64,000 nucleotides of DNA, taken from Candidatus Cloacimonadota bacterium (GTDB taxonomy: Bacteria > Cloacimonadota > Cloacimonadia > JGIOTU-2). The notes beneath the pieces are model-generated. The model searched no databases. It was not told the DNA's origin and saw only the letters and a program-made list of their open reading frames with translations. The position numbers and the translations under genes were made by a program. Below, in pieces: positions 1 to 64,000 of the stretch (positions are counted from its first letter, which is position 1; each line of letters starts with the position of its first letter). The stretch is taken from NCBI GenBank assembly GCA_034722995.1, contig JAYEOL010000022.1, forward strand, positions 4,859 through 68,858, in the 5' to 3' direction.

Positions 1-287
1 TTGTCCTTGGAAATTTAATTTCTCCCCTTAATGGAATAGGACCAAAGCAAATTAATTTCCCGAAATTACAAAAGATAATAAGTCAAGGTGATATTACTGA
101 ATTGATTTTAGCACTTAATCCAAGCAGTAATGGTGAAACTACAATGTCATTCATCACATCAGAACTTAATGGCAAGAACCTAAAAATCACCAGATTAGCA
201 ACAGGACTTCCTATTGGTGGAGATATTGAGTTTATCAGCTCAAAAACCTTAGCAAGCGCAATTAAAAATAGAAATGAAATAAAATAG
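1..287 (+). CDS. recR: Recombination protein RecR, 3' portion; the 5' end lies outside the window. Translation from base 3 gives ...GIGPKQ...ELILALNPSSNGETT...ITRLATGLPIGGDIEFISSKTLASAIKNR.
   Basis: Toprim/C-terminal RecR motifs (LALNP..EGE.T, ITRLA.G.P.GG..E) read directly from the translation. Confidence 0.85.
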   Translation, partial: VLGNLISPLNGIGPKQINFPKLQKIISQGDITELILALNPSSNGETTMSFITSELNGKNLKITRLATGLPIGGDIEFISSKTLASAIKNRNEIK

Positions 288-329
288 AAATTACTATTTT
301 GAATTTAACGACAGAATGGAGATTATGTT

Positions 330-890
330 ATGGCATCAACAGCAGATTTCCGAAATGGAATGATAATTAATTTCAAAAACGATTTATATGAAATTGTAGA
401 ATTCTTACATGTAAAACCAGGGAAAGGTGGAGCATTTGTAAGAACAAAACTCAAAAATGTCAAAACTGGAGCTGTGATTGATAATACATTTCGTGCAGGA
501 GAAAAAATGGAAGAAATCCGTCTTGAAAAGCATAAGATGGAATATCTTTATTTTGATGGAAGTAATTATGTCATTATGAATCCTGTTACATACGAGCAAA
601 TTGAGATAGCAGAAGATTTCTTGGGAGATAAAAAGTTGTATTTTAAAGAAAATATAGAAATTGCTGTTTTAACAATTGGTGATGAGATAATCAGTGTTGA
701 ATTACCTACTACTGTAAACCTGAAAGTAACTGAATGTGAACCAGGAGTAAAGGGTGATACGGTTTCGAGGTCTACAAAAGGTGCATTATTGGAAACAGGT
801 TTGAAAGTTAATGTTCCAATGTTTGTAAATCAAGGGGATGTTGTAAAAATAGATACTCGTACAGGAGAATACATAGAGAGGGTTAAGTAA
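330..890 (+). CDS. efp: Elongation factor P
   Basis: 186 aa. N-terminal FRNGM...KPGKGGAFVRTKLKN.KTG and the overall length match EF-P. Confidence 0.9.
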   Translation: MASTADFRNGMIINFKNDLYEIVEFLHVKPGKGGAFVRTKLKNVKTGAVIDNTFRAGEKMEEIRLEKHKMEYLYFDGSNYVIMNPVTYEQIEIAEDFLGDKKLYFKENIEIAVLTIGDEIISVELPTTVNLKVTECEPGVKGDTVSRSTKGALLETGLKVNVPMFVNQGDVVKIDTRTGEYIERVK

Positions 891-895
891 TTATT

Positions 896-1411
896 ATGAA
901 TTCAGTTCTTGAACCAAAATATTGTATCAAATGCGGAAGCCTTCTAAAAGATAAAAAAGAAGGAGACATAACAAGAAAATGGTGTCCTGATTGTGGATGG
1001 ACATATTATGAGAATCCTGTTCCTGCTTCTGCTTGCGTTGTCCTGAATGAGAAGAATGAGATTTTGCTTATAAAAAGAAAAGTTGAACCTTCTGCCGGCA
1101 AATGGGCGCTTCCAAGTGGTTATGTTGAGATTAATCAGAATCCTGCAGAATGCTCTGTTGCAGAATTAGAAGAAGAAACTGGATTAAAAGGCAAAATCAA
1201 AAAATCATTGGGATATTTTGTGCAAGAATCTCCCATTTGTAAAAGAGTTATCTCTTTTGGATTTTATTTAGAAAAAATAGGTGGAAAACTAAAGCCAGGT
1301 GATGATGCTCTTGAGGCAAAATTTTTTACTGTCTCAAAAATGCCGTATTTACCATTTTCTTCTCATAGAAGGTTTATTGAGATAATCAAAAAGGAAGAAG
1401 GAATCTTATGA
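896..1411 (+). CDS. NUDIX hydrolase with an N-terminal zinc ribbon
   Basis: CxxC...CxxC at the N-terminus. The Nudix box G..x5..E..x7..AELEEETGL is present. Confidence 0.8.
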   Translation: MNSVLEPKYCIKCGSLLKDKKEGDITRKWCPDCGWTYYENPVPASACVVLNEKNEILLIKRKVEPSAGKWALPSGYVEINQNPAECSVAELEEETGLKGKIKKSLGYFVQESPICKRVISFGFYLEKIGGKLKPGDDALEAKFFTVSKMPYLPFSSHRRFIEIIKKEEGIL

Positions 1412-1905
1412 AAGAAAAGAAAGATATTAAAGAAAATCTAAATATAGATAAAAATGAAAGTAAAAAAATTTACGATTTGCTTAGAAAGCGAGTTAGAAAA
1501 TCTGCTACTAATTATGTTGGTAAAAGGTATATAAAATTTATAGAATATGTTCTGCTTATTCCAGATTTTTTTATGCTCTTATGGAGATTGATGCTTGATA
1601 AAGAAATAGGAAAAGAGAAAAAATTATTTATTGGAGCTATCACTGCTTATGTACTCCTTCCTATTGATTTGATTCCTGATTTTATACCAGTAATTGGTTT
1701 TGTGGATGATTTGGTTCTAATTGCGATTGGCTTGAACACCATTTTTGTAAAAACAGATAAAAAGATTTTACAAAAGCATTGGAGTGGTGAAGGAGATATT
1801 TTAGAAAGGATTCAATCAATTATAAAACTTGGGAATGATATTTTGTCAAACAGAATAATTGGTAAGATAACTCGTTGGGTGAACAAAAGAGCGGGAATAA
1901 AGTAG
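1408..1905 (+). CDS. DUF1232 (YkvA-like) membrane protein
   Basis: Motif LLPIDLIPDFIPVIGFVDDLVLIAIGL. The start overlaps the previous gene by 4 nt. Confidence 0.7.
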   Translation: MKEKKDIKENLNIDKNESKKIYDLLRKRVRKSATNYVGKRYIKFIEYVLLIPDFFMLLWRLMLDKEIGKEKKLFIGAITAYVLLPIDLIPDFIPVIGFVDDLVLIAIGLNTIFVKTDKKILQKHWSGEGDILERIQSIIKLGNDILSNRIIGKITRWVNKRAGIK

Positions 1906-1929
1906 CAGTTAGCAGAAGCAGCGGCAGTA
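1901..1929. repeat. Left arm of an inverted repeat that flanks the four-helix-bundle gene cassette (agtagcagttagcagaagcagcggcagta)
   Basis: Reverse-complementary to the [GCAGTAG/GCAGTTAG]-type repeats at 2407-2437. Confidence 0.6.
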
Positions 1930-1971
1930 AAGAACGAGGTAAAAAATGTTAGGGGGCTTTGAGGATTTAAA

Positions 1972-2048
1972 GGTTTACCCCGTTGGATACTAAATTGCAT
2001 TTTAACCCATATTTATAGTAAAGAATTCTATATCCAACGGGGTAAACC
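1972..2048. mobile_element. MITE-like element, family A copy 1: perfect 18-bp terminal inverted repeats ggtttaccccgttggata / tatccaacggggtaaacc
   Basis: Read directly; 77 bp; sits in the 5' leader of the four-helix-bundle gene. Confidence 0.6.
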
Positions 2049-2050
2049 AA

Positions 2051-2389
2051 ATGGCTTATGAGTTAGCTATGGAAATTTTTAATATATCAAAATCATTCCC
2101 AAAAGAAGAAATTTATGCCTTAACTGACCAAATCCGGCGTTCTTCACGTTCAGTTTGTTCGAATATAGTAGAAGCTTATCGCAAAAGACGTTATCCAAAG
2201 TATTTTACTTCAAAAATTACAGATGCAGATGGAGAAGCCAGTGAGACTATAGTCTGGATAAATTTTGCAAAAGACTGTAGTTATATTTCTAAAGGTATTT
2301 ATCAAACTTTAACTAGAAGATATGGTGAAGTTGGAAAAATGTTAGGTAGCATGGCTAATCATCCTGAGCGGTTCATCCCCGATAAATAA
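2051..2389 (+). CDS. Four-helix-bundle protein of the '23S rRNA intervening sequence protein' family
   Basis: 112 aa. The translation (EIYALTDQIRRSSRSVCSNIVEAYRKRRYPKYF...) matches the IVS/four-helix-bundle family. The gene is flanked by inverted repeats (see the repeat features). Confidence 0.8.
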   Translation: MAYELAMEIFNISKSFPKEEIYALTDQIRRSSRSVCSNIVEAYRKRRYPKYFTSKITDADGEASETIVWINFAKDCSYISKGIYQTLTRRYGEVGKMLGSMANHPERFIPDK

Positions 2390-2406
2390 ATACAGCTGCC
2401 CCCCTT

Positions 2407-2437
2407 CTAACTGCTACTGCTAACTGCTACTGCTACT
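2407..2437. repeat. Right arm of the inverted repeat flanking the four-helix-bundle gene (ctaactgctactgctaactgctactgctact)
   Basis: Reverse complement of the left-arm motif. Internally a tandem CTGCTA(A)CTG repeat. Confidence 0.6.
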
Positions 2438-2509
2438 TCCATTTAATCAGTAACTTACGCTAAAGGGGAAACATTATCTTATCTTATTAATGTGTTAATA
2501 GTGAAATCT

Positions 2510-3109
2510 ATGAAATTAGTTCTTGCAACTAAAAACAAAGACAAAATACAAGAGATAAAATCCCTTTTACAAGATTTAAACATAGACATTTTAACATTCA
2601 AAGATTTTGACTCTTTTCCTGATACAATTGAAGATAAGCTAACATTAGAAGGTAATGCGGGGAAAAAAGCTCAAGCAATTTGGCAAAATTTCAAACTCCC
2701 TGTTTTGGCTGACGATACAGGTTTATTCGTTGATGCTTTAAATGGCAAACCAGGTGTATATAGCTCCAGATTTGCTGGCGAGAATGCAACATACGAACAA
2801 AATAGAGAAAAACTCCTCTATATGTTAAAGGATATCCCAAAAGAAAAACGAACAGCAACCTTTAAAACAGTTATTGTTTTTGTTGACAAAAAAGGTAGCA
2901 AATTCGTAGTTAATGGTGAATGCAAAGGTTATATTGGATTTGAAGAAAGAGGCAAAAATGGCTTCGGTTATGATTCTATTTTTTATTATGATAATGTAAA
3001 TAAAAGTTTTGCAGAACTCTCCTCAGAGGAGAAGAATAAAGTCAGTCATAGAGGTATTGCTCTCAGAAAAATAAGAAGTATAATTGAGGAAAATATTAAG
3101 AATATATAA
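2510..3109 (+). CDS. rdgB: dITP/XTP pyrophosphatase (RdgB/Ham1 family)
   Basis: MKLVLATKNKDKIQEI..., DDTGLFVDALNGKPGVYS, SHRGIALRKI. The ORF track starts at 2492, but the conserved N-terminus begins at the ATG at 2510. Confidence 0.85.
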   Translation: MKLVLATKNKDKIQEIKSLLQDLNIDILTFKDFDSFPDTIEDKLTLEGNAGKKAQAIWQNFKLPVLADDTGLFVDALNGKPGVYSSRFAGENATYEQNREKLLYMLKDIPKEKRTATFKTVIVFVDKKGSKFVVNGECKGYIGFEERGKNGFGYDSIFYYDNVNKSFAELSSEEKNKVSHRGIALRKIRSIIEENIKNI

Positions 3110-3167
3110 ACCACCAAATTATACTAAATAACAAAAAAAATTAAGTTAGAATGAGGAGAAAGGAACA

Positions 3168-4877
3168 ATGAAAAAAATAATTATATTATCCAAGTTGTTA
3201 CTAATTGCTATCATCCTATTTTCTTTCAGTCTTGCAATAGCAGAGATAATCAATGTACCTAATGACCAGCCGACAATACAAGATGGAATTGATATTGCAG
3301 ATAATTGCGATACAGTTTTAGTTCAACCTGGCACCTATGTAGAAAACATTAATTATAACGGGAAGAACATCACAGTTGGCTCATTATTCCTAACAACCCA
3401 GGATACAATCTATATTTCACAAACCATTATTGATGGTAACGAGGATGGACATGTGGTAGAATTTAGCGGTGGGGAGGATTCAACAGCAATTTTAGCCGGT
3501 TTTATAATTACAAATGGATTTGCTTTAAGAGGTGGTGGGATTTTATGTATACTTTCTTCCAGTCCAAGTTTAACAAATGTAGCTATTATTGAAAATACTG
3601 CTGTACAACATGGTGGTGGGATTTACTGTATTTGTAGTTCTAGCCCAAGTTTAAATAATGTTATAATAGGTGGCAATACTGCTGTTAACGGTAATGGTGG
3701 TGGAGTTTTCTGTTGGGATAATTCTAATCCTATTTTAGGTGATGTTACTATAAGTGGAAATACTGCTGATTGGTATGGTAGTGGTTTTTACTGTAGTGAG
3801 TCAAATCCAATTTTAATCGATGTTACTATCATTGGAAATGCAGGTTATAGTGGTGGAATTTGCTGCTTTTCAAATTCCAATCTCAGTTTAACCAACGTTA
3901 CCATTATAGGAAATGCTGGTTTATATGGTGGTGGCGTTATTTGTGATAATAATTCCAGTCCGAGTTTTACAAATGTTACGATCAGTGAAAATGCTGCAGA
4001 ATATGATGGTGGTGGGATTTTCTGTTGGGATAATTCCAGTCCCATATTGAGCAATGTTACAATCAGTAAAAATACTGCTGAATATGATGGTGGTGGTATC
4101 TACTGTAGAGATTCAAGTCCGATGTTAACCAATGTCACAGTCAGTGGTAATACTGCTTATTATGGGGGTGGGCTCTACTGTGTTAATTCATCTCCCAGTT
4201 TAGTAAATTGTATTCTATGGAATGATACTCCCCAAGAAATCTATGTATATTCTGGAAATGTTTTTTCAACTTATTCAGATATTCAAGGTGGCTGGACTGG
4301 TGAAGGCAACATAGACGCAGACCCATTATTTGCTGACCCGGAAAATGGAGATTTCCATTTAACATGGGCGAACTTTCCAATACAAGATTCTACTATGTCT
4401 CCTTGTATAGATGCTGGTAATCCTGATACAACTGGGCTTAATCTACCACCCTTTGATTTAGATGGAAATCCAAGAATAGTGAATGAAATAATAGATATGG
4501 GTGCTTATGAATGGCAAAAGCAAGTTGGAGTAGATGGGTTTGATGAATCTTCAATAGCTACTGGATTATTCCAGAACTATCCTAATCCATTTAGTACTTC
4601 GACAACTATTTCATTTAATCTAGCCACGAGGTTACACAAATTCCCCCCATTAGATAGCAAGCATCTAACGGGGCAGGCACGAATAAAGATCTATAATGTA
4701 AAAGGACAATTAATTAAGCAATTGTTCCCGATTGCTATCGGGATAAATAATAAATCGTCAATCGAATGGGATGGAAAAGATGAGAATGGTAATCCATTAA
4801 GTTCAGGAATTTATTTCTATAAATTGGAAGTTGGAGATAAAATTATTGACATTAAGAAGTGCCTTTTGTTGAAATAG
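3168..4877 (+). CDS. Secreted protein with right-handed beta-helix repeats and a T9SS C-terminal sorting domain
   Basis: Signal peptide. Many NVTI.GN.A..GGGI.C repeats. C-terminal YQNYPNPF...IYNVKGQLI...GIYFYKL, a type-A T9SS sorting domain. Confidence 0.8.
   Translation: MKKIIILSKLLLIAIILFSFSLAIAEIINVPNDQPTIQDGIDIADNCDTVLVQPGTYVENINYNGKNITVGSLFLTTQDTIYISQTIIDGNEDGHVVEFSGGEDSTAILAGFIITNGFALRGGGILCILSSSPSLTNVAIIENTAVQHGGGIYCICSSSPSLNNVIIGGNTAVNGNGGGVFCWDNSNPILGDVTISGNTADWYGSGFYCSESNPILIDVTIIGNAGYSGGICCFSNSNLSLTNVTIIGNAGLYGGGVICDNNSSPSFTNVTISENAAEYDGGGIFCWDNSSPILSNVTISKNTAEYDGGGIYCRDSSPMLTNVTVSGNTAYYGGGLYCVNSSPSLVNCILWNDTPQEIYVYSGNVFSTYSDIQGGWTGEGNIDADPLFADPENGDFHLTWANFPIQDSTMSPCIDAGNPDTTGLNLPPFDLDGNPRIVNEIIDMGAYEWQKQVGVDGFDESSIATGLFQNYPNPFSTSTTISFNLATRLHKFPPLDSKHLTGQARIKIYNVKGQLIKQLFPIAIGINNKSSIEWDGKDENGNPLSSGIYFYKLEVGDKIIDIKKCLLLK
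4645..4673 (+). repeat. Imperfect palindrome ccccattagat-agcaagc-atctaacgggg inside the T9SS CTD coding sequence of the beta-helix protein
   Basis: 10 of 11 stem positions pair. It sits where this CTD has about 11 extra residues (TRLHKFPPLDSKHLTGQAR) relative to the other two CTDs in the window. Confidence 0.55.
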
Positions 4878-4929
4878 TTGTGAAATGTTAAATAAGAGAT
4901 ATAAACAACATCATAAAAATGAAAATATT

Positions 4930-5101
4930 TAGTGTCTGTCCGTAAGGTCATTGTTTGTAGAACGACCTTTCCGTCTGGGCGCCGAGACTGACCAAGGTCG
5001 TTAATGTAAATAGGCTTTTCATGCCAAAGGCAGATTCCACGGAAAATGTGCCTTAAGAAAACGAGCTTAGAACCTCGTTCTACATTTACGGACAGACACT
5101 A
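4930..5101. mobile_element. 172-bp hairpin element bounded by perfect 16-bp TIRs (tagtgtctgtccgtaa / ttacggacagacacta), GC-richer than its surroundings
   Basis: TIRs read directly. Internal secondary IRs (gtagaacga / tcgttctac). Lies between the T9SS gene and pmm. Confidence 0.6.
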
Positions 5102-5162
5102 TTTAATAAGAATTATAGATTTTTGTGAAATTTTATGGCAAAGTTGATTCATTGGAGGTAAA

Positions 5163-6518
5163 ATGCTTAATCAACAGATATTCCGCGAATATGATATCAG
5201 GGGAGTGGTTGATAAGGACTTAACAGATATTGTTGTCGAAGACATTGCTTTGAGTTTTGGTACTTATATTCGAAACAAGGATTTAAAGAGCATTGCCCTT
5301 GGTAGTGATTGCCGTTTAAGTTCTGATAGATTTCGCCAGATATTCTCTAATGCATTGCTAAAAACCGGCTGTGATGTGGTTGATGTAGGCACTGTACCAA
5401 CTCCTGTTCTCTACTTTGCAATTGAACATCTAAAAACTGATGGTGGAGTAATGATTACTGGAAGTCATAATCCGCCAGAGTTCAATGGATTCAAACTTTG
5501 TGTTGGAACTTTCTCAATTTACGGAAAAGAGATACAAAAAATAAGAGAAATTATTGAAGATGGAGTATATATTGCTGGAAATGGAAAATGTAAACAATAT
5601 AAAAAAGTAATTCAAGATTATCAGAATTATTTAGTTAATAATTTGAATTTGAAAAGAAAATTGAAGGTTGTGGTAGACTCTGGAAATGCCACGGCAGGTC
5701 CAGTTGCTCCGAAACTATTTGAAAGATTGGGATGTGAAGTTATATCTTTATATGAAGACATGGATGGAAATTTTCCCAATCATCACCCTGACCCCACTAT
5801 TCCTGAATATTTGGAAGACCTGATTTTAACCGTGAAGTCTAAAAATGCCGATACAGGTATAGCATTTGATGGCGACGCTGACCGTATTGGTGTAGTTGAT
5901 GAAAATGGTAATATTATCTGGGGAGACCAATTATTGATGATATTTGCCAGAGATGTTTTGGAAACAAATTCCGGGTCAATAATTATTTCTGAAGTTAAAT
6001 CATCTAAGAATCTATATGATGATATTAGCAAACATGATGGTATCCCAATTATGTGGAAAACAGGACATTCGCTAATCAAGCAGAAGATGAAAGAAGAAGG
6101 AGCTTTACTTGGTGGTGAGATGAGTGGTCATATGTTTTTTGCTGATAGATATTTCGGATTTGATGATGCAATCTATGCAGCAGGTAGGCTTATGGAAATA
6201 CTTTCTAAATCTGATTCAAAACTAAGTGAATTACTTGCAGATGTTCCTGAAACATATAATACTCCAGAAATTAGAATTGATTGTCCTGATGAGATAAAAT
6301 TTGAAGTTGTGGAACAAGTAAAAAGTTATTTCTCAAAAAAGAATTATGATATAAACGATATTGATGGAATGCGTATAACTTTTGATGATGGCTGGGCACT
6401 CGTGCGTGCATCAAATACTCAACCGGCTTTGGTCTTAAGATTTGAGAGCACCTCCCAGGAAAGATTAAATGAAATTCAAAAAATGATTACTGAAAAAGTG
6501 CAGGAGTTTATTAAATAG
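5163..6518 (+). CDS. Phosphomannomutase/phosphoglucomutase (alpha-D-phosphohexomutase family)
   Basis: Active-site TGSHNPPEFNGFK, sugar-binding GGEMSGH; 451 aa. Confidence 0.85.
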   Translation: MLNQQIFREYDIRGVVDKDLTDIVVEDIALSFGTYIRNKDLKSIALGSDCRLSSDRFRQIFSNALLKTGCDVVDVGTVPTPVLYFAIEHLKTDGGVMITGSHNPPEFNGFKLCVGTFSIYGKEIQKIREIIEDGVYIAGNGKCKQYKKVIQDYQNYLVNNLNLKRKLKVVVDSGNATAGPVAPKLFERLGCEVISLYEDMDGNFPNHHPDPTIPEYLEDLILTVKSKNADTGIAFDGDADRIGVVDENGNIIWGDQLLMIFARDVLETNSGSIIISEVKSSKNLYDDISKHDGIPIMWKTGHSLIKQKMKEEGALLGGEMSGHMFFADRYFGFDDAIYAAGRLMEILSKSDSKLSELLADVPETYNTPEIRIDCPDEIKFEVVEQVKSYFSKKNYDINDIDGMRITFDDGWALVRASNTQPALVLRFESTSQERLNEIQKMITEKVQEFIK

Positions 6519-6740
6519 AAATCAACAATAGCGTTTGTTACTTTTATTATAAACGATGAATCCTAAAACAGGAAAATAAGTAAAAGGTGATTATTCTTAT
6601 TTAGGGTTATAAGAATAAATCTTGATATTTAAAATACTATTCTACAATCTATAAAAGGTTGTTCAAAACAACCAATCCAAGTGAAATAGAAAAACAGATT
6701 TCACGGGACAGGAATAATAACTAAAAACTTGGAGGATAAC

Positions 6741-8726
6741 ATGAAGAGACAAAATTTAAATGCTAATTTATCTGAGACATACAAGCAATTTGGTATGTTA
6801 AAATGGAAAATTCTATATTTATTCTTGGTTGCCTTATTATTATCAACACAGCTTTTTGCAGAAAATTGGATGCAACTTTATCCAGAAATTGATGGTCCAG
6901 TTGCTGATATGGAATTTTCAGAAATCCCTGGTATTTCTGAATATGGTTTGATTTTTGCTATTGCTGATAGCGGTGGAGGATTAGGATATTTTGATAGTCC
7001 TGGAAACTTTAGTATCTTTAATATTGCGACAAATCTGGGAGCAGTTTCTGTTGCACCTGATAATGCAAACAACCGTATTTTCTGTGCTTTTGGCTGTGGA
7101 AGTTATAGTGATGGACTCTATGAATTTGATGTTGCTACACATCAATTTGAACTAATAGAATGGGCTTTTAATCCAAATTTTGTAGAAAAACTTGCATCAG
7201 GATATTACTTTGGCTTTGGATGGGATTGGTTCGGAGGATTGTTTCATTCTGTTGATGGAGATAACTGGGCAAGCATTGATTATTTTAACAATAAAGTGGT
7301 AAGAGATATTGAAGAGACAAGTGATGGCACTCTCTTTGTTGCAGCGGGAAATGAAATTTGTATTGCAAACGATACTACTTTTAGCTCATTTGATACTGAT
7401 TTGCCAGTAAATGATATTTATGTTTGCCATTACCCAACAGAAGAGGTTTTTATTGCTTGTGGAGATGGCACTGATTCTGATGGAATTTATAAAGTAGAAT
7501 ATGAAGATGGAGAGATTACAGGGCTTACTTTGATAAACTGGGCAATTTATCCGAATGAAATTTATGAGTATACAGATTGGCTTGTAGTTGGATGTTTAAA
7601 TTCAGAGGGTCTCTGGCTTGTAGAACCAGTAGAAATGGGTGAAATACATCAAATAGGCACAGAACTTGATTTTGAGGATGTTTACTGTTTTGAAACATAT
7701 CCGATATATTGTCACAACATTATGGTTGGCACTGACAATGGAGTTTATTTAGGAACAAATTTGGAACCTGGTCCTTGTAATATTTCTGTATTTGAAGCAC
7801 ATTGGAATAGTTCGGATAATGTGTCAATTATTCATTGGCGAACTGAATCTGAAACAGATGTTATTGGTTTTTATATCTATCGTAATGATGAGCCTGATTT
7901 TAGCACAGCAGAACTAATTTCTGGTTTAATCCCCGGTCATGGCACTACAACAGAACCCCATGATTATTATTTTATAGATGTTGGCATAGTACCATATCCA
8001 ATGGATGAATATTGGTATTGGCTGGAAAGTGTAGATTTTGGTGGAGAATTCCATATTTATGGACCAACCAATTTACTCATTCCAAATTGTGTCCTTTCTA
8101 TTTTTGTTGCACAATATTTAGATAATACTCCAACTCTTTATTGGATAACACAATCAGAGACAGATAATTTAGGCTGGAATATTTATCGTTCAATAAATGA
8201 TGGTTTGTTTGCCAGTGCAGAGATGATAAATATTGGGTTGATTCCTGGCTATGGCACAACAACTGAACCACATAGTTATATTTATGAAGATCCGGATTTG
8301 GAAGCCAATTCAGGAGATATTATTTGGTATTGGCTGGAGAGTATAGATTTTGGTGGAGTATCTTATATTTATTATCCACCTGCAAGTCTGGTCATTCCGG
8401 AGATTGGTATTGATGAGAGACCTGCACACTCATCAGGTGTTGTATTATATCAGAATTTTCCCAATCCGTTTAGTCCCCGATTTAATCGGGGATCAACCAT
8501 GATTTCTTTCAATTTAGCCACAAAATCACACAAAAAAGCACTAATAAAAATTTACAATGTCAAAGGACAGATTGTAAAACAATTGTCAATAGTCAATTGT
8601 CAATCGTCAATTGAATGGGATGGAAAAGATGAAAATGGCAAACTACTTTCTAATGGAATTTATTTCTACAGATTGACAGTTGACGATAAGATTATTGATA
8701 CAAAAAAATGTGTGATTTTGAGATAA
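6741..8726 (+). CDS. Secreted T9SS cargo protein with two tandem repeats of about 100 aa
   Basis: GGAGGA RBS immediately before the ATG at 6741 (the track start at 6729 is TTG). Internal repeats ETD..G..IYR...GLIPG.GTTTEPH...WYWLES.DFGG. C-terminal YQNFPNPF...IYNVKGQIV...GIYFYRL. Confidence 0.75.
   Translation: MKRQNLNANLSETYKQFGMLKWKILYLFLVALLLSTQLFAENWMQLYPEIDGPVADMEFSEIPGISEYGLIFAIADSGGGLGYFDSPGNFSIFNIATNLGAVSVAPDNANNRIFCAFGCGSYSDGLYEFDVATHQFELIEWAFNPNFVEKLASGYYFGFGWDWFGGLFHSVDGDNWASIDYFNNKVVRDIEETSDGTLFVAAGNEICIANDTTFSSFDTDLPVNDIYVCHYPTEEVFIACGDGTDSDGIYKVEYEDGEITGLTLINWAIYPNEIYEYTDWLVVGCLNSEGLWLVEPVEMGEIHQIGTELDFEDVYCFETYPIYCHNIMVGTDNGVYLGTNLEPGPCNISVFEAHWNSSDNVSIIHWRTESETDVIGFYIYRNDEPDFSTAELISGLIPGHGTTTEPHDYYFIDVGIVPYPMDEYWYWLESVDFGGEFHIYGPTNLLIPNCVLSIFVAQYLDNTPTLYWITQSETDNLGWNIYRSINDGLFASAEMINIGLIPGYGTTTEPHSYIYEDPDLEANSGDIIWYWLESIDFGGVSYIYYPPASLVIPEIGIDERPAHSSGVVLYQNFPNPFSPRFNRGSTMISFNLATKSHKKALIKIYNVKGQIVKQLSIVNCQSSIEWDGKDENGKLLSNGIYFYRLTVDDKIIDTKKCVILR
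8474..8492 (+). repeat. 19-nt palindrome tccccgatt-t-aatcgggga inside the T9SS CTD coding sequence (encodes the extra peptide PRFNRGS)
   Basis: A near-identical copy, tccccgatttactcgggga, lies in non-coding DNA at 46350-46368. Confidence 0.7.
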
Positions 8727-8749
8727 TATTTTGGAGTGTGAAAAATATT

Positions 8750-8777
8750 GCGAGAATATAAATATTCTCGCTTTACC
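8750..8777 (+). terminator. Rho-independent terminator of the T9SS cargo gene
   Basis: gcgagaatat-aa-atattctcgc hairpin followed by ttta. Confidence 0.6.
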
Positions 8778-8843
8778 CCGTATGATAATAAGTAGATTAG
8801 AATAAGTTTTACTTGTAATTTATAATGTATCTTACGGGGTAAA
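8772..8843. mobile_element. MITE-like element, family A copy 2: TIRs tttaccccgtatgata / tatcttacggggtaaa (15/16 complementary)
   Basis: Same TIR consensus TTTACCCCGTNNGATA as copy 1, different internal sequence; lies directly after a terminator. Confidence 0.55.
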
Positions 8844-8960
8844 TCAATAAAAGAATGCTAAAGCATCCTATTTGAAATATCATTTAAAATCATTAATGAT
8901 GCTTTCCTTGATTTAGTGTGATAGTTTACTTCAACTAATTTAGAAAGGATAAAAATCCTT

Positions 8961-9710
8961 ATGATTCAAATAGAGAACCTATGTAAGACTTATATCAATA
9001 AGAAAAAAGGTGTTACAACAAAAAAAGAAGCTGTAATAAATCTCAATTTTGAATGTAAACCCGGAAAAATATTTGGCTTACTCGGACCAAATGGAGCAGG
9101 TAAGACAACAACTCTGCGTTGTATTTCTACACTTATTAAGCCAACTTCTGGCTTAATTAAAGTTAATGGATATGATATTCTTAAGGACGAAAAAAAGGTT
9201 CGTGCAATTATCGGATTTCTTACAAGTGATATGAAGTTAGATGGTTATTTCACACCAAATTATATGCTGGATTATTTTGGAAAACTAAACAAAATGAGTT
9301 CAGAAAATATCAAACAGAGAAAAGAGGGATTATTTTCAGAATTAGAAATGGAAGATTTCATTGATATTAAGATTGATAAACTGTCTTCAGGAATGAAACA
9401 GAAAACCTCACTTGCAATCAGTCTTATTCATAACCCTGACATAATTGTGTTTGATGAGCCAACGAGTGGACTGGATGTTATTACTGCAAAAAATGTTACG
9501 GATTTTTTACGCAAATCTGCTAATGAAGATAAGACAGTTATTATCTCTACACATATTATGAGTGTGGCAGAAAAACTTTGTGACGAGATAGGCATCTTAA
9601 TTGAAGGTGAATTAAAAGAACTTGGAACCCTTTCTGAAATCCTTTCAAAAAATAAAGCAGATAATTTAGAAGATGTATTTTTTAAGCATCTAGGAGTTGA
9701 AAATGTTTAG
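8961..9710 (+). CDS. ABC transporter ATP-binding protein
   Basis: Walker A GPNGAGKTTT, signature LSSGMKQK, Walker B IIVFDEPTSGLD. Confidence 0.9.
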   Translation: MIQIENLCKTYINKKKGVTTKKEAVINLNFECKPGKIFGLLGPNGAGKTTTLRCISTLIKPTSGLIKVNGYDILKDEKKVRAIIGFLTSDMKLDGYFTPNYMLDYFGKLNKMSSENIKQRKEGLFSELEMEDFIDIKIDKLSSGMKQKTSLAISLIHNPDIIVFDEPTSGLDVITAKNVTDFLRKSANEDKTVIISTHIMSVAEKLCDEIGILIEGELKELGTLSEILSKNKADNLEDVFFKHLGVENV

Positions 9711-10941
9711 AGATTCTTTAATAATAATGAACAAAGAATTAAAGAGACTTTTTACAGATAGAAAAATGATATTTCTTCTCGTATTAGTCCCTTTACTTAT
9801 ATTACCTGTAATGTATTCTGTTATGGGTTATATGGAAAAAGTAAGACACAAAGATATAAGTGAATACGAAGCAGACATTTTTGTTTATCCGGGTGAACAA
9901 AATGAAACATCTGTATTTGATAGATTCCATAATGAACTTAAAGAATTCAATGCTAAGTTGAATATAATTCCTGAACAGCAAATTGATATATCAAAAGATT
10001 TAATAACAGAAAAAGAGTCGGAATTACTGATAGTATTTCCAGATAACATACAGAAAAGATTTGGAGATATGGCTCCATTTGATATTCAATTATATTATAA
10101 TGCAAGTTCTGATTATTCCTCTCATATATATTATAAAACAAGGAATTCGTTTGATGCAATTGGTGATACTCTTATTGTTGAGAGATTGGAAAGAATGAAA
10201 CTACCTACTGAGATTCTCAGTCCTTTTACAATAAATAAAACTATTACTCCAGAGGAAGCTAATCTTGCAAAGAAAGGAAGTATTGCTGGCAAATTATTAG
10301 GGATATTGCTCCCATTCTTTATTTTAATATACCTATTCTCAAATTCTTTAACTGTTGGCACAGATACAGTTGCTGGTGAGAAAGAGCGAGGAACTCTTGC
10401 TATTCTACTGGTGAATCAGGTTGATAGACTTTCTATAATAGTTGGGAAGATGCTTTCTGTGATATGTGCCGCGTTTGTCGGTGCTGTAAGTTCAGTAGCT
10501 GGACTTATTATCGGCTCTCGTTTTTTTATTTCAATGTTTGGTGGTTCAATGAAGGAAATGAAAGGTTTTGTATTACTCGCAAAAGATTATCTCCAATTTG
10601 CGATAATATTAATCCCTGTAGCGATGTTGGTAGTAGCTATTGTTATGATCTTATCAACTTATGCCAGAAATATTAAAGAAGCTCAAGGTATGATTATGCC
10701 CGTATATTTTGTTGTGATGATTATTGGAGTTTCAACTATGAGAATGAGTGAGACCCCATCTACATGGATGATTTATACTCCAATTTTTAATTCTCTTATC
10801 TCACTTAAATCAATTTTTATGCAAAATGCAATCTGGGGGAATGTATTGATTTCTGCTTTTAGCTGCCTTATCTTAGCAGGAATTTTGATTTACTATATGC
10901 TGAAAATGTTTAAGGATGAGAGGATATTGTTCAGGATTTGA
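9697..10941 (+). CDS. ABC-2 family transporter permease
   Basis: Overlaps the ATPase gene by 14 nt. Multi-span hydrophobic protein of 414 aa. Confidence 0.75.
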   Translation: MKMFRDSLIIMNKELKRLFTDRKMIFLLVLVPLLILPVMYSVMGYMEKVRHKDISEYEADIFVYPGEQNETSVFDRFHNELKEFNAKLNIIPEQQIDISKDLITEKESELLIVFPDNIQKRFGDMAPFDIQLYYNASSDYSSHIYYKTRNSFDAIGDTLIVERLERMKLPTEILSPFTINKTITPEEANLAKKGSIAGKLLGILLPFFILIYLFSNSLTVGTDTVAGEKERGTLAILLVNQVDRLSIIVGKMLSVICAAFVGAVSSVAGLIIGSRFFISMFGGSMKEMKGFVLLAKDYLQFAIILIPVAMLVVAIVMILSTYARNIKEAQGMIMPVYFVVMIIGVSTMRMSETPSTWMIYTPIFNSLISLKSIFMQNAIWGNVLISAFSCLILAGILIYYMLKMFKDERILFRI

Positions 10942-11151
10942 GGATAAAATAAATAATAGGATGGATTTTTTATGAAATCAAAAGAAACAAAAGACACCTT
11001 AAGCAAATGTAGCTTCAATTCTGCGAAAAGGTATTCGCCAGCTGGCGAATCAAATGTTAATTAGAATTCATCAACAAAAGACCTTTTCGAGTTGTAAGGA
11101 GCTTGCGACGACGACTCTATGTGTTACTTTTAATGGTCCATTGTATGACAG

Positions 11152-11385
11152 TTGAAAAAATTCGTTTCACAAGAAGGAGACAAAATGGAACTAATAAAAA
11201 ATATGAATGAAAGGGTCAAAAAGCTTACTATTTTTGATATAAAACTTGTTCAAGGTGCTGCAATGTGTATTATGCTTATTATAGTTAAACTAATACCTAA
11301 AATCACTACTATTAGTATCTGGTGGTTTGTAGCATTAGCAATTCTATGTGGAATAAGACCTATGTATGTATTTTATAAAAAATAG
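11152..11385 (+). CDS. Small hypothetical membrane protein
   Basis: 77-aa ORF with a hydrophobic C-terminal half. No recognisable family. Confidence 0.35.
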   Translation: MKKFVSQEGDKMELIKNMNERVKKLTIFDIKLVQGAAMCIMLIIVKLIPKITTISIWWFVALAILCGIRPMYVFYKK

Positions 11386-11492
11386 TAAACTTTTTTCAAA
11401 CCATTATTAATATTCTGATATGACATTAATGTCATCTTTTGAATGATATTTTCGAAACATTAGGATTACTCACAAATAATTAAGAAGGTAAA

Positions 11493-12332
11493 ATGAATAA
11501 AAGTATCAAAAATGTATTCTTGTTTGTATTTATTATTTCTTGTTTGTTATTAATATCAGGTGGCAATAATCAAAATACTAAAAAGATAGAAAATGTAAAG
11601 AATCAGGAAACAATAAAACCTGCTTTTGAAAATGAAGCATCATTGATGGCAGTGTTATGGTGTCAAGCCTCTGCGGAGTATCGAGCTCTGACTTATCAAG
11701 CTTATAATATCGCCAGATTAAGACTTGATGAAGAATTACAAATTAGTAGAAACCAGAAAAGAGCAGTGATAGTTGACATTGATGAAACAGTGCTAGACAA
11801 TTCCAGATATAATGCTAAAGAAATTACTGATAAACAGGTCTATCCAGATGATTTTTATCACTGGATTGATTTGGCAAAAGCAGAAGCTATTCCTGGTGCT
11901 AAAGAATTTTTAGACTATGCAGTTTCTAAAGGTTGTGATGTATTCTATATATCAAATCGAAGAGTAAGATGTTTGGATGGCACCATAAGAAATCTTAAAA
12001 AATTAGGTTTTCCACAAGTTGAAGAAGGTCATGTTTTGTTGAAAGAAGATATTTCAAGTAAGGAAGGAAGAAGACAGGAAGTTGCAAAAACACATTATAT
12101 TGCTTTATTAATAGGTGATAATCTAATTGATTTTTCTGAAGTTTTTGATATAAAATCTGTAGAGGGACGTCTTGCTTCTGTAGAAAATTATAAAGAGAAT
12201 TTTGGTAAAAAATTTATAGTTTTACCTAACCCAATGCACGGAGCTTGGTTCAAAGCTTTATATGATTACGACAGGAATTTATCCAAAGAAGAAAGAACTC
12301 AAAGAATTATCCGTTATTTAAAAAGCTATTAA
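11493..12332 (+). CDS. HAD-superfamily class B/C acid phosphatase (lipoprotein e(P4)/5'-nucleotidase family)
   Basis: Signal peptide followed by the DIDETVLDN (DDDD) motif; 279 aa. Confidence 0.8.
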   Translation: MNKSIKNVFLFVFIISCLLLISGGNNQNTKKIENVKNQETIKPAFENEASLMAVLWCQASAEYRALTYQAYNIARLRLDEELQISRNQKRAVIVDIDETVLDNSRYNAKEITDKQVYPDDFYHWIDLAKAEAIPGAKEFLDYAVSKGCDVFYISNRRVRCLDGTIRNLKKLGFPQVEEGHVLLKEDISSKEGRRQEVAKTHYIALLIGDNLIDFSEVFDIKSVEGRLASVENYKENFGKKFIVLPNPMHGAWFKALYDYDRNLSKEERTQRIIRYLKSY

Positions 12333-12679
12333 TATTTTCTTGGACCATTTAAGTATCGGAACGAAAAAATTAAAGAATTGAAAAGTATTTGATTGTTAGC
12401 GTTAGCTCAAATTAGTTTTCTTAAACAAGCATAGTTTCAAAGAGATTTGCAAAATTATTTCTGTGAAAAGTAACAAATTTACTTCTGGAGTAATTCATTC
12501 CAGAAAATATTTCTGAGCAGCAACCTACACACGAATTTTTAAGAACTCTTATTTTTGGTTCACATATATGCAACTTGACAAAATATGTCTTTTACAAAAA
12601 ATTTGAATATTAATTCTTAAATATTTCTTGATCACTTGGCTGAAGGGAAATTATATGAGAAAATATAGGAAGAAGTAAT

Positions 12680-14473
12680 ATGAAACAATTACTAATTTAT
12701 CTATTGACAATGTGCTTTTCTGCACAACTATTCAGTTTGGATTATATTGAGAGTTCCAGTGGCTTGAATATTCCACAATTAGACGGTGGAAGGACCGAAT
12801 TAGAATTTGCAGATATTGATGCAGATGGTAATATTGACATCTTGTCCATTGGTGACCATGGTTCACCTTATATTAATACCAGTGAGCATGGCATTATGGT
12901 TTGGTTTGGAGATGGAAATGGCAGTTGGGGTGTGTATCAGAATGGAAATTTTGGTTATGGAGGTATTGCAGTCGGAGATGTCAATAATGATGGTTTGCTG
13001 GATGTTGGATATGCAATGCATCACAATTATTCAAGTAGTGATTTTGGAAACCAGCTTATTGAAGTTGCATTGGGCGATGGAACGGGAATGAATTGGACCC
13101 CCTGGGATGATGGATTGGCAACAAATGGTGAAACTTGGGGAATGTTTGGCACTGATTTCGCAGATGTTGATAATGATGGTGATTTAGATATTGGAAGTAA
13201 TTCTTTTGGTTCTGGTGCAGGTGTGCATATTTATCTAAATCAAGGTGATGGCAGTTGGATACAGTCTTTTGGATTTCTCGGAGGAAACTCTGATATGGAC
13301 TTCATTTTTGGCGATATCAACAACGATGGCAATATAGATTTTGCTGCCAAACATCAATATGGAACTGTTTATTTTGGTGACGGAACTGGAAACTTTGTCA
13401 ATGCAGATGGAAATCTACCATCTTATAGCAAATATGGAACAGCTCTTGGCGATGTAGATAATGATGGTGGAAAGGATATTTCATTTGTTACAGGTTATTC
13501 AAATGCAGGTGTAAAGGTCTGGGTATGGGATGAAGGCCAGGAAGTATGGACGGATTTTTCAGGGAATCTTCCTACAACCGGTGGTTATGAAGCAACTCAA
13601 TTATATGATATGAATGTTGATGGATACATAGATTTATGTACTTTTGGGAATGGCACATTTACTTTATGGCTTGGTGATGGGGCAGGAAACTGGGACCAAG
13701 ATGCTCAATTTAACACACCACTTTATGGCTATTGTGAAGCATTCCGAGTAGGTGGAGATATAGACCATAATGGTTTTCCCGATATAGTATTAGTCTCTGA
13801 TGAGGGTTCATGGCCTAGTTCATATAATCATTTGCATTGTTTTAAAGAAACTGCCGTAGCAGAAAGTCTGACAATTACACCGATGTCTCCAAGAGGGAAT
13901 GAGTATTTCATCAGATTTTCTACACAATTTATTGATTGGGTTTCCGCTGTACCTGATGATGACTCATCGCTTGTTAAACTTGAGTATTCAAGATTTGGGA
14001 ATAATGGTCCTTGGGCAATGATTGCAGATAGTTTGCCTAATAATGGTCGTTATCAATGGACAATTGCACGAATCAGCTCATCAGATTGTTATATCCGCTA
14101 TACTGTTTGGACAGTAACAGATACTGTAACATCAATTACCCCGTCTGCTTTTTCGGTTTCTAGTACTCCACCAGCAACGGATGATATATCTATAAATCAA
14201 AAAGCCTTCATACAAAATTATCCTAATCCATTTGACAAACAAACTACGATTAAATTTTCTATTCCAAAAGATTGCTATGTAGAATTAAATATTTATGATA
14301 TTAAAGGCAAATGGCTTAAAACATTAGTAAATAGAAGAATGAAAGCAGGGTCTCATAATATTGTTTGGAATGGGAGGAATCATAATAATACCATTCTTCC
14401 CAATGGTATCTATCTTTATCAGATTAAGATAGATGATTATTATTTAAATAAAAAGATGTTGTTATTAAGATGA
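12680..14473 (+). CDS. FG-GAP repeat (integrin-alpha-like beta-propeller) protein with a T9SS C-terminal domain
   Basis: Repeated D.D.DG..D motifs (DIDADGNIDI, GDVNNDGLLDV, ADVDNDGDLDI, GDINNDGNIDF, GDVDNDGGKDI). C-terminal IQNYPNPF...IYDIKGK...GIYLYQI. Confidence 0.8.
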   Translation: MKQLLIYLLTMCFSAQLFSLDYIESSSGLNIPQLDGGRTELEFADIDADGNIDILSIGDHGSPYINTSEHGIMVWFGDGNGSWGVYQNGNFGYGGIAVGDVNNDGLLDVGYAMHHNYSSSDFGNQLIEVALGDGTGMNWTPWDDGLATNGETWGMFGTDFADVDNDGDLDIGSNSFGSGAGVHIYLNQGDGSWIQSFGFLGGNSDMDFIFGDINNDGNIDFAAKHQYGTVYFGDGTGNFVNADGNLPSYSKYGTALGDVDNDGGKDISFVTGYSNAGVKVWVWDEGQEVWTDFSGNLPTTGGYEATQLYDMNVDGYIDLCTFGNGTFTLWLGDGAGNWDQDAQFNTPLYGYCEAFRVGGDIDHNGFPDIVLVSDEGSWPSSYNHLHCFKETAVAESLTITPMSPRGNEYFIRFSTQFIDWVSAVPDDDSSLVKLEYSRFGNNGPWAMIADSLPNNGRYQWTIARISSSDCYIRYTVWTVTDTVTSITPSAFSVSSTPPATDDISINQKAFIQNYPNPFDKQTTIKFSIPKDCYVELNIYDIKGKWLKTLVNRRMKAGSHNIVWNGRNHNNTILPNGIYLYQIKIDDYYLNKKMLLLR

Positions 14474-14535
14474 ATTGCAGTAAAAATTTAATGATTTTAT
14501 CAAAGAGTAAATTTTGAAGGGATATTAGAATAAAA

Positions 14536-15840
14536 ATGATTGAAATAATTATTTCACTACTTATTGGATTAATTGTTGGGATTATAGCAACAATACTAAT
14601 TTTGCGCGGAAAATCCTCTGTACAAAGGCAACTAACTAATGACTTGAAGAAAGAGCTTTCTACAAAACAGGAAGATATTGATACTTTGAGAAGTGCAAAA
14701 ATAGTAGCGGAGACCAAGCTTGAAGAAGCAAGAAAAAATGTAGAAGAGCAAAAGGAATTACTAAAAAAAGCAACCGAACAGCTATCTAATACATTTGAAG
14801 CCTTATCAGCCAAAGCTTTGAAAGACAGCAATGAAGAATTTTTGAAATTAGCCAAACAAAATCTGGAAACAATTTTAGAGAAAACAAAAAGTGAATTTGG
14901 AAAAGAAGCGATTTCAAATACATTACAACCTTTAAAAGAAGCCTTGAAAAGATATGATAATGAGATTAAGGAAATGGAAAAGGATAGGCAAGATGCTTAT
15001 GGGGGATTGAGAGAACAGCTAAGTAATCTTACTATAACTCATGAAAGGTTGAAGAACGAAACATCAGCTCTTGTAGATGCATTGAAAAGGCCACATGTCC
15101 GCGGTAGATGGGGAGAAATTACTTTAAAACGAGTGGTTGAATTGGTTGGTATGTCCGCACATTGTGATTTTACTGAGCAAACAAGTATAGACACAGATGA
15201 AGGGCGATTGCGTCCAGATATGATTGTAAACCTTCCGGGGAAACGTTCAATTGTTATTGATGCAAAAGCTCCTTTAAAATTCTTTCTGGATGCAAATGAA
15301 GCGAAAACGGATAAAGAACGTGAAACAGCAATGTTATCACATGCAAAAGCAGTGCGTGACCATATGAATGCATTATCTAAAAAGGATTATTGGAAACAGT
15401 TTGAACAAAGTCCTGATTTTGTTATATTGTTTCTTCCTGGAGATTCATTCTTTAGCGCCGCACTTGAGTTGGATAAAAATTTGATTGAAGATGGAATAAA
15501 TAATAAAATTATTATTGCAACGCCAGCTACTTTGATAGCACTTTTAAGAACGGTGGCGTTCTCATGGCAGCAGCAAAAAGTTGCTGAAAACGCAAAAGTA
15601 ATTGCAGAAGTTGGTGCAGAATTATATGAACGGATATGCACATTTCAGGAGCACCTTGGAAAAATTGGCGGTAGTTTAGATTCAGCGGTTGATACTTATA
15701 ATAAAGCAGTTGGCTCGTTCTCAAGAAGAGTAATTCCTGGTGCAAAGAAATTGCAGGAACTCGGAGTGAAACAGACCAAGAAAGAGGCTCTGGAAATTGA
15801 ACCTATAGAAAGAACAATAAGAAAGTTGCCCAAAGAATAA
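14536..15840 (+). CDS. rmuC: DNA recombination protein RmuC
   Basis: N-terminal TM, coiled coil, conserved RGRWGEITLKRVVELVGM...DAKAPL block. Confidence 0.85.
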   Translation: MIEIIISLLIGLIVGIIATILILRGKSSVQRQLTNDLKKELSTKQEDIDTLRSAKIVAETKLEEARKNVEEQKELLKKATEQLSNTFEALSAKALKDSNEEFLKLAKQNLETILEKTKSEFGKEAISNTLQPLKEALKRYDNEIKEMEKDRQDAYGGLREQLSNLTITHERLKNETSALVDALKRPHVRGRWGEITLKRVVELVGMSAHCDFTEQTSIDTDEGRLRPDMIVNLPGKRSIVIDAKAPLKFFLDANEAKTDKERETAMLSHAKAVRDHMNALSKKDYWKQFEQSPDFVILFLPGDSFFSAALELDKNLIEDGINNKIIIATPATLIALLRTVAFSWQQQKVAENAKVIAEVGAELYERICTFQEHLGKIGGSLDSAVDTYNKAVGSFSRRVIPGAKKLQELGVKQTKKEALEIEPIERTIRKLPKE

Positions 15841-16458
15841 AAAATACATAAATTGAAGATCAAAGAAAAAAAGATTAAAGGTAAAAGAGAAAAGAATGTA
15901 ATTGCCGATGAGCCCAAATCTAATTGGGGAGGCAATCCACAATAAAATTTAAATGAAAAAACAAAAGAGAAGTAATATGCAAGAGAGCAAATCTCCTAAC
16001 AATGACCCATATTTAATGCGAATAAATAAGGATGAAAAGTTGTATAAATTCTTTTTCTTTCGTCCAATTGCAGGACAGGACAGACATTTTGCAGATCTCA
16101 TTTAAGGGACTTTTAATTTTATTCATTCCAATGAGCTAAACTTCTGTTTTTATAATTTTCACTTCTCATCCTTAAATAAGGATTCTATTTAATATCCTTT
16201 TTTCCAAAAAATGTCAAAAGTTTTATTATTCTTCTTAAAAGTGAAATCCGTTTGAAATTAAAAAGTATGAGACAAACTTTTAAAGGAAACAGAATATAGT
16301 CTTGCTATTTAGTTTCCGGTGAAAAATTCAGCTATAATGTCAAATTACTAATTTCCAATGCCAAATAAAATGTCCAATATCAAATGACTAAAACCAATAC
16401 CAGTGAGACGATTTGCCTATTTTGTCATTTAGAAATTCCAAGTTATTGTCAATTCGTA

Positions 16459-17130
16459 TCAAGACAACTCCAGCACTTTATTCACCAACTTCTCAATTCC
16501 TTTACTGATATAAGCAATGCTTGGTCCAAGCATATATGCAGGTGTAGTAACAATATTATTATTTTCGTCAACGATAATATCATTTACCGGACAATTGATA
16601 TGTTGGGCTCCGAGTGTTTCAATTATGTTCGCGGTTCCTTCATCATCACCAATAGTAATCTTTGGGTGGAATTTTCCAAGTACTTTGGCAGCAATTACAG
16701 GTGCTATGCAAATAAATCCCACAGGTTTTTTTGCTTCGTGCATTTCTAAGATAAGCTTTTCCACTTCTGGATTAACGGTAAAATTTTCACCCTTCACGGC
16801 GAAGTCGCAGAGATTCTTGGCAGCTCCAAATCCGCCTGGGAAAATCAAGCCGTCCATATCACCACTATTAACTTTCTTAATATCTCTAATATTCCCTCTT
16901 GCAATTCTGGCAGATTCAATAAGTATATTTCTGGACTCAGCTGAAATCACTTCTTCAGTCAGATGATTGACCACATCCATTTGGTTGCAGTCAGGAGCCA
17001 TAATTATTGCATCTGACTTTGCTCTATCCAGATAAAGCAAAGTTAATGTAGCCTCGTGGATTTCGCTTCCATCCTTAACTCCGCATCCAGCAAGGACTAC
17101 GCCGACTTTTTTGTTAGTATATAATGCCAT
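16459..17130 (-). CDS. elbB: DJ-1/PfpI-family glyoxalase ElbB
   Basis: GVVLAGCGVKDGSEIHEATLTLL; nucleophile elbow C in GFICIAP. Confidence 0.8.
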   Translation of the reverse strand: MALYTNKKVGVVLAGCGVKDGSEIHEATLTLLYLDRAKSDAIIMAPDCNQMDVVNHLTEEVISAESRNILIESARIARGNIRDIKKVNSGDMDGLIFPGGFGAAKNLCDFAVKGENFTVNPEVEKLILEMHEAKKPVGFICIAPVIAAKVLGKFHPKITIGDDEGTANIIETLGAQHINCPVNDIIVDENNNIVTTPAYMLGPSIAYISKGIEKLVNKVLELS

Positions 17131-17143
17131 AGTTTCTCCTAAA

Positions 17144-17890
17144 TTATGTTTTATTTTTATTCAAAGAATTGATAAATTTCATCATACTTTCGTAATGAGT
17201 TCCTTTCCAATAAATTTTATTACAGTTAGGGCAGATTTTAAATTCCTTCTGCCATTCTTTAACTTTTTTTGGAATTCTATCAATAATTTTTTCTTTGCTA
17301 ACTGATTCCAAGTTTGTATTGCAAATCATACATCTGGAAAAAGGAATGATGCTATCATAAAGGTTAAAACGGTTTAGAACTCTTTTCAATCGTATTTCAA
17401 GATTTGATTCGGTAATACAATATCCGTGAGTTACCTCTTTTCTTTTTAGCAACTCTCTGCTTTTAGTCAATATAATTCTTTTCTCTAATTTAGATATTTT
17501 TAAGATTTGGTTTGGGGTATAATTATTTTGATAAAGTGTATCAAATCCGAGCATCCTTAAATACCGAGCCAACTTTCCCAGATGCACATCAGCAATAAAT
17601 TTTATTTGTCGTAAAGGTGTTGGTCGCAATTTTGATATATTTTGTATATCTAATGATTCAAAAACAGGATATACAGAAATCTCATCTCCGTTTTGAACAA
17701 TATAATTAAAATCAACAGCGTTGTTATTAGAAAGAATGAAGTCAACTTGAGTATGAGGAATTCCCAAAGACTCAATCATATCTTTGATTGATGGATTATT
17801 TTTAAATGAGTGAGAAAATCTTATTTTTCTTTTTTCTAATGGCAGAAAATCATTTAATTCTTCATAAAATCTCAAATGTACTGTTTTCAT
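17144..17890 (-). CDS. Mut7-C RNase-domain protein with an N-terminal ubiquitin-like domain and a C-terminal zinc ribbon
   Basis: FIADVHLGKLARYLRMLGFDT (Mut7-C/PIN-like) and C..C...C..C at the C-terminus. Confidence 0.7.
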   Translation of the reverse strand: MKTVHLRFYEELNDFLPLEKRKIRFSHSFKNNPSIKDMIESLGIPHTQVDFILSNNNAVDFNYIVQNGDEISVYPVFESLDIQNISKLRPTPLRQIKFIADVHLGKLARYLRMLGFDTLYQNNYTPNQILKISKLEKRIILTKSRELLKRKEVTHGYCITESNLEIRLKRVLNRFNLYDSIIPFSRCMICNTNLESVSKEKIIDRIPKKVKEWQKEFKICPNCNKIYWKGTHYESMMKFINSLNKNKT

Positions 17891-17934
17891 GTTAGAAAAT
17901 AAAATTTTAGAAAGAATTTAAAATGGTCCTATTT

Positions 17935-18528
17935 TTATCGTTCAGCCATTACTTTCTTCTCTCTTTTTGCAATAATTATTATTGCATTTAATATACCTGT
18001 AAGTAATGCGATATATGTTAAAGCTAAAATAATAGATGCTGGTCTTTTTGTGATAATGGAAATAATAGGTGAAAATCCGATAATGAAAATTGGTGTAGTC
18101 CCTAATTTATGAATAGTGAGTGCAATAATTACAGCAGGTATAAGACTTATTAGCAATTCAAATGGAATGTAGTAAGCAAAAATGCCGATTGCACTTGCAG
18201 CACCTTTACCGCCATAAAAATTGTGAAAGATCGGGAAGCAATGACCAACTATGCCCAATGATGCAGCAATGATAGTATTTATTGGACTTAGCCCAATTAA
18301 GCTCCCAACCAAAACAATAACAAGTGTTTTCAAGGCATCTAATATTCCAACGATAATACCATATTTTTTACCGACATTTAGTGCGACATTATAAGCTCCT
18401 GCATTCTTTATATCAATGTTGCGAATATCCTTACCAGCAACCTTCTTTGTAATGATATAACTAAAAGATATTGAACCGAGAAAATAGGCTGTTATTGCTA
18501 AAATAAATGTTAAAAGTGTTTCATCCAT
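17935..18528 (-). CDS. plsY: Glycerol-3-phosphate acyltransferase PlsY
   Basis: GSISFSYII.K...G.DIR..GS.N.GA.NV motif; polytopic membrane protein of 197 aa. Confidence 0.85.
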   Translation of the reverse strand: MDETLLTFILAITAYFLGSISFSYIITKKVAGKDIRNIDIKNAGAYNVALNVGKKYGIIVGILDALKTLVIVLVGSLIGLSPINTIIAASLGIVGHCFPIFHNFYGGKGAASAIGIFAYYIPFELLISLIPAVIIALTIHKLGTTPIFIIGFSPIISIITKRPASIILALTYIALLTGILNAIIIIAKREKKVMAER

Positions 18529-18539
18529 TAAGTCTCCTA

Positions 18540-19439
18540 TTATCTAAGAACAAATGTAATTACCCATCCTTTGGGTCCTATATAAACAGCTTCTACAAAT
18601 CTTAATTTACCTATAACCATCTTTTCAAAATTTATTTCATTCTTTACTTGCTCTTTTAAATTTTTAAGAGCATCTGATTTATTCTCTTCTGTATCATATA
18701 AAGTAACTAATTTAATCTTTTCTAAATTATATTTTTTCATTTTTGATTTTATGTTGTCAATTATTATTTTATTAACTCCAGAAAAAGTTCTTGCTTTACC
18801 AATAGGCATAATTTTTGGATCTTCTTCTTCTCCAAACAAGCCAACGACTGGAATAATTCTTAATAATGAACCCATAAGAGATTTTGCTTTTCCAATCCTA
18901 CCACCACGATATAGGAAATTTAAATCAGGCAATACAAAATATGTATATGTTGTTTCAATAACCTCTTTTATAAGTTTTTCTACATCATTAATATCATCAA
19001 TATCTTGTAAAATTTCTGTAAGTCTAATAAGAATTGAGCCAACGCCAGAAACGACTTGTTTTGTATCAATATTAATAATAGGAATAACCTTTTCATATTC
19101 TTTTCTAACTGATTCTGCTATCCGAAAAGTAGCAGCAGACATATTACTTCCCATAACAACATGTATGATGATGTTATATTTGTTTTTATTTTCTTCAATG
19201 ATATCTACCAGGTCTTTTTTTATGAGAGCTTGCGAATGAACTGAAATCTTTTCTTTTTTGAAACGATTGATTAGATACTGTGCAGTAAATTCTTCACTTT
19301 CACGATATTCTTTATCATTAATTATTACAGGATATCTAAGAAACTTAATATCATCATATTCAATCTGATTATTTGCCATTCCGAGATTATCTTCGGTTAT
19401 AATTAATATTTTCTTTTTCATTTGATCTCCATCATTCAA
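18540..19439 (-). CDS. DegV family fatty-acid-binding protein
   Basis: LNFLYRGGRIGKAKSLMGSLLRIIPVVG matches the DegV core. The start is probably the ATG at 19418 (MKKKILII). Confidence 0.75.
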   Translation of the reverse strand: MNDGDQMKKKILIITEDNLGMANNQIEYDDIKFLRYPVIINDKEYRESEEFTAQYLINRFKKEKISVHSQALIKKDLVDIIEENKNKYNIIIHVVMGSNMSAATFRIAESVRKEYEKVIPIINIDTKQVVSGVGSILIRLTEILQDIDDINDVEKLIKEVIETTYTYFVLPDLNFLYRGGRIGKAKSLMGSLLRIIPVVGLFGEEEDPKIMPIGKARTFSGVNKIIIDNIKSKMKKYNLEKIKLVTLYDTEENKSDALKNLKEQVKNEINFEKMVIGKLRFVEAVYIGPKGWVITFVLR

Positions 19440-21252
19440 AAGTTATGTAATAGTTGTATTTTCTCTGTCCACCATAATATTTTTCAAATTCAATACCATT
19501 AAATTTTGATTTTAAAATAGGTAAGAAATTATTATCAATTATTTTAATTTTACCTTTATACAAAGTTATCAAAGACTCATTCTTTTTTATCTTATTAATA
19601 GATTGAATAATTGCATCAATAATTTTTGTTCCTGAAAGAATGATTTTATTTTGACAGATTGTAAAATAATCACCTTTATTAACAAAGAAGTCATTTTCTT
19701 CAAAATTTCTTGTTGCACGAGCAATTTTACAATGTTTGATATTATTAAGATTACTTCTCATTATTTTTGCATTATTAATAATATCAATTGTATTTGAATA
19801 ATTATACATCATACTTATGGTTTGTATAATATCCTTTGTTTCAATGAGTTCAACATTATTTTTAGCGAATGTTATAGCGGATTTAATTGATGGCAAGATG
19901 TCTTTATCATCACAAGCAATAATAACATTTTTTGCTCTTGTTTTCAATAAGGCATTTTGTATATGATTAACAGAAGGTTTAGTTTTATTGTAATTAAGGA
20001 TATCTGTTGCTCCCAAGCCTGTTAATATTTTTGCAAAGCCATCACCATTTACGATAATCAGCACGGCTTTGTCTTTGTCATAATAAGCTTTATCTTCAGA
20101 TATTAGATTGCGGTGTTGTTTTTTCATATCATCTATTTTTGTTGAGGAGATTTCTCCGTAATCAGAACACTGTTTTAGTAAGACTTTTGGCTTATTTGTA
20201 TGGATATGAATTTTATAATGATTTTTATCTTGAATAATAATAAGGCTGTCACCAATACTTTCTAATTTTCTCTGTAAATTATTCTTAGTAATTCTATCGG
20301 ATACCAAGATAAATTCTGTGCAATATCTGTAAACTAAATCTGGATTCCATGATTCAGATAAAGCATTACTTTTTTGTATAATATTTTGTTTGATTGATTT
20401 ATCGTCTTTTTGCAGAAGGTTATTAGCCTGTTTCAATATATTGGCAAGTGATAAGTTATTGATGTTTTTGGTGGGAAAACTCATAAGTATGGTTTTGATG
20501 ATGTTACTTTTTTTTCTATGTTTATTTTTCAGAAAGATTGATTTCATATATCTATTTATCATAAGGATATTTGAGATATTTGCAAGAGGTTTAATTATTG
20601 TCCCATTATACTCCATACCAATAAACATTCCTTTTAGAATTATAAGAAAACCTAATGCTCCGGAGTCAACAACCCCTGCTTTTTTCAGAATTGGCAACAT
20701 TTCAGGAGTTTTACTCAATGTATCTTCCATGATAGGTAGTATAGTTCTAATAATACCAATTGGGTCTTTGTCATCGGAAGAAAGATTAGAAAAGGAATCC
20801 GAAAACACTCTCATCATAGTAAGGATTGTGCCTTCTTTTGGGTTAGTTGTTTCCCTGTAAGCTAATCTATAGGCATTTTTTAAAGCTGAAGCCACATCGC
20901 TGTTAAGTATATCATTTGAATTTTTTATGGTCTGGAGTTTTTCTGTTATACCTTTAATAAAGAGTGCTAAAATAACCCCAGAACAACCCCTACTATTGAG
21001 AATTGTGTTATTTGCAAATATCTGTAGATATTGAATTATAGATAATTTTTTTAGATTATATTTCTTTAAATCATTTAAAGGACTCTGAAGTGTAAGATAC
21101 ATATTCAAGCCAGTATCGCCATCAGGAACGGGAAATACATTGAGATTATTAATAGCATTCTTCTTTATGGAAAGAAAGTAGAAACCATCACGAATAATCT
21201 TGTCTAATTGACTTGTTGTTAAAACATTTTCTTTTGATATTTTTTTTGCCAT
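19432..21252 (-). CDS. yloV: DAK2-domain fusion protein YloV
   Basis: FPVPDGDTGLNM DAK2 signature; 606 aa; adjacent to degV as in Firmicutes. Confidence 0.8.
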   Translation of the reverse strand: MAKKISKENVLTTSQLDKIIRDGFYFLSIKKNAINNLNVFPVPDGDTGLNMYLTLQSPLNDLKKYNLKKLSIIQYLQIFANNTILNSRGCSGVILALFIKGITEKLQTIKNSNDILNSDVASALKNAYRLAYRETTNPKEGTILTMMRVFSDSFSNLSSDDKDPIGIIRTILPIMEDTLSKTPEMLPILKKAGVVDSGALGFLIILKGMFIGMEYNGTIIKPLANISNILMINRYMKSIFLKNKHRKKSNIIKTILMSFPTKNINNLSLANILKQANNLLQKDDKSIKQNIIQKSNALSESWNPDLVYRYCTEFILVSDRITKNNLQRKLESIGDSLIIIQDKNHYKIHIHTNKPKVLLKQCSDYGEISSTKIDDMKKQHRNLISEDKAYYDKDKAVLIIVNGDGFAKILTGLGATDILNYNKTKPSVNHIQNALLKTRAKNVIIACDDKDILPSIKSAITFAKNNVELIETKDIIQTISMMYNYSNTIDIINNAKIMRSNLNNIKHCKIARATRNFEENDFFVNKGDYFTICQNKIILSGTKIIDAIIQSINKIKKNESLITLYKGKIKIIDNNFLPILKSKFNGIEFEKYYGGQRKYNYYITFE

Positions 21253-21316
21253 AGAATATTTATGGAAAACTAAGATTTAATTCATTATTAAATTACATTT
21301 GAATTTGAAAACTGAA

Positions 21317-22669
21317 TCAGTGCTTTTCAATTCCTAATTCCTTTATTTTTCGTGATAGATTTGATTGCTGAAGGGATAATTTTTTCGCAGTAATGCTTAT
21401 ATTCCAATTGAATTTTTCTAATTGCTTTTTTAAATAATAGACTTCAAATTCAGCTCTCGCTTTAGAATAAGATTTTGTTTCAAAAAATGGAGGATTCGAA
21501 TTTTTTGTTTTATAATTAATAATATGCGGTTTAACATCATCTTCTGTAATTGTATTTTCGCTTGTTAAGATGTATAATCTTTCAACCAAATTTTTTAATT
21601 CTCGTACATTACCGGGAAAACTATAATTCTGCAAGATTTTCATTGCTGAGCTTGAAGGCTTTTTGGGATGAACTTTTAGTTCTGCTGCAAAATAGTCAAG
21701 ATAATAATTTAATAGGACAGCGATATCGGTTTTTCTTTCTCTTAATGGGGGAATTATAATTGGGATTACATTCAATCTATAGAACAGGTCTTCGCGGAAT
21801 TCTCCTGATTCAATCATATTCTCAAGATTTTTATTTGTAGCAGCTAAGATTCTAACATCAATACTTATGGTTTTATTGCTTCCGACTCGTTCAAATTTGC
21901 CTTCTTGGATTACTCGTAGAATTTTTGCCTGTGCGTTAAGATTCATATCGCCAATTTCATCTAAAAACAGAGTTCCTTCATCAGCAATTTCAAGTTTACC
22001 AAATTTTTGCTTATTAGCTCCAGTAAATGCTCCTTTTTCATATCCAAAAAGTTCACTTTCTACGAGTTCATTTGGGATTGCAGCAGAATTAAATTTTACA
22101 AATAGAGTATTTTTTCTTGCACTTTTATTATGAATAGCAAATGCAACAAGCTCTTTTCCAGTACCGCTTTCTCCTCTGATTAGAACCTTACTGTCAGTGG
22201 CACTAACTTTGTTAATCATATCTCGTATTTTATAAAATTCTGCAGAAACACCTATCATTCTGTATTGTGATTCTAAATCCTTGGATTCCTGCTGGAATTT
22301 TTGGAATAGTTTTCTCTTTTCAGCTATATTTTTTGCTGAGATAACAATCTTATGTAAAGAAAGTGGTTTTTCTAAGAAGTCATAAGCACCCATTTTTACT
22401 GCTTGAACAGCAATCTTAATTGTGCTATGTCCGGAAATCATAATTACATCAATACCAGGAAAATCTTTTTTAATCAGTTTTAAAACTTCTATGCCGTCCA
22501 TTCCTGGTAGTTTTACATCAAGAAGCATTAAATCTATAATTTCTTTTGATAATATATTTAATGCGTTTTCGCCACTTTCAGTTGTAATGACTTTATAATG
22601 CTCGTCTTCTAAAATATTTGTAAGTGTTCGGCGAATATTTTTTTCGTCGTCAACGACTAATATGTTCAT
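21317..22669 (-). CDS. Sigma-54-dependent response regulator (NtrC family)
   Basis: Receiver domain (D..DVKLPGMDG), AAA+ GESGTGKE with sigma-54 interaction region, C-terminal HTH. Confidence 0.85.
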   Translation of the reverse strand: MNILVVDDEKNIRRTLTNILEDEHYKVITTESGENALNILSKEIIDLMLLDVKLPGMDGIEVLKLIKKDFPGIDVIMISGHSTIKIAVQAVKMGAYDFLEKPLSLHKIVISAKNIAEKRKLFQKFQQESKDLESQYRMIGVSAEFYKIRDMINKVSATDSKVLIRGESGTGKELVAFAIHNKSARKNTLFVKFNSAAIPNELVESELFGYEKGAFTGANKQKFGKLEIADEGTLFLDEIGDMNLNAQAKILRVIQEGKFERVGSNKTISIDVRILAATNKNLENMIESGEFREDLFYRLNVIPIIIPPLRERKTDIAVLLNYYLDYFAAELKVHPKKPSSSAMKILQNYSFPGNVRELKNLVERLYILTSENTITEDDVKPHIINYKTKNSNPPFFETKSYSKARAEFEVYYLKKQLEKFNWNISITAKKLSLQQSNLSRKIKELGIEKH

Positions 22670-22794
22670 TGATTACCTCGCTATTTTTGCCACAAAGACC
22701 CAATCCCAGCGGATGCAGGGACAGAAAGATTTTATATTTGGATTTTCAATCTCCAGATTGAGAATAGCCCTTTTCTGGAGAAAAGGACTCCATA

Positions 22795-24870
22795 CTAAAA
22801 AGTATAGCTAACTTTCATATAAGTTTGTTTATACCCAGTTTCTACTTTATTATCAATTTCGTTGGACACAGTTTTATAGCCCAAATACAAATTACAATAC
22901 TTTTTAAATTCCCAGCGGAAATTTGTGAAGAAGCCAAAATGCATTGTTTGGTCTTCAGATTCATAATTATTAAACCGCAAACCATTTGTTAAAGATAGAT
23001 TATTGGATAGGTTTATATTTAAACTTCCATTACCAATCCAATAATCGTCATCCAATCCTAATGAATCTGCATTTTTAGGGAAATCATAATAGATTCTTTT
23101 GGAGAGATTCAGGCTATATGAAGCATATTTGCTGATGTCTCCCCATAAACCAAAATCAAGTCCAGTGCTGTTATAGGTTCTGCTCAAGTCGTAGACCAGA
23201 GATTTCCATTTCCCGATAGAGAAGCTACAACCTAACCAATTAAGTTTATTCCATGAACCACCAGTGGAAAATTGATGCCATTTATAGATTTCGTTTTCAT
23301 AACCTTCTCTTCCTAAGTTAAAATTAGTCCAACAATTTATTTTCTGTGGAGTATTTAACCAGAAATTTATTCCTCCATTGTGTTCAAGCAAATTATCAGT
23401 TTTATTTTCCATTGCTTTATGCCACCAGAAGGACAAACCATATTCTTTAAGATATTTCTTATTGGGTTTAGTGTCATACCATGCATTTAGGTTATAAGCA
23501 TATAAATCAGTAACATTTATCCATCCCATATCAGCTGTATAGTTCTTGCTAACTTTAGCAAAACAAGTTGACCAACCAATATCTCCTTCATATCCATTAT
23601 AGCCAAAAAGACTATAATAGCCTTTATTACTTATTTTTGCAGAATCTTTTAATGAAAGATTGACTTCCGCCCACAAAGAATGATTTTTAATAAATTCCCA
23701 GTTCGGCTGAATATGAAGTACTTCATTGTGATAATCATTGTTCATTCTACTAAGCAGAGTGAGTTGAAGGCTGGCATTCTCACCTTTTTGTTTATATGCT
23801 GCCATATTGTATAAATCATCAGGATTTGTAATCTCTCCATTTGTTGTTATCTTCTTATCTAAAGCAGAAAGGAAACCATACGAATAGTGTTCTGCATTGC
23901 CAGTAATTTTGAAAGCGTATCTTGGTTGCATAATATGTCTGGAATAAAAAATTGTTTCACTACTATTATTTCCAATGCCAAAGACATTCAGATCTTCAAT
24001 GAAAAAATAGCGATTTTCCTCATAGGTGGGTGCATATCGCATATTATAGATATCCTCTTCGGTATCCATTGGAATATCAGAATAATCTGGGTTTATACTT
24101 AATTTTACTTTCGTAGAAAAATTTGGATTAAAGGAAAAGTCCAGACCAACATTATCCGCGTCAAATGAAGCAGTTTTCTCTATCATATTATACTTTGTTA
24201 TTAAATATGGTCTGAAACGATAATTTCTACTCTTTTCAATTCCTTCGTTTATTGTAATATCCTTTGCTTTTCTGAAATAATCCTTTTTCATTTTTGTAGT
24301 TAGATGAGGAATGGAATAATAAAAGTCATTTACATATTGATAACGCGTAAGAATGACTTTCCAATTATGTGGAGGATTGCCACAGAAACGCAAATCTCTG
24401 AAGGGAATAGTCATCAAGCATTTCCAGAGATTGTCAGAAATATCATTTTCATATTCATAAGAACTATTCCAATCAGAATCAATATCCATATCTGATTTAC
24501 GAATTCCGTCATTTTTGCTTCCCAAAGGATAGGCAAAATACATATAAGCATAATAACTTTTTATATCTGTAATAATTTGGAGGCGGAAGAGATCTGCATC
24601 TATCCAGGTGTCATTTGCAGCAAAAGTTCCTTTTACAAATTTCTCATCAATTTCTGCTTCCCATAGAACATATAGATTCTTCCCATTATGCCAGAGCCAG
24701 ACATCGGTTGCAAGCGGACAGGTGAGTGAGTCATCAGGACTAACACGGACAAACTCGGACAGGTGATTGTTTTCAGTTTTTATTTCGTTTTCTGAAAATG
24801 GGATTGAAAATCCGTATAAATACATTGAAATTACTACAATAAAACTCAAAATGCAAAGATATTTTTTCAC
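22795..24870 (-). CDS. Hypothetical outer-membrane protein, probably a beta-barrel
   Basis: Signal peptide, aromatic-rich, alternating beta-strand character, C-terminal ...YTF. Confidence 0.5.
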   Translation of the reverse strand: MKKYLCILSFIVVISMYLYGFSIPFSENEIKTENNHLSEFVRVSPDDSLTCPLATDVWLWHNGKNLYVLWEAEIDEKFVKGTFAANDTWIDADLFRLQIITDIKSYYAYMYFAYPLGSKNDGIRKSDMDIDSDWNSSYEYENDISDNLWKCLMTIPFRDLRFCGNPPHNWKVILTRYQYVNDFYYSIPHLTTKMKKDYFRKAKDITINEGIEKSRNYRFRPYLITKYNMIEKTASFDADNVGLDFSFNPNFSTKVKLSINPDYSDIPMDTEEDIYNMRYAPTYEENRYFFIEDLNVFGIGNNSSETIFYSRHIMQPRYAFKITGNAEHYSYGFLSALDKKITTNGEITNPDDLYNMAAYKQKGENASLQLTLLSRMNNDYHNEVLHIQPNWEFIKNHSLWAEVNLSLKDSAKISNKGYYSLFGYNGYEGDIGWSTCFAKVSKNYTADMGWINVTDLYAYNLNAWYDTKPNKKYLKEYGLSFWWHKAMENKTDNLLEHNGGINFWLNTPQKINCWTNFNLGREGYENEIYKWHQFSTGGSWNKLNWLGCSFSIGKWKSLVYDLSRTYNSTGLDFGLWGDISKYASYSLNLSKRIYYDFPKNADSLGLDDDYWIGNGSLNINLSNNLSLTNGLRFNNYESEDQTMHFGFFTNFRWEFKKYCNLYLGYKTVSNEIDNKVETGYKQTYMKVSYTF

Positions 24871-25009
24871 TTGAAAATAACCTTTCTTTATTTTACTTCG
24901 GGTTTATCCGGTTTTGCTTCATTTCAACTTCACTTAAGTTACTTGGATGTCATGGACCATTCCATGACAGATTACACAACCATTCCGAATCCCCAATTGA
25001 ATTGGGAAT

Positions 25010-26173
25010 TCAACCCTTTGGAAGGAAGGTTATTGTAAATTTCGTTCCTCTTCCTTTCTCACTTTCCACCTCAATTCTGCCATTATGTTGGCTGACAATC
25101 CTTTTTACAATTGCAAGTCCAAGCCCAGTTCCTTTTTCTCTTTTTGTAAAATATGGTCGGAAAATTCTATTGATATCCTCATCCTTTATTCCTTCTCCAT
25201 TATCTTCTATTGTGATGATGAATTTTGGGGATTCATATTTTGTAATAATTGATATTGCACCATCGCTACCCTTGATTGATTGAATTGCGTTTTGAATCAA
25301 GTTTACAGATACCTGTTTCATCTGCATCTTATCACCATAAAACTTTGGCAGATTTCCGTCTAAGTCAAGTTGGATGTTTACCTTACTCTCATAAGGAGTT
25401 ACAATTTCTTTAATCTGGTCATTCAGATTATAATGGATAAAATTGGCAGAAGGCATTCTGGCAAATTTTGAAAACTCTTGCACTAAAGTTTGGAGATTAT
25501 CTATTTCGTCATTTATAATTTCAATTGAATCCGAGAAAACTTTATCAAAGTCAGAATTTTTATTATAATATTTCTGTTCTAATCTTTGAGCAGATAATCG
25601 CAGCGGAGTGAGTGGATTTTTGATTTCATGAGCTATAACTTGAGCCATTTCACGCCACATCATATCTTTTTCCGCTTGGATTAGTTTATCGCGGCTTGCT
25701 TCTAATTCACTGATTCTTCTATTGAAGGTAACAATTAATTTGTTAATTGGAGAATATTTGCTTTCTTTAGCTCTGGCACTCAAATCACCTTTTGCTACTT
25801 TTTCTGTCATTTCTTGCAACCGACTTAGAGGTCTGGTTATCATGCTGGTAAAAATCATAAATATAGCAAAAACTACCAGGACGATAAAAATAACAATAGA
25901 TATAGAATATATTTTTATGTTTTTTTCAAAATGATCGGCAGCTAATTGTATTTGATATAAATCGGAAAGAGCCGGTTCAACTTCTTCTTTTTTTACAACA
26001 TCTTTGTGTTTATTATAAATATTACGGATCTTTTGTTCCAGTTCAATGGCTTTGATATCATTAACATATCCTCGAAATTCGTTAATAAAAAAATTTCTTG
26101 TAAAAATCGCAAAAGCTGAAAATAGTATAAGAAAAATTATTAGTATTTGAATTCTGAAAGAAGGTAATTTCAT
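25010..26173 (-). CDS. Sensor histidine kinase (TM, HAMP, HisKA, HATPase_c)
   Basis: H-box AHEIKNPLTPL, N-box, DNGEGI, GTGLGLAIVKRIV. Confidence 0.85.
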   Translation of the reverse strand: MKLPSFRIQILIIFLILFSAFAIFTRNFFINEFRGYVNDIKAIELEQKIRNIYNKHKDVVKKEEVEPALSDLYQIQLAADHFEKNIKIYSISIVIFIVLVVFAIFMIFTSMITRPLSRLQEMTEKVAKGDLSARAKESKYSPINKLIVTFNRRISELEASRDKLIQAEKDMMWREMAQVIAHEIKNPLTPLRLSAQRLEQKYYNKNSDFDKVFSDSIEIINDEIDNLQTLVQEFSKFARMPSANFIHYNLNDQIKEIVTPYESKVNIQLDLDGNLPKFYGDKMQMKQVSVNLIQNAIQSIKGSDGAISIITKYESPKFIITIEDNGEGIKDEDINRIFRPYFTKREKGTGLGLAIVKRIVSQHNGRIEVESEKGRGTKFTITFLPKG

Positions 26174-26742
26174 GATTTTAATATAGATTTCTCAAATACT
26201 TTTGATTTGCAGGAAGCCTTTTTATTATTCCAATATATCATCAAATCAATATTTTTTTTCAGAGCATTTAAATATATAGGTTCCATTGAAGCAGTTAATT
26301 TTATGTAATACTTTCTACCTAATTCCAAAAGGTCAGTTTTAATAACTTCAAATTCTTCTATTTTTGCAAGTTTTGTTTTTGATTCAGTAATATCTTCTGA
26401 GATAATATCATCATCCTTTTCAGAAAGATATATTTCAAAATATTGATCAACAAGGTCGTATTTAATGTGGTGATAGAAGTTCTTTTCATCAATTGGTTCT
26501 TTATTACCTTTTTCAAAAGTCTGGATTACAAAATTTATCCTGATTATCTCACCAGATAGAAAAATTTTATCCAATTCTTCATTAAAGCAATTAGAAAGAG
26601 TTGCTGAGCATACAATTTTATTGTCATATCTGATTATTTCAACATCTTTAAAAACAGCATTTGTACCTGTTACTGATGATAGAAATAGAGAGCCAGCAGC
26701 AACGATTAATGAGGTTATTTTTTGTGTTATTGCACTTAGCAT
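26170..26742 (-). CDS. Hypothetical periplasmic protein, probably co-transcribed with the histidine kinase
   Basis: Signal peptide; overlaps the kinase start by 4 nt. Confidence 0.45.
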   Translation of the reverse strand: MLSAITQKITSLIVAAGSLFLSSVTGTNAVFKDVEIIRYDNKIVCSATLSNCFNEELDKIFLSGEIIRINFVIQTFEKGNKEPIDEKNFYHHIKYDLVDQYFEIYLSEKDDDIISEDITESKTKLAKIEEFEVIKTDLLELGRKYYIKLTASMEPIYLNALKKNIDLMIYWNNKKASCKSKVFEKSILKS

Positions 26743-27011
26743 AATTTATGTCTCAGATGAATTTATTACATAGATTCATTTTTCGAATTTTTTTTGGCAA
26801 GTTTTATTTTTAAAATATTAAAATATTCATGATATAAAAAAGGGAATCAAGCATTTTGCCAGTTCCCTTTTGTGGTTAATAAATTATAAAATTTGATATT
26901 AAGGGGGTATAATAGAATAAAATGTATGTTTGTTTTTCACAACTTTCCATAAGACAGTTACTTATGTATTAGATTTGAATATGTTGTTTTATTACACCCC
27001 CTAAGTAGAAG

Positions 27012-27818
27012 TTATAATTCTTTTACATTTGACTTTTCTGGTTTTATATTTGTATTTTTGATTCTACCGAGCCCAGTTGAAATATTTTTCTCTTTGAATT
27101 GGCAATCCGAAATTGAAATATTTCCAATACCTGTATCAAGATAGACATTGTGAGCTGCACAGGTAGTAGCCGAAATATTTCCAACACCTGTATCACAATC
27201 AATGCTTCGTGATATTACATCAGTCAGTCTTATATTTCCAGCACCTGTATCAATATCAATATTTTCCGCTCTTAAGTTTGACATTTTTACATTTCCGGCA
27301 CCCGTATCACCAGTTAGATTTTTTATATTGCAGTCTCTAATCTTTACATTTCCTGCGCCTGAATCAAAATTTACATCACTGCCAGTAAAATCGCTTAGCT
27401 GAAAATTGCCAGCACCAGAGTCTATTGAAATCTCAATATCATTAGGCACAGTGCCCTTTATACTTCCAATTGCAAAAGGTGCGTCGGATTTAGTCTTAGC
27501 TGTAAGTATGCCATTATCAAAAAACAAAGTAACATCGTCAGTGGTCATTTCGTAGATCTCCACTTCTAAATCGTAGATATTATTTCCTATAAGTTCAATA
27601 TTTCCGTGATGAATTTCAGCATTGAACTTTCCATAATTTTTTGAGTCTCTAATCGGGATGGTTCTTTTATTTTCTAATACAACTCCTTTGACTTTTACTT
27701 TATCGCCATACTTAAAAGATTCACCATTAATGTGAATTTCTATGCAAGCGGAAAGAGAAAAAAGAAATATAAAAAGTATGATAATAATTTTTAGCTTTAG
27801 AAATTTTGCTTTTATCAT
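27012..27818 (-). CDS. DUF4097-like lipoprotein ('putative adhesin' repeat protein)
   Basis: Lipobox LSAC. About seven D[ST]G[AV]GN[IV] repeats. Confidence 0.65.
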   Translation of the reverse strand: MIKAKFLKLKIIIILFIFLFSLSACIEIHINGESFKYGDKVKVKGVVLENKRTIPIRDSKNYGKFNAEIHHGNIELIGNNIYDLEVEIYEMTTDDVTLFFDNGILTAKTKSDAPFAIGSIKGTVPNDIEISIDSGAGNFQLSDFTGSDVNFDSGAGNVKIRDCNIKNLTGDTGAGNVKMSNLRAENIDIDTGAGNIRLTDVISRSIDCDTGVGNISATTCAAHNVYLDTGIGNISISDCQFKEKNISTGLGRIKNTNIKPEKSNVKEL

Positions 27819-27863
27819 AAGAACGCCTTAAATTTAATTCAGTATTTGAGATTACGAATTTCT

Positions 27864-29774
27864 TTAATTCTGTTTCTCCACTCTACCGCCAAGATGTCCA
27901 TGCAGAAATTTTTCCATAGCTCTGTAGAAATCAAAACGGTTTTCTTCATTCATAAATCCATGTCCTTCATTATCTTTAACCATATAAGACACTTCAATAC
28001 CCTTTTCTTCAAGTGCTTCCACTATTTGGTCTGATTCGGTTTTTGGAACTCTTGGGTCATTAGCTCCTTGTGCAATAAGGAGAGGAGCCTTGATTTTATC
28101 TACATGAAAAAGAGGGGATGCAGATTCTAATAATTCCTTATCTTTTTCAGGGTCTCCTACCATTTCATATATCATTTCAATATAAGGTTTCATATATGGC
28201 GGAAATGCTTTCATCCAGGAAAATATATTAGAAACTCCCACATAATCTACACCGCAGGCATACAAATCGGGAGTAAAAGCTAGACCTGCTAAAGTAGCGT
28301 ATCCACCATAAGAACCTCCATAGATACCAATTCGGTTCGGGTCAGCTATTCCCTTTTCTATCAGCCAGTTTACACCATCTGTAATATCATCCTGCATTGT
28401 TTTGCCCCATTGTTTGAAACTTGCTTCCCAGAATTTACGACCATATCCTGTAGAACCGCGGAAATTCATCTGTAAAACAGCATATCCACGATTTGCAAGA
28501 AACTGGACTTGCGGATTATATCCCCATCTGTCTCGTGCCCAGGGACCACCATGAGGATTTATTACAACAGGAAGATTCTTCGGTTTTACTCCTTTTGGTA
28601 ATGTTAAATAACCATTAATTGTCAATCCATCACGGGACTTATAAGTAATTGGTTTCATTACAGCCATTTCGTCTTCATTTATCCATGGACTCGTTTCAGC
28701 AAGCTTCATCAGTTCTTTTGTTTCACGATTGTAATAATAGTAAGTAGAACGTTTACGGTCGCTATAAGTAACAATCAGACATTTCATCTCATCTTTACTA
28801 AAATCATAAGTAGCAACTTCATATTCAGGTAGCAATTTCTCTAAATCATCATGTAATTGTTTTCTTTCATCATCCAAAAAATGCACCTGAGCTTTATCTG
28901 TATAATAATTAACCCCGGTAATTTTTTTACGCTTACGAGATTTCATTAATCTGCCGACATCAACTTCTGGATTTTCATATATCAATTTTCCCAGTTTTTT
29001 ATTCTCTAAATCATATTCATAAATAGCGTCTTTATCCCGACCAATATTAGAAGATACATAAAGGTTTTTATTATCAAAGGTAAAAAATAGTGGGGCAATA
29101 GTTTCTTTGAAAGAGGTTTTTTCAATAACCTGAAAGGGTTCTTTTTCCGTAGGACGGTATAATAAACTTTTGTTTACACCATCGGTAGCTATTGCAATAC
29201 GCAATTTACCATCGTGGTCTGTAACCCAATATGAAATGTTGCCTGGATTTTTAGCTATCATTTCTATTTTACCAGTATTTATATTGATACGATACACATC
29301 AAAGATTTGTGGATTGCGTTTGTTCGTAGAAATTATCATTTCTTCTTCATTATCTTCCAGGTCATCAACCATTCTAATCTTTACTTTCTCAAACGGAGTT
29401 AATACTTTCAAATTTGAGCCATCAATATCCACTGCGTATAATTTGAAAAATTCATCGCCACCTTTATCCTGTAGAAATACAATACGATTATTATTTACCC
29501 AAAAGTAATACCAGATATCCCTTTCTGTTGCGTCAGTAATTCTTGTTACTTTGTCTTCTCCGATTTTTTGAATATGAACATTCATACGATTTTCCCAGGG
29601 TTGTAGAAAAGAGATGTGCTCTCCATCAGGCGAAAGTTGAAAACTTGCTTTCTCAGGATTTCTAAAGAAGTCCTTCATAGGAATAATTATAGGTTGTCGT
29701 TCCTGAAAAGAACATCCCCAGGATACAATTATAAATAGAAAAAGTAAAGCAATTGTAACTCTTTTAATACTCAT
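27864..29774 (-). CDS. S9 family serine peptidase (prolyl oligopeptidase/acylaminoacyl-peptidase type)
   Basis: N-terminal beta-propeller region plus alpha/beta-hydrolase with GGSYGGY nucleophile; 636 aa. Confidence 0.85.
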   Translation of the reverse strand: MSIKRVTIALLFLFIIVSWGCSFQERQPIIIPMKDFFRNPEKASFQLSPDGEHISFLQPWENRMNVHIQKIGEDKVTRITDATERDIWYYFWVNNNRIVFLQDKGGDEFFKLYAVDIDGSNLKVLTPFEKVKIRMVDDLEDNEEEMIISTNKRNPQIFDVYRININTGKIEMIAKNPGNISYWVTDHDGKLRIAIATDGVNKSLLYRPTEKEPFQVIEKTSFKETIAPLFFTFDNKNLYVSSNIGRDKDAIYEYDLENKKLGKLIYENPEVDVGRLMKSRKRKKITGVNYYTDKAQVHFLDDERKQLHDDLEKLLPEYEVATYDFSKDEMKCLIVTYSDRKRSTYYYYNRETKELMKLAETSPWINEDEMAVMKPITYKSRDGLTINGYLTLPKGVKPKNLPVVINPHGGPWARDRWGYNPQVQFLANRGYAVLQMNFRGSTGYGRKFWEASFKQWGKTMQDDITDGVNWLIEKGIADPNRIGIYGGSYGGYATLAGLAFTPDLYACGVDYVGVSNIFSWMKAFPPYMKPYIEMIYEMVGDPEKDKELLESASPLFHVDKIKAPLLIAQGANDPRVPKTESDQIVEALEEKGIEVSYMVKDNEGHGFMNEENRFDFYRAMEKFLHGHLGGRVEKQN

Positions 29775-29928
29775 TTTTTCTCCTTTTTTATTTATGAGAT
29801 TAATTCAGTATGACCAAATTTTTATTGTCTATATTTTTTATAAAATAGTTTTTCACCAGTAATTATAATAAAGAAAGATAAAAGAAAGCCCCGCCAATTT
29901 TCAGACGGGGCTAATAGATTGAAGGAGC

Positions 29929-31242
29929 TTAGAATCCAAACCAGGGACCGATGGTGAATGTATAGCCATTCATAGAAGTATCAGGTCCATTAACTATTTT
30001 AACAGATTTTCCATTGCGTTTTGCCTTCCATCCATTCGGTGAATAACTTGTCATATATCCTGCTTCTGCACGAATCCCCAGCCATTTTTTTATTCGCCAC
30101 ATAATCATAACTTTTGGTTGAAATACAATAGATTTCTGTTCCAAAGAAAGAGTGCTTTTGTAATCATAGAACTCGTCCATTTGTTCGCTGGGGTCATCTT
30201 CAAAATCAAAATTATCAATATCAGCTTTATCAATTTGAGAGACCGTTATTTTATTTTTTCCACTTCCTATTAGAAATCCAACAGAACTCACAAATTTTCT
30301 TGATAGTGCAAATCTCTTATCCAAAGTTACACCCCAAAAATTGATTTTGTATTTTGCGTTTCTGGAAACATTAGCTGTATCTAAAATACCTTCATTATTA
30401 TAGTGTATCCAATTGTGTCTTGTGGATTCTGAATTTTCATAACTTGCACCCATTCCACCAATGAACCAGCCTTTGCCTACATTACCTTTACCTCCACCAC
30501 CTTGTAAGAGAAATCCATTTTCAGAAAAGGTCTCTTTTTTGTAGCCAAGATTAGAAAGAATATTGTTAATATCTTTAAGGTCTGGTTGGTACCATACAGG
30601 AATCCAGCTTCCACCGCCGTATCCAGCAGACAATTTCCTTTTACGAATAACTTTTCCTTCTTTTGTAATTTCTTCATACTCTCTTTCTTTCTTTGTCGTT
30701 CTGGAACCCAGAGTGAGTGTAGTTGTCATTATTTTTTCATCTCGGAAGAATTTGACTTCAACCTTATCGCCTACCTGTTTGCTTCTAATTAATCTCGTCA
30801 GGTGGTCTTCAAATCTTGCTTTCTGCCCATCAAATTCCATAATTATATCACTTTCCATTAATCCGGCTTTATCAGCAGGACCACCTTTTACAACTCCATC
30901 TAAAAGCACACCATAGTTATAGTCATAGTGCATTTCATAAGCATCTTCAAAGTCAATGTCATCAAGATAGACACCCATAAAAGGTGTTTCAGCAGACTCG
31001 CTCTTTTCTTCAATTTCTATTTCCGATGATGGGGATATTTCAGAGAGACTTTTTTCCACTTTTTGCATAGCTTCTTCTACTTCTTTATCAGCTTCTTCTA
31101 AGGCTTTTTCAACCTCTTCATTTGGTTCTTGTGCCCACACAGTATTATGAACAAAGATACTTGTGGCCATTATAAACAAGGCTACTACGATGAGTGTTAA
31201 TTTTTTTCCCGACAAGTCGGGACTTACACTTCGTTTCAGCAT
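29929..31242 (-). CDS. PDZ domain-containing secreted or outer-membrane protein
   Basis: Signal peptide, coiled-coil, PDZ (GVLLDGVVKGGPADKAGL..DIIMEFDG), C-terminal ...WFGF. Confidence 0.6.
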   Translation of the reverse strand: MLKRSVSPDLSGKKLTLIVVALFIMATSIFVHNTVWAQEPNEEVEKALEEADKEVEEAMQKVEKSLSEISPSSEIEIEEKSESAETPFMGVYLDDIDFEDAYEMHYDYNYGVLLDGVVKGGPADKAGLMESDIIMEFDGQKARFEDHLTRLIRSKQVGDKVEVKFFRDEKIMTTTLTLGSRTTKKEREYEEITKEGKVIRKRKLSAGYGGGSWIPVWYQPDLKDINNILSNLGYKKETFSENGFLLQGGGGKGNVGKGWFIGGMGASYENSESTRHNWIHYNNEGILDTANVSRNAKYKINFWGVTLDKRFALSRKFVSSVGFLIGSGKNKITVSQIDKADIDNFDFEDDPSEQMDEFYDYKSTLSLEQKSIVFQPKVMIMWRIKKWLGIRAEAGYMTSYSPNGWKAKRNGKSVKIVNGPDTSMNGYTFTIGPWFGF

Positions 31243-31820
31243 TTTTTCTCCTTTTTCCCGATTGACGGGATATTTTTTGTTTTTTTACTATTTACTTTAC
31301 CCATATAATTAACTTAACTGCTTTTTAAGAGCCGGCTCTTTTAGCTTGGGAGAAGCTAAGTTAATTTCCTTGGCAAGTTATATAATGCAACTCGCCTGCG
31401 CCAGATTTCTAATATTGAATACCTTTTCATTTTGGTACCTCCATTATTATCTTTACCTTTTTATAAGACAATTTTCGTGCCAAAAATATAAAATGTGCGT
31501 TAATTTACTTCCATACAGTTGATTACATATATTTAGAATGTGCAACGAATATTTCATTTTTAAATGTGATTTCTATAAATCTGATATATTAATATATCAT
31601 TCTGATATAGCATCTGAATCTATCATAATTCACTATTTAGTATTTACTAACCAACTCAGGTTTCCATTGCAAAATTATAACTCATTTTGTGGATTAGCTT
31701 TTGAACTTTCCGACAGAGACGCTTGCCTGCCAAAGACCATCTTCCTGCGATTTCATCGGGGTTTGGCATCTACCTTAGGCATCTCATTTGTAATTTGTCA
31801 TTTGTAATTTGCAATTTCTA

Positions 31821-32645
31821 TTACATATATTCCATTGTTCCTTTGGCAAATAATATATCAAGAGCAATCAGAGCAGCACCACCACGTTTATCCAAATCTC
31901 CGATTAATCCCTCCACTTCCTTTACCAAAGTAGAAAGTTCTGATTCACTTACAAGAGCTAAAATTGTTTTACTGTAATTCTTATGCTGTCCCAGAAAATT
32001 GATAAAGTCAGCGAACAGTGGGACTTTAGTTAGAATTCCTCCCATTCCAATGGAATCAATCACAGTTGAACCTTTTATTCCCAGTTCAATAAAGAGTTCA
32101 AGGATGTCTTCCAAAAATCTTTTCTCATAAAGGATGATAATTAACAGTTTCTGTTTTTCAGCAGGCACTGGCTTTTTTATTCCTTCTCCACAGGCCATAA
32201 CTATTATTTCATAGAGTTCTTCTGGAGTTGGTGCCTTTAGCAGTTTATTTCTGATCTTTTCATCTCGCAACATTAAAGAAATGGCAGATAGTAGTTTCAA
32301 ATGGTCATTAGGTTTGTCAGGTGGTCCCACCATAAGGAAGAATATATGGACCTTCTTATTATCAAGTGCCTCAAACTGAACACCTTTCTCAGATGTAGCA
32401 ATTGCTAATACGAAATCTGAGAGCCCTTCCATTTTGCAGTGTGGAATTGCAATGCCCTGGCCCAATCCTGTGCTACCAAGTTTCTCTCTTTTCCAGAAAG
32501 AATTCAAGATTGTCTGCGCGTCTATGTTATCCAAAATTGGAGAATTTTTAAGAAGACTTACTAATTCTTTTAGTGCATCCTCTTTTTTCCTTGAATGCAA
32601 ATTTACCTTACAGCATTCTTTAGATAATATCTCATATAGTTTCAT
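31821..32645 (-). CDS. PTS EIIA type-2 (PtsN-like) domain protein with an extra C-terminal domain
   Basis: EIIA-2 core ...LGSTGLGQGIAIPHC... with the phosphorylatable His. Confidence 0.65.
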   Translation of the reverse strand: MKLYEILSKECCKVNLHSRKKEDALKELVSLLKNSPILDNIDAQTILNSFWKREKLGSTGLGQGIAIPHCKMEGLSDFVLAIATSEKGVQFEALDNKKVHIFFLMVGPPDKPNDHLKLLSAISLMLRDEKIRNKLLKAPTPEELYEIIVMACGEGIKKPVPAEKQKLLIIILYEKRFLEDILELFIELGIKGSTVIDSIGMGGILTKVPLFADFINFLGQHKNYSKTILALVSESELSTLVKEVEGLIGDLDKRGGAALIALDILFAKGTMEYM

Positions 32646-32796
32646 AATTTTCCTTCCTGCCTACCGACAGGTAGATAAGTATTTACCACAAAGACACGAA
32701 GATAATTAGTAAACCCGTGAATTTGTGAACTCGTGGACTAGTTACCAGTTTACTAATTTACCAATTTACTAATTTATTTTTCTATAGTTTTATAGT

Positions 32797-34086
32797 TCAA
32801 TATACATCATCTCCCAATTCAGCACCCTTGATAATTGCCCATTTAGATAGACCTGGACCTAATAATTCATTTACAAAAACTGAGAATATAACAATGTTTA
32901 CCATAGTTACTGCAATGCTTTGCATTTGAATGCTTGCATGAACAATAATCGGTGATGCTTGAACCATTAGAACCAATCCAATTGCCACTCCGGCTTGTGG
33001 AAACATACAGAAGCCAAGATAATTTCTAATATTTAGTTCTGATTTGCTACAAGATGCACCTAAGTATACACCAGAATATTTACCAATCAGTCTTGCCAGA
33101 ATGAATATTAGACCAAAGAATAAAATTTTTGGACCTGTAAAGATACCAAGCTGTAATTCTGTTCCAGCAATAGCAAAAAAGGCAGCATAAATCGGTGGAG
33201 TAAGCGGTTCTAATATTCTTGAAATACGTTCATTCTTTGCAGATAGGTTTACCAAAGTTGCTCCCACCATCATATTTGTCATAAGTGGTGAGATATGGAG
33301 TGGATGCGCCAGTCCAATTATAATAAAGACAATACCCAGAGAGACAATCATAATCTCACTTTTATTCTGTCTTTTGTAAGTTACCCTATGCAGAATATAT
33401 CCTCCCAAGAATCCAATGATGAGTGAGAATAATATTTCCCAGAACGCCTTTGCAATCGTAATTCCAACAGCAACTGAGGTACCATTAGCTTTTGAAATTA
33501 TAGAGCCTACTAAAGCAAGAACAATACTAAAAAGGAGCACTGAGCCTGCATCATCTAGAGCCACAAGACCATAAAGATAGTCAACAAATTTTCCACGTGC
33601 TCGCAAACTTTGGACAATAACCACTGTAGCAGCCGGTGCTGTTGCAGTAGCAATTGCTCCTAAAAGGAGAGCGAATTCAGACTTAAATCCGGCTAAAATT
33701 AATGCTAAGCTTACTATAAGAAAGGTCATTCCTATTTGGAAAAATGTGGTAATCGCAACTTTCCTGCCGATAGCTTTTAATTTTACTTTTGAGAATTCAC
33801 CTCCAATTACAAGAGCAATCAGTCCCAATGCAGTTTCTGTAATAGGCCGTAGAGCATGAACCATTTTGAGCTCAATCACTGCACCAATAGATTCTCCCAA
33901 GAGTATACCTGCTATAATATAGCCAGTAATTACAGGAAGTTTTACTTTTTCAGCAAGTTTGCCAAGTATATATCCAGCAATTAGCAGGATTCCAATTGCA
34001 AAGAGAATATGCTGACTAACTGCTGTTCTCAGCCAGATTAGTCCATCTTTGAGAATGATGCAGATAGCAGATAAAGTTGTTGACAT
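32797..34086 (-). CDS. Cation:proton antiporter (CPA2/KefB-like)
   Basis: 429-aa polytopic membrane protein with CPA2-like helices. Confidence 0.7.
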   Translation of the reverse strand: MSTTLSAICIILKDGLIWLRTAVSQHILFAIGILLIAGYILGKLAEKVKLPVITGYIIAGILLGESIGAVIELKMVHALRPITETALGLIALVIGGEFSKVKLKAIGRKVAITTFFQIGMTFLIVSLALILAGFKSEFALLLGAIATATAPAATVVIVQSLRARGKFVDYLYGLVALDDAGSVLLFSIVLALVGSIISKANGTSVAVGITIAKAFWEILFSLIIGFLGGYILHRVTYKRQNKSEIMIVSLGIVFIIIGLAHPLHISPLMTNMMVGATLVNLSAKNERISRILEPLTPPIYAAFFAIAGTELQLGIFTGPKILFFGLIFILARLIGKYSGVYLGASCSKSELNIRNYLGFCMFPQAGVAIGLVLMVQASPIIVHASIQMQSIAVTMVNIVIFSVFVNELLGPGLSKWAIIKGAELGDDVY

Positions 34087-34216
34087 AATCTATCTTTCTT
34101 AAGAAATTTTATGGGAAGATTTTTCTTGTGGATTGGACATTGATGTCAAGATAAAGTTAAAAAAGTGTTAAAAAATTGACATAGAAAATAGAATCATAAG
34201 AAAGTTTGTATCTAAT

Positions 34217-34732
34217 ATGAAAGAACTTTCAGATGAATATTGGATGAATATTGCATTAGAAGAAGCACAAACTGCCTTTGCAGAAGATGAAATTCCCATA
34301 GGTGCAGTTTTGGTATGCAATGATAAACTTATTGCCCGAGCTCATAATAGCACGCAGAGATTAAATAGTCCTCTGGCTCATGCAGAAAAATTAGTTATTG
34401 AATTGGCTCAACAGGAATTGGGAAAGTGGTTATGTGATTGCAGATTGTATATAACACTCGAGCCATGTGCAATGTGTGCTGGTGCGATTATTCTCTCAAG
34501 AATAAAATCAGTAATTTTTGGTACTTTTGATGAGAAAAACGGGGCATGTGGGTCTTTATATAATTTGCTTTCAGATAGGCGATTTAATCATAATCCCGAA
34601 GTAAAATCTGGTATTTTCGCAAAAGAATCCAGTGAACTCTTGAAGAGATTTTTTAATGAAAAGAGAATTTCAACCACCTGCCTTTTCACCCTTCGTCCCG
34701 ATGAAATCGGGACTACGGAGAACGGGCGTTAA
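34217..34732 (+). CDS. tadA: tRNA-specific adenosine deaminase TadA with a roughly 21-aa C-terminal extension
   Basis: HAE and PCAMCAGA zinc-binding motifs. The canonical C-terminus (...LKRFFNEKR) is followed by ISTTCLFTLRPDEIGTTENGR, encoded by a repeat module. Confidence 0.85.
   Translation: MKELSDEYWMNIALEEAQTAFAEDEIPIGAVLVCNDKLIARAHNSTQRLNSPLAHAEKLVIELAQQELGKWLCDCRLYITLEPCAMCAGAIILSRIKSVIFGTFDEKNGACGSLYNLLSDRRFNHNPEVKSGIFAKESSELLKRFFNEKRISTTCLFTLRPDEIGTTENGR
34695..34713 (+). repeat. Hairpin module gtcccga-tgaaa-tcgggac inside the 3' extension of tadA. Copies of the same family lie at 58909-58928, 59041-59066 and 57632-57651.
   Basis: Read directly. The flanking ctacggagaacgggcg is also a recurring module. 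Confidence 0.65.
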
Positions 34733-34873
34733 GACTACGGCAAGGCAGGCAAATTAACATAAATAATTGAAGTTAGGAGTAGAACGAAATGCGAAGAGAG
34801 TGAAATGCAGATCAGATATAGAAGTTTCCAACTCATATATGCTCCCCGCTCAATGCTCTACGCTCTACAAAAA

Positions 34874-34963
<90 letters not shown>

Positions 34964-35119
34964 TACTTCGTTAAAACTTCGTATGGCAAGCCATTTTATT
35001 ATAAGATTGAGCCACGAACTAACGCGAACTCGCACAAATTATTATAATATCTATTTTGTACGGTAATATTATATTTTATTCGTGCCAGTTCGTGTATGTT
35101 CATGGCTAAAGAAGTTCTT

Positions 35120-35210
35120 GGAGAGATGCCAGAGTGGTTGAATGGGACGGTCTCGAAAATCGTTTTCCCGATTATCGGGAACGTGGGTTCGAATCCCACT
35201 CTCTCCGCCA
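35120..35210 (+). tRNA. tRNA-Ser(CGA), long variable arm (TTCCCGATTATCGGGAAC), encoded CCA
   Basis: Acceptor GGAGAGA/TCTCTCC, anticodon loop CTCGAAA, T-loop GTGGG TTCGAAT CCCAC. Confidence 0.85.
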
Positions 35211-35364
35211 TAATTCGTTAAAACTTCCACTCGCCATCCAGATGTATCGGGATGGAGGAGGAGTGTCGTATGGCAAGCCATTTTATTATAAGATTGAGCC
35301 ACGAATTTACCCTGTCAGGCTCGGCCAGTCTTGGCGGGGCCAAGCCCCGACAGGCGCCCAGACG

Positions 35365-35400
35365 GGTGAAATAATCCTGATATATCAGGATTATTTCACC
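35365..35400. repeat. Perfect 36-bp palindrome (ggtgaaataatcctgata|tatcaggattatttcacc) downstream of the tRNA-Ser pair
   Basis: Verified base by base. Confidence 0.8.
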
Positions 35401-35592
35401 GGGTATGCACTAACTGACACGAACAGAATATAATAATAGTTCTGGTAAAAATAAAACATCAGGTTTCCCCAAAATGATGCTGGAGATGAGATTGATATTA
35501 ATGGTATAAAAAAATGAATTAAAGCTTTGACAAAAAGGTGAATAAATTTGATATTTTAAAAATATACAGAAAAAACTTAAAGAAAGGATACT

Positions 35593-36267
35593 ATGAAAAA
35601 ATTTATGGTATTAATATTATCTTTGACTATGTTATTTATAGTTAATTGCTCATCAAGCACAGATAATAATCCCACAACTCCCTCTGTTACGATAACCCAA
35701 CCTGTGGATGGAGATACACTTTTTACATCAACTACTTTGATAAAAATAGAAGTATCAGCCGATGAAGATATTGATAATGTTTCATTTAGTATAGATGATG
35801 AAGGGATATATACTGACCAGACCCAACCATTTGAATGCGAATGGTCTGATTTTTATTGGGCAGATGGGCAAAAGCATACTATTGAAGCAACAGCCTATGA
35901 TATTAATAATATTCCGGGATCTGATAACATAACTATTACAGTCTCAGAAGATGCTAAGAGATATCCCACATTACTGGAGCCTGAAGATAGTAGTGAAGTG
36001 CAAAATCCGATAGAATTCAAATGGAAAAGTCTTCCTGATGCTCAGTACTATACTATGAAAATTGTAAAAGAAGACGATACCACCTTTACATTTATACAAC
36101 AGACAACCGAAACTTTACCCCCTGCACACCCTGATACAACTCTCAATTTCAGTATTCCTGATACTGCTGGTCTTGGTCATTATACCTGGACAGTACAAGT
36201 CCAAAATATATGGACTCTTTGGAGTGAATATAGTCCACCTTTCCATTTTATTTTAACGGACGAGTAA
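35593..36267 (+). CDS. Hypothetical lipoprotein with Ig-like domains
   Basis: Lipobox IVNCSSS; 224 aa, beta-rich. Confidence 0.5.
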   Translation: MKKFMVLILSLTMLFIVNCSSSTDNNPTTPSVTITQPVDGDTLFTSTTLIKIEVSADEDIDNVSFSIDDEGIYTDQTQPFECEWSDFYWADGQKHTIEATAYDINNIPGSDNITITVSEDAKRYPTLLEPEDSSEVQNPIEFKWKSLPDAQYYTMKIVKEDDTTFTFIQQTTETLPPAHPDTTLNFSIPDTAGLGHYTWTVQVQNIWTLWSEYSPPFHFILTDE

Positions 36268-36792
36268 GTCTAATTTAAAAATGCATCTATTTTTAATATT
36301 GTTGCCCAAACAATTTATTAAAGTAATTAAATAGTGTGAACACAAAATAAACTTTCCTGTATAGAATAAAGATTGATAAAAATTCATACTAATAATTTAA
36401 AAAAAAGTAATCTTGTATACACTTATCTGTCAAGAAATCAGAGCCCTTTTAAATTTTTTGCAGTTTTCTTCTTAAAGAAAGCATATCTGTTTAATAATAT
36501 AAGAGCCTTGTAGATACCCAATTTTTGACGAATAAAAACAGTTACTTATGTTTTAGATTTTTGTAAAATAAGAATGAAGAGGGAAAGAATAATACTTCAT
36601 TATAATCAAAAACATCACAGATTTATTAAGATTTTTTAACTTAATAAAATTTCTTGGTTGACAAGAAATATTTTTTTTGTGTTTTTGGAGATGTGTTTGT
36701 AATGATTTTTATTGGTTTTTTTTCATGTCTTGAAAATATTTTAGTCATTTTTGCCCGATTTTTCATTAAAAAAGTAATTTATATGAGGAGTT

Positions 36793-37251
36793 ATGTTTGA
36801 AATCAAAATTTTAAAAACGAAAGATCATCTAAATGAAACAATAACAAAAAATTCAATTGTTGATTTTCTCTATGAACATTTAGACCGTTTTAGAGATACC
36901 AAAAGTGCAATTTCTAAATCTATTGATTATGCTTTTTCCAAAGAAAGCGGAAAAGGTGGATTTATTCTTACTGCAATAGAAAAGGGAAAAATTGTAGGAG
37001 CTGTTGTAATAAATAAAACTGGAATGACTGAATATATTCCTGAAAATGTTTTAGTTTATATTGCGGTTCATAAAGATTATAGAGTAGTTAAGGGTATAGG
37101 AAGATATCTTATGGAAAAAGCGCTTGATATTTCGGAGGGAGATATTTCTTTACATGTAGAATATGATAATAAAGCTGCAATAAAACTTTATAAAAGAATT
37201 GGTTTTTCAACAAAATATGTTGAAATGAGATATAAAAAATGTCAGAAGTAA
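36793..37251 (+). CDS. GNAT family N-acetyltransferase
   Basis: Motif A ...YIAVHKDYRVVKGIGRYLMEKAL; 152 aa. Confidence 0.75.
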   Translation: MFEIKILKTKDHLNETITKNSIVDFLYEHLDRFRDTKSAISKSIDYAFSKESGKGGFILTAIEKGKIVGAVVINKTGMTEYIPENVLVYIAVHKDYRVVKGIGRYLMEKALDISEGDISLHVEYDNKAAIKLYKRIGFSTKYVEMRYKKCQK

Positions 37252-38336
37252 TTATTAAAAAAAACAGAATTATTAGTAACATTGATAAAATTAATACATA
37301 TTTGGGCAATAATAACATCAAGTGGTCATTAATTGTAAAAGTTCTTTCCGGTCATAAAGAATTATTGCATTCGATACTTTCAAATCCTCTGATAAAAAAG
37401 GTCCATTCGATCGGTGATTCAAGACTCTCAAATTTGAAAGTAATAAAGAAAGTCGCTCCGGACATAGTTACAATGTATATCAAACCTACTGCTATCAAAA
37501 ATGTTAAATCTGTCATCAAATTCGCAGATATTTCATTTAATACAACTCTTTCAACTATTTTAGCATTAAATGAAGAAGCAAAAAAAAACAATAAGATTCA
37601 CAGAATAATTATCATGATTGAAATGGGAGAATTAAGAGAAGGAATTATTCGGGAAAATATTGTTGATTTTTATTCAAATATCTTTGAACTCTCCAACGTT
37701 AAAGTTATTGGTTTAGGAACTAATTTAGGTTGTATGTATGGAATTGAACCGACTTATGATAAATTGATACAATTGTCGCTTTATAAACAATTATTAGAAA
37801 CGAAATTCAATAAAAAATTAAACCTGATTTCCGGAGGGAGTTCCATAACACTTCCATTAATAGGAAAGCACAAAATTCCAAAAGCTGTAAATCATTTCAG
37901 AATAGGGGAAGCAGCATTTTTTGGGACATCTCCTTTTAATAATAAAAAATTTCGCAATTTTTCTACTGAAGCATTTGAATTTAAAGCAAACATTATTGAA
38001 TTAGAGGAAAAGGAAGTTGAACCTGATGGTATAATAAGTGATGGCAGTGTTGGTCATATAAAAGAAGCGGGAAAAGATGCTTCATTTCCAAAAAGTTATA
38101 AAGCTATTCTCGATTTTGGGATTTTAGATGTTGATGTGAATGAACTTACACTAAAAGATAAAAATATAAATTTCATTGGAACTACTTCCGATATGACTGT
38201 TTATGATATAGGTCCTAATTTAACAAAATTTCAAAGAACAAAATATAGAGTTGGTAAACAGATAAGTTTTCATCCCAGTTATATGGCTGTTGCAAGATTG
38301 ATGAGTTCGAAATTTGTTGAAAAGAAAATTGTTTAA
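37239..38336 (+). CDS. PLP-dependent alanine-racemase-fold protein (YhfX/ornithine-racemase-like)
   Basis: 365 aa; putative PLP lysine in WSLIVKVLSGH. Start overlaps the GNAT gene. Family assignment is tentative. Confidence 0.55.
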   Translation: MSEVIIKKNRIISNIDKINTYLGNNNIKWSLIVKVLSGHKELLHSILSNPLIKKVHSIGDSRLSNLKVIKKVAPDIVTMYIKPTAIKNVKSVIKFADISFNTTLSTILALNEEAKKNNKIHRIIIMIEMGELREGIIRENIVDFYSNIFELSNVKVIGLGTNLGCMYGIEPTYDKLIQLSLYKQLLETKFNKKLNLISGGSSITLPLIGKHKIPKAVNHFRIGEAAFFGTSPFNNKKFRNFSTEAFEFKANIIELEEKEVEPDGIISDGSVGHIKEAGKDASFPKSYKAILDFGILDVDVNELTLKDKNINFIGTTSDMTVYDIGPNLTKFQRTKYRVGKQISFHPSYMAVARLMSSKFVEKKIV

Positions 38337-38367
38337 ACAATATTTTCGCAAAATTTAGAATATTTAT

Positions 38368-38605
38368 ATGAGTTCTGCAAAATTAAGGAAAATTTCAAAA
38401 ACCATTAAAATGGTTGAAACTTTCTTTTCGTTTCGTTGTTACTTCCCACAACTGATCCGTTTGAGCCGGAGTAAACAGTTGCGGGTTAATTCAATACATT
38501 ATATGACATTATCCGGCAGTTGTCGGATCAACTGTGGGACAAAATATAACATAAACCAAACAACAACCGCTTCAGCGGTTTCCACTTCTATTTTGCAGAA
38601 CTCAT
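38368..38605 (+). promoter_or_regulatory. Structured 238-nt leader/element upstream of the APC permease. It has 16-bp terminal IRs (atgagttctgcaaaat / attttgcagaactcat), internal stems (cccacaactgatccg … cggatcaactgtggg) and a terminator-like hairpin (aaccgc-ttca-gcggtt + U-tract) at 38565-38596.
   Basis: Read directly. GC-richer than flanking DNA. The track ORF 38368-38613 inside it is probably spurious. Confidence 0.5.
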
Positions 38606-38630
38606 TAAGTTAAAAAGAATTGGAGGAAAG

Positions 38631-40205
38631 ATGAAAGAAGGAATAATTTTTACAAGGCGCGCCTCAGGACTCGTTAGAGAATTATCCTGGTTTGATGTAT
38701 TTATTTTTGTTGTTGCAGGTCCTGCTGCATCCGGTGTTATGTTCTATTCTGTATCAACGGCAGCAGATTTTCCGGGAGCAAGTTTACCTTTAGCTTTTTT
38801 GATCGGGCTTTTCATTTTTTTACCGATTATGCTATTAGTTGCAATTACTTCAGCAACAATGCCGCGTTCAGGTGGTTTATATATTGCGATTAGTAGAGTT
38901 TTAGGACCAACAATGGGTTTCATAAGTTCCTGGCTATTATTTATTGGATATGGAATTTCCAGTGGAGTTCTGGGTTATCTTGTGGTTGGTTTGATAGGTT
39001 CGGGATTTTCTACAGCAGCCTTAAGCAGCGGAATTGGCTGGTTAGCGAATGCAGGAAAAATAATGCAGACCTCAGCAGGTCAACTTGTCGGTGGAACTAT
39101 CTGGGTAATTTTCTTCTGGTATATAGCTTACACAGGAATTAGAAAAGTTAAAAAAATAATGCGGATTGCTTTCTTTATTCCTTTAGTTGGGACAGTAATC
39201 GCAATTTTTTGGTTTTTCCTTTCTGGTGGAATCGAGAGTGTATCTGCTGCTTTTAATCAAACATGGGGAGCAGGAGCATTTGAAGCCATTCAACAAAAAG
39301 CTGCTGAATTGGGTTGGAAAGCTCATAACTTTAACTGGGGAACAACCATCAGTTCTCTTATCGTAGTAATCTGGGCATATTCCAGTATTACGATTATCAA
39401 CTATGCAGGCGGTGAAATAAAAACTCCCAAAACCAGTATGATAAGAGGTTTTATGCTGGGAACTATTTTTGTGGGATTGTTTTATGTGATAATTGTAGTT
39501 GCTGTTTATAAGGCATTCGGAAATTTTATAGGTTGCTACGATTTTCTTTTTGATAATCATCCAAAAGTTCTTGCTGGAATTATGGGAGAAACTGTTAAAC
39601 CATCCATTCCTTTCTATTTTATGTCAATTGCCAAAAATGTCTGGTTCGGCTTGATCGTTGCAGTTTCCATAGCCTTATGGTTTGCAAATTCCATTCTTCC
39701 CGGATTTCTTGCAAATTCCAGGTTAGCTTTTGCTTTAGCAATGGATAAATCATTTCCGAAATCACTTGCAAAAGTAAACAGAAAAACAGGTTCTCCCACA
39801 AATGCTGTTCATTTGAATGCGGTTTTCTGCTTTATCGGCGTTTTGATAATGCTGCTTTCTGTAAATGTGATTCTTTCGATATTAACAGTTACCACCTTTT
39901 TTATTTTCTGGCCATATGGTTTAAGCGCAATGTTGCTTCCATATCATAAACCGGAGATTTATAATCGTTCACCGGTAAAATGGGAAATCTTCAAAATTCC
40001 GGTCATGAGTATATTAGGTGCATTTACATTTATTGTTGGCTGGTTTTTTATCTATCTGTCTATCAGAAATTTCTCACCAGTTATAATGCTAACCTTAATT
40101 GGTGTGATGTTGATTGGAATGGTCGTTTATTTAGTTCAGCAAAATAAGAACAAAAAAGATGGTGTGGATGTGAGTAAAATATATTCACAAATTCCACCTG
40201 AATAG
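38631..40205 (+). CDS. APC-superfamily amino acid permease
   Basis: 524 aa, about 12 predicted TM helices. Confidence 0.75.
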   Translation: MKEGIIFTRRASGLVRELSWFDVFIFVVAGPAASGVMFYSVSTAADFPGASLPLAFLIGLFIFLPIMLLVAITSATMPRSGGLYIAISRVLGPTMGFISSWLLFIGYGISSGVLGYLVVGLIGSGFSTAALSSGIGWLANAGKIMQTSAGQLVGGTIWVIFFWYIAYTGIRKVKKIMRIAFFIPLVGTVIAIFWFFLSGGIESVSAAFNQTWGAGAFEAIQQKAAELGWKAHNFNWGTTISSLIVVIWAYSSITIINYAGGEIKTPKTSMIRGFMLGTIFVGLFYVIIVVAVYKAFGNFIGCYDFLFDNHPKVLAGIMGETVKPSIPFYFMSIAKNVWFGLIVAVSIALWFANSILPGFLANSRLAFALAMDKSFPKSLAKVNRKTGSPTNAVHLNAVFCFIGVLIMLLSVNVILSILTVTTFFIFWPYGLSAMLLPYHKPEIYNRSPVKWEIFKIPVMSILGAFTFIVGWFFIYLSIRNFSPVIMLTLIGVMLIGMVVYLVQQNKNKKDGVDVSKIYSQIPPE

Positions 40206-40217
40206 AGGAGTTTATTT

Positions 40218-41168
40218 TTGGCGAAATTATTCTTTTCAGTTGATGTTCACGGCGCAAATAGTGTTTGGAGAAAATGGCTGCGGATTCCCGAACTTTATGG
40301 AGTTGATGCACTTCTATTATGTGGTGATCTAACTGGAAAATCACTTGTTCCCTTAATTGAAAAAGGAAAAGGTAAATACAATGCCTATTATTTTGGGAGA
40401 AATTGGACTCTGGAAAAAGGAAAAGAAGCGGATGAAATGGAAAAGCGAATTCAGGATGCAGGAGCTTATACATTGAGATGCAATTCCGACAAAATTAAAG
40501 AACTTGAAAATAATCCTGAACAAGTTGAAAAACTGATGATGCAAATGATAAAAGATAGAATTCATTATTGGATGGAAATGCTCATCGCTAAGATCGATCT
40601 TTCCAAAGTTGATGTAGTTGCTATGCCCGGAAATGATGATGATCATGAAATCGATGAAGTTATAAAATCCTTTGGAGATAAAGGAGTAATTTGGTGTCTG
40701 GATGATGCAATTGATATTCTGGGAATTCCTACTATAAGTCTCGATTATGTAAATCCAACTCCGTGGGACACACCAAGAGAAGATAATGAGAAAGGAATGA
40801 AAAAACGTCTTAAGAAACTTATTAAAAAACTCGATGACCCATCTCAATCAATTTTCAATTTTCACGCACCTCCCTATGGAACCATGCTCGATCTTGCTCC
40901 AGAACTCGATGCAAATAAAAAACCGGTAACTGTTGCCGGACAGGTAAATTTTGTGCATGTCGGCTGTAAAGCTGTTACAGAAGCTATTGAAAAATATCAG
41001 CCATTAATTGGGCTTCACGGACATATTCACGAATCATACGGTCATGATAAGATCGGAAATACTCCGGTTGTGAATCCGGGCTCTGAATATGGCGAAGGAA
41101 TTTTGCGTGGATTTATTGTCGAAATAAAAGATAAGAAAATTATCAATTATTGGAAAGTAGAAGGTTAA
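40218..41168 (+). CDS. Metallophosphoesterase (calcineurin-like)
   Basis: Metal-ligand motifs GDLTG, GNDDDHE, GHIHES. Confidence 0.75.
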   Translation: MAKLFFSVDVHGANSVWRKWLRIPELYGVDALLLCGDLTGKSLVPLIEKGKGKYNAYYFGRNWTLEKGKEADEMEKRIQDAGAYTLRCNSDKIKELENNPEQVEKLMMQMIKDRIHYWMEMLIAKIDLSKVDVVAMPGNDDDHEIDEVIKSFGDKGVIWCLDDAIDILGIPTISLDYVNPTPWDTPREDNEKGMKKRLKKLIKKLDDPSQSIFNFHAPPYGTMLDLAPELDANKKPVTVAGQVNFVHVGCKAVTEAIEKYQPLIGLHGHIHESYGHDKIGNTPVVNPGSEYGEGILRGFIVEIKDKKIINYWKVEG

Positions 41169-41989
41169 TGATGATCGCCAAAGATATTCCCTGTATTCCT
41201 GATGGAATTGAAATCAATGAAAAATCTTTAAGAAAGCAAGAATCCGCTTTTCTGAAAGTCCTCAATGAAATTATGGAAAAAGCAAAAGAATTTGATGTCA
41301 CAATACGAGTTGTCGGTTCACTTGCTTTCCGAATAAAATGCCCTGATTATAAATATATAGAGTACGAAAATCAACACTATCTCGCTGATATTGATTTTAT
41401 TACTTATTCAAAAGAGATTATAAAAGTTCAGGATGTCTTTTTTGAACTTGGCTGGACAGAAAATCAAAATATTTTAAGACTGTTCGGTGATAAAAGAAGA
41501 ATTTTCTATCATCCTGATGAAAACATTCATTCAGATATTTTCATTAATAAATTGAGATTTTGTCATGAAATTGATCTTAAGAAAAGATTAAAAATCGATT
41601 ATCCAACAGTAAGTTTGATTGATCTACTTTTAGGGAAGCTTCAAATTGTCGAAATTAACAAGAAGGATTTAGTAGATACGGTGGTTCTTCTCAGCCAGTT
41701 TCCAATTTCCAAAACAGACAATAATACTGATGAGATAGACGGACATTATTTAGCAAAATTATGTTCCGGAGATTGGGGCTGGTGGAAGACAGCAACTTCC
41801 AACATCGAAAAGACAAGAAAATTTGCTAATGAACACCTTACTAAAAATGACGCCGATAAAGTAAAAGAAAAACTAGATATTTTATCTCGTCTAATAGAAG
41901 AGAAACCTAAAACTTTGAAATGGAAAATGCGTTCTAAAATTGGTGATAAAATGAAATGGTATCGAGAAGTTGAAGAAGTTGAGAGATGA
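41150..41989 (+). CDS. Nucleotidyltransferase-fold protein inside the amino-acid cluster
   Basis: VVGSLAFRIKCPDYKYIEYENQHYLADIDFITY fits hG[GS]..x(9-13)..DhD. The likely start is the ATG at 41168. Confidence 0.55.
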   Translation: MESRRLMMIAKDIPCIPDGIEINEKSLRKQESAFLKVLNEIMEKAKEFDVTIRVVGSLAFRIKCPDYKYIEYENQHYLADIDFITYSKEIIKVQDVFFELGWTENQNILRLFGDKRRIFYHPDENIHSDIFINKLRFCHEIDLKKRLKIDYPTVSLIDLLLGKLQIVEINKKDLVDTVVLLSQFPISKTDNNTDEIDGHYLAKLCSGDWGWWKTATSNIEKTRKFANEHLTKNDADKVKEKLDILSRLIEEKPKTLKWKMRSKIGDKMKWYREVEEVER

Positions 41990-42027
41990 TAACCAAAATT
42001 AATAATTAATAAAACTAGGAGAAAAAA

Positions 42028-43512
42028 ATGTTTTCAAAAAATGAATTATGTAAAACATTTATTAATGATGTTAATGAACATCCGGAAAGAATAAATGTTT
42101 CGATTGAAAGAATCGAAGAAGTATTAAAAATGGTCATAGGAGAAGAAAAAGCAGAAAATATCTGTAATAATAAGTTATTCAATGTTAAGAATAAACGAGC
42201 ACAAATAGAAGAGGAAAAAGCTAATTCGATTTGTGATTTAATATTAGAGAATATCAACTATGATCAACTGCAAAGAATAATATTAATGTTTCAGGATTCG
42301 GAAATTTCAACACAAGAAGCAATTGAACTTCATGAGAAATTTAAAATTCCTGTATCTCACCTTGAAAAAGATATTATTCCTGTTCGTGGAGAAGGTGCGT
42401 GGATTGTAAGTAATCAAGGAAAAACATATTTAGATATGGATAGTAACTATAGTGCTACAAATCTTGGTATGAATAATGAAGAAATTGCCAAAGGATTATA
42501 TAATCAGGCATCTCAATTAATTTCTATGAAAGAAGATAGAGTGCACATCCCCAGATCTCGATTTCTGAAAAGAATCATGGGAATGATGCCAGAAGGACTT
42601 ACGAATTTTTATTGGCAAAATAGTGGTGGTGAAGCTGTAGATAAATCAATCAAGATTGCAAAAGCCTTCACTGGTCATCGTGGTGTCATTGCATTAGAAA
42701 ATGGCTTTCACGGTAGAACTCATGGTGCTTTAGCTGTAACTTACAATTTAAAGTATAGAAAACCCTTTGGATTGGAGAATGAAGATTGGGTTCATTTTGT
42801 TAAACCGGGAGAGATTGATGAAATAGAAGATTTGTTTAAAGAAAATAAAGCAAGATCAATTATTTTAGAACTGGTACAAGGAGAAGAAGCTGGTATTAAT
42901 CCTCTAGAGAAGGGCTTTGTTAGCAGGATAAGAAAAATATGCGATAAATACAATGGAGTAATGATTTGTGATGAGGTGCAAACCGGTTTTGGTCGCGTAG
43001 CAGAAAAAGAAGGAGAATGGTTCGCAAGTCACACTTATAATGTTATTCCTGATATTATGGTAATTGGAAAATCATTCGGTGGCGGATATCCTGTTACTGC
43101 TGTAGTTTCAAACGATAAAATATCCGATGCAATGAAAGGCGGATATGATGGTTCAACATTCGGAGGAAATCCAATGGCTATGGTTGCTGCTCTGATAGCA
43201 ACGAGACAAATGCGGGAATTGAATATAACAAAAAATGTTGTAGAAAGGTCTAAGCAGATTTTTGATGGATTAGACAAAATTGACAAAAAATTTGATATTT
43301 TTTCAAATCCACACGGTATGGGAATGATGATCGGTTTTGATTTACCTTCAGCAGATGATGTAAACAAATTCCAGGATTTACTTGTTAAATATAGAGTTAA
43401 ATCATCATTATCAACGAATAACACTGTTAGATTTCTTCCTCCTTTGATTCTTTCTGAAATTGAAGGAAAATTTTTATTATCTGCAATTGAGAAAGCATTA
43501 GAAGACATGTAA
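42028..43512 (+). CDS. Class III PLP aminotransferase (acetylornithine/ornithine/GABA type) with an N-terminal extension of about 100 aa
   Basis: ICDEVQTGFGR, PLP-lysine GKSFGGG. Confidence 0.8.
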   Translation: MFSKNELCKTFINDVNEHPERINVSIERIEEVLKMVIGEEKAENICNNKLFNVKNKRAQIEEEKANSICDLILENINYDQLQRIILMFQDSEISTQEAIELHEKFKIPVSHLEKDIIPVRGEGAWIVSNQGKTYLDMDSNYSATNLGMNNEEIAKGLYNQASQLISMKEDRVHIPRSRFLKRIMGMMPEGLTNFYWQNSGGEAVDKSIKIAKAFTGHRGVIALENGFHGRTHGALAVTYNLKYRKPFGLENEDWVHFVKPGEIDEIEDLFKENKARSIILELVQGEEAGINPLEKGFVSRIRKICDKYNGVMICDEVQTGFGRVAEKEGEWFASHTYNVIPDIMVIGKSFGGGYPVTAVVSNDKISDAMKGGYDGSTFGGNPMAMVAALIATRQMRELNITKNVVERSKQIFDGLDKIDKKFDIFSNPHGMGMMIGFDLPSADDVNKFQDLLVKYRVKSSLSTNNTVRFLPPLILSEIEGKFLLSAIEKALEDM

Positions 43513-43515
43513 TTC

Positions 43516-44667
43516 ATGAATAAAGGGGAGAAAATTAAACTCATAGATTTCCGACAGAAATTACATAAAAATCCAGAGCTTTCAGGAAAAGAAAAAAATA
43601 CATCCGAATATATTATTGAGATATTGAAAAAACTCTCTCCGGACGAAATCATCACTAAAATTGGTGGATTTGGAACTGCTGCAATTTTTGATTCAAAGAA
43701 ACCCGGAAAAACAATAATGTTCCGTGCGGAACTCGATGCTTTGCCTATCATTGAATCAAATAATTTTTCTTATAAAAGCGGGAATACCGGAGTTTCGCAC
43801 AAATGCGGTCACGATGGACACCTGACAATCCTTGTCGGACTTGCAGAGAAAATAAAACTGGAAATCAGCAATCTAAGAGGGAAAATTATCCTCTTATTCC
43901 AACCAGCAGAGGAAATAGCAGAAGGTGCAAAACTTGTTCTAAAAGACCCAAAATTCAGATTACTCAAACCAGATTTTATTTTTGCGTTTCATAATCTTCC
44001 CGGATTTGAAAAAGGTTCAATAATTCTTCGCAAAGGTATTTTTGCATCATCTTCTAAAGGAATGATAGTAAGATTAAAAGGTGAATCTGCTCATGCTGGA
44101 CAGCCCGCAAGCGGCAATAATCCAGTTCTTGCAATGATTGCTATCATTAAAGGCTTGATAGCAATTCCACAGAAGTTTACTTCTTTAAACAATTCTGCTC
44201 TGATAACAATAATTCACGCGAAATTAGGAGAAAGGGCTTTCGGTACTTCGCCTGGATATGCTCAAGTTATGGCTACATTCCGTTCTCACAAAGATGAAGA
44301 TATGAAAATTATGACTCAAAAAGCAATTTCACTTGTAAAAGAAAAAGCAATAACAGCTAATTTGGATTATGAAATAGAATGGGTTGAATATTTCCCGGCA
44401 ATTGTTAATAATGATGAATCTGTAGATATTATCGAAGCTGCTGCGAAAAACCTCGGGAAAAAGATCATATATGAAAAACATCCTTTCGCCTGGACTGAGG
44501 ATTTTTCCTATTTTACACAAAAATTCAAAGGAGCTTTTTTCGGTTTAGGTTCAGGGAAAGATATTCCGCAACTGCATAATTCAAACTATGATTTTCCCGA
44601 TGATATTATTGAAGATGGGATTAACATCTTTTTTGAAATAATAAATGAGGTTCAAAGGAGAAAATGA
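43516..44667 (+). CDS. M20D-family amidohydrolase (N-acyl-amino acid amidohydrolase/hippuricase-like)
   Basis: HKCGHDGH metal-binding motif; 383 aa. Confidence 0.8.
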   Translation: MNKGEKIKLIDFRQKLHKNPELSGKEKNTSEYIIEILKKLSPDEIITKIGGFGTAAIFDSKKPGKTIMFRAELDALPIIESNNFSYKSGNTGVSHKCGHDGHLTILVGLAEKIKLEISNLRGKIILLFQPAEEIAEGAKLVLKDPKFRLLKPDFIFAFHNLPGFEKGSIILRKGIFASSSKGMIVRLKGESAHAGQPASGNNPVLAMIAIIKGLIAIPQKFTSLNNSALITIIHAKLGERAFGTSPGYAQVMATFRSHKDEDMKIMTQKAISLVKEKAITANLDYEIEWVEYFPAIVNNDESVDIIEAAAKNLGKKIIYEKHPFAWTEDFSYFTQKFKGAFFGLGSGKDIPQLHNSNYDFPDDIIEDGINIFFEIINEVQRRK

Positions 44668-45833
44668 AAAAGATAATGCATTCTTCTTACATAGAATTAG
44701 ATCAGAAAGCTCTCAAGCAAAATATAAAATATCTAAAAAAAAGATTTGGAAATTCCGTGAAGTTTGCATCGGTAATAAAAGTAAATGCTTATGGACACGG
44801 GATAAAAGAATTTATTCCAATGGCAGAATCATGCGGTATAGATTATTTTGCCGTTTTTGATGCTTATGAAGCTGAAATAGCTTATAAAGTAAAAAATCCC
44901 AATACAGCATTGATGATTATGGGAATGATAGACAATTCTGATTTGAACTAGGCAATTAAAAATGATATTTCTTTCTATGTTTTTGAGTTAGATCGTTTGG
45001 AGCAAGCAATAAAAACTGCAAAAAAAATAAATAAAAAAGCGAAAATTCATATTGAATTAGAAACAGGACTAAACCGAACAGGATTTGAAAACGAGGAGCT
45101 GGAAAAAGCTGTTCATTTAATCCTGAAGAATAGAGAATATCTTTTTATCGAAGGTATTTGCACTCATTATGCAGGAGCAGAAACAATTGCAAATTATGTT
45201 AGAGTTCAAGAACAATTTAAACAATTCAATAAACTTACTCGTTTGTTAGCAGAAAAAGGAATTGTTCCAAAATATCGTCATACTGCTAGTTCGTCTGCTG
45301 CTCTAATTTATCCTCACTCACGGATGGATATGGTTCGTATCGGAATTGCTCAATATGGTTTCTGGCCAAGTATGGAAACAAAAATGTATAATCTACTTGA
45401 TGATGATACAAAGTTTACCCGTGACCCATTACATCAGATTCTTCAATGGAAAAGTAAAATAATGAGCATAAAAATTATAAAACCAGGAAAATTTATTAGC
45501 TATGGAAACTCATTTCTAACCACAAAAACAACAAAAATTGCCACTATACCTATCGGTTATTTCCACGGATATCGACGTAGCCTGAGTAATGTTGGTTTTG
45601 TATTGATCGGAGGTAAAAAAACACCTGTTATTGGTATGGTTAATATGAATATGTTCATTGCAAATGTAAGCTCAACTCCAGAAGCACAAAAAGGTGATGA
45701 AGTGGTGTTAATTGGTAGACAAGGGAAAAATAAAATCAGCGTAGCATCTTTTTCAGAATTATCAAATTTTGTGAATTATGAACTGCTCTCCAGATTGCCT
45801 ATGGAAATTCCTAGATATGTAACTAATAACTAA
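44664..45833 (+). pseudogene. alr: Alanine racemase interrupted by an in-frame TAG at 44949-44951. The two track ORFs 44664-44951 and 44997-45833 are in the same frame.
   Basis: N-terminal part has the PLP motif VIKVNAYGHG. The C-terminal part has the typical racemase core (IGIAQYGFWPS...). A single stop codon separates them with no frameshift. Confidence 0.7.
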
Positions 45834-45854
45834 TTATAAATAATATATCTCTTT

Positions 45855-45983
45855 TATGTTCGACATCATTATTAAAAACGGAACCATCTATGACGGAACT
45901 TTATCAGAACCTTTTGTTTCTGATATTGGAATAATTGGGGATAAAATAGATGCTAAAAGCTTACTGTCTATATTCTGTTTGTG
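45855..45983 (+). pseudogene. Remnant of the N-terminus of a D-aminoacylase/amidohydrolase-family gene, with a +1 frameshift
   Basis: MFDIIIKNGTIYDGT... then, after one extra T, ...LSEPFVSDIGIIGDKI. Confidence 0.45.
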
Positions 45984-46192
45984 ATGGTTCAAAACTTATT
46001 GGCTATCTTAGTGTTATAAGTGATGGAATTGCTGATGCTTTTTTGGTAAACCTAATGGTTCATCTAGAATATCAATATCAGGGTAAAGAAATTGGAAAAC
46101 CAATGATAATCCGTCCTATTTTAGATTTGAGTTTAGATTTGAAGGATGAATGTGTTAAGTGTAGGCAGATTTTATTCAATACTGAATTATAG
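45950..46192 (+). pseudogene. C-terminal fragment of a GNAT acetyltransferase
   Basis: 80-aa ORF with ...GYLSVISDGIADAFLVNLMVHLEYQYQGKEIGK. No N-terminal half. Confidence 0.4.
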
Positions 46193-47200
46193 ACTTTTTA
46201 TAAACAGTTTAGTTTTCATATTTTAAAAGCAGGCATCATTGACAATGGTAAAATGAAGTTGCCATTTTAGATGCTAAACTCTCCACCTAAATCTTTTAAA
46301 TCCGAAAGAGGATAAACCTGTTTCTACCCACCAACTGACAGGTATCCCTTCCCCGATTTACTCGGGGATAATTGTGGATGGCTTTTCATCCTTCGCAGTA
46401 GCACTGCTACGGAGAATGGATATCCCCAATCAAAATAAAGTGAAAGTTATTTCCAATGGGAAAGATCTATTTCTAAAGCCCTTACTTTTTTTAAAAAAGT
46501 TAAACGAAACTCAATTTTTGGTAAATTAGAAATCGAAATAATCAAATTCTTTTGAAATATTACCTTTAATAGATTTTCTTAACTCTCTAATTTTATTGAA
46601 AGACATTTCTGATAGTTTTATTTTAGGAGTAATAAAAATTTTTACTTCTATGTTATCGGGAAAAGGAATATTGTCTAATTCTAAATCTCCTATCCGGGAA
46701 GGTATTATGAATTGTTTTTTTATCATCTAAAGTCATCACACGAAGAAATTTGTCACCCAACTCAGGGATTATACCCAAAAAGGATATCTATTACCTTCCT
46801 GTCTTTCTACTTTAATTGGTTTCTCTAAAACCCGAATATACTATTCCTTTTTAAGATAAGGTCGTTTTATCAAAAACTTACTTTCAAAATATTTGGTCCG
46901 CCAACTGGCGGATATTTTAACATCACATACCTTATTTACTGAAGTTTTTGTTCATAATAAAAGAATTTCTGTCTAACTAATAATTATACTGCATATTCCA
47001 GTCTAACATCCTATCTTATTCGTTAACAACTCAATTATATAATGCAAGTTACCAAAATAAATAAATGAGAGAAAACTTGTATTATATTTAATCAAAATAA
47101 TTTATTTAAAAAGAAGTGTAAATTAAAAAGAATTAATTTTTGCTTGACATTAAAATTTAAAGAGACAATTTCAGTGTACTTTTCAATGGAAAAGTGAAAA

Positions 47201-47512
47201 ATGAGAAAAAAAATAATTATTATAATACTTGGTTTTTTGTTTTTGCCAACATTATACTTTTCTAATGAAGTTGAATCCATACCTGATTTGTCATTCAGGC
47301 TTGATTTACCGGTTCTTAGAATATTAACTCCTGAATCTACAATATTAGAATGTGATTCTAATGAGACAGATGATGTATTTGGTCCCATGAAAAAGAAAGG
47401 GGATAATCCCTCAAAGAAAGGTGAAGAAGAGCAGCGCATAGAGCGTCGTGGTCATAGAATACGAATTGTTGTGCAAAAAAAAGGCAAGAAATCAATAATC
47501 CAGGGAAGATAA
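47201..47512 (+). CDS. Hypothetical small secreted protein with a basic C-terminus
   Basis: Signal peptide MRKKIIIIILGFLFLPTLYFS, then a low-complexity K/R-rich tail. Confidence 0.35.
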   Translation: MRKKIIIIILGFLFLPTLYFSNEVESIPDLSFRLDLPVLRILTPESTILECDSNETDDVFGPMKKKGDNPSKKGEEEQRIERRGHRIRIVVQKKGKKSIIQGR

Positions 47513-47621
47513 GCAATTCCTTTTATTGCTGTAAAAATAGCTGGCTGAAATATCAGTTTAGCTATTTTTCTATAAATTTTGAAGATTAATAAAACAAATA
47601 AATAAGGAAGGATAAAAATCT

Positions 47622-48881
47622 ATGTATGATATAAGAGATTTAAGCCTAGCCAAAAAAGGATTAGAAAGAATCCAATGGGCTGAAAAAAATATGCCCGTAA
47701 TACGAAAAATACGAACAAGATTTGAAAAAGAAAAGACCCTGGAAAATATTAGAATTGGAAGCTGCTTACATGTAACTACTGAGACTGCTAATTTGATGCG
47801 GACTTTAAAAGCAGGCGGAGCTAAAGTCAGACTTTGTGCTTCTAATCCACTTTCAACTCAAGATGATGTTGCTGCTGCACTTGTTAAATATTTTGATATT
47901 GATGTTTATGCAATCACTGGTGAGGACAATAAAACTTATTATGAGCACATTGACAGCGTATTGGAATTTAATCCGCAGATTACACAAGATGATGGCTGTG
48001 ATTTGGTTTCAACAATTCATTCAAAATATCCTGAAAAATGCAAAGATGCAATTGGTGGTAGTGAGGAAACCACTACAGGTATAATTAGACTTCATAGTAT
48101 GCATAATGATGGTGCTTTGAAATATCCAATCATTGCAGTAAATGATGCAAAAACAAAACATTTTTTTGATAACCGTTATGGCACTGGACAAAGTACAATT
48201 GATGGTATTATAAGAGCTACTGATATGCTTATTGCCGGTTCTACTGTTGTAATTGCTGGTTATGGCTGGTGTGGAAGAGGCTTTGCAATGCGAGCTAAAG
48301 GTATGGGTGCAAATGTCATTATCACAGAAGTTGACCATCTGAAGGCAATTGAAGCTGTATTAGATGGTTTTCGTGTGATGAAAATGATTAATGCAGTCCC
48401 CCTTGGCGACCTGTTCGTTACTCTTACAGGAGATATAAATGTTATTGATATTCATCATATAAAGAAAATGAAAGATGGAGCGATTATATGCAACTCCGGA
48501 CATTTTGATGTGGAAATAAATTTAAAAGAATTAAATAAAATTTGTGAGAGCAAGAAAAAAGTCAGAGAATTTGTTGATGAATATAAAATTGATGGCAAGA
48601 GTATCTATGTTTTAGCAGAAGGAAGACTGATAAATCTGGCTGCTGCAAACGGACATCCTGCTGCTGTTATGGATATGAGTTTTGCTAATCAATCTTTAGT
48701 TGCTGAATATTTTGTTAAAAAATTCAAAAATGGTGAGAAATTACCAATTAAAGTAATGCCTGTTCCTAAAGATATTGATGACCATATTGCTGAACTTAAA
48801 CTTGAATCTATGAATATAAAGATAGATGAGCTGACAAAAGAGCAGAAGAAGTATTTAGCCTCCTGGTCAATTGGAACATAA
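47622..48881 (+). CDS. ahcY: Adenosylhomocysteinase
   Basis: DNRYGTGQS and NAD-binding GYGWCGRG; 419 aa. Confidence 0.9.
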
Positions 48882-48917
48882 ATAAAATGATATAATTCAA
48901 ATTACAAATAACTTGAT

Positions 48918-49148
48918 ATGAAGTATGCTGATATTGCCAAAAAGTGGAAAAATTTTAACAACTGGAAGACAGCATATACATTAACCCGTATTAGCAAGAT
49001 GTCTCCTGAAGAAAGGGTAAACGAATATTTTGCCTTGATGTTGACTTTCTACAGATTACATCCTGAAGAAAAAGGCAAGATTCATTGGGATAAGATGGAA
49101 TATTACCAAAATTTACAAAAGAAATTTACATCATGCAAAAAACATTAA
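48918..49148 (+). CDS. Small partner protein of the NTase module (family member 1)
   Basis: 76 aa. Shares the [ST]PE[EQ][RK] motif with the other partners (…MSPEERVNEYFALMLTF…). Overlaps the downstream NTase gene. Confidence 0.45.
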   Translation: MKYADIAKKWKNFNNWKTAYTLTRISKMSPEERVNEYFALMLTFYRLHPEEKGKIHWDKMEYYQNLQKKFTSCKKH

Positions 49149-49687
49149 GAAAGATCATCAGCCATTTAAGTGAAAATAGGGTAGAGTATGCTGTAATTGG
49201 AGGACTTGCTAATTCTTTTTATGGTAATCCACGAGCAACACAAGACATAGACATTCTGATTAGTTGTGAGAATAACAGACAATCTTTACTCATAAGCCAA
49301 TTAGAAAGGCAATATACAATTTTACCCAAGAATCCTCTTGAATTTATCCAGCAAACAAAAGTTTTACCTATAAAGGATAAACAAACTAATGTTACAATTG
49401 ATTTAGTCTTTTCTTTGATATCCTTTGAAGATGCCGCTATAAAGAAGGCAAAAAAGATAAAGATATTTGATATTGACACAAGAATAATAACTCTGGAAAA
49501 TTTGATAATAATGAAACTTGTTTCAGATAGGATAAAGGATATTGATGATGTTAAATTTTTAGTGAAAAGCAATATGGAAAAAATTGATTGGAAATATTTA
49601 GAAACAGAAGTGGAGGAGCTCTCACTTCTTTTAGAGACTAATACAATAATGAAAAAGTTCAATGAGTTCAGAAAGGAAGGAAGATGA
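49133..49687 (+). CDS. AbiEii-like / minimal nucleotidyltransferase-fold protein (module copy 1)
   Basis: [24 protein letters not shown] fits GG.A..x..YG..R.T.DID. Its stop overlaps the metK start (ATGA). Confidence 0.6.
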
Positions 49688-50844
49688 ATCAGAGTAAACA
49701 CATATTTACTTCTGAATCGGTCACAGAAGGACATCCAGATAAAATTGCTGACCAGATTTCTGATGCAATTTTGGATGAAGTTTTACGATGTGACTCCGAA
49801 GGCAGAGTTGCCTGTGAGACATTTGTTACAACAGGATTGGTGTTAGTCGGTGGAGAAATAACAACAAAATGTTATGTTGATATTCCCAAAATTGTAAGAG
49901 AAACTGTTAAAGAGATTGGTTATACTAAACCAGAGTTAGGATTTGATTATCGGACAACTGCTGTATTATCTACAATCAATAGGCAGTCTCCTGATATAGC
50001 ATTAGGTGTTAATAAAACAGATACTCACGAACAGGGTGCAGGCGACCAGGGTATGATGTTTGGATATGCTTGCAATGAAACTTCAGAGCTTATGCCTATA
50101 CCAATAATGTTAGCTCATAAATTAGTGAGAAGATTAGCTGAAGTCAGGAAAGATGGAATACTAATATACTTAAAGCCAGATGGTAAATCTCAAGTGTCTA
50201 TTGAATACGAAGATGGTATTCCACAAAGGATTGTTGATATTGTAATATCTGCTCATCACTCACCTGATATAGAAATTGGACAACTGAGAAACGATATATC
50301 AGAACAAGTTATTAAACATGTAATATCGTCAGATTTGTGGAATGAAGATATTAAGATTCATATTAATCCAACTGGTAGATTTGTAATAGGTGGTCCGATG
50401 GGTGATACTGGCTTGACAGGCAGGAAGATAATTGTAGACACTTATGGAGGTAAAGGGAGTCATGGCGGAGGATGTTTCTCAGGCAAAGACCCGTCTAAGG
50501 TTGATAGAAGCGGTTCTTACATGGCAAGATATATTGCGAAAAATATAGTTGCTGCCAATCTTGCGACAGAATGCGAACTGCAATTAGCTTATGCCATTGG
50601 CGTGCCAGAACCAGTAAGTGTAACTATAGATACATTTGGGACTGGAAAGATACCTGATGAAGAATTAGCAAGAATCGTCAGAAAAGTCTTTCCGCTTAAA
50701 CCTGCTGAAATTATTGAATATTTAAATCTAAAAAGACCAATTTACAAAAAAACAGCAGCTTACGGCCATTTTGGTAGAACAGAAGAGACTTTTACATGGG
50801 AAAAAGTTGACAAGGTAAAAGAAATAAATAAATATTTAGTCTGA
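49684..50844 (+). CDS. metK: S-adenosylmethionine synthetase
   Basis: [37 protein letters not shown]. Confidence 0.9.
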
Positions 50845-50871
50845 TTTACTTACTAAAAAGGGCTAAGCAAC

Positions 50872-51411
50872 ATGAATAATAATTCTGAAGTTGCTGAAAT
50901 TTATGGTGATTTGGATATTCCAAATGATGGAACAAAATGGTATGCAATTTATACCAAATCACGGCACGAAAAGAAAGTGGCAAAAAGTTGCAAAGATTAT
51001 AAAATATCATATTATTTGCCTTTGCAGGACAGTATTAGACATTATAAAAACAGAGTTGTTATTTTTAAAAAACCATTATTTTCAAGCTATATCTTTTGTA
51101 GATGTGATTCTAAATCTAAAAAAGATTTATACTATACAGGTCATATATGTAAATTCATAGAAGCATTCAATCAGAAAAAATTTATCAGCGAATTACAACA
51201 AATATATAATATAAAAGAACAAAGTGCTAATTTACTTCCACATTCTTTTCTAAAAAAAGGAAAAAGAGTTAAAATTATAAGAGGTCCTTTTAAAGATTTT
51301 GAGGGAAAAATATCACATTATAAGGGGAAATACAAATTTGTTATCAACCTTGAATTAATCAAACAAGCTGTAGCTGTTGAAATTGATACTCGGGATATCT
51401 ATTTAGTCTAA
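50872..51411 (+). CDS. UpxY-family (NusG-like) transcription antiterminator
   Basis: NGN domain WYAIYTKSRHEKKVAK...YLPL. KOW motif KGKRVKIIRGPFKDFEGKI. Confidence 0.75.
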   Translation: MNNNSEVAEIYGDLDIPNDGTKWYAIYTKSRHEKKVAKSCKDYKISYYLPLQDSIRHYKNRVVIFKKPLFSSYIFCRCDSKSKKDLYYTGHICKFIEAFNQKKFISELQQIYNIKEQSANLLPHSFLKKGKRVKIIRGPFKDFEGKISHYKGKYKFVINLELIKQAVAVEIDTRDIYLV

Positions 51412-51512
51412 ATTTTATTTAATAAATTATGTAATTTGCATAATACTAATCAGTTGCGAAAAATAAAAATTGCAACTGACGGGGACGAAGTGCGCCTACT
51501 TGAAAGGATATT

Positions 51513-52532
51513 ATGAATTTACCAAAGATTGCTGTCATCGGCTCTGGCTCATGGGGTTTTAACCATGTAAGAACTTTTTATTCATTAAAAAATTGTGAAC
51601 TTGTTTGTGTATGTGATCTAATTCCAGAAAATCTCCAAAGAGTAAAAAAGCAATTTCCAGATGTTAATACGGAAAATGACTATAAAAAGATTATTATCAG
51701 TCCTGACATAGACGCTGTGGTTGTAGCAACCAACGCAGAAACCCACTATGAAATTGCAAAGAATGCACTTATTGCGGGAAAGCACTGCTTTGTTGAAAAA
51801 CCTATCACTTTGAACATTAATGGAGCTGAAGAGTTGGTTGATTTAGCAAATCAAAATAAACTAATTTTGATGGTCGGTCATCTTCTTTTATATCATTCTG
51901 CTATTGATTATTTAAAAAATTTAGTTGATGACAAAAAAATTGGTGATGTGCTTTATATTTATTCTCAAAGAGTAAATCTCGGCAAGGTTCGTTCAACAGA
52001 AAATGCACTCTGGAGTTTTGCACCGCATGATATTTCTATTATGCTTTTTCTTATAAATGAAAAACCTGTTAGAGTTTCTGCAACGGGACAAAGTTTTTTG
52101 CAGAAAAAAGAGCAGATTTACGATGTCGTATTTTTCACTATCTATTTTGAAAATGGAGTCATAGCAACAGGACAGGTTAGCTGGCTTGACCCACATAAAA
52201 TCAGAAAATTTACTATTGTAGGAAGCAAAAAAATGGTCACTTTTGATGATATGGAAATACGGGAGAAAATCAGAATCTACGACAAAGGTGTGGATGCATC
52301 TCATGTAACTTATGATTCCTTTGCTGAATCTCTTATTCTTCACGATGGTGATATAACTATTCCGAAAATCAATCTTGGTGAACCATTAAAAAGAGAGGAC
52401 AGCCATTTTATAGATTGTATCATGAATCATGAAAAACCTTTGACTGATGGGCAGAATGGACTGGATGTGCTTAAAGTTTTGGTTGCTGCTCAAAAGTCTT
52501 TAGAAAATAATGGGCAACCGGAAAAAATTTAA
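51513..52532 (+). CDS. Gfo/Idh/MocA-family NAD-dependent oxidoreductase (WbpB-like UDP-sugar 3-dehydrogenase)
   Basis: Rossmann IAVIGSGSWG. Family features EKP and HLLLYH are present. Confidence 0.75.
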   Translation: MNLPKIAVIGSGSWGFNHVRTFYSLKNCELVCVCDLIPENLQRVKKQFPDVNTENDYKKIIISPDIDAVVVATNAETHYEIAKNALIAGKHCFVEKPITLNINGAEELVDLANQNKLILMVGHLLLYHSAIDYLKNLVDDKKIGDVLYIYSQRVNLGKVRSTENALWSFAPHDISIMLFLINEKPVRVSATGQSFLQKKEQIYDVVFFTIYFENGVIATGQVSWLDPHKIRKFTIVGSKKMVTFDDMEIREKIRIYDKGVDASHVTYDSFAESLILHDGDITIPKINLGEPLKREDSHFIDCIMNHEKPLTDGQNGLDVLKVLVAAQKSLENNGQPEKI

Positions 52533-52540
52533 AATTCAAA

Positions 52541-52693
52541 ATGAAATTCAATAAACTTCCCAAGAATGTATTAGAAAAATTTCCAGAGTTGGTAAAACTT
52601 TTAAAGAATGATAAAAACATAGTAGCTTTTTATGTATCTAATAGTGCTGAAACTGGTAACTTAAAACCTCTTAGTGATTTAGATTTTAAATAA
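52541..52693 (+). pseudogene. Degenerate minimal nucleotidyltransferase (MNT) antitoxin. The 50-aa ORF ends at a TAA, and the reading continues in frame for 22 more codons.
   Basis: IVAFYVSNSAETGNLKPLSDLDF is the G[SG]..x..SD.D motif. After the stop, ...FRDQFDKTFLEKLGYVGL resembles the MNT C-terminal helix. Confidence 0.4.
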
Positions 52694-52736
52694 TTTCGTG
52701 ACCAGTTTGATAAAACTTTTCTTGAGAAATTAGGAT

Positions 52737-53186
52737 ATGTTGGATTATAAAATAAATGATCACTTGCAAAGATTAGTTAGATGTTTCAATGGATTAAAAA
52801 ATATTAGAAAGCGCCCCAAAAGTGAGTTTTTAGTAATTGACTTTTTACAAGCAAGTAGCGAGAGATATTTAAAATTGGCAATTGAAAGCTGTATGAATAT
52901 AGGTAACTCCATTATTTTGCTTGAACAGTTTAACAAAAAAATTCCAACATCAAGGACTAATGCTGATATTTTTATAGTATTATCAAAAATTGGAGTAATT
53001 GATGAGCATTTTTCTTTTGAACTAATAAGAATGATAGAACTTTATAATCGTTTAGAGCATATTTATTGGAATATTAATAAAGAAGAAATGTATAATATTA
53101 TTCAAACAAATTTAGGAAATTTTAAGAAATTTATTGAATGTGTAATTCAATATTATAATAAAAAATATAAAGTTCATTGTGCTTAG
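52737..53186 (+). CDS. HepT/DUF86-like HEPN-domain protein (putative toxin partner of the MNT)
   Basis: 149 aa. C-terminal YNRLEHIYW resembles the DUF86 R(N)xLxHxY HEPN motif. Confidence 0.5.
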   Translation: MLDYKINDHLQRLVRCFNGLKNIRKRPKSEFLVIDFLQASSERYLKLAIESCMNIGNSIILLEQFNKKIPTSRTNADIFIVLSKIGVIDEHFSFELIRMIELYNRLEHIYWNINKEEMYNIIQTNLGNFKKFIECVIQYYNKKYKVHCA

Positions 53187-53213
53187 TAAAGTATTCAGAA
53201 AAAACGAGGAAAA

Positions 53214-53462
53214 ATGAAAGCAATAAGACAGGTTAAAGAAGTAAAAAATCACCAGGTATTGGTAAGACTACCTGAAGATTTTGGGAACAAAGAAGTTGAA
53301 GTAATTATAATACCTCTTAATGAAATAGATAAAGAAAAATTGAGTGCCAGAGATAAATTTTTGAAATTTCTATTAAGTGGACCTACTTTGAGCCCAGAAG
53401 AGATACAGAGAATAGAAGCAATGCAAAGGGAGTTTAATCAATGGCCAATAGAAAAATTTTGA
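53214..53462 (+). CDS. vapB: VapB-type antitoxin (AbrB/SpoVT-like N-terminus)
   Basis: 82 aa. Swapped-hairpin-like N-terminus (KEVKNHQVLVRLPEDF), acidic C-terminus. Overlaps the downstream PIN gene. Confidence 0.6.
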   Translation: MKAIRQVKEVKNHQVLVRLPEDFGNKEVEVIIIPLNEIDKEKLSARDKFLKFLLSGPTLSPEEIQRIEAMQREFNQWPIEKF

Positions 53463-53836
53463 TAGATACTTCCATAGTAATTGAATATGTAAGAAAGAAA
53501 AATAAGGCAAAGACTATTTTGTATGAACTCTATAAATCTTATGATGAACTTTTTATTTCTTCTATCACCGTCTTTGAAATTTTTGTTGGTGTAAATATAG
53601 AAAATGTTAATTTAATCAATCAGTTATTTGAAGGATTTAGAATTTTACCATTTGACTTAACGATTGCAAAAATCGCATCTCAAGTTTACAATGAATTAAA
53701 ATCTCAAAATAAAATAATTGAATTCAGAGATATTTTTATTGCCGCAACCGCTATTGGCAATAGTTTATCAGTAGTTACTTTAAATACTAAAGACTTTGAA
53801 AGGATTCCAAATCTGGAAATTCTAAAAAGTTTTTGA
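53441..53836 (+). CDS. vapC: PIN-domain ribonuclease toxin VapC
   Basis: ILIDTSIVIEY (first D), FIAATAI, VTLNTKDF are the PIN acidic-residue positions; 131 aa. Confidence 0.8.
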   Translation: MANRKILIDTSIVIEYVRKKNKAKTILYELYKSYDELFISSITVFEIFVGVNIENVNLINQLFEGFRILPFDLTIAKIASQVYNELKSQNKIIEFRDIFIAATAIGNSLSVVTLNTKDFERIPNLEILKSF

Positions 53837-53867
53837 TACTGCAAGAAAGGAATAGAAAGGAATAGAT

Positions 53868-55043
53868 ATGAAAATACCAATGTTAGACCTTAACGCCCAA
53901 TATGAGCCAATTAAAGATGATGTGTTAAATGCAATAAAAGAGGTTTTTGAATCCAAAAGATTTATAAACGGACCTCAAATTACAGAATTGGAAGAGAAAA
54001 TTGCAGGATATTGTCAGTGCAAATATGCAATAGGCGTTTCTTCTGGAACAGATGCAATTTTGATTTCCTTAATGGCAATGGAAATTGGACAGGGAGATGA
54101 GGTCATTACGACACCATTTACTTTTTTCGCAACAGCAGGTTGCATTTATCGTATGGGTGCAAAGCCTGTTTTTGTAGATATTGACCCCAAAACATATAAT
54201 ATAAATCCTAATCTGATTGAAGAAAAAATTACTGACAAAACAAAAGCCATCATTCCTGTTCATCTTTTTGGGCAGATAGCTGAGATGGACAAAATAAATG
54301 GGATTGCAAAAAAACATAATCTTTATGTAATTGAAGATGCTGCACAGGCTATCGGTTCAGAATATTTACCCTGTGGAATAAATATTACGCAGAATAAAAG
54401 CAATTATAATAAAAATAGTATTCCACAGGGCGAGGGTAAAAGAGCTGGTTCAATAGGTGATGTAGGCTGCTTCTCATTTTTCCCGAGCAAAAATCTCGGC
54501 TGTTGCGGTGACGGTGGAATGGTTACAACAAATAACGAAGAATTAGCAGAAAAAATAAGAGTACTCCGAGCTCATGGGAGTAAACCAAAATATTATCATA
54601 AAATTATTGGTGGTAATTTTAGACTTGATACTATTCAAGCAGCGGTTTTATTAGTTAAATTCCCATTATTAGAAAAATGGCATAAAGGTCGTCAGAAAAA
54701 TGCTCTTTACTATAATAAAAGATTGAACAATACTGTTGAAACCCCGTATGTAGAAAATTATAATAGGATGATTTATAATCAATATACGATTAGAGGTAAA
54801 AATAGAAATAGACTTCAACACCATTTAAAAGATTCCAATATTGGAAATGCGATTTACTATCCTGTTCCGCTTCACCTTCAAGAATGTTTTGCATATCTTG
54901 GGTATGAAGAAGGAGATTTACCAGAAGCAGAAAAAGCATCAAATGAAGTAATTTCAATACCAATTTATCCCGAATTGACAGATGAACAAAAGGATTATAT
55001 AATTGAAGAGGTAAAAAGAGGTATAGGGGATATAAAGGTATAA
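53868..55043 (+). CDS. DegT/DnrJ/EryC1/StrS-family PLP aminotransferase (WbpE-like) carrying an in-frame insertion of about 22 aa
   Basis: Conserved blocks either side (AIGSEY / KRAGSIGDVGCFSFFPSKNLG.GDGG). 391 aa versus about 365 aa typical. Confidence 0.85.
   Translation: MKIPMLDLNAQYEPIKDDVLNAIKEVFESKRFINGPQITELEEKIAGYCQCKYAIGVSSGTDAILISLMAMEIGQGDEVITTPFTFFATAGCIYRMGAKPVFVDIDPKTYNINPNLIEEKITDKTKAIIPVHLFGQIAEMDKINGIAKKHNLYVIEDAAQAIGSEYLPCGINITQNKSNYNKNSIPQGEGKRAGSIGDVGCFSFFPSKNLGCCGDGGMVTTNNEELAEKIRVLRAHGSKPKYYHKIIGGNFRLDTIQAAVLLVKFPLLEKWHKGRQKNALYYNKRLNNTVETPYVENYNRMIYNQYTIRGKNRNRLQHHLKDSNIGNAIYYPVPLHLQECFAYLGYEEGDLPEAEKASNEVISIPIYPELTDEQKDYIIEEVKRGIGDIKV
54369..54430 (+). repeat. 62-nt element with perfect 12-bp terminal IRs (ccctgtggaata / tattccacaggg) inserted in frame inside the DegT aminotransferase CDS
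   Basis: IRs read directly. The insertion encodes LPCGINITQNKSNYNKNSIPQG between the conserved EY and K(R)AGS blocks. Confidence 0.75.
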
Positions 55044-55111
55044 GGAAATAGGGTAGAAATTAAAGATTAAAGTGCTGAAAAGATTAAAGCAAAAAAGAGA
55101 GGAGAAACAAA

Positions 55112-55465
55112 ATGGCAATAAAAACACCAAACATTAACAATGTAACTTTAGCCGGAAACATTGTAAGAGACCCAGAAATACGAGAAGTTGGTGAGAAAAA
55201 GACGAAAGTTACTACAATTACAGTAGCAAATAACCGTCCGTATCAAGATAAAGATGGGAAATGGCAAAAGGAGACTACTTTTGTTGATGCTGAAGTATGG
55301 GGTTTACAAGCAGAAAAACTCGGTGAATACGGCAAAAAAGGCACGCCAGTTATTGTGGAAGGAAATCTAAAACTTAATAAGTGGGAAGATAAAGAAGGAA
55401 AATCGTATTCTAAATTACGGATAAGAGCCAATAGAATTCATATTCTAAATTATCCAGAGAAATAG
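55112..55465 (+). CDS. ssb: Single-stranded DNA-binding protein, OB domain only, no acidic C-terminal tail (copy 1)
   Basis: Aligns to the E. coli SSB OB fold (NNVTLAGNIVRDPEIR..., VWGLQAEKLGEYGKKGTPVIVEGNLKLNKWEDKEGK); 117 aa. Confidence 0.85.
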   Translation: MAIKTPNINNVTLAGNIVRDPEIREVGEKKTKVTTITVANNRPYQDKDGKWQKETTFVDAEVWGLQAEKLGEYGKKGTPVIVEGNLKLNKWEDKEGKSYSKLRIRANRIHILNYPEK

Positions 55466-55601
55466 TGCTCCGATTTATCGGAGTGAATCTAGATAGTTAT
55501 AAAATTTTGGAAAAAGATTAAAGTGCTTGAAAGATTAAAGATTAAAGTTCTGGAAAGATTAATGCAAAAATGAGATATGGCAAAATATGATAAAATATAA
55601 A

Positions 55602-55765
55602 TTAGGATTAGCCCCACAATTTATTGTGGGGTAAAGAAATAAAAGAATATTTTAACTGTTTCAACAGTTTACCCGCTTACAGAAAGAGTTTATGGGAAAC
55701 CGATGAATCGGTTAAGTATTTCTTTTTTTTAGGTTCCCCCTGATAAATCAGGGGGCTAATCCTAA
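55602..55765. repeat. 164-bp nested inverted-repeat element between SSB copies 1 and 2: outer 11-bp IR (ttaggattagc / gctaatcctaa) enclosing four hairpins
   Basis: Hairpins ccccacaat/attgtgggg, aactgtt/aacagtt, aaccgat/atcggtt and ccccctgat/atcaggggg, read directly. Followed by tattttgcagaacccat, a copy of the right TIR at 38590-38605. Confidence 0.55.
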
Positions 55766-55816
55766 AAATATCTATTTTGCAGAACCCATTTAATGCAAAA
55801 AAGAGAGGATAACACA

Positions 55817-56170
55817 ATGGCTATCAGAACACCAAACATTAACAATGTAACTTTAGCCGGAAACATTGTAAGAGACCCAGAAATACGAGAAGTTGGTGAG
55901 AAAAAGACGAAAGTTACTACAATTACAGTAGCAAATAACCGTCCGTATCAAGATAAAGATGGGAAATGGCAAAAAGAGACTACTTTTGTTGATGCTGAAG
56001 TATGGGGTTTACAAGCAGAAAAACTCGGTGAATATGGCAAAAAAGGCACGCCAGTTATTGTGGAAGGGAATCTAAAACTTAATAAGTGGGATGATAAAGA
56101 AGGAAAGTCTCATTCTAAATTACTGATAAGAGCGAATAGAGTTCATATTCTAAATTATTCGGAGAAATGA
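55817..56170 (+). CDS. ssb: Tail-less SSB paralog (copy 2)
   Basis: About 97% nucleotide identity to copy 1. The conserved start is the ATG at 55817 with the same AGAGAGGA RBS (the track ORF starts upstream at 55793). Confidence 0.8.
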   Translation: MAIRTPNINNVTLAGNIVRDPEIREVGEKKTKVTTITVANNRPYQDKDGKWQKETTFVDAEVWGLQAEKLGEYGKKGTPVIVEGNLKLNKWDDKEGKSHSKLLIRANRVHILNYSEK

Positions 56171-56312
56171 TAAAGTAACAAAGTGATAAAGTAAAAAGCA
56201 AAAATCAATCAGGCTTTGCAAAGCTACGCCATGACAAGAAAGGAAAAATCAGAAATTAGAAATAAAATAAACCAAATTATTGAAAATCTAATTAGAGAAT
56301 AAAAAATTTTAT

Positions 56313-56492
56313 ATGAAACGCATTGTGCATAAGTCCCATAGTTTTAAAGAAGCTGAAAAGTGGGATATCCAGCAACAGATAAACATGACCCCACAGCAGA
56401 GATTGGAATCTGCAAAAGAATTAAGCAAAAGGGTGTACGGAACAAATTTGCTGGATGTTCGAGAATATCATGAAAGAAATAAGAAAAAATAA
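56313..56492 (+). CDS. Small partner protein of the NTase module (family member 3, 59 aa; below the track cutoff)
   Basis: MKRIVHKSHSFKEAEKWDIQQQINMTPQQRLESAKELSKRVYG... shares the TPxxR motif and overlaps the NTase start. Confidence 0.4.
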   Translation: MKRIVHKSHSFKEAEKWDIQQQINMTPQQRLESAKELSKRVYGTNLLDVREYHERNKKK

Positions 56493-56961
56493 TTATTCCC
56501 CCGATGTTCTTGAACTGATGGCATTGTTATACAAAAATAAAGTAGAATACTTAATTGTTGGTGGTCAGGCTGTGATTTATTATGGACATGTTAGACTTAC
56601 AGGTGATATTGATTTTCTATACAATCAGACTGAGAAAAATGTTGATAAACTCTACATTACGCTCCTTGAATTCTGGAATAATGATATACCTGGACTTCAC
56701 GATAAAAATGAGTTGATGGAAAAGAATGTTATCTTTCAGTTTGGTGCGGTTCCAAATCGTATAGATTTGATTAGCAAAATCGAAGCAGTAAATTTCAAAG
56801 GAGCATGGCAAAAACGAGAAATCGTTAAAATTAATACTGGGAACGAAATACTAGAAGTGTATTTTATTGATGCTGAAAATTTGATAAAAAATAAAGAAAC
56901 GCTCAAAAGAGAAAAAGATCTTGATGACTTAAAATATTTAAAGCAGATTAAATTGAAATAA
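56455..56961 (+). CDS. AbiEii-like / minimal nucleotidyltransferase-fold protein (module copy 2)
   Basis: YLIVGGQAVIYYGHVRLTGDIDFL. Confidence 0.6.
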   Translation: MFENIMKEIRKNNYSPDVLELMALLYKNKVEYLIVGGQAVIYYGHVRLTGDIDFLYNQTEKNVDKLYITLLEFWNNDIPGLHDKNELMEKNVIFQFGAVPNRIDLISKIEAVNFKGAWQKREIVKINTGNEILEVYFIDAENLIKNKETLKREKDLDDLKYLKQIKLK

Positions 56962-56991
56962 TATAACGGGAAAAAAGAGAGGAGAAACAAA

Positions 56992-57339
56992 ATGGCAATA
57001 AGAACACCAAACATTAACAATGTAACTTTAGCCGGAAACATTGTAAGAGACCCAGAAATACGAGAAGTTGGTGAGAAAAAGACGAAAGTGACAACAATTA
57101 CAGTAGCAAATAACCGTCCGTATCAAGATAAAGATGGGAAATGGCAAAAAGAGACTACTTTTGTTGATGCTGAAGTATGGGGTTTACAAGCAGAAAAACT
57201 CGGTGAATATGGCAAAAAAGGCACGCCAGTTATTGTGGAAGGGAATCTAAAACTTAATAAGTGGGATGATAAAGAAGGAAAGTCTCATTCTAAATTACTG
57301 ATAAGAGCGAAAAGAGTTCATATTCTGGTCATGCCATAG
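56992..57339 (+). CDS. ssb: Tail-less SSB paralog (copy 3), with an altered 3' end
   Basis: Near-identical to copies 1 and 2, including the 25-nt upstream region. The last codons differ (…HILVMP*) because of a 16-nt indel. Confidence 0.8.
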   Translation: MAIRTPNINNVTLAGNIVRDPEIREVGEKKTKVTTITVANNRPYQDKDGKWQKETTFVDAEVWGLQAEKLGEYGKKGTPVIVEGNLKLNKWDDKEGKSHSKLLIRAKRVHILVMP

Positions 57340-57827
57340 GCATAATTCCAGAGAAGTAGCATTCCGATTTATCGGAGTGAATATAGGTAGTCATAAAATT
57401 TTATAGCTAACTCTTTCAAACAAGTATGAAATTTGAGGAGTCCCGAAAACAAATTGGGGCATCCCATTAAATAGGAAAAGATTTAACCCCAGTGAAATAG
57501 TCCCGATATACCCGTTCTCCCCGCCTTCCATCCGGATTTGTCGGGAGGACTGCGTTTCGGAGCTGGCGGGTAGATTCGGGTTTATCCCAAATCAAAATAA
57601 AATGAAGGCGTTTTCAGATGAAACATACATGTCCCCGATGTCTCGGGGACGCAAAGGAGAATGAAAATTGAATTTGTTTGCGTTACAAAGTAAAATTTTG
57701 GTAAAGAACTGGATTCCCGCGTTCGCGGTAATGACAGCTTGTTTTGACATTTGTGATTGTTAGCACCAGTTATGATTATAATGAATAAGGTGTACTTTGT
57801 GCCTTTGTGGTTAGAAAGGATTTTCAG

Positions 57828-58889
57828 ATGAAAAATTCAAAAATATTAATAACCGGAGCTGCAGGTTTTATTGGATTTCATCTATGTAAGAAATTAGTAA
57901 ACGATAACTTTTATGTTGTTGGTCTGGACAATATTAGTGATTATTACGATGTCGGCTTAAAATATGGCAGATTAGAAGAATTAGGTATTAAAACCCCGAA
58001 TATTCACTATAATGAAATCGTAAATAGTGAGAAATATAATAATTTTGATTTTATCAGATTAGATTTGAAAGAGAAGCCGAAATTGTTGAAAGTATTTGAA
58101 AAATACAATTTTGAATATGTTGTTAATTTAGCAGCTCAAGCAGGTGTCAGATATAGCATTCAAAATCCTGATGCATACTTGGAAAGTAATATTATCGGAT
58201 TCTATAATATTTTAGAATGTTGTAAAATTTATAAAATCAGACATCTCGTTTATGCAAGCAGTTCATCTGTATATGGTTTGAATGAAAAGATGCCGCTATC
58301 AACGACTGATAATGTTGACCATCCTATTAGTTTATACGCAGCAAGTAAGAAGAGCAATGAATTATTAGCACATTGTTATAGTCATCTGTATAATCTGCCA
58401 ACTACAGGTTTGAGATTTTTTACAGTGTATGGTCCCTGGGGAAGGCCTGATATGGCATATTTTCTATTTACAAAGAGGATTTTGGAAGACAAACCGATTA
58501 ATGTTTATAATTATGGCAAAATGGAAAGGGATTTTACTTATATTGATGATGTAGTTGAAGGTGTTAAACGAGTCATCACAAGTATTCCGAAGCCGGACCA
58601 AAATTGGAGTGGGGAAAAACCAAATCCAGGAACATCAAAAGCACCATTCAAGATATACAATATTGGGAATAATGCACCAGTAAAATTAATGGACTTTATT
58701 GAGGAGATTGAAAAAAAACTGAATAAAAAAGCTAAGAAGAATATGATGCCTTTACAATCTGGTGATATTCCAAAGACGCATGCAGATGTTAGTAATTTAG
58801 TAAAGGAAGTAAATTATCACCCAAATACTTCATTTAAAAAAGGGATTTCAAATTTCATTGATTGGTATCTGGATTTTTACGATAAGTAA
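57828..58889 (+). CDS. NAD-dependent nucleotide-sugar epimerase (UDP-glucuronate 4-epimerase-like)
   Basis: GAAGFIGFHL, YASSSSVYG, catalytic YAASKK; AAGGA RBS before the ATG at 57828. Confidence 0.85.
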   Translation: MKNSKILITGAAGFIGFHLCKKLVNDNFYVVGLDNISDYYDVGLKYGRLEELGIKTPNIHYNEIVNSEKYNNFDFIRLDLKEKPKLLKVFEKYNFEYVVNLAAQAGVRYSIQNPDAYLESNIIGFYNILECCKIYKIRHLVYASSSSVYGLNEKMPLSTTDNVDHPISLYAASKKSNELLAHCYSHLYNLPTTGLRFFTVYGPWGRPDMAYFLFTKRILEDKPINVYNYGKMERDFTYIDDVVEGVKRVITSIPKPDQNWSGEKPNPGTSKAPFKIYNIGNNAPVKLMDFIEEIEKKLNKKAKKNMMPLQSGDIPKTHADVSNLVKEVNYHPNTSFKKGISNFIDWYLDFYDK

Positions 58890-58899
58890 AAAAGATTAT

Positions 58900-59006
58900 C
58901 CATCCTCCGTCCCGAAAAAAGTCGGGACTGCGCCTGTCCACCGTAATATCCGTTCTCCATAGCAGTGCTACTGCGAAGGATGAACTATGGAAGGCGGGGA
59001 GGATGG
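58900..59006. repeat. Nested IR element: outer ccatcctcc / ggaggatgg enclosing hairpin gtcccgaaaaaagtcgggac and a ctccatag[cagtgctactg]…ctatggaag stem
   Basis: Read directly. The core ccgttctccatagcagtgctactgcgaaggatgaa recurs in the opposite orientation at 46385-46419. Confidence 0.55.
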
Positions 59007-59103
59007 GAAGAGCAAAGATTAAAGACCAAAGCAATCCGTCTTCGTCCCGATAAAAGATTCGGGACTACGCCGAGACTGAAGAAAAAGCAATGAATAATGA
59101 ACA

Positions 59104-59289
59104 ATGAACAAAGAAAAAGGAACTATAGAAAGAAAATATACCCCAGAACAAAAACTCATTGCATTTATGAGCTTATATAATGCGGCTCGCGAATTGAAAT
59201 TTGCTGCGCTGAAACATAAACATCCCGAATTGTCTGACGAAGAAATAGAAAAAGAAGTAATAAAGATTTTCAAATATGCAACTTCCTGA
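59104..59289 (+). CDS. Small partner protein of the NTase module (family member 2)
   Basis: 61 aa, ...YTPEQKLIAFMSLYNAAREL...; overlaps the downstream NTase gene. Confidence 0.45.
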   Translation: MNKEKGTIERKYTPEQKLIAFMSLYNAARELKFAALKHKHPELSDEEIEKEVIKIFKYATS

Positions 59290-59848
59290 CATTATTACAC
59301 TTTTCATAAAACCCCTCAATGAAAATGACTTACATTATGTAATCACAGGCTCTATTGCATCATTAATATATGGAGAAATCAGAGTTACTCACGATATAGA
59401 TTTATTATTAAATATTTCAGAGAATCAAGTGGCAGATTTTCTCAATGCCTATAGTTCAAAAGATTTTTATAAACCTCCTGTCGAAGTTGTGACCATCGAA
59501 TTTTCACGAACAGAACATGGTCACATTAATTTAATTCATAATGCAACAGGATTTAAGGCAGATGTATATTTTTGCGGCAGAGATAAATTAAATTTGTGGG
59601 CTTTGAGGAATTTCAAAAGAATTGAATTTAAAAACGGCTATTTGAAAGTCGCCCCTATTGAGTATGTAATTATAAAAAAACTTATGTATTATAGAGAATC
59701 AAATATGGAAAAACATGTTTTGGATATTATTGGAATGTTGAAGAAATCTTCTAAAGAGATAGATAATGAGATATTTGAGAATTTGATAGAGGAATATTCC
59801 TTACAAAAGGAATGGAATCATATAAAAAATCAATTAACCATATTATAG
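59276..59848 (+). CDS. AbiEii-like / minimal nucleotidyltransferase-fold protein (module copy 3)
   Basis: YVITGSIASLIYGEIRVTHDIDLL. Confidence 0.6.
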   Translation: MQLPDIITLFIKPLNENDLHYVITGSIASLIYGEIRVTHDIDLLLNISENQVADFLNAYSSKDFYKPPVEVVTIEFSRTEHGHINLIHNATGFKADVYFCGRDKLNLWALRNFKRIEFKNGYLKVAPIEYVIIKKLMYYRESNMEKHVLDIIGMLKKSSKEIDNEIFENLIEEYSLQKEWNHIKNQLTIL

Positions 59849-60189
59849 TGAAAATAATAACCGAGCCCACTTCTCTCAATGAACTTTGGGGTAACCGCAA
59901 AGTCAAATTCGAGGATATGATGAAGATAGTGGTTGATGTCGGGCGGGAAATAGTTGCAGCAGATGCTGAACTTCATGCTGATTTGGAAGCTCTGCTGTTA
60001 GAAAATGGCTCCCGGCAATATGATATCTGGGGCATCAATATCTATTCTGATAAAAACGAAGATGATTATATTGAATATACTGCACTTATCAATATCAAAC
60101 CATCTCAAGATAATCGAAGTATGGAAGTTGAAGATCCTCAAACCCGACATAAAATTCGTGAAATTTGTGCGAGGTTACTGAAAAGATAA
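59812..60189 (+). CDS. Hypothetical protein. The true start may be the internal ATGATG at about 59912.
   Basis: ORF only; no recognisable family. Overlaps the next ORF. Confidence 0.35.
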   Translation: MESYKKSINHIIVKIITEPTSLNELWGNRKVKFEDMMKIVVDVGREIVAADAELHADLEALLLENGSRQYDIWGINIYSDKNEDDYIEYTALINIKPSQDNRSMEVEDPQTRHKIREICARLLKR

Positions 60190-60518
60190 TGCTTCATACT
60201 CACCTCACTTTAGAAAAATGGAGATCCTTCAGCCCTGATAAGCAGATTCTTATGATTGCAAATGAGATTAATAGAGCAAAGAACTGGATAGAAAAGAAGG
60301 ATTTTGAGAAGGTTTCAAATTGCTATGAGCGTGCCTTTGAGCTTATTGATTTCACTGTTGATGGTTCTAAAGATAAAAGTTTTATAAGGGAGTTGCTGAG
60401 ATTCCGGGAAATTTTGGCAATAAATTATAGTAAAAATACGCAAAGTTATCCGAATTATACTTTATACAACTTACTCTTAAGTATGAATGTTGTTTCGTAT
60501 AATTTATTGAGAGGGTAG
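60165..60518 (+). CDS. Hypothetical protein carrying the partner-family motif (…SPDKQILMIANEINRAK…)
   Basis: The [ST]P[DE]..[ILV]..[IF].....R motif is shared with the small partner proteins at 48918, 56313, 59104 and 61407. Confidence 0.35.
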   Translation: MCEVTEKIMLHTHLTLEKWRSFSPDKQILMIANEINRAKNWIEKKDFEKVSNCYERAFELIDFTVDGSKDKSFIRELLRFREILAINYSKNTQSYPNYTLYNLLLSMNVVSYNLLRG

Positions 60519-60710
60519 TGAATCGCAAAGCGTGAAAAGTGGAGTAAATTTACTCCTACTCAACAAATATTAATGATAGGGAATGATTATAAAATTAAAA
60601 CTAAAAAATCAAAGAAAAAATAAAAAGAGTAAAGACTAAAGACCAAAGTAACACAATCCATGCCAAAGGCAGACAGGCGTCTCGATTGTGAAGATTAAAG
60701 ATTAAAGATA

Positions 60711-60852
60711 AGTAGCACGGATCCCCGCGTCCGCGGGGACTGTTCCGTAAAAGACCAAAAATTATCCACCTTCACTATAGTTACGGAGGACAAGAAGGTA
60801 AACGGAAAGTAGCACGGATCCCCCCGTCCGCTGGGACTGTTTCGTAAAAGAT
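60711..60852. repeat. Two 45-nt direct repeats (agtagcacggatcccc[g/c]cgtccgc[g/t]gggactgtt[c/t]cgtaaaaga) with a 97-nt period
   Basis: Read directly. Each contains a ccccgcg-tc-cgcgggg hairpin. The sequence between them has a homolog at 62100-62140. Confidence 0.55.
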
Positions 60853-60871
60853 TAAAGAAAAAAAATTAAGA

Positions 60872-61426
60872 ATGAAAAATGAATTTGATATATTGTTTGA
60901 TATAATTAATAGATTTAATGAAATAAATATTCCTTATATGCTTACTGGCTCATTAGCTATGAACTATTATGCTGAACCACGAATGACAAGGGATATTGAT
61001 TTTATCATTGTGTTGCAACCAAAAATGAAAATTGGTCTAATCCAAAAATTTAAGGATGATTATTATATTTCAGAAAAAGCTTTCAGCGAAGCAATAAAAT
61101 ATAATTCAATGTTTAATATTATTCATAAACAATCTGTTATTAAAGCTGATTTGATTATTAGGAAAAATTCGGAATATAGAGAAAATGAGTTTAAAAGAAG
61201 AAAAAAAGTAATAATTCAAGGTCATTCAATATATATTGTTTCAAAGGAAGATTTGATAATTTCTAAGATATTTTGGTCCAGAGAATCTAAATCAGAAATA
61301 CAAAAAAGAGATATTATAAACCTGCTTAATGATAATTATGATAAAAATTACTTAATAGAGTGGTTAAAAAAGATTGAATTATATAATTTTGCAAAGGAGT
61401 TTGTCGGTGAAAGATACTTCAGATAA
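60872..61426 (+). CDS. AbiEii-like / minimal nucleotidyltransferase-fold protein (module copy 4)
   Basis: YMLTGSLAMNYYAEPRMTRDIDFI. Confidence 0.6.
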   Translation: MKNEFDILFDIINRFNEINIPYMLTGSLAMNYYAEPRMTRDIDFIIVLQPKMKIGLIQKFKDDYYISEKAFSEAIKYNSMFNIIHKQSVIKADLIIRKNSEYRENEFKRRKKVIIQGHSIYIVSKEDLIISKIFWSRESKSEIQKRDIINLLNDNYDKNYLIEWLKKIELYNFAKEFVGERYFR

Positions 61427-61697
61427 GATTAATAAAATATATCATAAAATGTTGATGAAAAAATCAGGGGAAGAACGATTCCTTATGGGAATAAGTTTAT
61501 GTGAAACTGCCAGAAAAATGGTTTTGGCTTCCTTTCCTGATAATATCAATGAAGATGAAAAACATGTGAAATTATTGATTAGATATTATAAAAATGAATT
61601 TTCAACAAATGAAATGAATAAAATTGTTGATAATATTAAAACAACCCAGTTCACCCTGTTAAATCCCTTCGGGATCCCGATATATCGGGATATTTAA
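61407..61697 (+). CDS. Partner-family small protein downstream of NTase copy 4 (GTG start with AAGGAG RBS)
   Basis: …KKSGEERFLMGISLCETARKM… shares the partner motif. Gene order is inverted relative to the other copies. Confidence 0.4.
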   Translation: MKDTSDKINKIYHKMLMKKSGEERFLMGISLCETARKMVLASFPDNINEDEKHVKLLIRYYKNEFSTNEMNKIVDNIKTTQFTLLNPFGIPIYRDI

Positions 61698-61865
61698 CAG
61701 GGTGAAATAAAAGAAGCATAAGATTTCACCCCGATGAAATAACAAAAAAAAGATTTCATCCCAGTGAAACAAAAAAGATGGTTTCACAGGATAAATTGGG
61801 CAGGCGGGTCAAGAAAAGTAAAAAGCAATCCGTCTACGCTACACCGAGACTGGCAACTAAAAAGC

Positions 61866-61904
61866 AATGAATAATGAATAATGAATAATGAATAATGAAT
61901 AATG
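61866..61904. repeat. Heptanucleotide tandem repeat (aatgaat) x5.6
   Basis: Read directly. A degenerate copy (aatgaataatgaacaatgaacaa) lies at 59088-59110. Confidence 0.7.
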
Positions 61905-62339
61905 TAGAATGGGATAAAGTAAAAAGGGATAAAGTAAAAAAATAAAATGAAAATTGATAAAAATATTAAAGATAATCCTTTATTATACAAAACTTTTCTT
62001 TTGGCACTTGAGATAATAAAATTATAAAAATATCTTACAAAAGAGAAGAAAGAATATATAATGTCCAAATAGTTAAAGACAAGATTAAAGACTAAAGACC
62101 ATCCACCTTCGTTATGACTACGGTGAACAAGAAGATTAAAGATTAAGGCAAAAGCAGAAAGAGTAAAGGTAAAGGAGTAAAGATTAAAGGTAAACCTGCT
62201 CCGCAAATGCTTCGTACTTGTCTTACGAAGTTCTCTGGATGGAGAACGAAGTATGAGGTCAAGAAGAAAAAGCAGACAAATAATCCGTCTGAGGCGTCCT
62301 AAAATAAGTTGACTCAAAAGAATGAAATGAGAAGCAAAT

Positions 62340-63695
62340 ATGCGATATAATATTTCACAGGGTGAATCGGAAACCGTTGAGTTTAAAGAATCTCTGGGAG
62401 AATGGAAAGAAATTATTAATACTATCAGTGCATTTAGTAATACAAATGGTGGAGTAATTTTGGTTGGTATAAATGATTGTGGGGGAATAAGTGGGGTTAT
62501 TACTGGTAAAAGTACTTTAGAGGACTTAACTAATAAAATCAATGAGAATACAGACCCCAAAATTTACCCTCATATAACCACGAAATTAATAGATGGAAAA
62601 TCCATAGTTATCATTGAGATAAAAGAATCTTTTGACCATTTAGTGGTGGCTTTTGGCAGACCTTATAAGAGAGTTGGTAAATCTACCGTAAGAATGTCAA
62701 AAGACGAATACGAAAGCCTGATTTTAGAAAAGCATAAAGAGAAATTATATTTTGATTCTCAAATATGCAAAGAAGCCAGCTTAGGCGATATCGATAATAT
62801 TAAAGTAAAAAGATTTATAGAAAGAGCGAATTTTGAAAGGAGATTAGAGATAAATCCGAATATAACACCAAAAGAGGCTTTAAAAAAATTAAGCCTTGTA
62901 AAAAAAGATAAATTAGCTAATGCTGCAATTTTATTGTTCGGCAAGAATCCTCAGAAATTCTTTTTACAGGCAGAGACAAGATGTGCTCGTTTTAAAGGGA
63001 CTGAACCTTTAGAATTTATCGATATGAAGGTCTTTGGAGGAAATATAATTGATCAAAGAGAAGATGCCTTAGAATTTGTTAAGGAACATATTCAACTTCA
63101 CGCAGAAATTAAAGGAACAGAAAGGATAGAGAGATGGGAATATCCTATTGAAGCTATAAGAGAGGCGATTACTAACGCAATCTGTCACCGTAATTATAAA
63201 ATTTCCAGTAATGCCCAGATTAGAATTTTTGATGATAGAATCGAAGTTTGGGGTTGTGGTCCTCTACCAGAACCATTAACAGTGGAGGATTTAAGGAAAA
63301 AACATGATTCGGTCTTAAGAAACCCACTAATTGGGAAATGTTTCTTTTTAATTAAATATATTGAACAATGGGGAACGGGAACCAATAGAATGATTAAAAA
63401 ATGTCTAAGTTCTGGTTTGCCTGAACCTTTATTTGAAGAAATTTCCGGGAATCTCGTGGTTACATTTAGAGGGAAAATTACTAAGGAATATTTAGAGGGT
63501 TTGGATTTAAATAAGAGGCAAATTGTAGCTATGGAGTATATTAAAAAAATCGGAAAAATTACAAACAAAAAATATAGAGAAATGTTTCCAGAAATATCCA
63601 ATGAAACAGCAAGGCTTGATTTAAATATACTGGTTAGAAAGAGGTTATTGAATAAAAAAGGTGAAAAGAGGGGTGCGTACTATACTATCAGATAA
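62340..63695 (+). CDS. AlbA_2 (Schlafen-like) DNA-binding domain plus RecG-C/HATPase_c_4-type domain protein ('ATP-dependent DNA helicase RecG-related' regulator)
   Basis: N-terminal ESETVEFKESL...FSNTNGGVILVGI (AlbA_2). C-terminal wHTH region; 451 aa. Confidence 0.65.
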   Translation: MRYNISQGESETVEFKESLGEWKEIINTISAFSNTNGGVILVGINDCGGISGVITGKSTLEDLTNKINENTDPKIYPHITTKLIDGKSIVIIEIKESFDHLVVAFGRPYKRVGKSTVRMSKDEYESLILEKHKEKLYFDSQICKEASLGDIDNIKVKRFIERANFERRLEINPNITPKEALKKLSLVKKDKLANAAILLFGKNPQKFFLQAETRCARFKGTEPLEFIDMKVFGGNIIDQREDALEFVKEHIQLHAEIKGTERIERWEYPIEAIREAITNAICHRNYKISSNAQIRIFDDRIEVWGCGPLPEPLTVEDLRKKHDSVLRNPLIGKCFFLIKYIEQWGTGTNRMIKKCLSSGLPEPLFEEISGNLVVTFRGKITKEYLEGLDLNKRQIVAMEYIKKIGKITNKKYREMFPEISNETARLDLNILVRKRLLNKKGEKRGAYYTIR

Positions 63696-63703
63696 CAGAT
63701 AAT

Positions 63704-63904
63704 ATGAATATCCCAAATTTATCCCAAAATTATCCCAAATTATTTGAAATGATTCATTATTTAAAAATTGGAATATTAATTAATAGAGTGAAAAAGAAAG
63801 AAATTGAGCCGTTGTTAGATATTGATGATATCGCTATTGAGACTGGAATTTCTGATCTTGCTGAAAATTACGATTACTATTTATATGGAGTCCAAAAAAA
63901 GTGA
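63704..63904 (+). CDS. Small hypothetical protein, possible antitoxin; its stop overlaps the downstream PIN start
   Basis: 66-aa ORF; acidic C-terminus. Confidence 0.3.
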   Translation: MNIPNLSQNYPKLFEMIHYLKIGILINRVKKKEIEPLLDIDDIAIETGISDLAENYDYYLYGVQKK

Positions 63905-63990
63905 ATAAACTTGTATTTATTGATACTTTTGCTTGGATTGCAATTTTAAATAAAAGTGATACTTACCATACTGTGTTACTTATGATTTGA
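63901..63990 (+). pseudogene. N-terminal fragment of a PIN-domain (VapC-like) gene, truncated after 29 codons
   Basis: GTG start; KLVFIDTFAWIAILNKSD is a typical PIN N-terminus with the first Asp. In-frame TGA at 63988. Confidence 0.4.
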
Positions 63991-64000
63991 AACATTTAAT

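Follow-up and report, generated by a model that had tools for sequence, protein, structure and literature searches.

Gene content of the locus

The stretch of DNA analysed here, referred to as the window, comprises 64,000 nucleotides from a Candidatus Cloacimonadota bacterium. It carries three genes for single-stranded DNA-binding protein (SSB), flanked by a DegT aminotransferase and an NAD-epimerase, together with several repeated and non-coding pieces (Table 1). The original prediction of three near-identical, tail-less SSB genes inside a polysaccharide locus was borne out: each copy encodes only the OB fold, and the neighbourhood includes an UpxY antiterminator (110.5 bits against a cut-off of 100) and a GFO/IDH/MocA dehydrogenase in addition to the two flanking genes. 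Nucleotide identity among the copies, first put at about 97%, was measured at 95.8-98.5% in pairwise comparisons over the first 333 nt. Copy 2 begins at 55817 and not at the ATG further upstream at 55793, and the copy 1 protein corresponds to MEA3475392.1 at 100% identity (NCBI).

Table 1. Features of the SSB array, with positions in the window
Feature	Position	Strand	Remarks
Perfect sigma-70-type consensus TTGACA-17-TATAAT	54975-55003	+	12/12 matches; consensus match alone
SSB copy 1 leader	55059-55111	+	AGATTAAAG repeats, AAAGTGCT motif, RBS GAGAGGAG
SSB copy 1	55112-55465	+	117 aa; OB fold only; end ...HILNYPEK
Post-SSB unit after copy 1	55466-55508	+	Hairpin CTCCGATTTATCGGAG 55468-55483, then TAGATAGTTATAAAATTTT 55490-55508
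Orphan SSB-leader duplicate	55509-55582	+	Three AGATTAAAG repeats, AAAGTGCT
Structured inverted-repeat element	55583-55795	+	~210 bp; in SSB leader, upstream of copy 2
SSB copy 2	55817-56170	+	117 aa; end ...NYSEK
59-aa ORF, putative antitoxin	56313-56492	+	Overlaps nucleotidyltransferase start
DUF6036-family nucleotidyltransferase	56455-56961	+	168 aa; putative toxin of AbiE/MenT-like module
SSB copy 3 leader and RBS	56971-56991	+	Empty site for inverted-repeat element
SSB copy 3	56992-57339	+	115 aa; small insertion gives variant end ...HILVMP
Relic of ancestral copy 3 3' end	57340-57402	+	CCAGAGAAGTAG, hairpin 57362-57377, TAGGTAGTCATAAAATTTT site
AbiE-type cassette 5' stub	57403-57449	+	Contains ATGAAATTTGAGGAG = first five antitoxin codons; remainder deleted

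All three copies match the Pfam SSB family PF00436 (E ~6e-27, 94 bits against a cut-off of 26), and copy 1 also matches TIGR00621 (106.6 bits against 53.95). The AF2 model of the short SSB displays an OB fold (pLDDT 85.6) with strands and helix in the SSB order, and its best 50 Foldseek matches in the PDB are all SSBs (bacterial OB domains), with TM values of 0.8-0.9. The OB domain of solved SSBs covers the entire protein, whose C-terminus lies 4-6 residues past the last strand. Residues Y44, F57, W63 and W91 align with the ssDNA-stacking W40, W54, F60 and W88 of E. coli SSB, and Y44, W63 and W91 are invariant across the short SSB family. The disordered linker and the acidic-hydrophobic tip (DDDIPF or a variant) are absent from all three window proteins. 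The genes are members of the bacterial SSB family without its tail. dN/dS values of 0.06-0.21 across the copies denote purifying selection on all of them, and a strong RBS precedes each one; on these two grounds all three copies are predicted to be functional.

The sigma-70-type consensus lies in the 3'-terminal part of DegT, some 108 nt ahead of copy 1, and represents a possible promoter for the array. The flanks of the copies are less uniform than first described. The shared leader of about 25 nt, AAAAAAGAGAGGAGAAACAAA-ATG, is matched perfectly by copies 1 and 3 but departed from at three positions by copy 2, and the downstream hairpin attributed to the copies in common is present only 3' of copies 1 and 3, copy 2 diverging from the others right at its stop codon. 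A compensatory change is found in this hairpin after copy 3 of the related locus L002 (TCCGAC/GTCGGA). Regarding copy 3, its last residues are indeed altered, by an early stop; what was taken for a 16-nt indel aligns as a gap of 14 nt accompanied by substitutions, and beyond that stop the former 3' end and its hairpin can still be read.

The nested inverted-repeat element expected between the copies could be delimited in the leader of copy 2. Its arms, at 55602-55673 and 55694-55765 (72 nt each), carry perfect 12-bp terminal inverted repeats; the core terminal repeats AGGATTAGCCCC / GGGGCTAATCCT span 55604-55765. Four internal hairpins, one of them terminator-like, are found within the element (DNA fold z = -6.7), and imperfect direct repeats GCAAAAA(A/T)GAGA, which overlap the repeated SSB leader, flank it. 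In L002 and L004 a 97% identical copy of it precedes SSB copy 3; the site is filled before copy 2 in the window and before copy 3 in L002, and the reciprocal sites are empty. Terminal inverted repeats and a strongly folding body are traits of MITEs. The dispersed multiple copies of a MITE were not found in 526 kb of Cloacimonadota DNA, where the element occurs once per locus, and a JGI metagenome scan returned it only on the already known contigs L048 and L050, other matches being unrelated 64% GC DNA.

Between copies 2 and 3, the small-protein and nucleotidyltransferase (NTase) module described originally was confirmed as a 59-aa ORF, with no Pfam match, followed by a DUF6036 protein that matches PF19502 (E 6.4e-9, 36.3 bits against a cut-off of 23.6). 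The segment 56313-56961 combines an NTase-fold toxin domain with a small upstream partner gene, as in AbiE/MenT-like modules. AbiE/MenAT systems likewise consist of a small upstream overlapping ORF and an AbiEii/DUF6036/DUF2204 NTase-fold protein; unlike in those systems, scores are modest here and the small partner belongs to no matched family, so that the module is a putative one. No PADLOC model matched the SSB, the 59-aa ORF or the DUF6036 protein, the most being a weak AbiEii match for one neighbour.

A short SSB family and the canonical SSB of the phylum

The window proteins belong to a family of short SSBs of 113-134 aa restricted to Cloacimonadota, usually single-copy and encoded in or beside UpxY-type polysaccharide loci. 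A whole-database profile search returned only 13 proteins at E <= 1e-30, among them several with two OB domains that do not belong to the family; family members score at least 161 bits and the next matches at most 122 bits. All named members come from Cloacimonadota, as do 18 of the 21 loci found in GTDB, and the chromosomal position of the gene is conserved across 62-100% identity. A C-terminal motif, HIL(N/E)YP(E/Q)K, is also conserved. It could be a new interaction motif, in which case it would undercut the reading, developed below, of the short SSB as blind to partner proteins. No paper describing this family was found in the literature.

Canonical SSBs of the phylum are 138-152 aa long, end in EDDIPF, KDEIPF or DDEIPF and are encoded in an ispE-prs-rplY-pth-rpsF-ssb-rpsR-rplI operon; the rpsF-ssb-rpsR position holds the canonical gene in L039, L040, L042-L044, L052 and L053. 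The full-length ssb with a DDDIPF-type tail that the original prediction proposed looking for elsewhere is thus present in the phylum. One canonical protein (P0303, MEA3475856.1) shares its accession series with the window SSBs MEA3475392, MEA3475393 and MEA3475396, and further short/canonical pairs, each within one project, are MEA2103663 with MEA2103389 and both proteins of AGBJ01. Judging from the accession series and a shared WGS project, the two SSB types would coexist in three genomes or projects; both are also found on long contigs of metagenome 3300028883. Accession numbering indicates that a canonical tailed SSB is very probably present in the same MAG as the window, whose own SSB copies are not in the rpsF-ssb-rpsR operon. 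With the normal SSB gene located elsewhere in Cloacimonadota genomes, the three short SSBs are additional to it, which supports the accessory ssDNA-handling role suggested at the outset. Of the refuting outcome named there, that the copies are the only SSB genes and belong to a conserved syntenic block, the block holds but the copies are not the only SSB genes.

The short SSB shares with canonical bacterial SSB (E. coli type; P0222, P0303) the Pfam/TIGR family, the OB fold and the aromatic stacking positions, and is 38% identical to the canonical SSB of its own lineage. It differs in having neither disordered linker nor D(D/E)IPF tip, in its location outside rpsF-ssb-rpsR and in being multi-copy. 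Conservation of the short gene throughout the phylum at a stable chromosomal position might suggest an amplified housekeeping SSB, that is, a phylum replicating on a tail-less protein. The tailed SSBs found in the rpsF-ssb-rpsR operon of many Cloacimonadota MAGs, together with the genomes, projects and metagenome that contain both types, render this highly improbable.

A closer parallel is offered by SsbB of B. subtilis (YwpH, 113 aa; PDB 3VDY), likewise a second chromosomal SSB beside a canonical rpsF-ssb-rpsR one, likewise made of the OB fold only, without long linker or acidic tip, and likewise expected to serve as an ssDNA coat that does not recruit the SSB interactome. In fact, 3VDY and S. 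aureus SsbB structures appear among the sequence and fold matches of the short SSB. Nevertheless, a neighbour-joining tree without usable bootstrap pairs B. subtilis SsbB with SsbA and places the Cloacimonadota proteins in a long-stemmed clade of their own, and membership in the Firmicutes SsbB lineage was rejected on this separate clade. No competence genes were found among the annotated neighbours of short SSB loci. The Cloacimonadota genes differ further in their polysaccharide/toxin-antitoxin (TA) loci and multi-copy arrays; we know of no SsbB in such a setting.

The polysaccharide context recalls another property of the B. subtilis proteins, where SsbA and SsbB are activated through phosphorylation by PtkA, a BY-kinase of the capsule type; SsbA and SsbB (YwpH) are reported as PtkA substrates, as is the UDP-glucose dehydrogenase Ugd (PMC4304235). 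A similar tie of the short SSB to polysaccharide machinery via tyrosine phosphorylation would agree with the location of its gene within polysaccharide loci, where in L010 and L027 a nucleotide-sugar dehydrogenase gene follows it directly. It is nonetheless quite improbable: no BY-kinase was found among the scanned window ORFs, and the PHP protein beside the Cloacimonas SSB resembles a nucleoside-bisphosphate phosphatase / RNase RNM (sub-threshold NCBIfam matches), no match to the capsule-type CpsB/YwqE tyrosine phosphatase model being reported for it. Moreover, the position equivalent to the B. subtilis phosphosite, which we take to be Tyr82, is the invariant Trp91 in short SSBs.

Tail-less SSBs are common on mobile elements, and those serving as second SSBs are known mainly from these and from competent Firmicutes. 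The array might then be what is left of a phage, a plasmid or an integrative element with its own tail-less SSB, a possibility raised originally and to which an IS110 transposase directly upstream of copy 1 in L004 and the MITE-like element in the copy 2 leader would conform. It was not supported, and we regard it as very improbable. The best phage and plasmid matches (INPHARED, PLSDB) reach 39-41% identity, which is generic SSB similarity, and the single IMG/VR match 39%; the family is confined to Cloacimonadota and keeps its chromosomal position across 62-100% identity. No integrase, phage or conjugation genes were found among the ORFs sampled across the window (covering most of those from 35.6 kb onward), these being metabolic, T9SS-cargo, polysaccharide or TA genes.

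Age of the array and turnover of its cassettes

At least five relatives, each assembled independently, carry this three-copy array too, with flanks specific to each copy. SSB copies alternate with two cassettes in L001-L004, the partial contigs L005-L007 and, in a variant form with a truncated third copy, L012 (separate assemblies). Copy order is the same in JGI samples 3300031651, 3300031553, 3300031586 and 3300032029 and in GCA_964398885.1, and a C-terminus of the VMP/AMP type is kept in the third copy of relatives (P0010 among others). Short-read MAG assemblies often break at repeats, and the CSMAG_2405 contigs L024, L031 and L032 terminate inside an SSB gene, so the three copies could in principle have been assembled artificially from one. 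The unique flanks and copy-specific substitutions of each copy, and an order repeated in the four JGI samples and GCA_964398885.1, leave this practically no probability; the copies of relatives differ by up to 15%, and their collapse into one is therefore impossible. An assembly artefact was rejected on this evidence.

The copies of relatives are 85-94% alike and those of the window about 96-98.5%. Since a layout that includes the copy 3 C-terminus is common to relatives with such divergent copies, the near-identity of the window copies points to homogenisation rather than youth: from these comparisons, the triplication is deduced to be older than strain divergence and the similarity of the window copies to be the product of gene conversion. 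In L004, a tract of 11 sites in copy 1 derives from copy 3 (permutation p = 0.0003), and copy 2 of L002 is merely 85-87% identical to every other copy. In the window, copies 2 and 3 agree at 40 of the 41 informative sites (98.5% identity), and copy 2 is a hybrid, with a 5' flank like copy 3 of relatives and a 3' flank like their copy 2. The order of modules is permuted between the window and L002. Accordingly, of the hotspot of recent duplication originally suggested, the recombination hot spot holds, given the conversion tracts, the hybrid nature of copy 2 and the cassettes that vary from strain to strain, but not its recency.

The cassettes between SSB copies are of the NTase TA type and differ among strains; the 59-aa/NTase pair follows an SSB gene in L004, L005, L007, L012, L025 and L028. 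One AbiE-type cassette is absent from the window between copies 1 and 2. In relatives it starts where the post-SSB unit stands, and the orphan leader is the counterpart of its end plus the copy 2 leader (window 55484-55547 aligns with L002 9861-9927). Another is reduced to the stub after copy 3 (57384-57449 aligns with L002 8255-8320 at 92%). Concerning the junctions, one cassette is joined directly to the start codon of the gene after it, and the AbiE cassette is bounded by an 11-bp direct repeat, TAT[A/C]AAATTTT, and not by an SSB-SSB crossover, so not all cassette turnover is repeat-mediated. An integron-type array was rejected, as no IntI integrase was detected among the scanned window ORFs and no common attC-like site was seen in a comparison of the cassette junctions.

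Rhs/CdiA toxin-immunity orphan-cassette arrays and tandem multigene families under concerted evolution are known cases in which recombination between repeats homogenises the repeats and reshuffles or deletes cargo. The Rhs/CdiA arrays likewise alternate a conserved repeat with variable cargo of the toxin/immunity type. Unlike in them, the SSB repeat is a complete, selected, unrelated gene and not a toxin fragment, with no displacement of toxin tips.

Proposed role and origin of the array

The short SSB is probably a partner-blind protein that coats ssDNA in the manner of SsbB, its gene having been amplified in a cassette hot spot through recombination between repeats. By homology, the protein most likely assembles into the typical SSB oligomer and covers ssDNA, and without the tail it would be incapable of recruiting SSB partner proteins. 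It would function like the tail-less SsbB paralogs of Firmicutes, with a dosage or accessory role, leaving housekeeping to the canonical ssb of the rpsF-ssb-rpsR operon. Most of the phylum has a single short gene, within or by an UpxY-controlled polysaccharide locus rich in co-oriented TA cassettes. In the window lineage, leader, ORF and hairpin (~440 bp) would have become a repeated unit alternating with NTase-type TA cassettes, and homologous recombination between units would have homogenised the copies by gene conversion, generated hybrids and caused cassettes to be gained, lost and re-ordered.

Cloacimonadota are mostly uncultured and abundant in anaerobic digesters, and a phylum-wide, vertically inherited tail-less SSB family is here defined for them. 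Its existence raises the question of what use a partner-blind SSB has within a polysaccharide locus. The array itself is a clean natural case of concerted evolution in a small essential-type gene, and shows a repeated gene organising TA cassette turnover inside an operon. It is also a warning for annotation: 'single-stranded DNA-binding protein' designates two functionally different proteins in these MAGs, and contigs may break at the SSB repeats.

The SSB could instead be a third component of the adjacent NTase TA modules (SSB, small antitoxin and AbiEii/DUF6036/MNT), acting as an ssDNA sensor or toxin modulator, the array then consisting of three systems, two of them decayed. Every TA pair directly 3' of a short SSB is of the NTase fold (window copy 2, L002 copies 1-2, L012 copies 1-2, L016, L017, L021/L022, L025, L026, L028), and the same 59-aa/DUF6036 pair follows the SSB in relatives only 62-66% identical (L025, L028). 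This proposal is unlikely, given that many members are single-copy with no adjacent TA pair, lying beside the nucleotide-sugar dehydrogenase (L010, L027), a GT2 glycosyltransferase (L018-L020, L023) or, in Cloacimonas, the PHP protein (L033-L037). Furthermore, NTase pairs are the commonest cassette type across these loci, mostly without SSB, the PADLOC results give no backing, and in the window purifying selection acts on the intact copies 1 and 3, neither of which has a partner cassette. Still, the frequent adjacency of SSB and NTase-fold TA genes may reflect a functional link and not mere co-residence in a hot spot.

A further proposal, to which we give a small chance, is that the SSB unit (leader, ORF, hairpin and the TAGATAGTTATAAAATTTT sequence just past the hairpin) constitutes a portable landing pad and homology arm, the whole forming an integrase-free array of NTase TA cassettes. 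Cassettes would enter beside an SSB unit, which would be duplicated along with them, and SSB-SSB recombination would shuffle, excise or transfer 'SSB + cassette' modules between strains. In a stronger form, the tail-less SSB may bind ssDNA or hairpin intermediates of cassette movement, or act with the NTase toxins. Several features fit the landing-pad proposal: n cassettes are bracketed by n+1 SSB units, filled and empty sites are bounded by the 11-bp repeat at a 22-bp near-palindrome, and IS110 and the inverted-repeat element both target the SSB leader. The permuted module order of the window and L002 also matches it.

Three short SSB genes in a polysaccharide locus

All three genes of the array match the Pfam SSB family (E about 6e-27), and copy 1 reaches 106.6 bits against the NCBI ssb model TIGR00621, whose cut-off is 53.95. 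The AlphaFold model of the short SSB is a plain OB fold (pLDDT 85.6) that aligns with the cores of solved bacterial SSBs (TM 0.8-0.9) and leaves no C-terminal surplus, and Y44, F57, W63 and W91 align with the four E. coli SSB positions whose aromatic residues stack on ssDNA. The ORFs, the family matches and the model confirm the array of three SSBs consisting of the OB fold only that had been put forward in the original prediction. The proteins correspond to MEA3475392.1, MEA3475393.1 and MEA3475396.1 (73.6-kb contig), copy 1 has a 100% identical counterpart in a Candidatus Cloacimonadota MAG, and the copies show 95.8-98.5% pairwise identity in their first 333 nt. Of the three, only copies 1 and 3 have the exact leader and the hairpin unit behind the gene that were thought to be common to all copies; copy 2 has three mismatches in its leader and diverges from the stop codon onward. 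The annotated longer ORF of copy 2 starts at 55793, a position that was rejected as the start since it is not homologous to that of the other copies. The indel said to change the last residues of copy 3 does produce an early stop, but it aligns as a 14-nt gap plus substitutions instead of a 16-nt indel, and the ancestral 3' end and hairpin remain readable downstream of that stop. The inverted-repeat (IR) element, the module formed by a 59-aa ORF and a DUF6036 protein and the polysaccharide context were found as originally described; the genes of this context are a UpxY antiterminator, a GFO/IDH/MocA dehydrogenase, a DegT aminotransferase and an epimerase.

Positions of the features discussed; L numbers designate other loci or contigs
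Feature	Sequence	Position	Strand	Description
NTase-like ORF	window	49133-49687	+	184 aa
Sigma-70 consensus	window	54975-55003	+	perfect, TTGACA-17-TATAAT
AGATTAAAG (examples)	window	55064, 55081, 55515, 55532, 55539, 59016, 60692, 60699, 60849, 62082, 62133, 62181	+	9-mer
AAAGTGCT(CAT) motif	window	55075-55082, 55526-55533
AAAGTGCT(CAT) motif	L010, L018-L029	35-45 nt upstream of SSB start
SSB copy 1	window	55112-55465	+	117 aa
SSB copy 2	window	55817-56170	+	117 aa
SSB copy 3	window	56992-57339	+	115 aa
IR element	window	55583-55795		about 210 bp, perfect 12-bp TIRs, four internal hairpins, DNA fold z -6.7
CCGA-N(3-8)-TCGG hairpins (sites include)	window	55470, 55700, 57364, 57635, 58912, 59047, 61677
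Cassette junction TAGTTATAAAATTTTATAGCTA	window	57384-57413		22-bp near-palindrome
Cassette junction TAGTTATAAAATTTTATAGCTA	L012	2439-2470
Cassette junction TAGTTATAAAATTTTATAGCTA	L002	8255-8285
Schlafen AlbA_2 + HATPase_c_4 protein	window	62340-63695	+	451 aa
IS110-family transposase	L004	27-1250	-	directly upstream of SSB copy 1
PHP-domain protein	L033-L037	about 10392-11216		Cloacimonas
Wzz-GNVR-AAA_31 gene	L039	2214-4502		BY-kinase type
Wzz-GNVR-AAA_31 gene	L041	1-591		BY-kinase type

A Cloacimonadota family distinct from the canonical SSB

At E <= 1e-30, an exhaustive profile search covering 1.84 billion representatives retrieved only 13 proteins, among them several two-OB proteins, and the remaining matches reflected ordinary SSB similarity. 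With a wider family profile, a word-indexed search delimited about 57 clusters of 113-134 aa scoring at least 161 bits, separated by a gap from the next matches (122 bits or less); all named members of these clusters belong to Cloacimonadota, Cloacimonas or Tenebribacter, as do to Cloacimonadota 18 of the 21 loci found among GTDB species representatives. The proteins end in HIL(N/E)YP(E/Q)K or, in a marine clade, in VLEHEKK(KEEKF). The gene is single-copy in most genomes, where it precedes GT2, LPG-synthase ... YbeY and CorC at the edge of a polysaccharide locus (L018-L020, L023), precedes a nucleotide-sugar dehydrogenase (L010, L027) or, in Cloacimonas, comes first in the block SSB, PHP, GIY-YIG, epimerase, epimerase. 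There are hints of multiple copies in CSMAG_2405, CAYWJN and CAYUTH, in which contigs start or end inside the gene or each of two contigs bears one copy. P0033, a protein with a short acidic tail, was discarded as a member because it groups with tailed SSBs in the tree, and it therefore provides no evidence for a transitional form. The sister group of the family was not recovered by neighbor joining, and descent from the phylum's own canonical ssb is not claimed. Many of the best non-family matches to the short-SSB profile are two-OB-fold SSBs (e.g. P0021, P0023 and P0024, 230-290 aa) whose C-termini are basic or short and have no DIPF tip.

The short SSB is not the housekeeping SSB. Cloacimonadota MAGs encode a canonical protein of 138-152 aa, whose short linker leads to an EDDIPF, KDEIPF or DDEIPF tip, in the conserved operon ispE-prs-rplY-pth-rpsF-ssb-rpsR-DUF2232-rplI-x-DciA. 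The original prediction had proposed looking for a tailed ssb elsewhere in the genome carrying the array, and such a gene exists in this operon of the phylum: canonical P0303 (MEA3475856.1), 38% identical to the short SSB, belongs to the same accession series as the three SSBs of the window and, judging by this numbering, would come from the same MAG. Furthermore, short P0204 (MEA2103663.1) pairs with canonical P0326 (MEA2103389.1), WGS project AGBJ01 is the source of one protein of each type, and long contigs of metagenome 3300028883 bear one short and one canonical SSB. In two contigs (L039, L041) a Wzz-GNVR-AAA_31 gene stands a few genes upstream of the canonical operon, preceded in L039 by an SLBB-domain gene; both SSB types therefore neighbour polysaccharide genes in the phylum.

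In Cloacimonas, a PHP-domain protein begins 46 nt after the short SSB, and the two may constitute an SSB-nuclease/phosphatase operon. In Bacillus subtilis, SsbA and SsbB are known to be phosphorylated by a BY-kinase (PMC4304235). A comparable link of the short SSB to a BY-kinase or tyrosine phosphatase was considered and set aside: the PHP neighbour resembles the nucleoside-bisphosphate phosphatase / RNase RNM type (best matches, both below threshold: 3',5'-nucleoside bisphosphate phosphatase, RNase RNM), and no BY-kinase was detected among the scanned ORFs of the window.

Age of the array and gene conversion

The same block was found in independently assembled relatives from four JGI metagenomes and GCA_964398885.1, in the order metK, UpxY, (TA), dehydrogenase, (TA), DegT, SSB, [AbiEi-like + AbiEii], SSB, [59 aa + DUF6036], SSB (115 aa), epimerase, DUF5674 and onward, TA being a toxin-antitoxin pair. 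Mis-assembly of the array is excluded, because the block recurs in independent assemblies, each copy has its own flanks and the copies of relatives diverge by as much as 15%. Every comparison gave a dN/dS within 0.06-0.21, which shows purifying selection on all copies.

The odd end of the third copy (...VMP / ...AMP) is common to the window and its relatives, and L012 keeps two copies plus a truncated third; for these reasons, the three-copy layout predates the split of the window from L002, L004 and L012. The window copies are nevertheless far closer to each other than those of L002. Of 41 informative sites, copy 2 of the window shares 40 with its copy 3, the divergent L002-type copy 2 sequence having been lost, and in copy 1 of L004 a tract of 11 sites (nt 129-180) is the same as in copy 3 (permutation p = 0.0003). 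In addition, window copy 2 is a flank hybrid: on the 5' side, its IR element and leader match the corresponding flank of L002 copy 3, and its 3' side matches that of L002 copy 2 together with the DUF6036 cassette. These patterns show that the near-identity of the window copies arose by gene conversion, and the recent duplication initially suggested is not supported, given a layout and a third-copy end common to relatives. The family, its association with this locus and the alternation of SSBs and cassettes are undescribed in the literature searched; precedents exist both for a tail-less second SSB and for concerted evolution among tandem paralogs.

Cassette turnover and the proposed role of the short SSB

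An AbiE-type cassette separates copies 1 and 2 in L002, L004 and L012, where in L012 it is bounded by TATAAAATTTT and TATCAAATTTT. It is absent at this position of the window, which reads like an empty site formed by the hairpin, TAGATAGTTATAAAATTTT and then the leader that in relatives comes after the cassette. The same post-SSB site also lies behind window copy 3, and there it runs into a stub of roughly 40-50 nt of the 5' end of the AbiE-type cassette, including the first five codons of the antitoxin gene, with a deletion from the stub to the pre-epimerase spacer. The modules made of an SSB and its downstream cassette are thus permuted and partly deleted relative to L002. In all DNA compared, the post-SSB site was found after SSB genes only. 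Elsewhere in the locus, cassettes vary between close relatives in all intergenic slots, and at least one is joined seamlessly to the start codon of the next gene. Both features favour insertion that is homology-facilitated or illegitimate, with selection for compatibility with the operon, over a site-specific system. The junction between post-SSB site and AbiE-type cassette, TAGTTATAAAATTTTATAGCTA, can be read as 11-6-11 with 9/11 matching positions in its arms and recalls the core site of a recombinase; no palindrome marks the opposite end of the cassette. A Xer/dif-like reading was rejected: only one half-site pair is palindromic (9/11), and site-specific recombination is thus unsupported.

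Almost all intergenic slots of the polysaccharide operon under UpxY control hold a co-oriented TA pair, both in the window (50872-64000) and in L001/L002, L008, L010, L021 and L028. The occupants (MNT/HEPN, VapBC-PIN, Rv0078B-like + NTase, DUF5674 pairs, AbiE, HicA-like and DUF4258/DUF2283) vary between close relatives, and one L002 cassette overlaps and rewrites the start-codon region of the next biosynthetic gene. An NTase-like ORF, so labelled by similarity to the NTase proteins of the locus, lies outside the operon, between ahcY and metK.

We consider it likely that the short SSB is an accessory, partner-blind protein, SsbB-like in function, which would coat ssDNA without recruiting SSB partners, and that its gene would now form the repeating unit of an array that recombines within a TA cassette hot spot, where unequal recombination and gene conversion would determine copy number and near-identity. 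We infer that the protein binds ssDNA, oligomerises and fails to recruit partners, and the same applies to any benefit of gene dosage. Wherever a TA pair stands directly 3' of the short SSB, it has an NTase fold (AbiEii, DUF6036 or MNT), which favours a rival reading of the SSB and the NTase pair as a functional three-gene system. Such a system is however improbable, as NTase pairs predominate among the cassettes of all these loci, a neighbour of this type is lacking in many family members and intact SSB copies persist without the pair. PADLOC returned no defence-system model for the SSB, the 59-aa ORF or the DUF6036 protein.

A mobile origin of the array, entertained in the original prediction as a remnant mobile element, is not supported. 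The best matches in phage and plasmid searches were 39-41% identical and the single IMG/VR match 39%, which represents generic SSB similarity, and the scan of ORFs across the window turned up no integrase, phage or conjugation genes. These ORFs encode ordinary chromosomal functions, TA pairs and a Schlafen/AlbA-HATPase protein, which is situated at the end of the cassette zone and has no NCBIfam match.

IR element, leaders and hairpins

The IR element is 97% identical to its copy in L002 and L004. It resides in the leader of copy 3 in these relatives and of copy 2 in the window, the reciprocal sites being empty, and an imperfect duplication, GCAAAAA(A/T)GAGA, lies on both sides of it. As it is single-copy in the Cloacimonadota DNA examined, the element is MITE-like but not a proven MITE. 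A multi-copy MITE was rejected after a TIR scan of the metagenome, which yielded nothing beyond the two known contigs and unrelated elements of a 64% GC organism. In the latter (L046, L047, L049 with two copies, and L051; JGI Ga0116162 contigs), the exact 12-bp TIR pair AGGATTAGCCCC...GGGGCTAATCCT bounds multi-copy elements of about 170 bp with no similarity to the window element beyond that pair. At a permissive threshold, Rfam yielded only a chance miRNA-like match in the 50-64 kb region and no known RNA family for the IR element or the hairpins. In L003/L004, the IS110-family transposase replaces the leader of copy 1 up to the RBS, occupying the same place as the IR element before other copies; the SSB leader looks like a preferred insertion target.

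Several short motifs recur in these leaders. The 9-mer AGATTAAAG occurs 14 times in the window versus 1.9 expected, 12 of them on the + strand in intergenic leaders of the SSB/TA cassette zone (55064-62189), often in 7-8-nt tandem with a spacing that places TAA in three frames; it also fills leaders in L002, L008 and L012 and may be a translational insulator or leader element. The perfect sigma-70 consensus lies inside the 3' end of DegT, about 108 nt upstream of copy 1. Across the family, AAAGTGCT(CAT) is found about 40 nt before the SSB start in an otherwise diverged leader, preceded by TATAAA in a distant clade, and may represent a promoter, transcription start or regulatory site. The post-SSB hairpin belongs to a REP-like class, CCGA-N(3-8)-TCGG, with 14 occurrences in the window versus 0.66 expected; the 55-62 kb zone contains half of the occurrences.
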